Assembly (NCBI RefSeq): GCF_964204645.1
Contig: NC_134027.1
Span: 20,298,560-20,362,559, forward strand
Length of the DNA stretch: 64,000 nt
Direction: 5' to 3'
Source of the DNA: Tubulanus polymorphus
Taxonomy: Eukaryota; Animalia; Nemertea
Shown here: piece by piece, positions 1 to 64,000 of the stretch
Numbering within the stretch: position 1 is the first letter of the stretch
How the letters are laid out: the number at the start of each line of letters is the position of its first letter
Program-made: the position numbers and the translations under genes
The notes under the pieces: model-generated
Told to the model about the DNA's origin: nothing
Seen by the model: the letters and a program-made list of their open reading frames with translations, nothing else
The model's database searches: none

Positions 1-20
1 GGTGCCCCGGCCTGAAAGGT

Positions 21-1420
21 ATGGTGCGGAGATATGTCCAGAGCTGTAAGGCCTGCCAAACCAGCAAAAACCCACCTAGAAAGGCCAGGGCCCCACTCAT
101 CTCGACACCTAATGGCCGTGCAAACCAGCGTCTGCATATCGACGTGATAGGGCCGATAAACCCTAGGACACGAAGAGGCAACCAGTATATACTAGTTGTG
201 CAGGACGCTTTCACTAAGTGGCCGGAAGCCTGGCCGATGCGGAACCAGAAAGTGAAAACAGTGGCACGGTTACTCATCAATGAGTGGATCTGCAGATATG
301 GTTGCCCGGAGAGCCTCCATTCAGATAAGGGCTCCAATTTTACGTCGAGGGTGTTCAAGGAGATCAATCAGCTACTCGGCATCCATCGAACTTTAACCAC
401 CGCTTTCCACCCTCAAGGGAACGGACAAGTTGAAAATTTCAACAAATCGATCAAAGCGATGCTGACGGTGACAGTTGACGAGAATGGGAAAGACTGGGAT
501 GACCATCTCCCGGGATGCTTAATGGCATTCCGATCGAGTGTTCAGTCATCAACACAGAAGACCCCATCCTTTTTGACATTTGGACGTGAAATTAGCCTCC
601 CGATTGATCTGATGGTGGCTAGCCCGGAGCTGGATCAGTCCACAACAGAATACGCCCGGTGTGTCGGGGCCCGACTTGAATCTGCCTACGATGGAGTCAG
701 GGAGAGATTAACCGTTGCCCAACGGCGCCAGCGACAGTATTATGACAGATTCACATCACGTGGTGGCTATCAAGTGGGTGACAGAGTCTGGCTATACAGT
801 CACTATGTCAAGCCCGGGGAAGCCCCGAAATTCCATAAGAAGTGGTATGGCCCGTTTGTAGTCACGCAGCGCCTGACTGAGGTAAATTATCGCGTGGAGA
901 CTCTGTCAGGAAAGACCAAGACCAAAGTTGTCCACTTCAACGACATGAAACCAGCCATAGTTTTGATGGTGATGAAAACCCCCAGGTTCCCCAGAACAAA
1001 CCTCCCTCCACTAGGCACGGCACCATGAAGCATGACCCGGTCGCACGAGGACATAGTCCTTCAAGCTCGGAGGAGGAGGAAGAGGACCAGCTGATTCCGG
1101 TGGACCCGCACCCTCAGAATGGAAGGATTCGAGCCGAAACACCTGCTGGAGCTGAGCCACCGACTTCCGCTGGCTCAGAACAAGGTGAATCCGACGGAGA
1201 ATCGGTAGATGAGGGACAACCTGCCAGGGGACGGCTCCGACCGCGAGCTGCAATAAAGGCTCCTACATGGCAGATGGACTTTGTGTGCTCAGTGGCTCCC
1301 AGTAACCAAGATGTCTGGATGGAAACTTGGGACCGGATCCGGAAACAAAAGCCATTCTGGCTGAAGAAGGGTATAGAGATCTCGAGGGCCCTGAAAATGA
1401 ATCGGTCGCCAGTCAAATAG
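21..1420 (+). pseudogene. Gypsy integrase (C-terminal part of pol), with a frameshift near 960
   Basis: CxxC, HIDVIGP, DAFTKWPEA, LHSDKGSNF, HPQGNGQVE, TPSFLTFGRE and GPF/VHFNDMK (GPY/F) motifs. After ~960 the alternative frame reads DGDENPQ...MKHDP... into ORF 1025-1420, which has the typical RPRAAIKAPTWQMDF integrase tail. Confidence 0.88.
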
Positions 1421-1724
1421 GCAAACAATGCTAACCCTAAGTGGTTTAGTAATGTTGGCTTGGGTTTGGGATTTCCCCTGTGCGGAAAGTTGCTCAACTG
1501 GTTTCTCGAGTACCCTCAAATGGTTGTCGAGGTGCCACATAGTTCAACTGTGATAGTTGGCACTTGCCCACTAGGGAAACTGATCACATACTTGAAGACT
1601 GGTGGATCAAATCTGTATATAGCCATATGTATATACTCAAGATGTTTTTAGTCGATAACCCACACATTTTATTAAACGAATTATTTGTTGTTTCTTCATA
1701 ATAGTGAACCCTTGAGAAAGCAAA

Positions 1725-1994
1725 ATGGAAGCTGTCGAATTAGACCGAGTAAAATGTAGTTCTGCTGTAATCGGGAAGAAGCGAGCATTCAGTCGAGCCG
1801 TATGTGATTTTCTGCGACGCCCTGACACCGCACCACCACCAGACGGTCATGAGTTTGTGGAAGCCGCAGAAGATGAACTTTTGAATCCCGCTTCATTGGT
1901 AACAGGAGCCGTGGTGATGGGTATAAAGACTGCCCTACCTAGGTCCCTGCCAAGGCTTCGCGGCCCAGATTCGACATGGTGGCCACAAAGTTGA
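1725..1994 (+). CDS. small ORF upstream of the SGNH ORF, possibly its frameshifted N-terminus
   Basis: 89-aa ORF overlapping the next ORF by 19 nt, between pol and the PPT. No recognisable domain. Confidence 0.3.
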   Translation: MEAVELDRVKCSSAVIGKKRAFSRAVCDFLRRPDTAPPPDGHEFVEAAEDELLNPASLVTGAVVMGIKTALPRSLPRLRGPDSTWWPQS

Positions 1995-2527
1995 AATCCT
2001 TGGTACACAAAGTCGGTGGTGATCCGGAGGACTTAAACGGGAAACTACAAAAGATTGAGTCTCGAGCAATCCGAACACGTCCGCCCGTGCTACTGTTGTC
2101 GGACTCCATGTTTAAGAATCTGAGAGCCGACTCCCTAGTGACTCCGATCAGCCATCCAGGGGAGCGAGTCAGTGGTCTACTGGACTATCTCAAGGGAGTC
2201 CAGGTGAACTGTTCAGCCGTCGTATTCAACCACGGTATGAACCACGCGCGTGAGTTTGGGAGACACACTACTATGGATCTCCAGGAGCTCCGTAGTCTGT
2301 TGCGGAAGAGGTACCCCAAAGCTCCGCTGTATCACCTGGAAGTCCCTGTCCCTCCCTGCCTCGAAGGGAATGCAGGTGCTGTGCGGCGCATCGCCCGAAT
2401 AAACCGCAAAGCGAAAGAGGTTGGCTTCATTGAGATACAACACCCGGAGCTGAAACCTACCAATTTTAATGGTATCCATTATAAGGGTCAGGTTCCGGAG
2501 TTGATCATGAGGCACATCCTGTGCTAA
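1976..2527 (+). CDS. SGNH/GDSL hydrolase-like extra ORF of the Gypsy element
   Basis: Four SGNH blocks in the correct order and spacing: VLLLSDSM (block I), SHPG (II), VVFNHGMNH (III), FNGIHY (V). Confidence 0.72.
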   Translation: MVATKLKSLVHKVGGDPEDLNGKLQKIESRAIRTRPPVLLLSDSMFKNLRADSLVTPISHPGERVSGLLDYLKGVQVNCSAVVFNHGMNHAREFGRHTTMDLQELRSLLRKRYPKAPLYHLEVPVPPCLEGNAGAVRRIARINRKAKEVGFIEIQHPELKPTNFNGIHYKGQVPELIMRHILC

Positions 2528-2893
2528 CCCGCGGTTGATCCTGAATCATGGTTCGGGACTAGTACCTATCAATGGTTCACTACCCCCCACCCACTGCAAA
2601 GCGACATAACAACTAAAAGTTGTTGTTTACTCAAATCAGAGTACTCTCCGTTTCTGTCTCTTCTTGTTTTTCAGGTCATATGTATGCAACCTAGATGCCA
2701 CACTAGCAACGAAACTGGACCTGGATACCACACTGGCTGTCGATTACCACATAGACGTCCCACTGGCTGTCATACTCGCGTGTGAATGGTTTTGCGGTCC
2801 ATCCTACTGGTTCGGATATTTTTGCAGATACAACCCGCGGTTAAACAGCTGTGTTGTCGTATACAACCGACAAAATTAAGGGGGGGGGGGTGG

Positions 2894-3140
2894 TGTGATG
2901 GACCGGTAAAGTCCGGTATCCGGCTTTTACCGAGTCCAAATCCGTATTCTAGTGACCCCGTATTGTGTGGGAATTCTTTTTTTCTCTTTTGGCGTGGAAA
3001 TAAAAGAAAGAAGACGTTAGGTAAATCTCGGCGTGGTCTTTGATTAAGTTAGAGGTTCTGTGGAAACGATTATTCCCCCTTTCTTGATTGAGCCAACGAA
3101 AGAGGAGATTTTACACATTCGTGTTTCCGGTACCGCAACA
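2894..3140 (+). repeat. putative 3' LTR of the Gypsy element
   Basis: Starts TGTGATGG right after the PPT (AAG-G10-TGG), contains AATAAA near 2999 and ends ...CCGCAACA. The end point cannot be confirmed without the 5' LTR. Confidence 0.55.
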
Positions 3141-5199
3141 GAAATTACTTCGATCAATCGCTTGCATCAATGGGGATCCAGGGGGTTACTTCGATGGGGT
3201 TCGCGTTTCTCTTGCTTTTCATGAAAATTCCATTCTATACAGATGGGAGACATATTCGACTATGTGAAAAAGCACAATATCCAGGGTGGTTGTACCTCCG
3301 TGTTCATTGATTTAAATCTTATATACAAATATTATATACCAGTCTAATCATAATCCAATAATTAAGTGGAAAGAAGTTGAATTAGAGCGCTGCCAGTCGT
3401 TTATAAATGTGACTGACTAAATTTACGAATGTCGCTTGATTTAACCACCATACACTTCATTTGCGAATCGTTGATGTTCATCGAAAACGTAGGTAATGGC
3501 AGCCTAGGATATACTATCAGGATTCTAACACTTGATCCTGGTTTAAACGGCCAAGAATCACTTATGTTTTCCGAAAATTAACCATTGCTCAGACCACCGA
3601 CGATTTGTGTTTAAACTTCGTCGTTTATTATTTTGCTTAGATGAATTCCGACTCGTTGCTAAACGAGGCGTCATCAATTAAATGCAACAGGCCCGTTTTG
3701 TTTTAAGTGTCGCCGTTTACAAGGTTGAGTAGACTTTCGATTTACACAATTAGTTGCTTTTCAAGAACATTTACAATTATAGAAAATGATTTCATAGGAA
3801 ATATATTTGTGGGTAAGGGTGAAATATAAGGTGGGTTTACCGAGCGCTGCGATAGTAAATATTGTTGTAACGATTGTAACGAGATTATCGTCTGCATAGA
3901 AAACCAGGTGGCGGTTACCGGAAACAGCTGTATGGATCCTAATAATTATTACTATATAGCAGTGTTTACTATTTTCTAAACATCTGTCATAATAGTTATT
4001 CGATATTAGGTATGTAATTGTTTTCCGTAGCAATTTTTTCCAGTGAATGGCATACCGGTTCACACGAATACCAGTTAACTGAATGACCGGGGAACTGTAA
4101 AAAAGAATAGTTGGCATTTTTGTGGGTCAAGAATTATTTGGCAAAAACTCACACCTGGTACACTGGTCTAGAGTCGAATTTAAAACCTCATGGAACCTAG
4201 AAACAGAATCTGGCAGCGATATCAAACCAATAACAGTTATTGAAAGCGTCATAGAAGGGAACAGGAAAAAAATGAAAATGAACTTCTTTCAATGTTCGAG
4301 TATTCTTTACATAAAATCTTGGGAGGACTGCAAAAATAATTTGAAAAGCAGAAGTCCAAGGAAATCCTGCATTAGATTTAGATTACGTAACGAGTGGAAA
4401 GAATTTGCTCTTAATGACTAATTTCGAAAGGATCTGAAATAGGTAGGAAAAAAAGTAAAATGGATTTGATTTGAGTTCAAGTACAAAGTAGCCCCATCAC
4501 CAACCTTTGAAAATCAAATGATGAGATCGCAAATTAAGTCAGAAATATGAACAAAAAATGCGTTTACTTCTTTTATTGAAAAATTATGATGAAGACATGA
4601 TGAAATAGAGGAGGATAATAATTTGCCGAGACTCAAGGACGGTGGATTCGTTCTCCATAAAATAAAGAGCTAACAGTGGCTCAATACAGCACCCGATGTT
4701 GCTATGTGGTTTTTCACCTGGAAATCTGAAATTTCTGGTGTATCTATGCGATCCTATGACTCCTGAGAGCGTGCGACATATTCTGATTTCTTGGAGCAAC
4801 ATAATTGAATCAATTAACCCGCTTCCCTTCCCTGTGTAAAGGATTAGACGGAGAACTAGTTGCAACGAACCGTACAAGATATACATCGAGACCCTGGATC
4901 AGCTGCACATTTGTTTATTATGCTAGCTTGCTATCCTCCGTTTTTTACCGTCTGTACTAAGAGAGAAATCAACCCTCCTCGAAAGAATTTTCTACAAAAT
5001 CTATCTGATACATCTAGGGTGTGGGGAAGAATGGTTGGAAAAATGCAAACATTGGCAACTTCACCACCCGTATAATTTGTAACCGATCAGACGAAAAAGC
5101 GTATCCGTGAGAAAAACATAAGACACGAAACATCCCATTAGGGCAATATATACCATATAGACAGAGGCTTGCAGTGCCAAGTGATTAAAATGAACTTAC

Positions 5200-5343
5200 T
5201 ATCTGTATCTATATCTTCGATATAACCCTGCAATTCAGACCGAGTTGGCGACTGCCCTAGTGACGTCATCACTGCTCCCAGCTCTTCCAGAGTTATTACC
5301 CCATCGCTGTTTTTATCAAACACGCTGAACGCATCCAGGAATT
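5200..5343 (-). CDS. calmodulin-like gene, EF-hand exon
   Basis: ACAG|AATTC...GATA|GTAAGT, 144 nt, phase 1-1, encoding [48 protein letters not shown]. Length and phase match the conserved animal calmodulin exon. Downstream exons were not found in the window. Confidence 0.9.
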
Positions 5344-5819
5344 CTGTAATACAACCTTACAATACAATTTATGTATAACACTTGTTCGCATAAAACCAAA
5401 CATCTACTGAAAATACAGTAGCGTACCTGGGTGGCTAGAAAACTTTCGGAGTGTTTTGAAAATAGAAGAACGATTTCAACAGTATTCCTCAAGATGACTT
5501 ATAGGATAATGATTAGAAATAGCTCGAGGAAACATTCTGGGACCTCTTTCTTTTCATAGTGTAAGATTTCATACAATTTATCATTGCTCAACATGGGCAA
5601 CGTGTTCATCAGTGTCCTACATATCCGGAATCTCGAATCTTCTTCGAACTAAAGAATAATCCCATTATTAAACTCCTGAGCCATTATCTAACAAGCAGCC
5701 TTTTGGTTGATATAGCCCCGCTGTGTTTTTTACGTACTTCATCATTCTTTATCTATCTCAGTTCTGCATGGTACACCGAATTAGTAACAATTCATAGAAA
5801 GAGTTTGGGGGGTCGAATC

Positions 5820-6225
5820 CTAAAACTGTCGTTGTAGCCATTCACCCAGATAGAACATCAAGAGCGAATTTCCGAAGATATCTATCCAACAGATCATTGG
5901 TCCCAAGTTTTATAGTGATCCGATAGAAACCGTAGGACTTGTAGCCATTTATAGAAATATGGGCCCTATTGTAATACCAAAACAGCTCTATATTGTTTTA
6001 GGTTTTGGCCGACAGGTCATTGGTCTCAAGTTTAATATCGATCCGATAAGAAATGCATCCAAAAGTTGTCCTTTATTGTTGTAGTTTGTTGTAGTTCCTA
6101 CCCCATAGCATATTAATACGCACCGATTTCAGTAATGGTCCGAAGATTAGTAACAATTGAAGTAAAAGTAAAACAGAGAGATGACGATGGCTCACCCTGA
6201 CCTTCGATCAAGCGTAGTTAATAAA
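5820..6225 (+). mobile_element. degenerate Helentron/DINE-1-like non-autonomous repeat (intronic)
   Basis: Repeated CATTGGTC(C/T)CAAGTTT...GATCCGATA blocks (5893, 6016) and a decayed terminal hairpin GCTCACCCTGACCTTCGATCAAG. Resembles the 30840-31400 repeat. Confidence 0.4.
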
Positions 6226-7029
6226 GCTTAAGCCAGTTTCGGGTTCTTATTCTTCGAGATTTGAATATTTGAGGAGTTGAACTAAATTGAATTACTGTAT
6301 ATACTAATCTAACAATCGTGGAACTGGGTTTTCATTTACAATAGACTGAAAAATCCAAATCCATTCGTGAAACATTACGATATTCTAGAATCATTGTCTT
6401 TACTGTACGTAAACCTTGCATGGCCAGGCAGTACGATGGGGCTGCTCAATAAATCTGTAACAGCATCACGCGGCTAAATCTCTATTCAACAACTGGCCCA
6501 ATTGAGACTATAGTGGTGTAAAAGATATAAATGATTTGAGTGTTCAACTCAATTTTAAATTGTTTTCAAAAAGGGACCCGTCCCCACTCTTGTGGAATCA
6601 GGTTAGGCTGTGAGTTCACTTGAGACCTGCTGTTCCGTAGGTTTTGCATTCGGAACTACCCCATCTGATTTCCATAGACAGGTGGCTGCCCATAGGATTA
6701 AGTCGAAACATCAACTACACACTTAGTTTTTCTTCGTAATGGTGCGTTTTTCTTCAACTTATTCAGCTCCTGATGCGTTTATCAGAAAACTTCCGTCTGG
6801 GAACAGTTATAGTTTAACAACGCATAGTGTCTTGTGAGAATAGAATGAAATACGTGGTAAAAGATAAACGCTCTCTTATCTTGTGATAAACTTGCTCACG
6901 AAGAAGTAAGCATCGAAATGCTTATCGTTCTTCTTTTACCCTTACGTGCAAGATGAAAGCTTGGGTCTTGAAAGTGAAAACGTTTCCACTTCTAAAATGT
7001 AAAAAGTTATCTAGTATTATTATATTTAC

Positions 7030-9721
7030 CTTTTATTTCGACGCTATTGAAGCCTAGTTGATCTTCTGCCCATTTCACGTTTTTCCGATCGGCCAGGAAG
7101 CCTTGATGATAAATGTAGGATTTATTTTCAACAGATGCACCGGCACAAGTTGTGCTTTCAACCTGGTCGTCGTTATCCCATGTTGTACTCGAAATGACCC
7201 CGCCACCAGTAGCGGCCGCTGCTGCTAAGGGTTCCTTAGCGTTAATCACTTCTGGAATTTTACTTACATTCTTGGCTAAATCATTACTTGTACTATTAGA
7301 CGAGTCCGTTGTCTTACTGCCGGATAAACTGATGTGTGCATCTTCCGTAGTGCCTTCAAGTTGATGTATCTCCTTCATCTGGCATAATTGCAAATTTTCG
7401 GTATGATACGAACATTTGTCACCAACATTTTTAGCTTCGACGTTAGGTTGAACGGTATCACTCGTTGAGTGGTCATCGTCGTTACTTTTGTCTTTTTTTG
7501 TGCTTTCTTTGATAGCACATTCGTTTGTGACCGCATTATCATTCGAAACGTATGGATTTATAACCTTCCCAATCATTAAGTCTTTTGACTGATTTCCGTC
7601 ACTTAATTCCGACTTTTCAGCACTGTTTTCTACGAGTGCTGTTTTCTCGGCTATTTTGAGAGAGATTTCATTTGTGTCCAACTCAATTGGTTTTTCATTT
7701 CTGTAATCCTTAGGCTTAGCCTCAGTATATCCAGCAGAGTTGAAAACCTCTTGAGTATTTTCGCTAACTTCAATCGACTCTGTCAACTTTTTAGGAGATG
7801 ATATCCTCACCGCTGAAGGTGACTTGTCCGTGTCAAGTTGAATTGGTGTTTTCTTTTCATAAGCTATAGGGTTTACACCAGTCTCGTCTACTAAAACGAG
7901 GGCCTTTTCCCTCACAGGGTCACTTGATATGTCTTTCATCGGTTTACTAGATAATGAGGGTGACTTTTTTGGGTCTAACTGAATTGGCGTTTTCTTTTCA
8001 TTATCTTTCGGTGTTGTACTATTTGTTCTAAGGGTCTCGTCTACCGAAACATACGCTTCTTCTTTAGCTTGTAGCTCTTTCGTTTCTGTAGGAGGGGATT
8101 TTCTCCCTGTCGAAGGTGACTTGTCAGTGTCGATTGGAATTGACTTTGTCTTTCCACAATCTTCCTGTTTTGCGTCATTTATTTTTTTGGATTCATCCAC
8201 AAAAATGGAAGGCCTTTCCTTTGACACGTGAGTTGTATCCTTGATCGACGTTTTAGCACTTGAAGATGATGTGCCCGGGTCTAATTGAAATTGTTCGTTA
8301 GGACTCTCCACTTCATGGACAGGACCCTTTTCCCGTGTTGATGAAAGCGACTCTGGTGTATCCATTACACATTCAGACTTCGTTTGTGGACTATAATTCT
8401 CGGATTTGCCAGTTTCGAACTGTACCGGTTTTTTCTTGCCGTAAGCTCGTTGTTTTGGGCGCGGTTTTGGTGACCTATTTTCGCTTTCATTTATATCACT
8501 GTCAATAACAGCAGTGGAATTTAACACAGTGACTGGATTGTGGTTACAAACAAGCCTCGTTGGAAGTTGATCTGCACTATCCGTTTTGACGATCTCAACC
8601 GGTCGCTTGGCTTCAAAAACCTGGGCTGAATTATTTTGCACCTCAGAATTGACCCCAATTATCGAGGGTTTTGGTGAACTTTCAAGTACTGCACAGGCTG
8701 ATATTTTCTTAGGGTTGGCTTCCAGTTTATTTTCGGTTTGTTTTGAAGATTTGCTATCGTCGCCACCGCTTGCCTCTGATTTCGACTTCGTTTTATCCTT
8801 CCTGAATATATCTAAGAAACCCTTTTTATGCGACGTCTTCTCCGTTTTGATAACTTGATCGCTGAGCACAAGTTGAGCTTGCGGTTTCGACGTCGAATCC
8901 GAAGGCTGAGCGCTACCGATACAAATTGGCTTTTTCTTTTCATAAGCGCGTGGTTTGGCGGCCGACGAAACCGACACGTTCTCATCGCTTTTATCCGTCG
9001 TTATCGCCGACTCGACCGGCCGGTATTTGATTGCCGAAAACCTGATTTTCGGTGCCTGGAATTTCTGTGGTTTATCGTGAGACATTTTGTTGTCAGCTTT
9101 CAGTTCCGAGTTAGAATCGATAAATCGTGCCGACGAACCTGTGTTATTATCAGTCTCTGAACTATAATCCTTTGTTTTTAAAGGCGATATACGCGCTGAA
9201 TTATCGTTTACGTTAGATTCGGGGTTACTCACGATTGCAACCTCCTCACTTGAGACGTAATTAGAATCAGGTCTCACTCGTTGTAAGTTGGTAACACCCG
9301 TAAAATTAACTACAGGCGTTTTTGTGACCCTGACATTCGTTAAAAATTCGGAAGAAGGTGTAATAACTTCCGGTTTTACAACAACAACGGGTACCGCTGT
9401 TGCCATAGACGACGTTGGATGATCCGTAAGAACAGTAACGGGAACCTTTCTATGCCCAGTAGAATAATCCGAATCCGAAACGACGTTAACATTTGACCTC
9501 GAAGTGGTGACATCATCTGCCGAAGAATCGCCGACCTTGACCTTAATTTCTCTGAATTCGCCGCATGGTTTTTCGACGAATGATGATTCGAAACTATCGC
9601 ATGGTGGTGTTTGGTTGTCGCGTAAATTATCGATTGCAAGAATTGTCGTATCACATAATTTTTGAATTTCGTCGAATAAACTTTCACCTCCTGAGAACAA
9701 ATCCACTTCGAAATCGTCCAT
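7030..9721 (-). CDS. calmodulin-like gene, giant first coding exon (~897 aa, S/K/E/T-rich, disordered)
   Basis: 2.7-kb stop-free ORF ending at a phase-1 donor AAAG|GTAAAT at 7030. Spliced to 5343 it reads ...[24 protein letters not shown], paralleling calmodulin ADQLTEEQIAEFKEAF. Confidence 0.8.
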
Positions 9722-11232
9722 ATCGTTCCCGAACGAACCCGACTGGAAAGGAAAATAATCGTTCCATCAATTGACGTAGGAAAAACATTTACCAATATGA
9801 GTGCGAGTTATTTGCACGTAATAATCCGTGAATAGCACATGATAGCGCGATTGAAATTTGAACATTATGAAATTTTTTTATCCCACAAAGTTTTGGTTGT
9901 AGCACCTTACCACCTCAGGAGGTCCATTAGGTATGTGGCATCGATCAAATTCTATATTTTTTATTTTCAATGCAACGTATAAGTTGTGGGTTTTCGTTTC
10001 GTGTTAGTCCATATAAGGTTTGTTTAAATTACACCCATCAACGCTTTCTTCATATCTCATGTTGCTAATTCCAAATAGAAAAACCGATCATCGTACGTAG
10101 ATCAACTACGATATCGACGATTTTTATTTCATTTGATAATCCTGTTCAAGAACGACACGACTTATGACCATGTTGTGACAAGAATGAACGCATTTGATAA
10201 AGATTCCCACGATTTGATGTTCCGTATAATTTGAATCAATTTTCTAATTTCGAAAATTGGCACGAAAATTGTCATCATGGCGATGAAAATGGAATGTCAA
10301 CAACCAACAACGAACGATCTTTCGAAACATTTGATATTGAAGAGTGATTTGCTTTTATATTCCAAATTCTACCGTGAGAAGCAAGAGCTATACATGTGCA
10401 GGTATGCCTAGTCAAGCTCGAATCATGAATAATGCCTACTGGTTTCAACTTAAAAAGATACTGCGAAGTTATTGGTTCGACTGATGAAGTATACATTCAA
10501 ATCAGTCTGCACCGATTTACTTAGTTTACCTTGACCCATCATTTTTATTATCCCATCAACGCGTTCGATACCACCACCGACAATTTACCAGAGCTGTAGC
10601 GCCAGCTACGTCTACCTAACTTCTGTCGACAACCCTGAACTGAATGGCTGAACTAATCTGAAAAACGGGATTCTTTTTAATGAAGCTGTATACGTACCAT
10701 TATGACGCTTTGAATCTTGGCATGTTTTTCTTGCCGCTCTGTGTTCGTGTGGTATGCTTGGTTTATAAGTAAAGAGAACTGTTAGGTAGCAGTATACCGG
10801 TGGTTTACAAGCTGGGTGCTATTTAAGGATCAACTTGGAGGAGAATACTCATCTATATACTATCGCCGTACGCGCTCTGGTCTATTCTATGTAATAGACT
10901 TATTTATAAACATCATCAGACCGCCCGTGCTAATCACACCTTTAATTAGGGACGAACTCGGTGTAACGTTGACATCGTCAACAAAATATTTTCGTTGACA
11001 ATATTCATTCGTTCTATTATGTCGAAACGGCAAGAATTGTCAAGTTCAAGGAATGATAACAGCCTCAGAGTTCCCTTATCATATCGTAAATTGTCTGTAT
11101 ATGCAATCTTTACAATCCTAAAAGAAAATAGCTCTCTAATAATCACGGGCCAAGTCTCCCCCGTGTGATCGCAGCTGTGAAAAGGTCGAATTTTTGTAAG
11201 CGATTTGATTTTGTTATAGGTCATTGATTTTG

Positions 11233-11233
<1 letters not shown>

Positions 11234-11325
<92 letters not shown>

Positions 11326-11328
11326 TAT
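11234..11328. repeat. (TA)n microsatellite
   Basis: Direct observation. Confidence 0.97.
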
Positions 11329-12485
11329 TAGTTGCCACCTAAAAGAATCCTCTTATTTTCAATGACATGAAAATAGATAGGCGTACCGCATACGGAAGAT
11401 ATTCTCATAACTCCTTCCGCGCTACCATAATTCTCTTTTCAAAAAGCTGCGGCAATAATTCACTGAATGACGTTTTTTTTTCTATACTATGTTTTTAACG
11501 AAATTGAAGTAAATTCCAGGGAATCTCTTATTATATATAGGAGGTTCCCTGGATGTGTTTATCTTGTGTCTGGTGTAGAAAAACCAAACATGGTGGGGCA
11601 TTCGCTGCTTTATTCAGCTCTCGGATATGCTGGTATAACTGTACTGGGCTATCCCTCCTTTCTATAACGGTTGGTTATTTCATTTCATTATGTGTGGCGT
11701 ATATAATCTATGCGCGCCTAGCATATAAGCTGGTTTTCCTCATGGATTTAAGCGCTTTTATGATCTTAAATCTCGAATTTCTCATGTTTACAACAGGATA
11801 CATAGGATTTTGTAACAGTGGTCTAAGCTCGCACGAGTATAATTCATAGTAATTCGTTGTCTGGGGAACCGTGATGCCTCTCTCTCTCTCTCTGGCTGGC
11901 TTAGTTTACACTATTAATATACATGTACTTCGGCAGAATATAACTTGGATATTTTCCTTACAACTGCTTCAGCCTGTGTATGCCAAATTGCTCATGTGAG
12001 CTTAAACAAAAATTCGAGCAATCGTAAGTCAAGTAAACCGGCGTACGAATAATATTTCATTGTTTAGATAGGAATCATACAAGAATTTGCACATTAGCTT
12101 TAGATTATGGAGCGTGAAGTACGTAGGCATGTAGATATGTAAATTCGTATGAACTTGCCGACATTTTTAGATTATGTACATTGTATCAATCTACAACTGA
12201 GTGCAAAGAAATGTCCTGGGTGAAGTCCAAAACACATGTAACCTTTGCATTTGATTTAGATAACGCTCACATATGAAATCCTAGCTCCCCATAGGAGCCT
12301 GCTGCAGAATCTGCCTCGCTAGTCACCGCTTCAAACTGCCCAGGAGTCTGCTGCTGGGCCACACCCATTGTCTCCCTGTCCATAGCTTCAAACTGTCCAG
12401 AAAATTGCCCCAATCCCATATACACGCCTGATGATGTACGTCAGCTGCTTTCTTTACATCCATTGCGCCAGAAGTCAGACAATAG

Positions 12486-12786
12486 CAGGGGCGGATCCTC
12501 AAATGCCTTCCAAAAAAATCTTTATAAGGGGATTTTTCGTGCTCGTAAGTTAGTGTATCTCCAGCCATTCCGCCATTATGATGACAAATGCTTGAGAAAT
12601 GATCTGCTTCCCCCAATTATCTCATTGAAATTATCAACACCTCATCCTGGCTACGGCTCAGCAGGATGTCATAATTTTCACCGAAACCATCGCACAAATG
12701 CTGTCAAATTGCACCATTTTCCCGAAGATTTTTCAAAATTGTCTAAATGTTTCTTTTCTAACAATAAAATCCTAGATCCGCCCCTG
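12486..12786. mobile_element. hAT-like MITE
   Basis: TIRs CAGGGGCGGATC / GATCCGCCCCTG. Flanks GACAATAG and ACAAGTAG resemble a decayed 8-bp TSD. Confidence 0.65.
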
Positions 12787-13589
12787 ACAAGTAGTGCCTC
12801 TATCAATCCTCGGTTGTCTATTTATTTTATACCAATTTCTCAGAGCACATCTAATCTATATAAGTAACGGTATCAGTTCTTTTATCTTTTATTTTGATAA
12901 AAGAAAAAATTATCTTTATAGTCATAATCAACATTAGATGTTCATTCCATCCATTTACATGTATTTCCATCCATCAAATATTTTGTAATCTGGTTTTTGT
13001 GTTCTTAGCGATTGGAGCTATTGTGGAGCAATGAATCCGAATTCAAGAAAATTCTAATTCACAACAAAATATCTCTACAGAGATGTAGCTCAAAATAAAT
13101 CGAAGCATAAATCAAGAAGTATATTATATGTTCTTATTGTTGGAACTATCATGATTGATCAGGCAACCTGGATATACTCCTTATTTCTGCTTTTGTCAAT
13201 GTGTACATTGAATTAGTGAATTAAAATCCCCCTTGCAACCATTTTGTCAATTTGAATTCCACCTCATAAAAAAGCGAGATTTTGCAAGAATTTCTCGTCC
13301 CCATCGAATATAGATGTAGAGATTAAGCGAGTAATAGCTCAATTGAAACAGAGAAAACATCGTTCAGTTCCACCACAGAGATAGGTATAAGCGGTAATTA
13401 ATGGATTGACGTGTAAGCTGAAACTATTACGAGCATTATTTTTGTAGGTTTTGCTTTCGTTGTACGTTTTGCTTTCCGCAGTTTTCTTATCAGATGAAAC
13501 CATTTTTGAGCTCTCAATGATTGAACTCTTACTTACTTACTTAAATTCGATGTTAATGAGGCGATAGAATAATATGTTGATAGGCCAGA

Positions 13590-14150
13590 GTTCAAGTTTC
13601 AAGTTTCAAGTTTGTTTATTCATTATAATCACATGACATGATCCTCAATGAACAGCGGATTAGAAGAAAACAATATAATACATATATACAATACTAGGAT
13701 TACAAAAATATTTACAGGAAAGAGTGCATAGGACATAGCGTACTGTACAATATAAGTCAAGCATAAAATTAAACATAATATTCAAATCCCGATTGGATAT
13801 ACTTTCCCAAATTTACCAATTCTGATTGACTACCTATATCATTAAAAATTCTATTTATATCATTTACATCACCAATTTCCAAATCAAATTTCGTCCTGAG
13901 ACAGTCGAATTTGCTACACGATAAGATGAAGTGCTGCTCAGTAACACGCGAAATATTGGTTGGAAAAATGCAACGATAAATTATTGTTGCAAATCATGCG
14001 AATCCTGGTGCGCATATATATCAAACAGGAAGGTGTGGCGGCTGATTCGTAAGACACATAGTAAATACTTAGATTCGACAACTGACTTCACCAACCAAGC
14101 GTACGTAGTTCTATCTCTAACGTGCAAGGGACCAAACAATCACCAATGAT
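13590..14150 (-). mobile_element. 3' fragment of a LINE
   Basis: Minus strand shows LRISRH... and EQHFILSCSKFDCLR (C-terminal Cys/His region of LINE ORF2), followed by AATAAA and a (CTTGAAA)n tail at ~13590-13620. Confidence 0.65.
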
Positions 14151-14799
14151 ACGTTTGGGGTGGCGGGAGGAAGCTTCCAGACGTACCATGAGTGTAGGTA
14201 TAACTGCAGTATAGGCACGATCAATTTGCACCCGAGTCGAGTTAATTGAGAATATTTACGTCACGATTATCTCAATAATGTCGAGGGTATATTCTATGAT
14301 GGCCGATTTTAACACCTTGTTAAAACGAACGTTTTGTTTTAATATAGCATTAAAATAAAAAGTGTGTTTCAACATTAAAGGTTGTTTTAACAAGTCATTG
14401 AAATGGAAATAAGTTTCAACATGTCACTAGTACAAAACGGTTGCGCTAATTTATTTATTTGTCTCAATGTAATATTTATTTCAACAATAGTCCTACTTCC
14501 AGAAGATGTAATCTAAATTCAACTTATGTATGAAGTCATACAATAAATTCGTAGAAAATATGCCAAGCTAGATTTTATTAATGTACAATCACTTAAGAAC
14601 ATTTTTAATTTCATATTCAACATTATGAAGTAATCCTTGAGGTGTTAAACTTTTAAAATTTGTAATGTATCAATACCGTGATACGTCAATGTACTCCCCA
14701 TCAAATAACAGGATTTTCGCTAAACGACTTAATATCACAGCCCAATCGCTCGGTGATACAGCTCAAGTTTCAGCCTTAACCTCCTAAAAAGAGGAAAAC

Positions 14800-15120
14800 C
14801 AAAGTGTCATTCAACTGAGAGACCAAACCTCCTTCACATGGCAGCCTAAACTTCTTATAACTGGCAGCCCGAATCTCCTTCGAGTGAGAGCTAGGGAATC
14901 CTTCAACTGACAGCCCACACCTTCCACTAACAGTCCAAACCTCGTTCAACTGAGAACCCACACTTCCTTCAGTTAACAGCCGAAAATTCAACTGAGAGTG
15001 ATAATCCCTTTCAAGATAAACAGCCAAAATCTCCTCAAACTGACAGCCCAAATATCCTTCGACTGGGAGCGCACAACTCCCTGAACTATTAACCAAAGTC
15101 TCTCTCCACTAACAGTTTAA
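14800..15120. repeat. degenerate tandem repeat
   Basis: Recurrent TCAACTGAGA / CCTTC / ACAGCC blocks. Confidence 0.5.
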
Positions 15121-15232
15121 ACCCCCTTCGCTTCGAAACCCCCTTCGAATTTTTTTCGGGATAATTGGTACATATGAATTTACATCCGACCCATTTATTT
15201 TCCAAAACGCCAAAATGTTCCTTTTTTCGTTA

Positions 15233-17790
15233 TCAATCGAATGCCGCAGACGTTTCCAGTTCTTTGACGAATTCTTTGTGAGCTTTGTGAACCTCGTCCC
15301 AGAAATCCTGCATTCTTACTCTCGCCAACCACTCTTCCACTTTCGGCCACATTCTGAACTTGAACGTCGTCCATTTTAACTGAATTAATATAGTAGCTAC
15401 GTAACTGTCAGCGACGGTTAGTTCGCTACAACATAGATACTTTCTTTTCTCAAGGTATCGATTTTCGAGGACCTCTAGTAAACGAGAGAGTTCCCGGATG
15501 CCGGACTCGACCAGAGCCTCGTTTGCGGCATCCGACGGCAGACGATATCGGTCCAGGAATTGTGGGTAAGTATACCGGAAGCCAACGATTCTATTAATAA
15601 GAATGAGGAGATAATTGATTATCATTGTATCATGAAAAATACCAGGTAATTGTGTTTCACAGAAACTTTTAACATAATTATCATTAAACTTCCAACGGCT
15701 TAGTTATTACGGTGACAAACGAAACATCGGGTCTTCAAATCTTGAGATAAACGGAATCAAAAACACTCTAGCTATAAATCACTATACCTTAAGTGACTGT
15801 GAAGTTACATATTCATGCCTAACTCAAATATCTAATTCACATTTTACGACAGTGCACAACAAAGATTGTTATTTTCTCTATCCTATGATCCCAAAATATA
15901 TTGAAACCCTATCTGACATTTAAGCGAATCATTTGGTCATGTAGTCGATCTAAAGATCGTCCCTTTCTGTATCAAAAGCAGTTGGGTACCATTGGTACAG
16001 ACCTGTGCAGTTCTGAACATGCCCAACTGATTAACGATTCACATTTGTATCGTGTGACTTTATCCGGTCCGTAGCCATTGTAATTCGTGTACTCACATGC
16101 CAAATACCTCAAAATCGCCTGCCTGCAAAGGAATATGGGTATGCTCAAACAGGAATAACCGTTTCGAAAGTCCTAAATGCTTCGCGCATTATCCTATCTT
16201 TCTCAGCAACATCGAGTCTTCACATTGTTAATGTTTCAAAGCCAAAATCTACGGTTTTGTTTAAAAAAAAAAACAAAATTCCGCCCAACTATTATTTCAA
16301 ATATCTAAATAAGAAAATGATATCCATTCATTTTACATTTTTCACTGTGAATACTGATATTCTTATGAACGAATATTCGTCTTAGTGGACAAATACATTT
16401 ACGAAGGGATACGGGCTCAAGTATGAAATATGGAAAAGTAGTGGCCTTTTTACCTGACGTATCAATACGCACAATGCTGACCAAATATCTGCTAATCTTA
16501 ACATTCCCGACATACCGACAATCCGACATACCGGCACTCCCGACATACCGGCACACCCGACATACCGGCACACCCGACATACCGACATTCCCGACATGCC
16601 GGCAATCCGACATACCGGCAATCCGACATTCCGACACTCCCGACAAACCGGCACTCCGGCAATGCAGCAAACCTACATACAGACATTCTAGGCATTATTT
16701 AACCAGGCCAGTTGTTTTGGGAATATATATTTGTAAGACTGGGGCATTAGGTTCCTAATAATCCCCTGTAGAGAAATACCGGGATCGTGGGGCGTTTGTA
16801 TCCTAATATTCCCCTGTACAGAGTTGCTGGAATCGTGGGGCGTTCGGTTCCTAATATTCCCCTGTACAGAGGTGGTGGGATCGTGAGGCGTTTGATTCCT
16901 AATATTCCCCTGTACAGAGGTGCTGGGATCGTGGGGTGTTTGGTTCCTGATATTCCCCTGTACAGAGGTGCTGGGACCGTGGGGTGTTTGGTTCCTACTA
17001 TTCCCCTTGGATCGGTGGGCGTTCGGTTCTTGATATTTCCCTGTATAGAGGTGCCGGGATCGTGGGGCGTTCGGTTCCTAATAATCCCCTGTAGAGAGGT
17101 GCTGGGATCGTGGTATGTCAAAAGTCGGGTCGGATTGTCGGTATGTCGGGAGTGTCGGAATGTCGGGATTGCCGATGTTATAATTCAAATACAGAATTAT
17201 GTACCGAATCACTCATTCATTTTGTCTTAAGCTTCCGCAATGAGGGACTATATTACCATATCTTATACTTGATCCGGGATACGAACCCTTCAAACACGAC
17301 TATATCGCCGTCAACCAAAAGCGGTACTTCTCTGTGTGGGTACTGGTTAATGAATTCCAGTGTGGTGCCTTCTTTTTCAGAAAAATCCACATCGACTATT
17401 TTATGCGGGATGTTGTGCTGAAATAAAAACGTTAGGCTATATAAATCCAACTGTGGAAAATGATTACACAAGAAGCACCCTGCTATATAAGTAACAAAAA
17501 AGGTTGAATGCTGGTATCGATTTATAATGCACTCAAATCTATTTCATTTCTTCATTAATTCAATTGATGTTGCATCGCTATTCACGGACATTAATTTCTT
17601 TCAAAATTTGGACCCTTAAGCAGGAAGGTTTTCTTACCTGTAGTAAATACAGCCAAACAGCTCTGCACGGTGGGTAAATCCGTACCACGTACAGAGTAAC
17701 CGTCTCCTTCTCATTTTGCTCGCTTTCCTCCTCCTTAGTTCTCGTCTCTTCGGTACTGTTGGGGCGACATTTCGTGACAGCGTTTGCCAT
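15233..17790 (-). CDS. glutathione S-transferase, theta/delta-like, 4 exons (17790-17638, 17417-17287, 16122-16003, 15590-15233), 253 aa
   Basis: GT-AG exons with compatible phases total 762 nt. Motifs: PPCRAVWLYL, VPLLVDGD, EG|QAILRYLA, YLCCSELTVAD, WPKVEEWLARV. Confidence 0.9.
16500..17180. repeat. inverted (CCGACATA)-type arrays enclosing a 48-bp minisatellite (16750-17112)
   Basis: CCGACATAC/CCGGCA repeats at 16500-16690, their reverse complement at 17120-17180, and ~7.5 copies of TTCCTAATATTCCCCTGTACAGAGGTGCTGGGATCGTGGGG.. between them. Lies in GST intron 2. Confidence 0.85.
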
Positions 17791-18721
17791 TTCGTGTGAA
17801 ATGCATCCAAGTTTTCTGTTTCAGTATGTTATATCTGCGTTAATCCGTTAAGGAAATAAAAACCAGTTTTTGCAATTGAAACTCGTAAAAAGAAAATTCG
17901 CTCAAAGCTTTCTATGTAGAATATATGGCAAATCTATTGTCTCATTGTATAGTGGTAGTGTTAAGTTATGGATCCTGAAAATATTTCTGACAAAATGTCG
18001 ATTCTCTAACAAAAGAAATATATATCAACTAAAGAGTAACTAACTTAAAGTACCAAAATGATAAAAAATGAAAAAGGCTTTTTACACAAAACAATGACAG
18101 CCGTTTTTGCTGATAATTCAAATTTCATATATATCTTTTCATATATATCTATCAACCCTTTTCAGCCACCACATTTAGTCAACGAAATGATGTCAACGAA
18201 TCCAATTAGTGTATGCCAACCATTAGCCGGTATAATCCTATCCCGAACGAATTGAAAATGACCTGCCAGTCGCCATCGAAGTGAATGTAGGCGCATACGT
18301 ACATACGTACCAATTGAAATATTCCACTCAATGTATACTTATATCCATTTTTGAATGGAACAGCACGCGCCAAATACGGTTATATTCTGAATGGGTTATT
18401 TACAGATAATTTCAGTATTCATTTCTCCACGGGGAAGTCAATATTTAGTGCGTGCCGGTGAGGTCTAATAGGCATGAAATATTCCAGCACAGCCCACTTA
18501 TAGAATTTACAGTGCCAGTGGCCGGTCAAAGTTAATCAAAACCTGGTGTTTTACTTGTAGTTATGATTACGAATCAGAATTCTGATGAAGGGTCTACTTA
18601 ATCGAATTTCGTGTTGGTAATTTGTATAACGTTTGCCAACGGGTCGCACATTTCGGAGGTTTTGTTAACGTACATATAACAAACCTCAGGAAAGATTTTT
18701 AAAATTAAAAATGATCCATTG

Positions 18722-18756
18722 GAGTATTTTTCTAGTTGGCAACTAGAAAAATACTC
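18722..18756. repeat. perfect 17-bp-arm palindrome
   Basis: GAGTATTTTTCTAGTTG-G-CAACTAGAAAAATACTC. Confidence 0.85.
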
Positions 18757-19241
18757 GAATCGATTATGTATCAGTGGAATGTCGAAACTTAATTCGATTA
18801 ATGATACAAATTTGGTTTAAATTGAATATTTATCAGGCCTAAATCATATTTAGAAAATGCATTGCCCTAGTCTATAATAATATTTCGACTTAAATTTATT
18901 CGAAGCATTCGTAATACATAAATCACATTGATCAAAAATCTATGCACAAATCTACATCGACTTATTAAACGATTCGATTTTGAATTTTACCTGATTCCTT
19001 TTCTGCAATGATAAATGCTCAGCTCTTCACGGATTTCTTATAATGAAGGGTCGGTTCTAAGCCTCGCCGTCGGACCTTTTTTTTCTGCAGATTTTAACGA
19101 CATTAAAAGTTTTTTTCAAGCGTTGATTGGCCGCCAGCAAACTGTGGCATTGTTTGGCATTGGCATTGTTGTGAACTGGTACATCAACCGAGTCATCACC
19201 CTAATATGTAAGGTGTCGCGTGTAATCAGCTGTAGAATATG

Positions 19242-19583
19242 AGTAATAGGGATAATAGGCTTTCATACCAAAGGTCGAACGGTCGAGCTCATAAAAAATG
19301 AAAAACATGAAAATAATAACAATTTCTACTTGAATTAGTCGCGAAACTCATAAAAAATGAAAAATAATTCTCACACACTCGAATTTATTTTTCATTTTTA
19401 CTCGCTAGAAAAAAGTGTGAGTAAAGTGTGAGTGAAATAAATTCGAGTGTGTGAGAATTATTTTTCATTTTTTATGAGTTTCACTCCTAATTCAAGTAGA
19501 AATTGTTATTATTTTCATGTTTTTCATTTTTAATGAACTCGCCCCTTCAACCTTTGATATGAAAGCCTATTATCCCTATTACT
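19242..19583. repeat. 342-bp terminal palindrome (left end)
   Basis: 19242-~19392 is the imperfect reverse complement of ~19433-19583 and ends in CCCTATTACT. Confidence 0.95.
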
Positions 19584-19732
19584 CTTAAAATATTCATATA
19601 CATGAATAAAATATATATGAATAACATATAAATTGATAGATTATTCAATATAAAAGTGTGAGTGAAATAATTCATATTTAAAACATTGAATATTTATATT
19701 TGAATGAGTTTTAATACAAATTTTGTTATAAA

Positions 19733-20353
19733 ATGAAGAAAGAAGAAGAAGAACCCAACTTTAAAATCGAAATCAATGAAACCAATAAATAATTTTCACA
19801 GTTTTACATTAAAAATTATATTTCAGCAACAAATTTAGTGTCCGCAAGACATTATAAAATCGATAACATAACTATGATTAATCAAGTATTATCAAATGAA
19901 ACTTATTTAATTACTGAACTAGTAGATACTTTTGATAATGGTGTTAAAAATCCTAAAGTATTCAATACAGTTTTAAATTTTAAAGGAACTTTAGATGAAA
20001 ACATAATTAATATTCTTAAAACTCCTTTCAATGAAAGAAATAATGATATAATACTTTCAAAAGATTACAATGATTTGATTAACTTAAGAATTGAAAAAAG
20101 ACAATTATATTATTTCAATTTTGATAATAAACAAATTATCTATAACGAAAATTCATCAAATATTGGAATTCAATGTGAATTAGATAATGAAAAATCATTT
20201 AAAGATATAGCAGTTCAATGTAATTTAGATGATGAATTTAGAAAATTCAATCCTAATGAAAAAATTCATTGTTATTGCGGAGGTAAATATTCAAAATCAC
20301 ATAAATCAAAGCATTATGAAACAATTAAACATAAAAACTTGCGTAAAGAGTAA
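19733..20353 (+). CDS. arm ORF (left copy) with C-terminal CxC/H2 zinc-finger-like motif; one in-frame TAA at 19790
   Basis: ATG at 19733 (TATAAAATG) is in frame with the 171-aa ORF 19838-20353. C-terminus HCYCGGKYSKSHKSKHYETIKH. Confidence 0.6.
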
Positions 20354-20405
20354 CAATTCTACATTATAATTATTGAATTGAGTTAAATGATTTAAATATC
20401 TAATA

Positions 20406-21830
20406 GACTGTTAAAATGATAAATTGTTTGACAGTTGAAATGATAAATTGTTTGACAGTTGAAATGATAAATTGTTTGACAATTGAAATGATAAATTGTT
20501 TGACAGTTGAAATGATAAATTGTTTGACAGTTGAAATGATAAATTGTTTGACTGTTGAAATGTTAAATTGTTTGACTGTTGAAATGATAAATTGTTTGAC
20601 AGTTAAAATGATAAATTGTTTGACAGTTGAAATGATAAATTGCTTGACAGTTGAAATGATAAATTGTTTGCAAGTTGAAATGATATATTGTTTGACAGAT
20701 GAAATGTTAAATTGTTTGACAGTTGAAATGATAAATTGTTTGACAGTTGAAATGATAAATTGTTTGACAGTTGAAATGATAAATTGTTTGACAGTTGAAA
20801 TGATAAATTGTTTGACAGTTGAAATGATAAATTGTTTGACAGTTGAAATGATAAATTGTTTGACAGTTGAAATGATAAATTGTTTGACAGTTGAAATGAT
20901 AAATTGTTTGACAGTTGAAATGATAAATTGTTTGCAAGTTGAAATGATATATTGTTTGACAGATGAAATGTTAAATTGTTTGACAGTTGAAATGATAAAT
21001 TGTTTGACAGTTGAAATGATAAATTGTTTGACAGTTGAAATGATAAATTGTTTGACAGTTGAAATGATAAATTGTTTGACAGTTGAAATGATAAATTGTT
21101 TGACTGTTGAAATGTTAAATTGTTTGACTGTTGAAATGATAAATTGTTTGACAGTTGAAATGATAAATTGTTTGACAGCTGAAATGATAAATTGTTTGAT
21201 AGTTGAAATGATAAATTGTTTGACAGTTGAAATGATAAATTGTTCGACTGTTGAAATGATAAGACAGTTGAAATGATAAATTGTTTGACAGTTGAAATGA
21301 TAAATTGTTTGACAGTTGAAATGATAAATTGTTTGACAGTTGAAATGATAAATTGTTTGACAGTTGAAATGATAAATTGTTTGACAATTGAAATGATAAA
21401 TTGTTCGACTGTTGAAATGATAAGACAGTTGAAATGATAAATTGTTTGACAGTTGAAATGATAAATTGTTTGACAGTTGAAATGATAAATTGTTTGACAG
21501 TTGAAATGATAAATTGTTTGACAGTTGAAATGATAAATTGTTTGACAATTGAAATGATAAATTGTTTGATAGTTGAAATGATAAATTGTTTGACAGTTGA
21601 AATGATAAATTGTTCGACTGTTGAAATGATAAGACAGTTGAAATGATAAATTGTTTGACAGTTGAAATGATAAATTGCTTGACAGTTGAAATGATAAATT
21701 GTTTGACAGTTGAAATGATAAATTGTTTGGCAGTTGAAATGATAAATTGTTTGACAGTTGAAATGATAAATTGTTTGGCAGTTGAAATGATAAATTGTTT
21801 TACAGTTGAAATGTTAAATTGTTTGGCTGT
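20406..21830 (+). repeat. 24-bp satellite array, left arm (~59 units)
   Basis: Unit TGACAGTTGAAATGATAAATTGTT. Confidence 0.98.
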
Positions 21831-21948
21831 AAATTTAATTGTTATTTGATTTAATCATTTAAAAGTTTAATATTTAACAATGATGATAAAATATTTAATT
21901 AAAAACTAGCAAATATTTTATAAACTGTTTAATTTTTCTCTTAAATAA

Positions 21949-22167
21949 ATGGATGGTTTCATCCAAACTGGGAAAAGTGATTTGAAACATTATTTAGTAG
22001 CAGGTGGATTAATATTGGCCGCGCTTTTCTTTTATTATGAAAATATCAGTAAGGATTTGATTAATGAAAATATAAAATTGAGCAAGAAATTAAAGAAGTT
22101 AAATGGAAACAATCACAGGAAGTATAACAATAAAAAATTTAACGATTTAAATGATTTGGAGGATTAA
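21949..22167 (+). CDS. 72-aa core ORF with a hydrophobic (TM-like) segment and a basic coiled-coil-like tail
   Basis: TAAATAAATG start; YLVAGGLILAALFFYY. Confidence 0.5.
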   Translation: MDGFIQTGKSDLKHYLVAGGLILAALFFYYENISKDLINENIKLSKKLKKLNGNNHRKYNNKKFNDLNDLED

Positions 22168-22213
22168 AACAGCATCTTTTAATTTAATTTATTCTATATA
22201 TTTTGACTATAAA

Positions 22214-22519
22214 ATGAGTGAAAATAAGGTATTAGAAATATTACATCTAATATATAAAAATCAACAGAATATTAAATCAATTATTATGCTTACAGGTTTA
22301 TTTTCATTCTCAGTTTATACTATAAAACAGTTGTTAGAATTCTATGATTGCTGTAAAATTAGATACACTGAATTAATAGAAAATATGAATTATATTTCAG
22401 ATAGATTGAATAATATTAAATGCTGTGAAATATGTAATAAAAGATATACAAATTTAAAGAGTTTAAAAACTCATAAATATGTTCATGAACTTGATGAAAA
22501 ATTATATGATTCAAAATAA
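22214..22519 (+). CDS. 101-aa core ORF with a hydrophobic segment and a C2H2 zinc finger
   Basis: TATAAAATG start; IIMLTGLFSFSVYTI; CEICNKRYTNLKSLKTHKYVH. Confidence 0.6.
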   Translation: MSENKVLEILHLIYKNQQNIKSIIMLTGLFSFSVYTIKQLLEFYDCCKIRYTELIENMNYISDRLNNIKCCEICNKRYTNLKSLKTHKYVHELDEKLYDSK

Positions 22520-22623
22520 GAAATCGACTGTTAAATTAGCTGAAAATATAAAATATATTAGTTGAAATGTATGAAAATGAGTAAATTATATTTACGTTAA
22601 AAAAGGAGGGTTGAGGTGTCAAT

Positions 22624-22732
22624 GTATTAAATACGTATTAAATACGTATCAAATACGTATTAATGGTATTAAATACGTATCAAATACGTATTAATGGTAT
22701 TAAATACGTATTGATGGTATTAAATACATATT
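22624..22732. repeat. short tandem repeat of GTATTAAATAC-type units in the element core
   Basis: Direct observation. Confidence 0.8.
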
Positions 22733-22969
22733 ATGCTTTATTTCCGAAAATGAAGTAACAGAAGTAATTTATGTTTTAATTCATTCAAGTATGATATTGT
22801 AAATTCTTTACATTTGACTAGGATAATACAAGAGTGATATTAGTTAGTTGGCTTATTCAATAAGAGAAACAATGAAATAATACAAGAGTGATACTAACAG
22901 TTAAAGTTATTGAATTTCTTGTTAAATCTATTTGAATTCTAGTAAATTCTTGTTAACCAATAGCGCGAC

Positions 22970-25074
22970 AACTGTCAAACAATTTATCATTTCAACTGTC
23001 AAACAATTTATCATTTCAACTGTCAAACAATTTATCATTTCAACTGTCAAACAATTTATCATTTCAACAGTCGAACGATTTATCATTTCAACTGTCAAAC
23101 AATTTATCATTTCAACTGTCAAACAATTTATCATTTCAACTGTCAAACAATTTATCATTTCAACTGTCAAACAATTTATCATTTCAACTGTCTTATCATT
23201 TCAACTGTCAAACAATTTATCATTTCAACAGTTGAACAATTTATCATTTCAACTGTCAAACAATTTATCATTTCAACAGTCGACAATTTATCATTTCAAC
23301 TGTCAAACAATTTATCATTTCAACAGTCGAACGATTTATCATTTCAACTGTCAAACAATTTATCATTTCAACTGTCAAACAATTTATCATTTCAACTGTC
23401 AAACAATTTATCATTTCAACTGTCAAACAATTTATCATTTCAACTGTCTTATCATTTCAACTGTCAAACAATTTATCATTTCAACAGTTGAACAATTTAT
23501 CATTTCAACTGTCAAACAATTTATCATTTCAACAGTCGACAATTTATCATTTCAACTGTCAAACAATTTATCATTTCAACTGTCAAACAATTTATCATTT
23601 CAACTCTCAAACAATTTATCATTTCAACAGTCGAACAATTTATCATTTCAACTGTCAAACAATTTATCATTTCAACTGTCAAACAATTTATCATTTCAAC
23701 TGTCAAACAATTTATCATTTCAACTGTCTTATCATTTCAACTGTCAAACAATTTATCATTTCAACAGTCGAACAATTTATCATTTCAACTGTCAAACAAT
23801 TTATCATTTCAACAGTCGACAATTTATCATTTCAACTGTCAAACAATTTATCATTTCAACTGTCAAACAATTTATCATTTCAACTCTCAAACAATTTATC
23901 ATTTCAACAGTCGAACAATTTATCATTTCAACTGTCAAACAATTTATCATTTCAACTGTCAAACAATTTATCATTTCAACTGTCAAACAATTTATCATTT
24001 CAACTGTCTTATCATTTCAACCGTCAAACAATTTATCATTTCAACAGTCGAACAATTTATCATTTCAACTGTCGAACAATTTATCATTTCAACAGTCGAA
24101 CAATTTATCATTTCAACTGTCAAACAATTTATCATTTCAACTGTCAAACAATTTATCATTTCAACTGTCAAACAATTTATCATTTCAACAGTCGAACAAT
24201 TTATCATTTCAACCGTCAAACAATTTATCATTTCAACAGTCGAACAATTTATCATTTCAACTGTCGAACAATTTATCATTTCAACAGTCGAACAATTTAT
24301 CATTTCAACTGTCAAACAATTTATCATTTCAACTGTCAAACAATTTATCATTTCAACTGTCAAACAATTTATCATTTCAACAGTCGAACAATTTATCATT
24401 TCAACTGTCAAACAATTTATCATTTCAACTGTCAAACAATTTATCATTTTAACTGTCAAACAATTTATCATTTCAACAGTCAAACAATTTAACATTTCAA
24501 CAGTCAAACAATTTATCATTTCAGCTGTCTTATCATTTCAACTGTCAAACAATTTAACATTTCAACTGTCAAACAATTTATCATTTCAACTGTCAAACAA
24601 TTTATCATTTCAACTGTCAAACAATTTATCATTTCAACTGTCAAACAATTTATCATTTCAACTGTCAAACAATTTATCATTTCAACTGTCAAACAATTTA
24701 TCATTTAAACTGTCAAACAATTTATCATTTCAACTGTCAAACAATTTATCATTTCAACTGTCAAACAATGTATCATTTCAACTTGCAAACAATTTATCAT
24801 TTCAACTGTCAAACAATTTATCATTTCAACTGTCAAACAATTTATCATTTTAACTGTCAAACAATTTATCATTTCAACAGTCAAACAATTTAACATTTCA
24901 ACAGTCAAACAATTTATCATTTCAACTGTCAAACAATTTATCATTTCAACTGTCAAACAATTTATCATTTCAACTGTCAAACAATTTATCATTTCAATTG
25001 TCAAACAATTTATCATTTCAACGGTCAAACAATTTATCATTTCAACTGTCAAACAATTTATCATTTTAACAGTC
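22970..25074 (-). repeat. 24-bp satellite array, right arm (~87 units, inverted)
   Basis: Reverse complement of the left array, with higher-order blocks marked by 15-bp truncated units. Confidence 0.98.
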
Positions 25075-25126
25075 TATTAGATATTTAAATCATTTAACTC
25101 AATTCAATAATTATAATGTAGAATTG

Positions 25127-25747
25127 TTACTCTTTACGCCAGTTTTTATGTTTAATTGTTTCATAATGCTTTGATTTATGTGATTTTGAATATTTACCTC
25201 CGCAATAACAATGAATTTTTTCATTAGGATTGAATTTTCTAAATTCATCATCTAAATTACATTGAACTGCAATATCTTTAAATGATTTTTCATTATCCAA
25301 TTCACATTGAATTCCAATATTTGATGAATTTTCGTTATAGATAATTTGTTTATTATCAAAATTGAAATAATATAATTGTCTTTTTTCAATTCTTAAGTTA
25401 ATCAAATCATTGTAATCTTTTGAAAGTATTATATCATTATTTCTTTCATTGAAAGGAGTTTTAAGAATATTAATTATGTTTTCATCTAAAGTTCCTTTAA
25501 AATTTAAAACTGTATTGAATACTTTAGGATTTTTAACACCATTATCAAAAGTATCTACTAGTTCAGTAATTAAATAAGTTTCATTTGATAATACTTGATT
25601 AATCATAGTTATGTTATCGATTTTATAATGTCTTGCGGACACTAAATTTGTTGCTGAAATATAATTTTTAATGTAAAACTGTGAAAATTATTTATTGGTT
25701 TCATTGATTTCGATTATAAAGTTGGGTTCTTCTTCTTCTTTCTTCAT
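25127..25747 (-). CDS. arm ORF (right copy), inverted duplicate of 19733-20353
   Basis: Same protein except L>W near the C-terminus and K>I in the short pre-stop segment. Same in-frame TAA. Confidence 0.6.
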
Positions 25748-25897
25748 TTTTATAACAAAATTTGTATTAAAACTCATTCAAATATAAATATTCAATGTTT
25801 TAAATATGAATTATTTCACTCACACTTTTATATTGAATAATCTATCAATTTATATGTTATTCATATATATTTTATTCATGTATATGAATATTTTAAG

Positions 25898-26239
25898 AGT
25901 AATAGGGATAATAGGCTTTCATATCAAAGGTTGAAGGGGCGAGTTCATTAAAAATGAAAAACATGAAAATAATAACAATTTCTACTTGAATTAGGAGTGA
26001 AACTCATAAAAAATGAAAAATAATTCTCACACACTCGAATTTATTTCACTCACACTTTACTCACACTTTTTTCTAGCGAGTAAAAATGAAAAATAAATTC
26101 GAGTGTGTGAGAATTATTTTTCATTTTTTATGAGTTTCGCGACTAATTCAAGTAGAAATTGTTATTATTTTCATGTTTTTCATTTTTTATGAGCTCGACC
26201 GTTCGACCTTTGGTATGAAAGCCTATTATCCCTATTACT
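25898..26239. repeat. 342-bp terminal palindrome (right end)
   Basis: Reverse complement of 19242-19583. Confidence 0.95.
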
Positions 26240-27379
26240 AATATGGATCCCCAATCAAGGATCTATTTTCATGGAACTTCTTTTAGTTCCATATTATTAC
26301 GTATTTATGTTTCAGCTCGCGCATTAATTCCTCAATTTACTCCAAACATATCTCTACACGTTGCACTATAATTCCGTATATCGGACTTGGGCCCACTAGG
26401 TAAATTTAATTGGGACTCAAAACGAACGAATGAAGTATTGTGACAACTTTCCCAACGATGAATTAAGGTTAACTATGTGAATGATGTTGTTTCTTATTCA
26501 GATATCAACCTGGGAGCGGACCGGTATGACGATAAATAGAAGTCAACAAAAGAGAGACAATGCTTGATTTACATATCTTTCAACACGATTGATCATATTT
26601 GATTGGCTTGATCAATACTGTATATATTATATGTAATGTGCACAGGCAATCAAAAGTCATAAGTCAGCACTTCAGCATCTTTTCCTGAATCCGAAGACGA
26701 GTTCCCGGCAATATATATTTGCAATTGTACTAAGCAAATTATTTTGAAAGAAACAACCACTTTTAAACTTGACTGGTAACTGAAAATACACAATTGACGG
26801 CAATAGAATGTGTCAGTAGAAATTTCCTGTGATGACAGGCTAGTGAGCCCTAAAAGTACACAACAGTAATAGAGGGATAATTTGCAAGGGAACGGATATT
26901 TTTCTTTTCGTGGAAACGAAATAATGCAACGTTTATCGAGGGAGCGAAGTGTGTTTCGTTCGAACGAAATAACGAAAAGTTACCCAAATTGCCAACATTT
27001 TGAAATGTCCAAATATGGGGATTGCAAAAAAGTATTCATTTTCACCATGTCACCTCCGGGGCTCCGTTTAAAGGCGTTTCACTTAAAATGAAATTCATGC
27101 GCGATGGTAGCGATGTACACTTCTGGGAAGCAATGTCAGAGAAAAATTTGTGTTTGACAATCCGATAATCAGAACAGAACCAATGTCGAGGAATAGTGGA
27201 TCTTCCTTGCTGTGATTGCAGCTTTCATGAGTTTTCGTTACGATTCATTTAAACAATTCAGACATGTAAAGATACTGAGTAAGTACTTTTATGTACGCTG
27301 TATAGCTCTAATATTTGTTCCCGGAATAGCTAAACGTTGTATAACTCGTATCAACATTTTAGGCCTACTGCACAGATAC

Positions 27380-27738
27380 ATGAGGAGAGAATCCCACAAT
27401 GATAATAAAAAGTCCGAAAATGAAACTTCGAGATAGTAGTTTATTTCAACGTTTCGACTATATCCTAATAGTCATCTTCAGGAATAATTACCCCTTAGTT
27501 TGCTTCCCTTTAATCTATTTTAGCGTGTAACTGTTTCTACGTTAATTTTCCTTTAGTTTGTATCATCTCTGATTACTTTAATTAGTCTCTTTGTCTCTGG
27601 ATTGTATATATATATCTCATAATTTCTGTAGTATCTCATTATTCCTGAAGATGACTATTAGGATAAAGTCGAAACGTTGAAATAAATCGAAGTTTCATTT
27701 TCGGACTTTTTATTATCATTGTGGGATTCTCTCCTCAT
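27380..27738. mobile_element. Penelope-like inverted pseudo-LTR remnant
   Basis: ~105-bp inverted arms (ATGAGGAGAGAATCCC... / ...GGGATTCTCTCCTCAT), each containing a CTGAAGA-stem-GAAACGT motif. Confidence 0.65.
27638..27688 (+). ncRNA. minimal hammerhead ribozyme-like motif (mirror copy on the minus strand at ~27440-27488)
   Basis: TTATTC-CTGAAGA-T-GACT(loop)AGTC-GAAA-CGTT-GAAATAA: CUGANGA core, stem II, GAAA, palindromic ACGT stem III and an imperfect stem I. Confidence 0.55.
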
Positions 27739-28044
27739 CGCGTCAACACGGATATAGTGTTCTACCAATCGTGCACAGATACAATTTCGACTAATTGATA
27801 AAAACGTCCTGGGGACATTGCAAAATTAAATTTTTTCAAAAATTTTATACTTTCTTTTTTGATTACTATCATGGATTTTCCAAGTACATGTGATGACCCT
27901 TGTTCCGGGATGCGTTGACTAGTACTTCTTTCAATTTTGGCTCGAAACACTTAAGGCTTGGAACTGATTCAACAAAGGTCGTTGTAGTGTTATCTTCTCT
28001 AAATCCTTTTATAGATCCAATCATTGTTAAATTGATGTAATGAT

Positions 28045-28501
28045 AGATCTGCTCTTGCGCTTGGCAACGTACATCTACCCTAACACAAAAATCGAAACAA
28101 ATATAGGTATGATTTTGATTATCCCCACATATCTACACACGTTTTAAGCGTGCGTCTCAAAATAACAACGCAAATCGAAACAGTCGCACCGACATTACTG
28201 TACCGCCGGTGGCTTGAATATATATTCAGTGTTCAGCATCTTCCAAAAATCGTTGACTGAAACACTTGTGAATAATATTAGTTATTGTCTGACATTTTGC
28301 AACCATTAATTTGGTCTCATTTATTTTCTGTAGAGTTAATCACATACAAATATTACGTATACGCTTCCTATAGCATCCACATTTCATAACCATTTCATTG
28401 TTGAATTGACGTGATGTTAGATCTGCTCTTGCGCTTGGCAACGCACATCCACCCCAACACACCAATCGAAACAAATATAGGTATGATTTTGACTATCCCC
28501 A
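28045..28501 (+). repeat. ~83-bp direct repeat pair (28045-28128 and 28419-28501)
   Basis: AGATCTGCTCTTGCGCTTGGCAACG...TATAGGTATGATTTTGA occurs twice. Confidence 0.8.
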
Positions 28502-29574
28502 CCCTAAACCCTAATAGTCACAATAGGAGTTTCATGCAAAATCGGTCGGCCAGAAACCCTTGGCGCAATTCTCGAGATTATCAATACTCGGAAGTAAAAT
28601 TAGTCAAAAAATTGTGAGTAAAACTTTTCTTTTCGCAAGTGTGTTTCCTTATTGAAAATGAAATAACCAAATGTTGTGCAAGTCATAGCTGATATTCTAT
28701 ATTGGATTTATTCAGACAACCATTTCCTATATAACAAATAACCACTTGTAAATATTCATCGTCCAATCTAACAAATTTTCATATACATAATCATAATTTC
28801 CTCAGACTTTTTGTCAGAAAAAGGTAAGAGCAGAATAGATAAATTAGATATTCATTCTTTCATATTCAGTGCGTCGAAGAACGCGCAGGTGACGTTGTTC
28901 TCAAAACTGTAAGGAAATGAAGAGAAAAAAATAGTCATGAACAAACAGACTAGGCAATTAGATGTCCATAAACATCAAATCAAGGAAACAATCGGTGTGT
29001 TATCTCATATCAGCATTAGAACCCCGGAAAGAGTGTTTCGTCAATGGTTAACCGACTAAATTACTCCATAATAGGCAGCTTCGTTCAGGGACGGTCGGTC
29101 TATGATCGAACCTGCAATTTCGTTAGGGTTACGTGATAGCTATTCAATTCTAGGCTGTCGTTAAGAACTGGAATTTATTCACAATGATAGAAACGTGGTG
29201 CAATTGAAAAATTCATGCTAAAATCCTGATTGGAAATATACAAGGGAGTCATATTAAATCCACGACTGTAGAACTCGGTTCTAGGTAAAATTGAACCAAC
29301 AACACGGGAACTGGTTCAGAGTCAAATTATACTCACAACTACCGTGGAACTGAGTGCGCAAATAAGCAAGAGACCCACTAGAACTGGATCCATAGTCAAA
29401 TCAAACCGACTCGACATCAGAGTTAATGAAGTCGTATTCAAGAATAAAATCTAGCTGGATTTAGGGGTGCTTACTTTGTTCCAATAAAAATTACATAGAA
29501 ATTGGGGTCCAAGTGTAGAATCCAGTTGTAGTTCCAGGACAAATCACATAGTTATATTCATCCGTACTACGGAG

Positions 29575-30050
29575 TATATGCGCAGCTGACTGATTGACTG
29601 GACAACTGCGTAACTGGACGACTAGGCGTCCAGATGACTGGACGACTGAATGACTGGACGACTGGATGACTGGGCGATTGGATGACTGGCTGATTGGGCA
29701 ACTCGCTCAGGTGTTGATGGTGGAGGTAGTGGCGATGATGATGGTGATGGAATTGACAGTCATGAGAATGAAAATGGTGGTGATGGTTCAGATTGGGATG
29801 ATAGTCATGACGGTGATAGGTGATGGTGGAGAGGATGATAGTGATGCTGGAGAAGGTGATATGAAGATGTAGGTGATAGTGGTGATGTCGATGTCGAAGA
29901 AGGCGATGAAGGTGATACTGGCGAAGATAGCGATGATGGTGATACCGGAGAAGGATATGGTAATGATGGTGGTGATAGTGGTGATGTTGTCCAGTCATCC
30001 GGACATCCAGCCATCCAGTCGCCCAGTCATCCAGGCAACCAGTATATATA
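29575..30050. repeat. foldback-like repeat: GACTGGAT arrays inverted around a (GATGGT)n core; related copy at 56230-56660
   Basis: GACTGGATGACTGG blocks on the left, CCAGTCATCC blocks on the right, low-complexity core. Confidence 0.65.
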
Positions 30051-30168
30051 CCGTGTCACTGTCTTCGTATCACGTCGAAATGAATAACCAAATCACTACC
30101 AAAGTATGGAATATTTTCAGACACCCTTACTATTACCCCGTATTCTACACTTTGGCCGGAAGGAGAGT

Positions 30169-33100
30169 TCAGTAATGATAACTTCCGTTATCTCTAAACG
30201 TTAGCCCGTTCTTTTCTATCAATCTATGTTTGCGGGGTTTTTCAAACAGACTCGTTTCATCGCCCAGATCATCGTCATCGCTATTGTCATCATCTACCTT
30301 TCCTTCGGCGATCAGCGGCTCGTACGTGTTGCGTTCCGTCTCGACCGGCACGGTGCCGCCTCGTCGGTAACAACTTTTGGTCAGAAGACAAACGCCGAGT
30401 GACATCACAATTATCGTGCAAACCGCGATCACAACGATGTACGTCTGCAACTCCAGACCGAACGTGTCGAACCACGGAATAAGGCGTTTCGGGAAAGGTC
30501 CGTGTTGGTACTGCACGATCCAAAATTCGTCGAGCGTGACGTTCGTGCTGAACGATTTCTGCACCCACTGTAAATGGGAGTCGTTGTGAGCTCGCATGAT
30601 TCCGTAACTGCCATAAGCATCATCACCCAGCTGATAGGCGGACCACGGCGCTGAAATTAGAACGAAAGATCGAAATATTTCAAAATAATCAATATGAACC
30701 CTACGTACTACACACACATTCAGGAAAAGTCTTAAATTCATTGAAGACATGACTTGTAACGAGCATATATGTTCAGATTTTACAAGGACCATCTGGAGCA
30801 CCCGTGGTGTTCAAATCTGCAGAGTGGCCCCATAACTCTTGACCCATATAGTACCTTCATAACAAGTTTCGTCATATCGGATAATAATTGTAGGACATGC
30901 TTGTAGCGATTTCAAGATTTTACAAGCGTGAACTGTACAGCGCCCCATAGAGTAGTAAATTGGGGAAACGGCTCAATAGATTTTTAGCCCATGGGAAATA
31001 ATATCTATACACCAAATTTCGAGATATCGGATAATAAGTGAAGGACGAGTAGCGATTTCAAGATTTCACAAGCGCAACCTGTACAGCCCCCTAGAGATCA
31101 GTTTAGGAAAACGGCTCTTTAGATCTTTAGATATTGGCCCAATAGTATCGACATACCAAGTTTTGTTAAGATCGGATAATGGTTGTAGGACTAGTAGCGA
31201 TTTAGAGATTTTACAAGCGCCACATGTGCAGCACCCCTGAATGTCAAATTGGAAAAAAAGCTTTATAACTTTTTAGCGCTTGTCCCATATCATTTCCATA
31301 CCAAGTTTGGTAAAGATCAGAACAGAAATGTGACACAAGTAGCAAATTGAAGCAATAAAGTTGACGGACGGACAGATGGACTGTCGGCCAGATGTGCAGA
31401 CAGATGACGACGGCGGATTATCCCCTTAGCCCATCATCTCCGCCAAAAATTCATTCGCAAATGAATAAACTTAACGGTTTGATGTTCCAGGTTTTAAAAA
31501 AGTGACGCTTTTTTATGCTAGAATGTAGAATATCATATAAATCATAATTTTGTAGTAAATTTGGTTACTACCTTTTACCATGTAAGAGCACCCATGGGCG
31601 ACAAGTACCTCCAAAAATATCATGTTTTGTTTACGGCAGAAATGTACGATCGCTGATTCAGGCCATTCTAGAACGGGCCCATTTTTTGTTTGACTGCGCT
31701 AGAAAATTCATTTTGGTTTTTCGCGCAGTAATTCAAAAATTTGGGTTTTCTCACACGATAATTCACAAATTTGTGTTTTTTCTCCAGAGAAAACAAAAAA
31801 TAGGCCGACGGATGTAAAATTTCTTTTTCGTTCCTCTAGCCGTACAGAAAAATTTTTAAGTATGGCCTAAGTCAGCCACAGAAATAAATTTCTTCGCATC
31901 CGGAATTGTCTTCGCCGCGGCTACGAGAAACGAAACATGTTTTTATGAAGGTAATTGTTGTCCATAGGCAGCAGGGGTGGTTCGCTCCTCCCCGGTAGTA
32001 CTCACCAATTTTAGTCTTAAATGTGTCTAAGCCCTCGTTATTTCCGGCGGCTCCGTTGATGACGTGTACGGGTGCTTTAGGTGCTACGTACGACCTTTCG
32101 TAGACATGGCCTCTATACAGCGGCCACGTTCGTTCGTACGAATGCTCGTGAGCCTGCACCACAAGGTCGACGCCGTATTTATCAAAGATATCCTCTAACC
32201 TAGAACAACAGAATCATACAAATTGATATCTATCATAAAGCTAAATGATATTAGAATATCAACCATTTCTAATATTTTATCATACAATAGGGAGGTTATC
32301 GTTTGTTTGCAAAGACCATGCGCATGACGTCATAGTTTATGTGACTGCCAGAGTAACGGGAGGACAATAGGGATCTAGAAACTACTGGAATCAATATGAA
32401 ACCATCAATATTGTGTCGTCATGTGGAAATTACATGGCTGCGCGACTTTGGAAGACAAACACGTGCTAATGAAATCGCGTTTACAGTGACATCATGCTCA
32501 GTGCGGTTTGATCGATATTTTTGCGCGAACATAATCTTTTTTGGGATTAGAAAACTACTCTGTCATGTCAGTCAGATATTGTATATACGAGATCAAAACG
32601 TCCATGGCAGCATGAATTTTGAAGTCCATAGGTCTTCTTGCAGGCATGCAGGCTTTTAAGGCTTGACTACGTCATTTTTTTTATAAACACAATACGTGAT
32701 TTACATTGCACACCTTCGAAGTTTCTAATTCCCCTAATCATCCTTTGGTGTTACGTTTGAAAAGCCTGAAGCGCTGGTTGGAAAATATCATATATGAAAT
32801 CTGCAAGACCTCTATAAGATGTTCTTTCAATTATATATCAATATCTAGGGAGCAGGTGTAGATTTTCCGTAATCTTTTATGATTCAGAAATTCGAAAATC
32901 GGTGAATGTATATGAATCAAGTGTGTTCGAACTTTAAATCGCCAAAAAGCTCTACCGTACCCTGCTCGTAATATCGTATCCCGCTTTTCGCAATCGGGGT
33001 AGTCCGTGTTCGAACAATACATCGGCCGGTGGCCAAACGCTACAATCCAAGGTCGTTCGACGCGACTGACATTAGCTCGTTCAAGATCATGAATTAGCCA

Positions 33101-36100
33101 GGTCTTCTGTAGTTGAATGTTGTGACGATGGTGACGGTCGAAGTAAACTTCTGTTGAATAACTGAAACAAAATTGCGATAATGATAATGATAACGATAAT
33201 AATGATAATAATGATTATGTGCCAGTTCAGTTCGGTTTGGTTCCGAGAAAACGATATGTAACCTGTGTTCATATTGCGCCTGTTTGTAAAATTCAAGGTG
33301 CACGATTGCAAATAGATAATAAATCATGTTTATTTATCCCATACATATACTGACATTTATTTACATTGAATCACTAAAAATTCAAATTTGTAATTCATCA
33401 CGTGGCACCTGTTACCAGTTATTCATCCACAGTTGACATATGATACACAACATAACCATGCATCCGTCTCAAGAGACGATGAGTTGAAAATCGGAGCTTC
33501 ACGGTTTCACATATTGACGATTTAATTTGACTGTGAACAGTATTCAATTATCCATGAATCCATAGTAGACCTACAGTTTAAATTCCTTACTGTGGATACA
33601 GTTCCGTAGTTTCGAGCTTTATCTACCATGGAACCAATTCGGCAGTTGCAGATACTAAGCAAATATTGAGAAACTAAAACCTAATTAAATGAAAATCCCT
33701 GGGAAGGGGCTAAAATCAAATATTTTGGAAAGCTTTCTCAGGAGTCGAAGTAGTCGGGAAAATATTTACGCCTTAAGAATAACTAATACATAGCAAACAG
33801 TTTCCGAGATGGCATTTGAGAGACACGACAACCTTTCGTTATTTCCCCATTCTTTTAAAAGACATATTAAACGAACCTGATAAAATGTATCAGACCGACG
33901 TCAAAACTGTACCATAACTTTTCGACAGGCATCGGCCAGTCTGTATCAGGCATCGAAAATCTCATGCGATAGTGAACGTAATCTTCAAAGTGTTCTGCAA
34001 AATTGAGTTGCGTGAATTATACCTCTATTTTTTGAATAAAGGAATATGACAAATGATTTTAACGTTATTCTGTAATTAAAGTAAAAAAGAATACGACGAT
34101 TTTTTTATAGTCAATTGCTTATCAAATAGTAAAAATTTGCATTTACATTGAGTTTTACTTACCATGGTCTCCTGGTGACGTCATATAGGGCACAGAAGCT
34201 GCCACGGGCTGAATTGTGTTCATAAACTCGTCTCCCCTCTGGAAAACAGTGTAAAAACGTACATATAGTGTAAGACTTAACATTCAGTTAAAGTATCATC
34301 GGTATTATGAATAGCCATGAGATGTACGTATCTGTCGGTGAAACGTGCCTCTAGCTGCTTTTATCCATATATCGGAATTGAACCAACATGGAACTGGAGC
34401 TAGAGTCATATCACACCAACAAGATGTAGGCCTAGGCTCCAGACTGGCTGTGGAAATACACTTGGAAGTGGAACCAGAGACCAATTAAACCCACAACTGT
34501 AAAACTGAATTCAGAGTCAAATTAAACCCACACATTTGTGCACCTGGACCCTGAGATTTGGAAGTAAAACTGTGAATATGAACCCAGGGTGAAATCAAAA
34601 CTACGACTGTGAATAAATTTAAACCAGCTATATATACAATTCAAAAGATTTTTTGACTCTGTTAAAGTAATGTTTAAATCTTTTACATTCTGTACATAGT
34701 GGGTTTATTATCTCAGCGTGCGGTTATTCTACGACCGAGAACAGGATCCAGAAAATTCAACTCTCCACATTCAATTTGCATTAGAATTACTTGGTGTACA
34801 GATACCCTTCTTCCTCCATATTGCAGTGAGAAGTGATAATTACCTTCCCGCCGTCAGTGTGTAGATTAAATGCTAGATCACCATTGTGTATGACAGTTGA
34901 AAATTCGTCGGTTTCTGTAAGTTTCACTAAAGACTGCATGTAAGGCGAATAAGTACCTAGATCTCCATAGATCATAATCTTCGGTACCCATTCCTTAAAA
35001 AGAAATTGACCTGTTTAGTCGCATGGACTAAGGGCCTGTTTCACAGAATGACTAATCATAAAATTAAATATCATCAGTATGATGTATGGCCACCAAATAT
35101 AACTTATGGTCGTTCGTTGGAACAAGGTTTGGCTTTCAGAGATTCGGAGTAAAATCAGTTCATTAATTAACATGCAGAATACGACCGGAAAAATATTAAG
35201 ATTGACAATGTTGTGATCTTTAACCAGTCATTTCCAAATCCAGATGTATCAAATTGGACAGCCAACAAAAGGAAGCTGTAATCAATCGTTTACCCGGATC
35301 AGGCTATGGAATATTTTTTTTACATGTACAGGAACCGAAATTATGTACTTTGATTTTAAACAACAAATTCTGTAAATTCGACCGACAATCTCTGTATGTC
35401 GATTTAAAATTAAGAATCAAATCAAACCATTTACATAAGTAAGAGGGAAAATCATCCATATTTCAAGAGCAAGTTTACTGACCCTTAGTAGCAGTATGAA
35501 TGTACAGTTCTTTTCAATATAGGAAACGAAGAAATGTTGGTTCCTATTCTAACATTCATAAATATGCAAATATATGTTGTAAATTTACATACCTTGTCAC
35601 TATTCTTCAATGTATTGAAACTATTAATCTGCGAAGTCATATTACCGTCAACAACTTTATAGAAATACCTCCTGCCTTCCAATAAATTCTGGAAATAATC
35701 CACGGCCACTAGATGATAACATTTTTGAAAATCTGAAGTATAAGCAGGGGTCAGTAAGATAGACCAGTGTTGATTCTTACCCGGGGGTTTACTCAATTCA
35801 AGTTCAACGGAGTTTGCCCCGGGTTGAAATTGACACTGGTCTCTGCTTATAGAGCACTTAAATCAGTCTATAAAACCTGAGTTAAAAAAGGTTTTCGACC
35901 GGTAGCTCAAAGGATATGCAATGTTCTCCAGGGAAAAGATACCACGGTACTGAGCAGGTATCTTAATGGTCGTTTAAGGAAGTGATGTTAACCGTTATTG
36001 TAATGATTTGGGCTCCGGGCCTAGTCAAGCCGGTGACCTATCAATTCTTCGCACTCTAACCACAGGTTGCCATTAAACAACCGCATGACATCGAGGCCCT

Positions 36101-37092
36101 CGGCTTTAAACCAGTTTCACAATCAAGGTAAGGATTTGGAATCAATATTAAGATTGAATGCTACTTATCGACCTGTTCAACTGGGGCGTTGATTCAAATA
36201 ATTTCTCTCGTTAGATTTTCACAAGAGGTAAGATAATGGTTTTTTCTTTTTTGGTACATCTTATCGTTTATCTATTTAAAGGTATTACCAATAGTTTTGC
36301 TCTGTGGTAATACTGGGTGCCCCTAGTGTTGTGCTGTTCAAAATGTGTGTTGGTGTACTTCGTTTCCGAGTCCAAATTCAAAAGATTCCGACCGTATTTC
36401 AAAACGCCATCTGCTGATGATTTTTTAGTCGTCCACATAACGACCATCTTAGACGAATCATCCCCATATGATATGTGAAATTGTTCCGGGATATTTTCAG
36501 CTGAAAGAAAAAACCGGAACAGTTCTAAAAAACATGGTAGAATTTGGAATAGAATCTTCGAATACATGGCCTTCCATTTCTCAAAATATCATAATTTTGA
36601 AATTTAAACAGCTTGGTAGGTAACGACCTTGGAAATGGAAGATTCATTTTCCTCAGTCCGATGGGTTTGATGCGACTCTGGGCCAAGTTCCACAGTTGTG
36701 AATTAACTCTGGCTGTGGATATACGTAATCCAACTGTGCGGATTCACTCTGGTTCTAGATCTAGTTCCATGAGGTGGATGTGATTTGGCTTTGGATCCAG
36801 TTTTAGACTGGGGGCCGAAACCATGGAACTTAAGTTCAATGCTATTTTCAACCAATGCAGTATGTCTACATTCAATTTGAATGTGGAAATTTATTAAAAA
36901 AATATATGAAATTGATTCACCAATTGAATAAAAACAAAGAACAAAAACTTACTTAGCCCCTAATCCAGAGATTTAACAGACCTAAAATCAAGAAGTAGAT
37001 ATGTAATACTTACCAAATACAAACCTACATAACATACACATAGTCAGAATGATATGTAAGAAATTCATTCGACGAGTGGTCATAGTCTCCAT
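30169..37092 (-). CDS. ACP7-like purple acid phosphatase, type I membrane form, 9 exons (37092-37014, 36500-36289, 35688-35593, 34993-34844, 34238-34163, 33994-33877, 33161-32961, 32199-32006, 30650-30169), 535 aa
   Basis: All GT-AG with compatible phases (1608 nt). Signal peptide; PEQFHISYG FN3-like N-domain; YGDLG, GDLAF, PGDHE, RPWIVAFGHRPMYCS, QAHEHSYER, GAAGNNEG; C-terminal TM YIVVIAVCTIIVMSLGVCLL. Confidence 0.92.
30840..31400 (+). mobile_element. Helentron/DINE-1-like element with 146-bp internal tandem repeats (intronic)
   Basis: GTAGCGATTT..AGATTT.ACAAGCG at 30903, 31049 and 31195, followed by a GACGGACGGACAGA microsatellite. Confidence 0.6.
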
Positions 37093-39526
37093 CCTAAAGC
37101 CCCTCCGTTCAGTTTACATCTTAATCACAAACTATGCGAATCAATTATTGATAAACGAGACTATTCAAATTGATTTTCATACACATTATCTTTCAAAAAC
37201 ACGATCTACACGGTTTCATTTCATATATCGCATGGGTATCATTTGAATATCCGTTCCCAATGCGTCTGTTTATTAAAATTATATTGCAATGAAGCATATG
37301 GCGTGGTGTCATTGATTTTCTCCCAACGAATATTTCGCGACAGATGGCCTTCGGAAAACAAATCACCACATTGCAAAAATGTCGTAGAAAAATTATGCAT
37401 CTACTACTTCGGCAATTTTGAGTTTTCATCCGTGCCAAGCGAGGATCCGACTATAGTTGATCGGCTATCCGCGTTTCAATTTCCATGTCGAGGTAATTAC
37501 AATCGTGCAATCTTTTGCAGCGATTTGATGAACAATGCAACTTCAACAAACACTGAGTAAAAAAGTCAATCTTTTTGGTAGCTCGCTCATCATATACCTG
37601 CATGCGGGAGAATAAAATCGACTGCAGCTCATAAGCCAGATTGTCTTTTTTGTCGTTTTTGAACTGTTATGAATCTACGACCGAGATTGAATTCACCAGC
37701 TTATTCAAAGACAGGGTTAGTGTACCTAACTATTCCATTAAACATTACCGGATCTGTTACTAGAAGGTGGTCACAGTTATGTCCATTCAAACTACCAATC
37801 ATTGCCGCGTAATTCTAGTTAATGCGTTTGCTCTTAGTTCTTCTTTCGATTCTAGTCACACCGTCTAGTGTTGTGTCGGATTCGGTCTTATATTCATGTT
37901 GTCTTCTCGCGTTGTTGGTTTAACGTTGGGTAGTGTAGATCTCTGGAAATAGTGAATATAATGTCCTTCCTCTACGAGTACACACATTTTATTGCCAATG
38001 GAGCTAGTAACATTTTGGCATAAAGCCACGCAAAAAACCAGCCCGGCGGGTCAATTTAAGTAGTGTATCGTAACGATTTTCCTTAAAATCAGTGCCGAAT
38101 AGCGCGAGGTCGGGATTCGAAATGACCAATTGTATTTATTAACTTGGACACTTGTTTCTTATAATAAGATAATCATTGTTTTTGAAGTTTTACTTTAAAA
38201 TCAGAAAAAGTTGGTAGATGTAAGGTATGTAATTTATTTCTTGTTCATGCTGATGAAAATGATTATTGTCTTGGATTTTGAGAATAATGTATTTTCATTT
38301 ACTTTTAAACTTTTATTTCACATAGCATTTAGTATTTTTTTTAGATGATCCTAAACTTCATGTGATTGAATCACAACTTTCCATTCTTATGGTGTTTCTT
38401 TGATATTTGAAAAATGATTGACGTACTCTCAAAATTGGTAAAAGCAGGATGGTACGTAGGAATGATCCGACATCTGGCAATCATACTAGTCCTACAGTCC
38501 TATTAGAATAGCATTTGGCAACAGTGGAAAAGCATATCCTGTACATTTGATTTCAAACATTTTCAGTGGAAACCGCTTTCAAATTATTTGAAATTATGTA
38601 AATTCTTAGTATTCTCGAAGATGATCGGTAGTCGAAACGTTGAATAAATCCAAGAAAATATTTCGCACTTGATTAAATATTTCATCCTCAGTATGGGATC
38701 TGTTAGGCTAATCGTCACAGCACGGACAGAGTGTTTGATCTTATGGTTTTATAATCTCGTAATAGAAAAGATAAGTTATCATCCAGAATCACAATATATT
38801 CAATACTTTGTTGGTGATCGCCATCAATCAAACGTAACATACCTCTTTATCTACTTGCCATCGATACTATAGTTGAGTTTGAAGAGAAGACGACGGACGA
38901 ATGTTGAGTGTCGTTATCCGAGTTCGCTTCCGAGCTACGACACCAGCTCAAACAGTCGAACAAAACTAAAGCTAGGTAACAAGAATACAACAAGGGGAAC
39001 ATCGATATAAAAAAGAAAATAACGCCCATAAAAACGAGTATCATCTTGCCGGCTGTACAGTTTTCTGAATATTCCCGAGTTTAATCAGTTAATTGTCACT
39101 TCATTCGCTGTTGCATAGCAACGCGCATTAATCTAACTCGTTCACTTATTCACTCGACATACATCCTATTCGTTAAAACACGTGAATTTTCGATTATTTC
39201 TACTTTTAATGTATATATTAGACTTGCGTCATTTCTTGGGTACGAGGCAGGAGAATAGGGCCTATATAGTTCTCGTCTGAGCAACTGAAATAATCAGTTG
39301 CAATGACACAATGCACAGCAATGGTTCAGAATTTGTGCATTTGTCACCTTGCTTATGTTCGGGTCTCAAGTAAGTAACAATGTATTAATGATTCTATTTT
39401 CATATTCAGTTCAATATATTTTTTTGTTTAAAAGTAATATGGATCAAAATATCTTATAAGTCAAAGAAGTTAAGAATATTTGAACTTCTCTAAAATATTT
39501 CCTAGATTTTATCAAGTAACATTAAA

Positions 39527-39638
39527 AGGCTGGTTTATGTCGACCTGCGACTCGACGACCGACGCAACTGGGTTTATCGGCGACTAGCGGCAACTAGCGG
39601 CTTACGAAAGAGCGCCAGCTGACGACATAAGCCGGCCT
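39527..39638. mobile_element. small MITE
   Basis: Imperfect TIRs AGGCTGGTTTATGTCG / CGACATAAGCCGGCCT. No clear TSD. Confidence 0.5.
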
Positions 39639-39845
39639 ACGGTAGGCCGACACTAATACTTTCCAGCGCAACTGACGGATAGTGTGGATAACTGCGAATA
39701 GTCCAAAAGGTGTAAAAAACGTCTTGTCTTATAATCTATGTTCTAATTGTTAACATAGATAAATTGAGTTTTTTAATCTCTGAAATTTGTTGTAGAGAGG
39801 ATTTGACTTCATCATCAAAAATACTTTGTAACAAAACATTTGATA

Positions 39846-40331
39846 AGTATTAGGAAATTAAAGATAACATTCAATTAAAGTATAAGTGTAACAGCAGCTA
39901 CATAGTATTTAAAACAATGGTTGAAACCTATCAACACTGAATTGTGGATGAACCCTTACTAGAATTATAACTATTTGAACTCGATACAATCTTAGTTTTG
40001 GGTTGTCAATTTTATAATTCATTGTTCTAATATCAGAACAGCGTTAGTTCTAGGTAACACCAGGATCAATTATTGCCTCTCAGAAACAGTATTAGGAAAT
40101 TGATTATAATATTTGATTAGAGTAAAAGTGTAACAGCGGCTACATAGTATTTAAAACAATGGTTGAAACCTATCAACACTGAATTGTGGATGAACCCTTA
40201 CTAGAATTATAACTATTTGAACTCGATACAATCTTAGTTTTGGGTTGCCAATTTTATAAGTCATTGTTCTAATATCAGAGCAGCATTAGTTCTAGGTAAC
40301 ACCAGGATCAATTATTGCTTCTCAGAAACAG
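39846..40331. repeat. 242-bp tandem duplication
   Basis: AGTATTAGGAAATT...CTCAGAAACAG occurs twice (39846 and 40088) with high identity. Confidence 0.92.
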
Positions 40332-40548
40332 GTTAAAATGAAAAAGTTATTCTTGGAAAAGGCAAGTTAAACGGGATGCTGTTGCCATAATAAGAATTAG
40401 GCTTTATACGCTCGCATGATGTGGCAGTTTTGCGAGTGGTTGATATAAGGAGGGTCCCCCAAATGAAGACACCGAGAGACTCAAGAGAGACACCGAGAGA
40501 CACCGCGGAAATCCCATTTGGATTATGAAGGATTAAAAGGAAATAAAT

Positions 40549-41000
40549 ATGAATTCAGAACGTATTTACCAGATAGATTTCATAGATTATCAAGTGAAGG
40601 TATTGAAGAATTATGTTCTGGTGATTTCTATTTCATATATAAAGTTAAGAACGATAAAGGACACCATGATATATATATCGAATAAAAAAAAATCAATTTT
40701 GATAAAAGATTTGTTGTTAAAATGGAAGCGAGTAAGAAGTACTACTGACCAACATGTAAAATAAATATAGATAAACCTCAAAAAGCCAGACATAATAATC
40801 CAAAATCTCACTAAGAAAATGAATTGAAATTAGAATATACGCATGATATATTAGAAACTAAATTAGAAGAATTAAAGAATGAAAAAGAAATATATAAATG
40901 TGATACATGTAATCAATCATTCAGTAACAAAAAATATCATAAACAACATTTAAAATCTAAAAATCATATAAGAAATATTAATAATCATCTTTTCTTTTAA
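40549..41000 (+). pseudogene. decayed AT-rich intronless ORF ending in a C2H2 (matrin-type spacing) zinc finger
   Basis: 40851-41000 reads LETKLEELKNEKEIYKCDTCNQSFSNKKYHKQHLKSKNH...*. The upstream part is broken by stops and frameshifts. Confidence 0.55.
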
Positions 41001-41049
41001 TGTAGCATTTTATTTTCAAATAAAGATTTACAGTTTATAATTCGCCGAG

Positions 41050-44000
41050 GTACCGTAACAGTACATAATTAGCAAATTCATATGTATATAAAAGACATAC
41101 TAGAAATATTGGCTACAAATGATTTTTAACAAAACTCAAAATATAAACTAAGGTAACGATAGAGATAATAGTGATATTAAGTATTAATGATAATAACAAT
41201 AACAATACATATAATAATATATGAGTACAAAATACAGCTAATAAATAAACATGCGAACTAAAATAGGTATGGGTAATTAGAGCTGGTAAGACTTGCTGTA
41301 AGCGTTAATATTTCTATATTAGTTACCAGATTAAGGTCAGGACTACCAAAAAGTAAAATGTTGCATTTCTCAATTATGCTTTTATAATTGTTACAATGTA
41401 ATTAGGAAAGATAGTTTAAGTCGCGGAGTAGTGTTTCGATTTTTTCACGGTGGGGTGAATACTGGCACTTTAAAAGGAAATGAACAGTGTCCAGCCTTTT
41501 ATTACAGTATTCGTGCTCTATTAAATGCAATGTCTTCATTTCGATTTAGGTTGGGGATATATGTACAGTGGATATGATAGCCGGCGATTGTGTACTTTAG
41601 ATTTATACAGGGAGAACGTTTGAATATTAATTCTAATATCTGGGCCGGTATTGTTCCAAATTGGTACCCATAATACACCCAGAATCAATAAGGGTAGCCT
41701 GGTAATGGAGACGTTCAAGTTTATTCAAATTAGTCTGATTTGCGATGTCGTACAGGATATCACAATACTCGAAATTGAGGTAAATAAAGGAATTATAAAT
41801 CGCATTTAGATGTCTAGTTTTAATTTTGTATTTTAGTGACTTAAGAGGATTTAATGATTTTGTACCTTTTCCGAGATAAATCCAATATGCTTATGAAATC
41901 TTAAGTTGCTGTCAAGAATAAAGCCAAGATGCTTGTGAAATTGGATAATAGGAATTTGGGTACCGTTTAGAAATAAAGGATCATAATTTCTAATGCCACT
42001 TTTACTAAATGTAAGGTCATAGATAGCTCGTTAACAGTTTTAAAACACTTCCCCTTATGCCATATGCTTCCAATTTATGCAACGATAGCTTATGAGGGAC
42101 GCTGTCAAATGCAGAGCTAATGTCCAAGAAAACGTTGGTCATGGTTCATTAGGAATTTATTGTGAATATGTGTAGTAATTGCTAACAGTTGATCGTATGT
42201 GCTGTGCCCTGGTAAAAAAACCCGATTACATGTGATATATTAAGTCATACCGCATAAAAGGTGTTGAAAAATAAAATCGTAAATGACACGTTCAAATAAT
42301 TTGGATATGGTATTTAAAAGGGTTATGGGACGATAATTTTCTGGGTCATTTTTGACACCTTTCTTATAAACATGAGACACAATTCCTAGTTTCCAAAATT
42401 CTGGAAAGGTATCATTTTCAAGTAATTTATCTAAATAAGCTGGAAATTAATGGCGAGACCTGGTGTGCTGAGATTTTCAGCATTCTATTTGTAATGGCAT
42501 CTGGACCACATGCCTTGTTTAAAGAAAGTTGATTAATAATTTTCAATATAGCAATCAGGCGAGGTTTAATTGATAGTGACATTATAAGGACAACGACTAG
42601 GGAAAAGAGGTAAATTATCCTGGTAATTCAAACCATTTCTAAATTTTCCTAAGCAATAGGTTGGCTTTGTCAAAACTTGAAACACATTCTTTATCCGATT
42701 CCTTATCAATTAAGGTTGGAATACCAGAAGTAAATTTGTTTCCCAGTAATTTCTTTATAATTCTCCAGTAATCACTATTTGAACTTGAGTTATTTTCAAG
42801 CCCATAAATTAAGTTATTTTCGTAATTAATTTTTCTTTCCTCTATAAGTATATTTACATGATGAGAATGTCTCTTAAATAAATCAAGGAAACGAAATTTG
42901 TCCTTTTAAATTTACGATATTATCTGTTTCTTTGATTTATTGCGCGTCTAATAGTTTAACTAAACCACGGCTTTGATGACGTTTTAACGGAAACAAGCCG
43001 GTTTGGAATTGAATTGAGATAAACATCAGATAATTTTTTTTTGTAAATTCAACTACCATATTATTAGGGTTTGCAATATGGAAAAGATCGTCCCATTCGA
43101 CATTATCAAAGTTTTCAGTTAATACAGTTCGATTACACGAGTCATAATACCAGATACGCTTATCAAACGAAGTTTCGCTCTTTCTAGATAAATTCATAGA
43201 CGTAAGTAAGGTGCCGTGGTCGGAATTACCTATAGGTTCTAAGACCTTTGTGCTACTTAGAAACCCAGGCGAGTCTGTAAATAACTGGTAAATACATGAT
43301 TTACTATTGACGGTAATCCTGGTAGGCTCATTTATTAATTGTATAATATTACACTCGTCTCTGACGGCTTTTAGTTGCCTACCAGGAGTATCGGTTATAT
43401 CATCTTTATACTATAATTCATGCTTACTATTAAAATCTCCAAAAACCATAATACCGGTGTTTAAAGGTGCATTAGATGTTTGAATAAATGCAATGGTATT
43501 TTTAAACTGTTCAAGAAAAGTATGTCTCTCATCAGTCGACTGAGACGGTGACCTATATTAAAAACCCCAAAATACATTTTTATAGTTAAGCTTTATCTTA
43601 ATCCAAGAACAGAATGTGTCTGTATATTGATGACAATTATTACTGAGCTCACATATAATAGAATGATGAGCATACACGATAATACCACGGTTTTTACAGG
43701 CATAATCAATTATATCATAACCTGGAATTTCATATGATTGGATGTCATTGCTAATATCACCTACTTCACACAGGGCACCAACAAAAACCTCATTCTCGAA
43801 TAGTTGGTCCTTGAAAAAATCAAAACGTGTTCCATTGTCAGCCGTAATGCTATTTATTTTGTTGAACAGTACATTAAACGGTTTGGGTGGACTAGGGTTG
43901 AGTTCAATATCATTACTCAGAAGAATTAATATTTCTTTTGTTTTTAAAAAGAAAATTAAATTGGATCAGCCTGGGACAAACAGTAGCATTAGTAACCCAT

Positions 44001-45290
44001 AGCAACTAAAAAGAATTTTCCTTGTGCTGAAACAGAAAGAACACGTTCGATTTAGAAAAGCACACCAGCAATAAATTAAGAGAAGGGTTACCATGACATT
44101 AATAGAGTAGCAACTAAGACACACAGCAAAAATAATAATTTCAGTTAAGCCAGTATGAGACATCCCAGCCACTGGTAATATGGTTTTACCAACTACAGCA
44201 ATGATTAGCAGAAGGACCAGCATTAATATGGAGTTACCAGCACACACCCGGTGCTGCAGATAGCAAACAGGCATTTCAACCAATGCCCGACCTCCACGAA
44301 CTTGTGCTACAACATGTTAATAGGTTTTTATATACGGAAAAGTAAAAATAAAGATTGGTAAACAAAAATAATATGCACGTATTATAAATAATTAAATCAC
44401 TTAATAAAACCAAGGCACTCAGATCATTACTAGCGATAAAAAATAGAAAAATAAAATCTGGTTGCAGTTTTACACATGACCACATGGATAATAAGTAGCA
44501 AGGTTCCAGGTAATGTTCAGTGTAGACACAAATGTAACATATATGAACGGGTAGATTATTGGCAGGACTATAAGTAAATTTTCTAATTAAACATACTGAG
44601 GTTATTCTAGGTATGAGATTACAGATCTAAACGAGCACAATTTCCAGATTTAGGGACTATTTTGGAAGCGGTTTATACAGTTCAATAACTTTCGTGTTAC
44701 CATCTGGACCTATTCCAATGACACGGCCGGCAATCTTTGGGCAGAGGTCTATGCTGTCTAGGCTTTAGTGCCCTTGAGCGCAGAGCGTTTTTTGATGATG
44801 CGATCACGAAGACCACGACTCAAAAAACGAACGATTATTCCATTGTATCTTTTGGCCCATATCATCCAAGTATTGGCTCGCGACGTCGCACGCGATGAGC
44901 TACTTCGATGGGGATATCTTATCACTTAACTTATCATTTATTGATTTCACAACTAAATCAACATAGTTCTCAGTGTCGGCTTCTGGAATACCAAATATTC
45001 TTAAGTTTTGACGCCGAGAATATTGGTTATTTTCGATCGCGGCCTTACGGACTTCATTAAGATGATCACGCATTTCAGACATTTCTCGCTTAAGAACGTT
45101 AATATCCTTGTTGTGGATCTCTTTGAGGTCTCCAATTTTCTTATCCCGTTCTGTTTTGCCAGTCTCTAAGTCGTATAGGCGTTCCTCGGTGCGATGAATG
45201 AGGTTCTCTATCTGTAGCGTGTGCGCATGTAGGCGGACATAGGCATTGCCAATAGTTGCCCGGGTCCTCAATGTCACCATTTTGTTTGGA
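41050..45290 (-). mobile_element. decayed near-full-length CR1/L2-group LINE
   Basis: ORF1 remnant (NQYSRRQNLRIFGIPE, IIVRF), 2A-like DIELNPSP, APE remnants (YRSPSQS, GDF, SDH) and RT remnants ([25 protein letters not shown]). Many stops; ends approximate. Confidence 0.85.
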
Positions 45291-45308
45291 AAGTTTTAAT
45301 GAATCCTT

Positions 45309-46002
45309 TTAACCATGCCTCCGGTATGATGCCTGTATCGAGGACGTTATTAAATAAACACATTTAAGTATTATATCTTCGGCGGATTTTAAGAATTCAT
45401 TCGGGATGCCATCGATAGATACCACGAGCTTTGAAATTTCTTCAACCCTATTCAAAGTGGGTTTATCAGCATTCAGGACAATACGTTCGTTCATAGATTT
45501 GAAATGCTCAAAAAGATCAAAGTTTGAAACTTTACATGTGTTGTTACTTTCTTTCTTGAAATATTTCCAAAATTCATGGGGATTCGAATTTGACATTGAT
45601 CCTATTTTTCTGTTGAATGCTTGCCTCTTTTCATTTTTCCACTTATCAATTGATTTTATATAATCGAAATGCAACATTAATTTCGAAATGGTTATTTCTA
45701 GTGGGAAGATGAGTATGTGCGTTTAGCACGTCGATAATCTGCCTTTTTTGTCTGACTGCCACATTGTCAGTGGCCTTAACCATTGAGCTAGGCCTAGCTT
45801 TGCGCCTAGTTAGCCGTCTCCCCATAACCCTCTTTGCGGTTGTTAACAATACCCCGCAAAGCCTCATATTGGCATCGTTTACGTTAAGGGTCCTGTTTGT
45901 AAGACATTCATTTATTTCGTTCATAACGGCCCTTTTATTTTCGAGAGCTTGAATAAATTGGCCCTTTTTATCTGCTTTCCATTTTACTCTCTCAATGGGC
46001 AC
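45309..46002 (-). mobile_element. LINE ORF2 fragment (pre-RT region), second family
   Basis: NPHEFWKYFKK, LFEHFKSM, IDGIPNEFLK motifs. Confidence 0.65.
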
Positions 46003-47292
46003 ATCGTCGGCTGTTCGAATATCACGGATACCGGATACCGGACACCTAAATACCGGATACCGGATACTCGAGATTGCGGAGTATATAGCGCGTCGGGTCT
46101 AAGGATTCGTTTCCGTGCTGTTGTAAGTAGTACTGCCGCGACACACAATTCATTTATGTCAAATTGTTACAGCGGCTACCCAACTTATTTGTCTTAATAT
46201 ACAGCCTGCTTTCACGTTTTTAGTGTCATCATCGATCTCAATATTATACATATTTCTTTCTGAATACTGTTTTTCTTTGGTTAGGTGAAGTTAAACGTTA
46301 TATTCATTTTTTATTATCTTACTTCACCGGTGATGGATATGTATTGGTGGCCCTTTTTGGTTTTTCTGTAAAATCCTTTCATTAATAGGACTGAGTACTG
46401 CTAGGCCCTATATCTCAAGTTGGAAGGCCATAAGCGAGTCTGGCAGTTCTAAAGTTCCTTCTAATAAAGTTTGTTTTAAAGATCTGTACATTTTGTTGAT
46501 TTACGATGGAATAGTTGAGCTGAACACCAATGAAATACAAGTATTTACAAACAAAGAATAAAAATTCGTTTTCTTATTTTATGGAGGAGAATATTCGGTA
46601 TATTCTATTTATTGGACGATATGTCTACATTTCATTCTCAATCACGATGTCCCTAAAAATGAAATTGAGTCCATGGCGGTCGTCGAAAATCAACACCACT
46701 GGACACCAATTGTTTTGGTATAACCTTCAAAAATCAGTTCGTCGAATACCGGTTCCTACCATAGTTCGAAGTGACTATTTACCCTGATGTTAAATTTGAT
46801 TCTAATGATCATGAAAATATAGATCGTCAATAACGCTTAACTTGATTAAAATGGCCTTCTTCGTGAAACTGAATGATAAAGATATTTTGTATTGTACAGT
46901 AGCTCTGCCCAAAACGGTAACGGTCTATTCGGTAATCCGTTCAAATTGGCAGAATGATAAAAAATATTTTCTGTCCACTGTGTGTTACCGTGTCTGTCGT
47001 ATGTAATCGTGTTATTACTCGGAAGCAATAAATCGGTATTGAAATGTCTAAACCGGTAACATTTGTAACCGGTTTAGAAGCATAAACCGATGTATTATGA
47101 AATATGCTTAACAGTCCTCATAATACCAATTAGGCATTGTTCAATTATAACGGTACTCATGGCGAAGGAAACGTGTCTGTGTGAAACAAAGTCCATCCTT
47201 GCATTCATGTCAAATTTTTGGTCAGTTTTATCTACTCAATACAAAGCACAGCATTCATGTTCTTGTAACTGCATGTGTCAGTAGGCATATTT

Positions 47293-47509
47293 TGTGGGCT
47301 ATGATTGCCACATTAAATGGTCCAGGTTTGAGTAAAATAAGCAAGACCGCCGGAGAGGTGAACAACGACCAATATGTTTGGTGTCTAAGTAAACTCTGAT
47401 TTATTTATCTACTCGCTACAGCATAAGTTCAAGCGGGGCTTACATAGGCGGGGTTACATGAACTGAGGGGAGTGCGTTACTGGTAACTGACATATAACAA
47501 TTCCCGACA
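47293..47509 (-). repeat. BEL 3' LTR
   Basis: Preceded on the minus strand by the PPT GCCCGGGAGAA (47510-47520). Confidence 0.95.
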
Positions 47510-47763
47510 TTCTCCCGGGCGACAGAAAATTACTAGATAGATGTAATTAAGAAAAATGTTACTACAACTAAATAATATCGATATTCGAATAAATGATGCA
47601 TATGTATTGTTATAAATTTATGATAGTCAGATAAGGAACTACTGACAACTAAAAATGATGTGTTTAATTCTAAAACTAAGATTATAAAGTCTATTACATT
47701 GCGTTGTGTTTGTTGTTTAGGTCTCCGAGTGACCTAGCGTTGACTTGAGCGGTTATCAATTAA

Positions 47764-50700
47764 TTAACTACTACATGTATCAGACAGCACGTTAGCCCAT
47801 CTACTGATGTTATTTCTAGCCTCGGCAGCTGCCTTTCTCGTCGAACGACGTGTGACGGGTGCAGAATTTACGTTTGAGTCCGGTTTGCACGTGTTCGAGG
47901 GATCTGCGGCGCGCACTTCAAGAGGGTAGAGTTTGCTAGTTGGTCGATTAGTCCTGCCATTCGAAATTTTGATCTTAGCGGTTCTAACTAAGCCGTCGTT
48001 CCCCGGAACGAGTTCCTCGACCAGTGCTAGTTTCCATTTCAGACGCGAATTATGATTGTCGTCGTGTACTAACACGACATCACCCTTTCTGATGGTATTT
48101 CCAGTTAATCCGCGATTTTTAAATTGGATGTGTCTTTCGCGTAGGGCTGTTACGTATTCCTCAGCCCAACGTTTCCACAGATGTTGTTTTAATGAACCGA
48201 TTCGCACCGAACGTTTTTCAAATTCTGACGGCATATTTCCAAGCGTCGGGTCGGTCAGTTCATCGTAACTTACGAACAGATGCGGTAAACTCGTGAGAAC
48301 GCGACCGTGAAGGAAATGTGACGGGGTTAAAGGTTCTGGGTCGTCCACATCAGATGAACAGTACGATATCGGGCGATTATTTACAGCTTGTTCAGTCTCT
48401 GATACGATCGTAATCAATTCCAGCAGGGATAGTCGCGCACGCCCCAGAACTTTTTTGATCGCGGTTTTTGTTATTCCAACTAGCCTTTCGTAAAATCCAC
48501 CAAACCAGGGGCTCGACGAGTTATCATGACCCACTCTGATCGGTGTAGGCTGAAGTACTTTCGGGTTTCGATCGATTCGTATATCTTTTTGATAGCATTG
48601 TTACTCGCAATAAAGGTTGATTGGTTGTCCGATATTATTTTCTGTGGTAACGAACGTCTGGCAGCCATTCTCCTCAACGCGTGTAGGAATGTTGACGTAG
48701 TCATGTCCGTTACCACTTCCAGATGGATGGCACGCGTGTTCGCGCAAGTAAACAAGCATATATACGCGAGTGACTCCTCCCCGGATTTCGACCGAAGATG
48801 TAGTGCACCGGTGAAATCTAAACCACAGACGGTGAAGGGTGGAGCCTCTTTCAAACGCGAAGATTGTAACGGAGCGCAGTTTGGTAACGAGTACGGTTTA
48901 CCGGTGATATATTTGCATATGACGCATTTTCTCAACAACTTCCGAGCCACTTGACGAACACGAGTAATCCAATACTTTTGTCGGACTACGGTTATAGTAG
49001 ATTCTGTACCGAGGTGTTTGACCTTATTATGGGAATCCAGTACGATTAATTCACTATATCTACAATGAGGTAACAATATCGGAAACTTTGCATCGTATCC
49101 GATGGGCGCGTTATGGAGACGGCCTCCAACACGAATGATATCATCTTCTAAAAACAAACGAAGTTTCTTTACAAGTGATGGCCTTTTCTTAGATTTATGT
49201 TCTAAACTAACTTTCACGTCATTGAAGTAACTCGATTGAACACCTTTGTTCCATAGATCTTCGCATTCTGCTATTTCGTTAGCAGTTATTTCATCCGATT
49301 CATGGTTTTCGCGTCTTGACTTTTTAATAAATCGTCGAACTAGCGCGGTTACGCGTAATAGCCTTGTTAACGAAGTGAAATCGTTCTGATCTATTACGTT
49401 ACATATTCCGACTTCGTTGTTTTCGCAGATTTTTTCGTCAGGCTGTTTGTCCTCGTCCATTTCGGTTATGAGCAAAACTGCTCGATCGATCGTGTCGCAG
49501 GTGGGATAATTACCGTTGCTAAGCCAGCTAGGGCCATTCCACCAGAGCGTGCATCGCGTAATTTGTTCGCACGATATTCCTCTGCTTAACATATCAGCCG
49601 GATTGTCACTCGTCGGACAATATTTATAGCGACCGATAGTTGTCACCGATTTAATTTGACGCACGCGATTAGCTACGAAGACGGGAAGCTTTTTCTCGGA
49701 GTTGATCCAGTGTAACACAATCTGGCTATCTGACCAGAGCACGCACTTTGTTATGACTATTTCAGTAATCAGACTGTTTCGAACGTAATCTGTTAATTTA
49801 GCACCAATCAACGCGGCCATTAATTCTAACTGCGGTATCGTATGTTTTTTAACAGGTGCCACACGCGATTTAGACATGACGAGTACCGTCTGATCTCCAC
49901 GTTTTAGATAGACGCAAGCGCCGTATGCCAATTGGCTCGCATCGCAGAAAGTGTGCAATTCGTACTTAGCTTCCGATTTCGCTTCCGATTTCGAGTAGCG
50001 TCGATCAACGCGTATTTCGCTAATTTCACGCAATTCCGTTATCAACGAGATCCACGATTCGACTACGCGCTCGGGTAGGGTTTCGTCCCACTCATAACCT
50101 TCCGTCCACAACTGCTGTACGAACATCTTCGACTTAATATGGACAGGCGAGACGTATCCTAACGGGTCATAAAGGCTCGAGACAGCCTTAACGATTTCGC
50201 GTTTGGTAATCAAGTCAGGATTGGCGAACGCTTGTTTGTTTTTGAATGACAGCGTATCATTCACCGTATCCCATTGGAGTCCGAGCGCAGAAACAATAGT
50301 TTTCTCGTCCGATAAATTATCGGAATCTGCTTTGGCCTTTAGTAACGAAGAGTTAGAAGCATAAGACTGAAGTTTAAATCCGCCGTTTTTCATTATGCTA
50401 TTGATATTCGTATAGTATTTCATGAGATCGCTCTCAGATTCACATCCACTAATCGCGTTGTCGACATATATATTTTTAACTAAGTCACGTGATACATGGT
50501 TATTATAATTATTTAGATGAAAACGAACAGTAGCATTCAATATAAAGGGTGAACTCACCACGCCGAACAATATAACCTTGAAGCGATAGGTTTTGAGTTC
50601 ACTTTCTGGATTCTTAGGATCAGTCAACCATAGAAATTTCGTATACTCGCGATCATCATCGTGCAGACCAACTTGAAGAAACGCCTTTTCGATATCCGCC

Positions 50701-51791
50701 GACAATCCGAATTTATGCAACCTGAATCTGATCAGGATTGAACCGAGGTCATTCAGCAGCGTCGGACCGGTCTCCAAACAATCATTTAAACTAGGGTTTC
50801 CCGCGGTCGATAAAGACGCGTTATAGACGATACGGATAGGGGTTGTTGACGATTCCTTCTTGACCGCGCGATGCGGTAAATAATGACCTATGTTTCGGTC
50901 ATCATCTGTGACTTCTTCGATGAAGTCTCGCGATAATTGATCCATGATAATGTTGTGGTAAACATTTCGAATTTGCGGCGATAGCCGACGAATCATCGAT
51001 TGTGTTATGTTTCGAGTAACATAGTAATTTGTCGGAAGGGGGGCGTGTCCACTCTTCCACGGCAACTTCGCAGTATACCGTCCCGTGTCGGATGTCGTCA
51101 GGCTTGATTGACAGTAGTCGAGTAGATTGAATTCTTTTGAAGCCGCATCTGTTGCATCAGTTACGCCTATGGATTCGAGATCCCAGAATTTTTGGAGGTT
51201 GACTTCCTCCGAACGATGTGACGTAACATCCACGTTGTAAACTCGTGCAGTATTTATTGGATCGCAATCACTAAACGGTCCAGAGAGAAGATACCCTAAT
51301 TTCGAAGATACTGCCGTGGGTCCATTTCCGCGGATTGTGTGGTTACCGACCACTGACCAATAGAAATCGGCACCGATTAAAATGTCGATTTCGAAGTGTG
51401 ATTCGGTAGAAAACGGATGCGCTAATTTCAAACCTGTCAGATACGGTAAATCTTTGATAGATCTGCCGGTTTGGTTTCGCATTGTCGACGCAATTTGTGG
51501 AACAATTAACGCCGTTATCGGTATGTCGGTTTCATCAGAACATAGTGTAAAGTTCGCAACAATCAGTGACCGCGCACTTGATTGTTTCGCGCCAAATGTG
51601 TTGATCGATATAGTTTCGGTTTCTTCACTGTTTATATATAATCTTTCGGCTGTTCTTTGAGTAATAAAACTCCGCTGAGCGCCCTCGTCGAACAAGATGT
51701 TTACGTTAGTCGTTACGCCTTCGCGACTTTTTGCGTTCGCGATAGCTGTTTTTAATAACACTGTTCCATCGGCGGCGCCCAGATACTGATG
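47764..51791 (-). CDS. BEL pol (protease, RT, RNase H, integrase), with a 1-nt frameshift at ~48510
   Basis: LFDEGAQRSF, YLPHRAV, SADIEKAFLQV, YVDN, FCDAS, GLDFTG, SDN; RAP|WFGGFYERLVG is broken in a C4 run. Confidence 0.93.
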
Positions 51792-53045
51792 TCAATCCCT
51801 GTCAGCTTTCTCATCGGTTGATTTTGCGGCCACAGGTGTGGTTGATTTTGCATCTAAATGAACTGATGTGTGATGCTTTTTGCCACAGTTTGTAACTCTG
51901 CATCTGTTTTTCGATAAGCATTTCGTCGATTTGTGACCGCTCGAGAGACAATTAAAGCATAAATTATCCCTAGCAACAATTTCTCTGCGTTTTTCAGCAT
52001 CTGGAAACGTTTTACAGTCCACCGCAACGTGATTGATCTTTTTGCAGAACGCACATTTTCGATCGTTTTCCCGTGAAAAATTATGTCTGTTTTTCGCCGT
52101 AACTGCGAACGCTCCCACGGTCGGCGAATTGGCGGGAAAATCATCCTCTATCGTAAGGCTTTCGATACTAGCCTCGAAGGCCTCAATTTCTTTAAGGAGT
52201 GACTTTCTTAGATCAGTCAGGCTCCAAGCATTGTTACCGTGGTCTCTGGTAATCTGTTGTTTAGTTCCGCTCGGTAGTTTTTCCATTATGATGGGTACTA
52301 ACAGATCTCCGTACGATTCTTCGGATTTTCCGAGTGAATTTAATCCACGAATATAAGATTCCAGAGAGTCATAGAAATTCCGTAGTGAGTTGTCGCGATC
52401 ACTCGGTGGTGAAAGCTCCCACAACGCTTTCATGTATGCGGCCACAATTTTGTGTGGTGTCCCGTACCGGTTTAACAAAAGTTCCAAAGCTTGATTATAA
52501 TTTTCGTTTGTTAAACTCAGGTTTTCGATCGTTTTTGCAGCGTCGCCCTTTAGCTGTGCGGACAGATATTGGAACTTTTGGATATTCGTTAAGTTCTCAT
52601 CACTATCAACTGCCGAGAAAAATCCATCGAAGAACGTTTGCCATTTCAGAATATCGCCATCGAATGTTGGCAAAGATAACTTCGGCAACTGGATCGGTCT
52701 TTTCGCAGTTTTTTGATGCTCGGATTTCATGCGCGTTGTCGGTTCGATTTGATTCTTTTTCCGTTCGAGGTATCCGATGAAGGTTGATAGTTCGATGTTT
52801 ATTTCGTTCATATAATCATCGGTTTCACATACGAGGTCTTCGAGTTTCCCTAACTCTGCGTTCGCAATCAGTTCCGAATCATATCCTGCGATAACTTCCA
52901 ATTTTGTACGTATTCTAGTTATGACGCCAGACAATTTGTCTAGGCTTTCGTCACTTTCCGAATGAAGTAAATCCCTCGCCTGATCAAAAAGTTTCGTCAT
53001 CTGTCGAATTTGCGCATTTCGCATTATCTCTTCTTTCGACGGCAT
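51792..53045 (-). CDS. BEL gag
   Basis: LPKLSLPTFDG, KFQYL, and three Cys/His knuckles (CAFC..H..C, CFNC..H..C, C...C..HH...H). Confidence 0.93.
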   Translation of the reverse strand: MPSKEEIMRNAQIRQMTKLFDQARDLLHSESDESLDKLSGVITRIRTKLEVIAGYDSELIANAELGKLEDLVCETDDYMNEINIELSTFIGYLERKKNQIEPTTRMKSEHQKTAKRPIQLPKLSLPTFDGDILKWQTFFDGFFSAVDSDENLTNIQKFQYLSAQLKGDAAKTIENLSLTNENYNQALELLLNRYGTPHKIVAAYMKALWELSPPSDRDNSLRNFYDSLESYIRGLNSLGKSEESYGDLLVPIIMEKLPSGTKQQITRDHGNNAWSLTDLRKSLLKEIEAFEASIESLTIEDDFPANSPTVGAFAVTAKNRHNFSRENDRKCAFCKKINHVAVDCKTFPDAEKRREIVARDNLCFNCLSSGHKSTKCLSKNRCRVTNCGKKHHTSVHLDAKSTTPVAAKSTDEKADRD

Positions 53046-53077
53046 CTTGGCTGAGTTTCTGAATTTACTGCTTGTAT

Positions 53078-53095
53078 ATCCTGGTCACGGCACCA
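53078..53095 (-). promoter_or_regulatory. primer binding site, tRNA-His-like
   Basis: TGGTGCCGTGACCAGGAT, 3 nt inside the 5' LTR boundary. Confidence 0.8.
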
Positions 53096-53098
53096 AAA

Positions 53099-53315
53099 TG
53101 TGGGCTATGATTGCCACATTAAATGGTCCAGGTTTGAGTAAAATAAGCAAGACCGCCGGAGAGGTGAACAACGACCAATATGTTTGGTGTCTAAGTAAAC
53201 TCTGATTTATTTATCTACTCGCTACAGCATAAGTTCATGCGGGGCTTACATAGGCGGGGTTACATGAACTGAGGGGAGTGCGTTACTGGTAACTGACATA
53301 TAACAATTCCCGACA
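53099..53315 (-). repeat. BEL 5' LTR
   Basis: Matches 47293-47509. Confidence 0.95.
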
Positions 53316-54432
53316 TATTTATCAGATTGCACATCCTTTTTTGTAAGTGGACATCTAGATGAAGGTGGACATTGTCCGGTCACATTCTGTAAACATGTAC
53401 AAGAAAGAAAAATTAGGTTAATACATATCTGATCCAGGAAGAAAGCCACTAAATATTTGGATGGATATATGAAAGCTGTGCGTACTGGAGTGTGTAATGG
53501 GTAGTGTAGTGTGATCTGTGTGCATTTGTGGCCAGCACACAGATCACATTGTTCAATGGGGTTTGGTCCAGGACTCGCGAGATTTTCAACAACACGGAAG
53601 TAACGTGTAATAAATGATGACTTGAATTGCATGACTACCTACCACCCCTCATTATTGTTGGAAAACTAAACGTTCCGCACTGACTAAAAATTAGTAATAA
53701 CATTTTAGAAACGGCCAGAATTTTAACTTAGGTTCTATCTCATTTTTATTTCACAATTGCGATTGGTATAATTTTTTTTTAAACGGCCGTTAAGGCTTCA
53801 TGTTTCGTCTGCAATTCACTGCAAATAGTTACGCAACTACGCACATTTCAGTGTTTTTGGCAGCTGTACACTCAATCGGCACCGTTCGTGACTAGCTTCA
53901 CTGCGGAATTATCATTAATTAACATCGCCATATCGCATCATCAACTTATATTGTGCCTTAAAACCCTAACAGCCGAAATAATTGAAATGCACACTTTCTA
54001 TCATTGAAAATTGAGAGAGTGGCCATGTTTGTGTTCTGCTGCTTCGCGTAAATACCGCGCGGTGGCGCAACCGCGCGGAGTGGGGCCGATACGTCCAGTA
54101 ATGCATACACAGTAAATACATAAACAGTTGGCCATAGTCTTTCCCTGTAAATAGTATTTTGATTACTAATTATGCAATTTTGCATAAGACATAAAGAGCC
54201 ATAGGGACTTATGTGACCCACGCTGAATAAATAACACATCTGACTGGAACCATCCTCATCATCTATCACATTAAAAACGAGGCATTCGTGTGCTACTACA
54301 GATAACATCTAACAACAATATAGTGTCACTACTTACCTGGTCTATAATCTGTGGCTGGATGACTACACACATATTCGTGCACTCTTCATTTCCATGGGGG
54401 CCGCCATTTTGAATTCATTGTAAAGAAGGTTA

Positions 54433-55800
54433 TCAAATCTGCTGCCAGATGTCAACATAGTATGCCCATATGTGTCCATGTGTCCCTATGGGCTTACTGA
54501 GTGACTTTTTAAATTGTTTCGTTGTACTGAAAATTTTCAGGGGGTCAAAGTTGCTGGGACAAATATGACCCCATGGATTCTCTTGGGATATAGTGTATCC
54601 TGAATTACTTAGGAACTGTTCGGCCCAGGATTCGTCCGTATCGTCGAGCTTTGTTTCGGTCAGGACTATGATGTCATGTGACTGTATCATGATGTGAAAC
54701 TCGTAAATATATTCTTTACCCATTAGACCGCTTACTTTAACAAATAGTATAGATAGTTTTGAACATTCTGGCTCTCTGTCCTGCTATTCTGCAACAACAG
54801 ATGTAGGATTATGATCGATGGGATTTTTAACAAAGGGATTTTGCATTTATCATTTGATCGGAGTCCATGTCTAACACTAAGCGCGCACTTTGTAGGGCTT
54901 CAACCACACTTGTGGTTTCATCGGATGGTGATACTCGCGGACGCTTCGAACAGGTTTAGATGATGCAACCTGATTATGATGAGTTTGTACTTCCGTCGGT
55001 GAAACTTCTACAGTATTTCCAGCGCCAAGATTTTACGTTGCAGTTACGGCAGCCTGCTCCTTGAATTCACTACCATCGCCTATTTATGCTTTAGAGTTAA
55101 CGAACAAATCACCCTTCAAGAACTCTTTATGGCCAACTTCTATCGCAGCCTTTTTCAACGGTGGGTTTTTGCGGATTTTAAGAGCTGTTTCGCGGCTGTA
55201 ATGCTCACTTATCGAAACCTCATAATTGCGAAGTTTGTATGCTCGGCGCCTGTCGTGTTCTCTGTCCGAATAGAGAAAGAACCGTGCTATTATACACCGT
55301 GACGCGTCGTTGGCTACCCTTCTATGCAATCTATGGACCCTCTGGAACTTGATGTTTTCTTAATCAGCCACTTCAAGCTTCTCACTGATGAAGTTAAACA
55401 GTTCTCGCTTGCATTTCCTGGGATCCCATTAAAATCAGATCTTCACGGCGCTGATAATTTTCCTGGTCGTTGATGCGCTCGGCGTTTCTTTCCGCCATTT
55501 TAGCGGTTTCGCTAATAGATTTTAAGGCACGGTTCAAATTCATTCTAATTTCGTCTTGCGCGTTGCTAGTATCAACGACTTGTTTGCCTTCAAATCGCGC
55601 TCGACGTTTGAAACACGCACGGATAGCCCAGGCAGAGAACTGGATAGATTGTCTACATTTTCATTCAAAGCTGGTAGAACATTGACTTTTAAGAACTTCC
55701 ATCAGTAAAATTTCAATTTTGTGCAATTTCCGCTTTCCTTAGAGTGCTGGTTACCGAGATTGTTTGATTTTCCGGCGTTTGATTTGTTTCCGCCCTCGAT
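54433..55800 (-). mobile_element. decayed 5' part of a LINE (ORF1 and start of the endonuclease)
   Basis: DQENYQRR, FQRVHRL, CIIARF, ISEHYSRET, and HDIIVLTETKL. Confidence 0.7.
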
Positions 55801-56650
55801 AATTTGTATTTACACGAGTGAATGTGAAATTTGGACAGCTGTCAATGTCCGTAGTACAGAATTAAGTCCTGTAGTGTCAGTTACTAGGACTGCTGGAAAT
55901 CAATTGATAATAGTTTTTCATAAGGAACCGCTCCTGCTCGAATCTTTGTTGTATACGAGTCCAAATACGCAGAGCTAGCTTTGACCACTTGATTGAATTG
56001 GATTTCTGGTTTATATAGGCTTGATATGCTGAATTTCGTATTACCGCAGAATCTGCCGTAGAAACCTTCACAAATGACACAGAAAGTTTGTTAGGATCAA
56101 CACTTAAGAGACAGTTGGTGTCACCTCGGGTACTTATTTGATGGTTTTCACAGAGCTATGAAAAAACCACAGCTTTACCAGTCCGCCTTATCAAGCCCAA
56201 ACCCAAAACAAGTTTTGACGTGATTACTGTACGTACAAGGTGATATGGTATGCTGGGCGACTAGAAGACCGGTCGACTGGATGACTGGTTGACTGGATGT
56301 CTTGACGACTGGTCGACCGAGTGACTGGATGACTGGGTGACTGGCCGACTGGATCACTGGATGACATTACCATCATGCCTATCTCCACTATCTTCACAAT
56401 CACCTTGCTCGGCATCACCATTACCACTACCATCCCCATCACCTTCTCCAGCATCTCCGCCATCAACACTGTCGTCTCCACCATTTACACAATCACCTTC
56501 TGAAACATCACATAACAATTATCTATCACGACCATCACTATCATCATCTCCACCGTTTCCACCATATGCACCATCACAATCTCCACCATCTGCAACATCA
56601 CCTTCTCCAATCGGCACCACAGCCGCGCCGCCACTGCCATCAACATCACA

Positions 56651-56788
56651 GTCATCGCCCTGTAGGGTGTCGCCTGTCATCGCTTGCTATAGAAGATGGA
56701 TCCCCAATCAAGTATCTATTTTTGTTCATGGAATTTCGTTTAGTTCCATATAGCTACGCTTTTATATTTCAGCTTGCCCATTAATTCC
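56651..56788 (+). repeat. uninterrupted paralog of the sequence split by the 19242-26239 element
   Basis: Aligns by eye to 19192-19241 joined to 26246-26331 (TAGAA[G/T]ATG|GATCCCCAATCAAG). Confidence 0.85.
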
Positions 56789-57030
56789 CCGGAAATTGAA
56801 TCTACACATTACACTATTCTCACTACGTGGCGCTGCGGACAGACGGAAGAATCAGGTTGGCTTTGGTTTTCCTCGCTGTCGTTCGTGCTTGTGCGGTTGT
56901 GGTGGTTCACAGCTTGGCTTTGTGCTGTGACCATGTACTTCTGTTGAACTGTGTGTCCTCTTTTGTGCAGTCTGTCGTCCGGGGTATTCCACTGTGTGTG
57001 GAATAAGGGGTAGTCCACTGTGTGTGGTCA

Positions 57031-57392
57031 GATCCAATGTGTTTGGATAGATTTTTGAAGCCCACTGTGCGCAGGCGTCGAATGTGTTTGGACCAAATTT
57101 CTAGCGATCCAATGTGTTTGGATAGATTTTGAAAGCCCACTTTGTGCGGGCGTCCAATGTGTTTGGACCAAATTTTTAGCGATCCAATGTGTTTGGATAG
57201 ATTTTGAAAGCCCACTGTGTGCGGGCGTCGAATGTGTTTGGACCAAATTTCTAGCGATCCAATGTGTTTGGATAGATTTTGAAAGCCCACTTTGTGCGGG
57301 CGTCCAATGTGTTTGGACCAAATTTTTAGCGATCGAATGTGTTTGGAAGGATTTTGAAGCCCACTGTGTGCGGGCGTCCAATGTGTTTGGAC
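57031..57392. repeat. 75-bp minisatellite with alternating A/B variants (~4.8 copies)
   Basis: GATCCAATGTGTTTGG at 57031, 57106, 57181, 57256 and a variant at 57331. Confidence 0.92.
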
Positions 57393-59508
57393 AAACTTGC
57401 TGTAGCCACTGGGTGTGGATATGAAGCTGTGTGCGTCACAGGACTGTGCGTCTCTATGCCTGCTGGATGCGGGATGGAGGGCTTCCCCGGAGTGTGAGAG
57501 AAAAGAATGGAAGAATCGTTACGTTTATGAATAAAGAGTGATAATGAATAAATGAATTTTTAGGGCAGGGAAAACTCGAGAGGTCAGGGTTGTTGGTTCT
57601 CCATATTCTGAGTGTGTTTCGGTATATTACGTTGATCCCACTAATGTTAGATTTATCGGTCAGGGAGTTCGTCTATTATTTCGGTTTTCTGATCCGTCCT
57701 GGTAATTTTATTTAGCCCATTTTCGTTTGCGTGGAGAGTTTAGTCGCGCTCAACGCCTGATTTAGTTTGCTCCGTTCGTGTGGGACGTGTACACTTTTTA
57801 CAACAACATTTAGGAATCCATAGGCACATAGATATTCTATCATTACTGCTAAACTATATTCATTCATGGAACTTTTCTAAGCTATGAATGTCATTTTTAT
57901 GCATGTAGCTTGCATTTTGCTTGCCAAAAGTCACAGAATAAAAATATGTCTTTTTTGATGTAGCTTGCTTTCCATCCTGATCCAATGTCATTGAGTATCA
58001 TATAGTCGGACAAAATGTCAAATAGAAGACGCGTATTTTCCGCAGCCGATGTAAATCGAATTGTTGCAGCAGGCGACGAGATTCCCGGTTCTCACGAGGA
58101 ATCCGAGGAATGTGATCATGATCATAGAAATCAGATTTCACCTGTTATCTCATCGGAATCTGATTCGTCCGATAAAGGCAGTGATTCAAGACGATCCACC
58201 CGTAGATCCAGCCGTCGGAGGAGCGCGCGGTCGCGACCGGGCTCTAGGTAGAGGATGAGCAATCGACGATGTTCCAGCAAATTAGTCGGATATTTTGGAA
58301 CGAGATCCAGGGCCGACCCCTTTGTGATATCGACCACCATGTCCGAGTGGTCCGGCAAACCTGGACGGAAGGAAAAACCGGAAGTTTAGGAAGATGTGGT
58401 TGTTTTGCTTATCCTGTATTAAAATAGAATTAGTTAAATTGTAGATAAAATAATTAGTATAAGTATTTCAAATAATTTAAGAATTGATAATCAATCACAA
58501 TGTATTCCGAATCGTAGTTAATTATAATAATTAAAAAGAAACAATGAATTTGTACTGTAATTAGAAAAGAAAACAAAGTTTTGAAAAGATATTTAATTTG
58601 AGTAATCTAGATGTTGTTTAAGAACAAATTGTTTATAATCGCTAATGTTTTAGAAAAATTAATTTGTGTTAAATGTTAAAACTAGCTGTCTAAGGTTTCT
58701 GTTGTCTGTATGCGCTCGTTGGTAATTCACAGACAATAGCTGCTCTCTCAACAACGACTAGCAAGGAGTGAGTAAATCACAACGCGTCATGACAGGAGGG
58801 TTGGAAAGAAAAAGTTAGTTTAGCAAATCAGTTTTGAAAATAATTTTAGATCAGCGAATCATTAAGGCCAAATTCTATATGACCAAAACAGTCATGACAG
58901 TAAGGTTGCTGCTCCTTGCCAAAAGTCGAGTGGGAGAGTCGGTATTTTAAGAATGCCGATTCTTTCTATAAAAGGGACCCGCATCTTGAGAGAGCAGTCA
59001 ATCGGGAGAATCTGTACCTTAGTAAGACGAGTGTCGACAGCAGGACAGGAGAAGCTTCGGAACGATAGGGATTCATATACAATAGGGATTAGGAAATTCA
59101 TTCTTTGTTCAAGGTAAATAAAATATATTATCTTCAATATTATCATCCGGTATTTCAATTTATTCATTCGGATTTGTGCACGGACACGTTCTCTCGCCAG
59201 GGCCTTACTCAAGTATTTTATAGATAACGATTAAAGAGAGGATTGTGACCGGTGTATCAATAGGCTGGTACGTTTTGGACCATAATCGACATAATGTCCG
59301 GCGTTGATTTGCGTGACCAGTACAATAAGCACTACAAAACCTCGAGAAAGTCCATCAAATCGTAGAAAAAAGTGTTTTTCTGGCTTCTGGAATCGAGCGT
59401 TACTAATGCTTACATCCTCTAGAAGCTGAACAATGCTGACCAGCCTGGATCGAACCTCGCTACGATCAAAGAAATTTTACCACATAAAAAGATAAAGAAT
59501 AGTGGCCC

Positions 59509-59823
59509 TCGTTCGTTCGTTCGTTCGTTCGTTCGTTCGTTCGTTCGTTCGTTCGTTCGTTCGTTCGTTCGTTCGTTCGTTCGTTCGTTCGTTCGTTCGT
59601 TCGTTCGTTCGTTCGTTCGTTCGTTCGTTCGTTCGTTCGTTCGTTCGTTCGTTCGTTCGTTCGTTCGTTCGTTCGTTCGTTCGTTCGTTCGTTCGTTCGT
59701 TCGTTCGTTCGTTCGTTCGTTCGTTCGTTCGTTCGTTCGTTCGTTCGTTCGTTCGTTCGTTCGTTCGTTCGATCGTTCGTTCGTTCGTTCGTTCGTTCGT
59801 TCGTTCGTTCGTTCGTTCGTTCG
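59509..59823. repeat. (TTCG)n microsatellite
   Basis: Direct observation. Confidence 0.98.
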
Positions 59824-60119
59824 TACGCGCTTCCCCGTCCGGTCGGTCAGCAGTACTCTCGACCTGGTCCGGTTCAGGTTTCCCTGGGTGTCATCCACAA
59901 GTAACCACAAAAAATATATTTCTGGTTAAATAAGATACATTTTGTCGATATCAAAGACGGACGACGGGTGTCGAAGGACGTCCCTTCGATAAATACGTAT
60001 ATATGTGGATACTACAAAGTGTCTTCTTAACCGAATATGAAGTTTTCATTTTTCAAAGTCTTAACTAAGAATTGATTTAATTTCTTCATTAATTTAATGC
60101 TTTGGGCACAAATCTACAG

Positions 60120-60227
60120 GGTCCAGTTCCACAGTTCCGAGTTAAGATTTAACTCCGAGTTAACTCATCGAAAATGAACTAACTTTAACTCAGAGTTATC
60201 TCTAACTCACAACTGTGGAACTGGGTC
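60120..60227. mobile_element. PIF/Harbinger-like MITE
   Basis: CCAGTTCCACAGTT / AACTGTGGAACTGG inverted ends flanked by CAG. Related decayed GTGGAACTGG blocks occur at ~6320, 29250-29540, 34380-34620 and 36670-36830. Confidence 0.6.
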
Positions 60228-60895
60228 CAGTACAATTTCAACATGATATAAAATTGAATTAAACGTTAAGGGTTAGGGACTTTCTTTCCAGTTTCATTGA
60301 CAACATTTATCTTCTCTGTGTTCCTTAGTCATTGACAAATTGCAAGCGTTTTCGTTACACACCCTACGTCAATGAGGTTGTTTTCGAATCGGATTTCTTA
60401 CTATATGAAAAATTTAATCAAGCTGTGACAGGCGTCCTCACTTAGATTTCATCTATTACATGTTATGTACTTTGGTTTTATAATGTATCAACTTTTGATT
60501 TACAAAGTACAAAGTATACACCGAGGTGGCGCTAGCGGATGGACGAGCAATAATCAATAAGCAACTGATAAGTAGCAAATGGCATTTGGCAACTAGCAAT
60601 CGACAATCGGCATGTTCTTCCAGGAATTCCACAATGTCGTTTGCCCATGTCTCTGTTAGTTCGAAAAGAGGATTGCTCCGAAAATATTCACAATACCAAA
60701 AGTTGCGCTCGTCTCATTTTCTCCAACTTTGGTTCGAATCCTGCGCAATGAACTTTTTGATTGAAATCCTTTCAGGTCAGAAAAACCGTTATCGCTACTT
60801 TGCAGCTATATTTTGTTTATGCTTCTTTGATGGCAAACGTACCATTCATTACATAGCCCTGTCACGCATGACAAGCTATATAACCATTCGCCAAG

Positions 60896-61234
60896 TGGAT
60901 TAGTTCTATCGGTCTGCTGGTTAGCGCGCTTGCTTGAGACCCGGGTTTGATCCCCGGCGAGTGTGCGTAATTTCAGTCACTTCTCAGTGGTTACATACTT
61001 CTAAGTGGTTACATCATCGTAGGATCCGAATTATTCCTGCAATAATAGTAATGATATAAATCGCCTGAGGATAGTAGAAATTAGAGAGGGCAGTGTTACG
61101 CATATTGGACTAGCTGTATGACCGCTGGCCACGCAGAATAGTTCTATTGGTCAATCTAGCACGCTTGCTTTCTACGTACGTACGAGACCCGGGTTCGATC
61201 CCGGTGAGTGCGCGTGATTTCACTGTCACTTCTC
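60896..61234 (+). mobile_element. two tRNA-derived SINE-like copies (60896-60986 and 61136-61234)
   Basis: Shared TAGTTCTAT.GGTC...GAGACCCGGGTT(C/T)GATCCC (B-box)...TCACTTCTC. No proper cloverleaf acceptor stem. Confidence 0.65.
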
Positions 61235-61505
61235 TTAATCGTTCCAGGCCTACTTTACAACAATACGTAGAGTCACATTTTTTTCTGAAATATATCATAC
61301 AAATGTACGGTTGTCATTTGACCTCGCAATCTAACCCGCAATTAGTGACAGCAACTTAGTATCCAATTATAAGTAGACATATATTATGTAGATATCACGA
61401 ATTGTCTGTAGTGATTGATAATATACAATTATCAAATGCTAACATTTTCAGTCATTCTGTGGGGATGGTTTCAATCTAGACTGGACCGGTACAACTTCAA
61501 CAACG

Positions 61506-62797
61506 ATGAGGCCCATGTTTGTGTCAACAGCTCTGATCTTTCAGCTAATTGCGCTGAGGGTAAAGATGGTGACTGGTCACAATAAACTGATGGTTATTCT
61601 TCTCGACGGTTTACGATCGGACTACGCAGATGCAATTGGCAACCTGAAAGGATTCGATTCGCTAAAAGGACGAGGAGTACAAGCTAGATACATGAACCCG
61701 ACGTTTCCATCACTTTCATATCCGAATTACTACTCTATAATGACTGGTGCGTATTATGTCATAATTCATCACCATATTCTTTCGAAAATTGATAGAAATC
61801 TGTTTAAATCGAATCAATGGATTCAAAAGTCGCATTGATAGTCGGTCCCAAAAAGAAATTAGAAAGGGGGTTAGTCTTCTTTTGTTTGGTACAGGTTCTT
61901 GTACTGAAAATTGATTAAAATGTCTAGCGTTGGCTAGGGGAGATCCTGGCAGTATCCTTGCTTGTCCATCTTGGTGATAGAATTCTTAAATCATTTTTCT
62001 AAACATTTCTCTATTCAAATGCTTGCACATGTAGTATTGAATTGTTACAATACTACATGTCTTATGCAGAAATGAAAGAAACCAGCAAAACACGTGTGTC
62101 TTCTTGAAAAGCATAATCTTTTTTTTCAAAATCTTTAGAACATAGCTATGTTTTATCTCACTTATCTTTATCAAACAAAGACTAGTATGAAGCGTCCTGG
62201 GGACATATCTATTTAAAAAAATTTTTTCGAGGTTAATTCCGAGTTAGTAACTCGGAATAAACTAGTTATCTCAGTTAAATGCGATTATTTCAGGTTTATT
62301 CCGAGTTTGTAACTCGGAATGAATTATTATTTTTTCAGTTAAACCTCCAAAACCTCCAAAACCAGTAACCTCCAAAAATCGCATTTAACTGAGATAACTA
62401 GTTTATTCCGAGTTACAAACTCGGAATTAACCTTGAAAATCGCATTTAGCTGAGTAAACTAGTTTATTCCGAGTTACAAACTGGGAATTAACCTCCAAAA
62501 ATCACATTTAACTAAGAAAACTAGTTTATTCCGAGTTACTAACTCGGAATTAACCTCAAAAGTTTTTCTTTTTCCCCAGGACGCTTCCGTAGAGTAGATT
62601 CTATCTAGTTTATCCAAGGCCTAAGAGATAGATGTAATACTATTCCAGGGCTGCATTCGGAATCGCACGGTATGATAGGTAACACGATGTACGACCACGT
62701 ATATGGTACGATGTTCGAGGGCAGTTACAGCGATGCTCAACTGGAACCTTACTGGTGGAACGGAGGGGACCCAGTCTGGATAACTGCCACAAGACAG
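61506..62797 (+). CDS. ENPP6: ENPP6-like ectonucleotide pyrophosphatase/phosphodiesterase, exons 1-2 (61506-61746, 62649-62797); continues beyond
   Basis: Signal peptide, LLDGLRSDY, FPSLSYPNYYSIMTG (Ser nucleophile as in ENPP6), LHSESHGMIGN, WWNGGDPVWIT. The exon 2 donor is probably GC (CAG|GCAAG). Confidence 0.85.
62189..62587. mobile_element. MITE with internal palindromic tandem repeats (ENPP6 intron 1)
   Basis: TIRs GAAGCGTCCTGGGGA / TCCCCAGGACGCTTC; internal TTCCGAGTT...AACTCGGAA repeats. Confidence 0.75.
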
Positions 62798-64000
62798 GCA
62801 AGAATACATGCAGGGAATGATGTAACTAAGTACGGCTTTATTGTAATTTGAATTGACGTTCAATTAGGTGCGTGCGTGCGTGCGTCAGTGTACATTTATG
62901 GGTGAACCAATTATTTCTCATTTAAGCAAATACGCTATAAAATAATTGTCAGTCCAATTGAATTTCAATGAGCGTAAAGGGTTTTCTGATATTTTTAAAA
63001 GAGAACTATTCTTATCATTATGAATCGGGATGTCGACGAATAACAGTCGAAATTAAGTGATCCAGAGCAAAAGGTTGTACTGCAGTGACGAATGGATATA
63101 GATATTAATGCGCCACATAACAGTGTGCAGGATATGCACTAATTATGTAGGTGCTGACATAAAGTGTGTCCGGTATAGGTGTGTCAGTTGGTTGAAACGA
63201 GTCCTGCGGTTGTCACCTATGTGCCAATATTCATATAAAAACTATACATGTAAAATGTTCTAGTAGAAAAAGCTAGAAGATTGATCTTTTTTGAGACACA
63301 CCAACAAAAACCCTGGCCTCAGACCGTTCATACATCACCATTGTGCGTGAGAAAACCAAAAAGCCGAAACTGATAGCTTTTGACAAGAGCAAACTACGAA
63401 ACTATTTGACTGTACACCAAGTATATGTTACGGAAATTTTTCTCAGAAAAAGAAATTATCCATCTTCGCATCCGTGACCTCCCGAGAGTCAGTGGAAGAC
63501 AGTTCCCACCTCAGCCAGCGGTTCTAGCCAGAGGATGTGTGTATGGGCTATGTACCGTGTGTGAACCGCACTCTATTAGGCGGGGTCCAGATAACAAGCC
63601 GGTTTTAGGGTACGTCATACATTTCAAAGAATTCTGGCCGTTGCTTTCAGAGCGCTATATTTTCATCACATTGATTGGAGGGTTTATCACCGATTAGTAA
63701 TCAAATCTGTGAGAGGATACATTTTATGTCGGAAAAAAGTGGATAAATAATAATCCAGAGGAATACAATAGGCCTATTGGGCTTTCTGACGACAACCCTA
63801 GTTATTATAAAGCCGTAATTAGTTGATTTTCGAGGTTGCAAATTTCATGTAAACACACTGCATACTACGTCCAAAACTCAGAGAACACTAGCCGTATTTG
63901 ACATAAGACATATGCCAAAAACCTTTAAGGGGCTGTACTTTGAAAAAGTTCTTTTAAAAACCAGAAATTAAGTTTTCATGATGGACTCATAATAATGGTA

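Follow-up and report, generated by a model that had tools for sequence, protein, structure and literature searches.

The window analyzed here, a 64-kb stretch of DNA from Tubulanus polymorphus, contains a mobile element of 6,998 bp with a mirror-image layout (positions 19242-26239). The hexamer AATATG borders it on both sides, at positions 19236-19241 on the left and 26240-26245 on the right, both read on the forward strand. The termini are AGT..ACT and belong to the AG..CT class, and the end reads AGTAAT. The chance of the exact hexamer at a given site was computed to be about 5e-4. The duplication does not extend beyond the hexamer, and outside it the flanks are not inverted copies of each other. 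An 18-bp end motif occurs four times in the window, always within the element, compared with 0.09 occurrences expected. The GC content is 20-29% in the element versus 38% in the flanks.

The insertion hit a host repeat, and an empty paralogous copy of this repeat was found outside the element in the same window (about 56633-56830, forward strand). At this site, the two flanks are joined with a single hexamer; the score of the left flank was 55, and the maximum among 963 control windows was 28. Since both flanks rejoin there with one hexamer, the element is a true insertion with a 6-bp target-site duplication (TSD), the length of which was measured at one insertion only. The 6-bp TSD and the AG...CT termini (AGT at 19242 and ACT at 26239) proposed in the first-pass annotation were confirmed. 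The annotation had also raised an assembly fold-back artefact, against which the empty site speaks. That none of the contigs of the four runs described below spans the element or its junction with this flank would be in keeping with such an artefact, or with a local duplication in inverted orientation that arose once. However, the flanks are collinear and rejoin at the empty site, the arms differ from each other, their satellite arrays are unequal in length and inner order, and the ends, arm and core are each multi-copy in independent contigs. This explanation is very improbable.

Inverted arms of 2.6 kb and 3.3 kb surround a core of 1.14 kb. The arms make up 84% of the element, and 74% of its length is able to pair by computation. 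The left arm consists of a terminal 342-bp imperfect palindrome (19242-19583), a unique part with 20% GC (19584-20405, forward strand) and an array of about 60 units of a 24-bp satellite, some units being 17 bp long (20406-21825, forward strand). The right arm consists of an inverted array of about 89 units (22969-25074, reverse strand), a unique part in which the arm ORF recurs (25075-25897, reverse strand; ORF at 25127-25747) and the right 342-bp palindrome (25898-26239), whose sequence is exactly the reverse complement of that on the left. The unique core (21826-22968, 1,143 bp) is common to many copies according to the run contigs and contains an 11/31-bp minisatellite at 22624-22733. The unique parts of the arms (1164 and 1165 bp) differ at exactly five sites, one indel and four substitutions, and the first 487 bp are free of differences. 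The annotated arms of ~2.6 and ~3.3 kb, core of ~1.1 kb and about five arm differences therefore agree with our measurements. The outermost ~10 satellite units are arranged almost identically in the two arrays, whose inner parts differ. No match to the satellite unit was found in viral contigs. Long ORFs running through the arrays were rejected because they are translations of the 24-bp unit.

The terminal palindrome has 149-bp half-arms with nine mismatches and a 44-nt centre. The 342-bp unit possesses its own ends, AGTAATAGGG and CCCTATTACT, and the terminus AGTAATAGGG is present in an outer and an inner copy. In the right hairpin, the last base (26239) pairs with position 25898. Because each end is a hairpin in which the terminus recurs, the 3' end of either strand is able to fold back to a flush 149-bp stem, that is, into a primer. 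The folding energies were -148 kcal/mol for the 3'-terminal strand and -140 kcal/mol for the 5'-terminal strand, as compared with -24 kcal/mol for shuffled sequences. G was found on the 3'-terminal strand at 8 of 8 informative mismatches (G-T, G-A and G-G; p = 0.008), a bias based on eight sites, four of which are explicable by cytosine deamination. Other copies show two deletions at the hairpin tip that are exactly symmetric (102+2+102 bp and 63+63 bp). An Rfam search gave no matches. Rolling-hairpin replicons of the parvovirus kind carry a Rep/NS1 gene and show flip/flop isomers of the terminal hairpin. No Rep gene was detected among the ORFs of the element, and both of its terminal hairpins have the same orientation.

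The largest non-satellite frames of the element are 186, 122 and 72 aa long. The arm ORF is a 206-codon frame on the forward strand (19733-20353, from ATG 19733; 159 aa from ATG 19874). Its in-frame stop at 19790 is present in both arms, and its C-terminus has the zinc-finger motif CxCGGxY..H..H..TxKH. An intron around the stop, with the acceptor-like sequence at 19801, was rejected since no GT donor lies at 19736-19790; no GT..AG joint around the stop was seen among the 15 of 31 joints listed. The core carries two ORFs on the forward strand. One (21949-22167) encodes 72 aa with a hydrophobic stretch at residues 16-30 and a basic tail, from which a membrane protein could be guessed. The other (22214-22519) encodes 101 aa with a single C2H2 zinc finger at its end. 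The 122-aa version of the latter was rejected because most other copies have one more base at 22210, ahead of ATG 22214 (5,873 of 6,653 depth in run X1).

In the Pfam analysis of the element frames, only C2H2 was detected. No transposase, polymerase or capsid gene and no pPolB, RVE integrase, ATPase or protease gene was found among the ORFs, as the first-pass annotation had stated for transposition and replication genes. Its small zinc-finger and membrane ORFs were confirmed in part: two zinc-finger ORFs are present, and the membrane-like ORF stays a guess. No homologue of near-query length was obtained for any of the three ORFs. HMMER against 1.84 billion representatives gave nine matches, each confined to the C-terminal 30-45 residues of the arm ORF and none below 1e-10; the matching part is the 27-residue finger. 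The matched proteins are unannotated environmental proteins, three of the nine being GIY-YIG nucleases, and the finger alignment is highly variable. The ESM Atlas gave leads of 0.80-0.81 for the arm ORF and generic C2H2 proteins for the core ORF. PHROGs matches with E values of 0.03-0.07 were rejected as chance, and the AlphaFold single-sequence model of the arm ORF had a pLDDT of 32.5. Loci related to the arm ORF were not found in viral contigs, nor were loci related to the C2H2 ORF in metagenome or viral contigs. Among the variants listed, which are a selected and non-independent subset, 12 of 32 were synonymous in the arm frame (p 0.007-0.10, depending on the model) and 5 of 9 in the 72-aa ORF (p 0.009-0.06); the C2H2 ORF had no synonymous excess (5 of 20).

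Other copies were analyzed in the contigs of four runs from one study, which represent no more than two samples, the kind of which is not recorded. Contig cover begins sharply near 19242, which is the common left end of the family; a fixed end was established for the left end only, in this one study. Loose ends before 19242 were present in at least nine contigs of run X2 and at least seven of run X3, among the 24 of 388 loose ends listed. Since the loose-end sequences agree with each other only at 0.45-0.48 among those listed, they represent different flanks. In each of the four runs, contigs covered 28-30 of the 30 bins of the core. These results show a diverse, dispersed family whose many copies share the left end and the core. 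Thus, the ORF content, the empty site and the multi-copy contigs uphold the annotation of a non-autonomous, truly inserted and dispersed element.

The family data also bear on the similarity of the arms, for which the annotation had offered either a young insertion or homogenization. At ten sites of the arm ORF, at least 80% of the X1 depth disagrees with the left arm (among 40 of 144 variants listed). The letter of the window was present in both arms at eight of these ten sites, and the right arm had the majority letter at the other two. Thus, the arms were homogenized after the divergence of this lineage from most of the family, and homogenization is favoured over a young insertion. It could have been a single earlier fold-back event or gene conversion by the host, and not a step that recurs with each cycle.

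Tandem repeats inside long TIRs that enclose a middle domain place the element structurally among the foldbacks, and like Tetris, FB and Galileo-type elements it is non-autonomous (PMC4079207). It might therefore be a cut-and-paste DDE element of foldback type, unrelated to Polintons, with an ordinary MITE as the hairpin at both ends of a composite and with host gene conversion acting on the arms. The outer, tandem-repeat and middle domains match those described for Tetris (PMC4079207), and the hairpin half-arm contains subterminal repeats. Furthermore, the hairpin unit was 2.7 (X1), 7.5 (X2) and 8.6 (X3) times deeper than the arm ORF, as expected if it stands alone or on other families; the single-copy flank was almost uncovered in the runs, and therefore these ratios are not copy numbers. 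In contrast, Tetris as described there has TSDs of 8-10 bp and no ORFs, and foldbacks are for the most part placed in Mutator (PMC4079207), whereas this element has a TSD of 6 bp without extension, AGT..ACT ends, ORFs in the arms and core, and hairpins. By its TSD length, it does not fit a Mutator-type foldback. A 6-bp TSD is the Polinton length, and the other named 6-bp group, IS3EU/GingerRoot, has TA..TA or TG..CA ends (PMC10045372), which the AG..CT ends do not match. Moreover, the ORFs are intronless and AT-rich, the finger matches include no transposase remnants, and a MITE leaves the strand bias of the G mismatches unexplained. We consider the foldback explanation unlikely.

The element resembles Polintons/Mavericks in its 6-bp TSD, AG..CT ends, long TIRs, low GC content and intronless small ORFs (PMC8097293; 10.1101/2023.08.22.554363). 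These measure 13-25 kb and carry pPolB, integrase, ATPase, protease and capsid genes, with TIRs of 100-1,500 bp, whereas the arms here reach 2.6 and 3.3 kb and the element, of 7 kb and devoid of these genes, is not an autonomous Polinton/Maverick. The 6-bp TSD (at one site) and the dispersed multi-copy family with a fixed left end are as for a non-autonomous Polinton. Maverick end motifs begin with AG and include (AGT)2//(ACT)2 (PMC8097293). AGTAAT matches (AGT)2 at five of six bases, the motif list being that of vertebrate Mavericks. A further difference is the 342-bp terminal hairpin carrying a second terminus copy at each end, which is new here. C. elegans PAL-type palindromes as Polinton ends were not borne out by the literature passages available.

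The best fit of the TSD and ends would be dependence on a Polinton/adintovirus helper. Against it, none of the element ORFs is homologous to a Polinton gene, and cut-and-paste foldbacks also yield long TIRs with inner tandem repeats. It is fairly likely that the AGT..ACT ends are recognized by an integrase of the helper, which generates the 6-bp TSD. Exact end matches were absent from both viral and metagenome contigs. To our knowledge, excision and replication of Polintons/Mavericks have never been demonstrated experimentally, and the single-strand panhandle model was arrived at by inference. The panhandle is the standard model of how ITR homology is restored, although it is as yet unproven (PMC11886824). 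Here, a released single strand could form a panhandle by annealing of its two ends, or a hairpin at the 3' end; the duplex would then be restored by fill-in synthesis. While the DNA is single-stranded, mismatch repair or re-copying would make the arms alike, and the satellite arrays would grow independently by slippage in their inner parts, which pair out of register. The small ORFs may be accessory genes that were inherited from an ancestor of viral type and are now in partial decay. The end AGTAAT lacks the perfect short repeat thought to be needed for protein-primed jumping-back; it therefore fits hairpin priming and weakens a classical pPolB Polinton as helper. Some single-strand step is rather likely, and hairpin priming in particular is a tentative suggestion. 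As a joint reading, we lean slightly towards a non-autonomous family whose arms are kept alike, with the retroviral-type integrase of a Polinton/Maverick-type helper acting in trans and single-stranded, 3'-hairpin-primed re-copying.

The helper may instead be a hairpin-ended animal PLV or virophage-like virus with an RVE integrase and non-pPolB replication, the element being its transpoviron-like satellite with three active genes. The end without a perfect (AGT)2 and the synonymous excess in the arm frame and the 72-aa ORF are in line with this. Transpovirons and Tlr1 are likewise about 7 kb long, TIR-bounded and helper-dependent, with a small zinc-binding gene, and Tlr1 is sometimes termed a non-autonomous polinton (PMC5499653). 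However, transpovirons have an SF1 helicase gene (PMC5499653); this element has neither that nor an integrase, is chromosomal with a TSD and largely palindromic, and thus does not fit a transpoviron. In addition, a stop interrupts both copies of the arm ORF, the C2H2 ORF shows no synonymous excess, and the end, the ORFs searched and the satellite had no match in viral contigs. This alternative also appears unlikely.

Integrase-encoding virophages and PLVs of a protist have terminal palindromes beside TSDs, for which a hairpin-priming model was proposed (10.64898/2026.07.28.741278). In those of Halocafeteria seosinensis, the palindromes lie at the TIR extremities by the TSD, as here, and the report mentions gene-poor derivatives that keep TIRs and TSDs. 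Those palindromes are 52 nt long (subtype 5) in complete 24-kb protist viruses, whereas here 342-bp palindromes end a non-autonomous, mostly palindromic element in an animal genome. A bolder reading is doubtful: Polinton-type virus satellites in an animal that dispense with protein priming, using self-priming by the 342-nt hairpin, a helper integrase and their own small genes, and giving hairpin MITEs. Both arms would then be re-copied in every cycle, and the hairpin alone would spin off as a MITE.

The concerted arms and the inner terminus copy would be a replication intermediate recorded in the sequence of this high-copy family. The divergence of arms versus copies, hairpin orientation and stand-alone hairpins can all be counted within one assembly. 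If the proposal is true, the hairpin-priming idea, so far limited to protist virophages and PLVs, would extend to an animal element, and Polinton-type elements would be linked to MITE and satellite-DNA formation in animals. The element would thus offer a handle on how Polinton-type elements copy themselves.

The palindromic element extends over 19242-26239 (6,998 bp), with a copy of AATATG on either side. Each of its inverted arms consists, from the outside inwards, of a terminal hairpin, a unique part with the arm ORF, and a 24-bp satellite array. Outside the arrays, the arms (1,164 and 1,165 bp, hairpin included) differ at five sites, none of which lies within the first 487 bp. The arrays comprise about 60 units in the left arm and about 89 in the right, and enclose a core of 1,143 bp. 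The GC content is 20-29% in the element, whereas it is 38% in the flanks.

The right flank has an 83% match at 56693-56788. Upstream of this match, alignment with the left flank of the element gave a score of 55 (963 control windows: mean 14.7, maximum 28), and both flanks meet at this paralogous site through one hexamer. Thus, the element interrupts a host repeat and is bordered by a duplication of exactly 6 bp; on this sequence comparison, it is a true insertion. The first-pass annotation had claimed the 6-bp target-site duplication (TSD) AATATG and about five differences in the 1.16-kb non-satellite arm parts; the former was confirmed at both ends, and the count of the latter was as claimed. 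An assembly fold-back, which would produce an inverted structure artificially, was rejected because the flanks are collinear, the arms differ at these five sites, and the left and right arrays are unequal in length. The insertion target is a fragment (19190-26330) of a repeat family of the host, which has tandem repeats of 8/24 bp of the GACTGGAT type. At 56259-56830 and 29633-30043, this family has two copies that are diverged (67% over 267 bp) and inverted relative to each other.

Other features were found in the window. A full-length BEL/Pao LTR retrotransposon with long gag and pol frames lies on the minus strand at 47293-53315, and looks young (LTR match of 218 bp at 99.5%, TG..CA ends, 5-bp TSD TATTT). 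A palindromic MITE-like element of about 400 bp with 61-bp internal tandem repeats (62189-62587) has ends unrelated to the 7-kb element, and another MITE-like element (27380-27738) has inverted ends of about 109 bp at 92% identity. Host exons on the minus strand encode a GST C-terminal domain (15233-15703) and a purple acid phosphatase C-terminal domain (30169-30810); together with the retrotransposon, they give the window the look of animal DNA. The stretches 16505-17168, 57031-57392 and 59509-59824 consist of tandem arrays (17, 48, 75 and 4 bp) that have no relation to the 7-kb element.

Each end of the element is a 342-bp imperfect palindrome, composed of two 149-bp half-arms with nine mismatches and a 44-nt centre. 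The palindrome carries the element terminus at both its ends, so that the terminus occurs four times in the element. In the predicted single-stranded DNA fold, base 26239, at which the top strand ends, is paired with 25898, giving a flush primer-template junction. The predicted stability was -148 kcal/mol for the 3'-terminal strand versus -140 for the other version. G was on the 3'-terminal strand in all eight informative mismatches (G-T, G-A, G-G; two-sided p 0.008). The four G-T mismatches among them could have arisen by deamination of a single strand, which would itself imply a folded state. In other copies, exactly symmetric deletions of the hairpin tip were detected: a shorter form of 102+2+102 bp, at a depth of 3,550 in run X1 and also present in X2 and X3, and one of 63+63 bp. 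Three of the seven hairpin joints examined were exactly symmetric, two of the three at the same site. The first six bases, AGTAAT, differ by one base from (AGT)2, the commonest vertebrate Maverick terminal motif (PMC8097293), which is thought to act in jumping-back during protein priming.

The copies were analyzed with contigs of four sequencing runs (X1-X4) from one study, representing at most two samples whose kind is unrecorded. For contigs aligned to 18200-20405, which covers only the left end, the element was deeply covered and the flank was nearly bare. Before 19242, loose ends appeared in nine contigs of X2 and seven of X3. Since their mutual agreement was only 0.45-0.48 (based on 24 of the 388 loose-end rows), they come from different insertion sites. 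Among 1,417 aligned contigs of X1, identity was at least 99% in 324, 95-99% in 447, 90-95% in 476 and lower in 170. In each of the four runs, 28-30 of the 30 bins of the core had coverage. Median depth relative to the arm ORF, which reflects summed contig depth and not copy number, was 0.47, 0.76 and 0.78 for the core ORFs and 2.7, 7.5 and 8.6 for the hairpin in X1, X2 and X3, respectively (X4, being shallow, was omitted); there is only a hint that two arms per core are common and that the hairpin is also present apart from this arm. In both X2 and X3, two contigs with loose ends at 19632 track the hairpin, plus about 50 bp of the arm, and then run into other sequence. These possibly belong to another family with the same end, and may offer a lead to a putative helper.

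At 10 arm-ORF sites, found among 40 of the 144 difference rows, a letter other than that of the left arm made up at least 80% of the X1 depth. The right arm has the left arm's letter at eight of them and the majority letter at two; hence the arms were made alike after this lineage separated from the bulk of the family. Of the two earlier proposals, a young insertion or homogenised arms, it is the second that gained support. In the arrays, the outer 10 or so units are in nearly identical order on both sides, and further inwards each array shows higher-order repeats of its own. Equalisation of the arms in each cycle, in a single event or through host gene conversion would all be compatible with this one copy.

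As the first-pass annotation had claimed for transposition and replication genes, no transposase, polymerase or helicase frame was found in the element, nor was any capsid frame. The element is multi-copy and non-autonomous, and is not an autonomous Polinton. The arm frame opens with ATG 19733, whose TATAAA-ATG context is shared by the core ORF at 22214; a stop at 19790 interrupts the frame in both arms. Since no variant at 19790 appears among 40 of the 144 difference rows (each reaching roughly 47% or higher in at least one run), we infer that the stop is probably common in the family. In rows that were selected and are not independent, synonymous variants were 12 of 32 in the arm frame (expected share 0.18-0.26; p 0.007-0.10), 5 of 8 in its portion upstream of ATG 19874 (p 0.006-0.03), 5 of 9 in the 72-aa core ORF at 21949-22167 (p 0.009-0.06) and 5 of 20, no excess, in the C2H2 core ORF at 22214-22519. 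The excess in the arm frame suggests that it was once coding from 19733. Matches to the arm ORF were restricted to its C-terminal finger, in nine unannotated proteins (E 2e-8 to 2e-4). GIY-YIG was present in three of six scanned proteins sharing this finger, whose type we take to be typical of large eukaryotic DNA viruses. The membrane protein also proposed is a weak reading of the 72-aa ORF, because its hydrophobic stretch is moderate and equal to that of the C2H2 ORF (19-residue mean 1.48). At 21949-22115, the 72-aa ORF is also carried by diverged contigs (about 85% alike), which depart from the reference near 22046-22115. Judging from the contigs, related ORFs occur in other contexts within the runs.

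For mobility, the reading that we favour has a helper, an excision step and a priming step, all of them inferred. The retroviral-type integrase of the helper would insert the element, the 6-bp TSD being of Polinton length. IS3EU/GingerRoot elements have 6-bp TSDs as well, but their ends are TA..TA or TG..CA (PMC10045372). A cut-and-paste foldback with MITE ends would account for the architecture, which is as in Tetris, but the TSDs of Tetris are 8-10 bp (PMC4079207). In the favoured reading, a released single strand could join its two ends by pairing over 2.6 kb, or its 3' end could fold back, and either would allow one arm to be corrected on the other; the 3'-end fold would prime fill-in with no need for a terminal protein. 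For protein-primed viruses, restored ITR homology is usually explained by panhandles, a model that is unproven (PMC11886824). Alternatively, the element would depend as a satellite on a hairpin-ended PLV or a virophage-like virus without pPolB. In a protist, complete virophages and PLVs have palindromes at their termini next to the TSDs, for which a 2026 preprint proposes hairpin priming (10.64898/2026.07.28.741278). The chance that the element works like a Polinton-type satellite is, in our judgment, about even or slightly better.

The 2006 Polinton paper and Repbase reportedly list non-autonomous Polintons, which weakens the claim of novelty for the element. In the literature searched, mention of non-autonomous Polintons or Mavericks came from one paper, which applies the term to Tlr1 (PMC5499653). 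No palindromic Polinton satellite is described in the available portions of the literature searched, including PMC3014272, PMC6431247, PMC8502044, PMC11662393 and PMC5932611, and the preprints 10.1101/2023.08.22.554363, 10.1101/2024.01.15.575659 and 10.1101/2025.02.07.637071. The distinctive characters of the element are its long terminal hairpins, each of which holds an inner terminus, the strand-biased mismatches and symmetric deletions of these hairpins, and the small genes duplicated in its arms.

Follow-up and report, generated by a model that had tools for sequence, protein, structure and literature searches.

A 7-kb element with doubled, hairpin-forming termini in an animal genome and the possible use of its 3'-end palindrome as a primer

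RESULTS

Layout and boundaries of the element

The window, that is, the whole 64-kb stretch of DNA analyzed, was found to contain a 7-kb insertion whose outer ends have the tips AGT..ACT. Its features and those of its neighborhood are collected in Table 1. Terminal inverted repeats (TIRs) of about 2.6 and 3.3 kb enclose a unique center of 1.1 kb, and the unique parts of the left and right TIRs differ at 5 positions in about 1.18 kb. The giant size of these TIRs suggests that this copy arose via copy-back from one end. The 24-bp arrays that they contain are unequal in length (60 versus 89 copies), and long frames of an 8-aa repeat run through them, since one strand of the 24-bp unit is free of stops in a single frame and the other strand in all three.

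Table 1. Features of the element and its surroundings in the window
Feature	Position	Strand	Remarks
Left target site duplication (TSD), AATATG	19236..19241	.	6 bp; from sequence and empty sites
Whole element	19242..26239	.	6998 bp, A+T-rich, mostly one fold-back
Left hairpin, outer arm	19242..19390	+	149 nt, AGT tip; two 18-nt units 59 bp apart
Left hairpin, loop	19391..19434	.	44 nt, weakly self-complementary
Left hairpin, inner arm	19435..19583	-	9 mismatches to outer arm; terminal 26 nt identical
Body-side junction sequence	19584..19609	+	Common to relatives that diverge in the interior at 19609 or 19632
159-aa intronless ORF, left TIR	19874..20353	+	C-terminal zinc-finger-like motif also in unnamed metagenomic proteins
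24-bp tandem array, left TIR	20406..21825	+	About 60 copies
72-aa ORF, unique center	21949..22167	+	Hydrophobic stretch, no Pfam match
122-aa ORF, unique center	22151..22519	+	Weak C2H2 zinc finger, below Pfam cutoff
24-bp tandem array, inverted partner of left array	22969..25074	-	About 89 copies
Mirror copy of 159-aa ORF, right TIR	25127..25606	-
Right hairpin	25898..26239	-	342 nt; exact reverse complement of left hairpin
Right TSD, AATATG	26240..26245	.	6 bp; from sequence
919-aa open frame	7007..9766	-	Rich in S, K, E, and T; no Pfam or PHROGs match
Glutathione S-transferase C-terminal domain fragment	15233..15703	-
Pao/BEL LTR retrotransposon	47764..53084	-	gag-/pol-like frames: DUF1759, RT, Peptidase_A17, rve, DUF5641

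Sequencing data were taken from four runs carrying one species label. Three of these (X1, X2, and X3) are contig sets of one study, and X4 consists of raw reads from another study; the raw-read evidence is that of this one run, of which about 12 in 100 was read. The ends of the element and its TSD were deduced to be exact, since 51 X4 reads and one X1 contig represent the empty site, passing from 19241 directly into the right flank, and since the target repeat has an unbroken paralogue at about 56640-56790 of the same window. The insertion target itself (19190-19241 plus 26240-26331) belongs to another repeat family and has an X4 depth of about 75, compared with a flank mean near 10. Among the neighboring features, the 919-aa frame is probably a large disordered host exon, and the Pao/BEL retrotransposon points to an animal as the probable host.

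Structure of the terminal hairpins

Each end of the element is a 342-nt palindrome made up of 149-bp arms with 9 mismatches and a 44-nt loop. An initial annotation of this DNA had noted that a terminal motif occurs four times, and this was confirmed: two copies of the 26-nt motif start at 19242 and 25898, and two inverted ones have their ends at 19583 and 26239. No further copy is present in the window; 0.12 copies were expected in shuffled sequences, none of 100 shuffles reaching four. The roughly ten differences in about 150 bp that the same annotation had estimated between the stems of one hairpin correspond to the 9 mismatches counted in 149 nt, and the TSD does, as it had stated, adjoin the outer hairpin ends only and not the inner ones. 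Its remark that the left and right hairpins look identical holds when they are compared as reverse complements (342/342) and does not hold for direct copies, which agree at 93-94%. The folding z-score of the hairpin was -30.9, with none of 100 shuffles as good. The divergence between the arms (9/149) was greater than that between the left and right TIRs (5/about 1.18 kb; p=3e-6). The absence of mismatches from the terminal 26 bp of the arms was not significant (p=0.17) and was dropped as evidence.

The hairpin is real in the reads, 177 of which (X4) cross from arm through loop to arm, and an X1 contig reads across the left host junction and matches it without any difference; an assembly artifact was ruled out by these two observations. 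An 18-nt motif at the border of loop and inner arm (19423-19440) recurs exactly at 19653-19670, 70 bp inside the body, and the read depth peaks there; this motif is a candidate protein-binding site. The outer arm also contains a 6-bp palindrome (19339-19344), which is located at one of the mismatch clusters and is the turning point of a short hairpin form seen in the reads.

The arm mismatches were found to be biased by strand. All eight that contain a G (4 G.T, 3 G.A, and 1 G.G) have it on the strand that terminates 3' at the tip (sign test, p=0.008; by clusters, 6/6, p=0.03), and in all eight the stabler pair is formed on this strand. The 3'-tip strand folds at -148.4 kcal/mol versus -139.7 kcal/mol for the other strand, i.e., 8.7 kcal/mol better. 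Either selection for a stable 3' fold-back or single-strand-specific damage would give such a bias; the test was post hoc and concerns one hairpin, and a mutation bias could be responsible instead.

Cargo ORFs and search for core genes

Nine weak matches were obtained for the 159-aa ORF, all to proteins that are unnamed or "hypothetical" and all confined to its last 30-45 residues. A GIY-YIG domain is present in three of the nine proteins matching this zinc-finger motif. Motifs of the zinc-finger/GIY-YIG type are common in giant viruses and Polinton-like viruses (PLVs). Protein searches, which covered near lengths only, gave no homologues for either of the two zinc-finger ORFs, and no related viral loci were found. 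The best Atlas score was 0.87, with low recognition, and was taken as a lead only; PHROGs matches at E values of 0.03-0.07 were disregarded. A short ATG frame is present upstream of the 159-aa ORF (19733-19876), and the ATG of the ORF itself differs in 148 of 327 X4 reads; its start is therefore uncertain.

No integrase, polymerase, or capsid gene was observed among the ORFs of the element, nor was any other member of the Polinton/Maverick core set (pPolB, RVE integrase, ATPase, protease, and capsid), and no Rep/HUH nuclease or resolvase gene lies within it. The absence of core genes would be expected for a non-autonomous copy. A scan of viral contigs for the terminal and junction motifs gave no matches. 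Of the 19 metagenome loci and 7 viral loci from the motif scans, none was similar beyond the motif or had a fitting inverted copy at hairpin length, and the viral and metagenome scans yielded no autonomous partner having these ends together with core genes.

The doubled terminus in the reads

To the segment comprising loop, inner arm, and body (19391-20400), 6844 X4 reads were aligned at 88% likeness. The read tables contributed their best rows, namely, at 88%, 24 of 458 rows for loose ends and 15 of 89 for joints and, from an alignment at 95%, 12 of 97 rows for loose ends. Just past the inner tip, at 19601, the X4 depth was 1272. A further 518 reads left at 19583 into unrelated sequence (agreement, 0.36), which, with three cutoffs assumed, converts to a depth of about 700-940. 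Inner hairpin-body junctions were at least as common in X4 as host junctions, and the loop depth (327) was close to the body depth (313-376). An excess of host junctions over inner junctions, as solo mini-elements or relatives with simple ends would produce, was thus absent. The X1 unitig depths were 2237 for the loop, 2415 for the body, and 32 for the flank; such depths, which are not copy numbers, hint at some tens of elements, and the copy number calculated from the X4 flank depth was unreliable (1.3-20x).

Relatives of the element were found to diverge from it with high agreement at 19609 (287 reads) and 19632 (204 reads) while keeping the junction (best 24 of 458 rows), from which it was deduced that several interiors share the inner junction. 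The hairpin itself varies. The short form, which turns at 19482/19487, was present in 127 X4 reads versus 177 for the long form in the 88% alignment and in 87 versus 83 reads in the 95% alignment, and it was also present in the contigs of X1, X2, and X3. Arms without one 59-bp unit were represented by 40 and 36 reads in the listed rows of the 95% alignment. Since the arm depth (1270-2050) exceeded twice the body depth, over half of the arm reads are deduced to come from subfamilies not separated here. The palindrome was found throughout the family at the level of reads, not copy by copy. The doubled terminus is a family trait and not a local accident, and we place high confidence in both its structure and its family status, which are well supported. 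The possibility, named in the initial annotation, that the inner copy is unique to this locus and not conserved fails against reads in which the inner junction is family-wide.

Polarity of the arms

Outer-arm alleles were carried by 43-67% of X4 arm reads at the five listed of the nine mismatch sites, and arm asymmetry is therefore common in the family. For polarity, 1613 X4 reads were aligned at 95% to the flank, outer arm, and loop, the arm alleles being those of unphased reads. At this threshold, reads that begin at the tip and carry inner alleles are retained on the outer arm for an aligned length of no more than 34 bases. The 300 outer-allele reads that left at 19242 did so with an agreement of 0.35. 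Simulated agreement was 0.32 for host flanks only, 0.36 with 10% body-side reads, and 0.65 for a 50:50 flip. In the simulation with 10% body-side reads the consensus already read as body. Of 30 places in the consensus printed for the X4 reads, 7 agreed with the body side (by eye). Clipping of body-side reads might occur one base further outward; no such row was among the six listed for X4, the smallest of which had 51 reads.

No mixture of flip and flop isomers was thus detected. Assuming that the rows were ranked by count, flipped ends amount to at most about 15%, a bound that is indirect and is not zero. The read data favor a fixed polarity in which outer-arm alleles join host DNA. The left and right ends of this element have the same arm polarity.

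DISCUSSION

Proposed mechanism

We hypothesize that the 7-kb element is a non-autonomous element of the Polinton/PLV type whose 3'-end palindrome serves as a fold-back primer for copying, an assignment that we consider evenly balanced; the self-priming mechanism taken alone is rated at about the same even level. A single strand of the element would be released, and its 3' outer arm would fold onto the inner arm and prime synthesis through the body. Folding would pair both copies of the terminal motif with each other, giving one duplex ending in ACT-3'. A trans-acting retrovirus-type integrase would nick the primer strand at the arm/body junction, freeing the same 3' end again. Joining of this end to host DNA, at a stagger of 6 bp, would be followed by repair that copies through the hairpin and so restores the palindrome. 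Because the nick would be on the primer strand, the outer arm would stay outer, with no flip, and the stem mismatches would be inherited and not erased. Self-priming with reopening of the primer strand would explain the palindrome that reaches the tip, the inherited mismatches, the fixed polarity, the strand bias, and the conserved inner junction, and an integrase with a 6-bp stagger would account for the TSD. The tip AGTAAT was counted for self-priming, as jumping-back protein priming is linked to an (AGT)2 repeat, which this tip is not. Since neither core genes nor an autonomous partner were found, the proposed Polinton/PLV origin rests on the tips, the length of the TSD, and the viral-looking small ORFs. 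The element was observed in neither a free nor a hairpin-closed form.

A broader proposal, which is offered tentatively and is on balance doubtful, is that an animal lineage of virus-like elements mobilized by an integrase swapped protein priming for hairpin self-priming without flip-flop. The doubled terminus would then be the required duplex site of the integrase, with a single nick both reopening the primer hairpin and making the integrating 3' end.

Alternative explanations

The fixed polarity and the inherited mismatches would be equally expected if an ancestor had gained the inner copy once, either by fold-back copying of an end or from a mini-element nested in the TIR, and if the palindrome had then persisted as a passenger of a normal protein-primed Polinton system, in which the outer tips alone are recognized. 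This inherited accident, which we deem rather unlikely, would be consistent with the short hairpin form, as it turns at the 6-bp palindrome (19339) in the outer arm like products of template switching, and accidental annealing is named as an alternative in the accessible portion of the Halocafeteria preprint (bioRxiv 10.64898/2026.07.28.741278). A passive duplex palindrome offers no reason for the strand bias of the mismatches (8/8). Long palindromes are unstable, and subfamilies differing in interior and in hairpin length all keep a palindrome that reaches the tip together with the same inner junction. The initial annotation had also suggested a composite of free 342-bp mini-elements, in which the unit would be an active MITE and two inverted copies would mobilize the DNA between them. 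The unit is indeed built like a MITE, with TIRs of 149 bp on either side of 44 bp, and the TSD is found at the outer ends only, as such a composite would have it; however, the reads contain no excess of loops or of host junctions, the loop depth equaling the body depth in both X4 and X1 and host junctions not outnumbering inner ones. No solo 342-bp copy is present in the 64-kb window, the read depth leaving room for a few elsewhere, and the flank of the inner tip is conserved over at least 26 nt in relatives. An active composite was thus disfavored and is very improbable.

Self-priming or resolution telomeres had been proposed as well. While the former survives in the mechanism set out above, resolution of the flip/flop kind is disfavored in that outer-arm alleles join host DNA. 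Telomeres of the parvovirus or poxvirus type would yield flip and flop through opposite-strand nicks or concatemer junctions or, with asymmetric resolution like that at the left end of MVM, would keep one orientation. Such asymmetric resolution with a flip-only left end is described in the accessible text of PMC1185569 and would be compatible with the polarity taken alone. The homotelomeric parvoviruses, as presented in the available part of PMC12297876, show the same layout of a terminal palindrome enclosed in a perfect ITR of greater length. No flipped ends were present in the listed rows among the 300 outer-allele junction reads, the two ends of this element share one polarity, the element has no Rep/HUH or resolvase gene, and its clean 6-bp TSD points to an integrase; this explanation is accordingly given a very low probability. 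Hardly more probable is an origin that is not viral, namely, a non-autonomous transposon of the foldback type that an unknown DDE transposase would move by cut-and-paste and for which the palindrome would supply extra transposase sites. This would be consistent with TIRs of 2.6-3.3 kb that contain 24-bp arrays and are longer than the TIRs of vertebrate Mavericks (46-1447 bp), and directly after the inner tip come C and TTAA, an arrangement reminiscent of Sola3 ends. Sola3 elements have a TTAA TSD with GAG..CTC tips. The tips in use here are, in contrast, AGT..ACT with a 6-bp duplication other than TTAA, and reads either leave at 19583 or pass 19601, with none among the best 24 of 458 rows leaving after TTAA. 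The cargo ORFs, moreover, are intronless and A+T-rich, and the zinc-finger motif is accompanied by GIY-YIG in three of nine matches. Identity with Sola3 was ruled out, the outer ends having AATATG without the right-hand C.

Significance

The coupling of replication to integration in Polinton-like elements is an open question. The removal of the terminal protein before integration of such elements is called unclear in the accessible part of PMC11161782, and wider characterization of terminal palindromes is called for in the available text of the Halocafeteria preprint (bioRxiv 10.64898/2026.07.28.741278). Long imperfect hairpins with mismatches that mark the arms, present in a multi-copy family of a probable animal host, constitute natural markers by which self-priming without flip can be told apart from resolution of the parvovirus type and from passive inheritance. 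If the self-priming mechanism fails, a warning for annotation stands: such ends resemble composite MITEs but are one terminus.

Comparison with known systems

Foldback-type DNA transposons (Galileo and FB) have very long TIRs with internal tandem arrays and are mostly non-coding; to our knowledge, AG..CT tips, a 6-bp TSD, and terminal palindromes are not among their features. The present element is like them in its very long TIRs and internal tandem arrays and unlike them in its tips, TSD, and terminal palindromes.

Vertebrate Mavericks are described, in the accessible part of PMC8097293, as having a 6-bp TSD, TIRs of 46-1447 bp, and tips of (AGT)2 or (AG)3 that are linked to jumping-back protein priming. 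On this basis, the element shares with vertebrate Mavericks/Polintons the 6-bp TSD, the AGT..ACT tips, and the possession of TIRs, and it differs in the length of the latter (2.6-3.3 kb, longer than the vertebrate range), in having no core genes, and in its doubled terminus, a terminal palindrome not being mentioned for vertebrate Mavericks in that part of the source. The Polinton/Maverick end motif, (AGT)2//(ACT)2 or (AG)3//(CT)3, was not found, the ends being AGTAAT//ATTACT, one mismatch from (AGT)2. Because of this tip, the longer TIRs, and the absence of core genes, the element was not filed as a proven Maverick despite its TSD. In the literature covered, to which most subscription papers and the Repbase entries did not belong, no description of long terminal palindromes in animal Polintons was found; the accessible portions of PMC11296320, PMC11161782, PMC6431247, PMC5199201, and 10.64898/2026.10.13.758929 likewise contain no such termini for animal Polintons.

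The homotelomeric parvoviruses, as exemplified by Bemisia tabaci ambidensovirus in the available part of PMC12297876, also carry at each end a perfect ITR that is longer than the terminal hairpin it includes. Unlike them, the present element is integrated with a 6-bp TSD, has no Rep or capsid gene, and gave no detectable flip/flop mixture.

The closest features were those of Halocafeteria seosinensis, in which palindromes lie next to TSDs in endogenous virophages (subtypes 1, 2, 5, and 6) and in the PLV of subtype 4, according to the accessible text of the preprint (bioRxiv 10.64898/2026.07.28.741278). There, the palindromes go with replication genes other than pPolB and with RVE integrases, and a self-priming model is proposed for them. 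As in those elements, the palindrome of the present one is part of the TIR and adjoins the TSD, here at both ends. The Halocafeteria palindrome is 52 nt in subtype 5 and belongs to complete protist elements, whereas that described here is 342 nt, imperfect, and part of a non-autonomous element in a probable animal host. Terminal palindromes beside TSDs were thus known already from the Halocafeteria preprint. Read evidence on polarity, solo copies, and strand bias, which the available text does not address for the Halocafeteria elements, is provided here, and the family-wide fixed polarity and the strand bias are the additions made by the present analysis.
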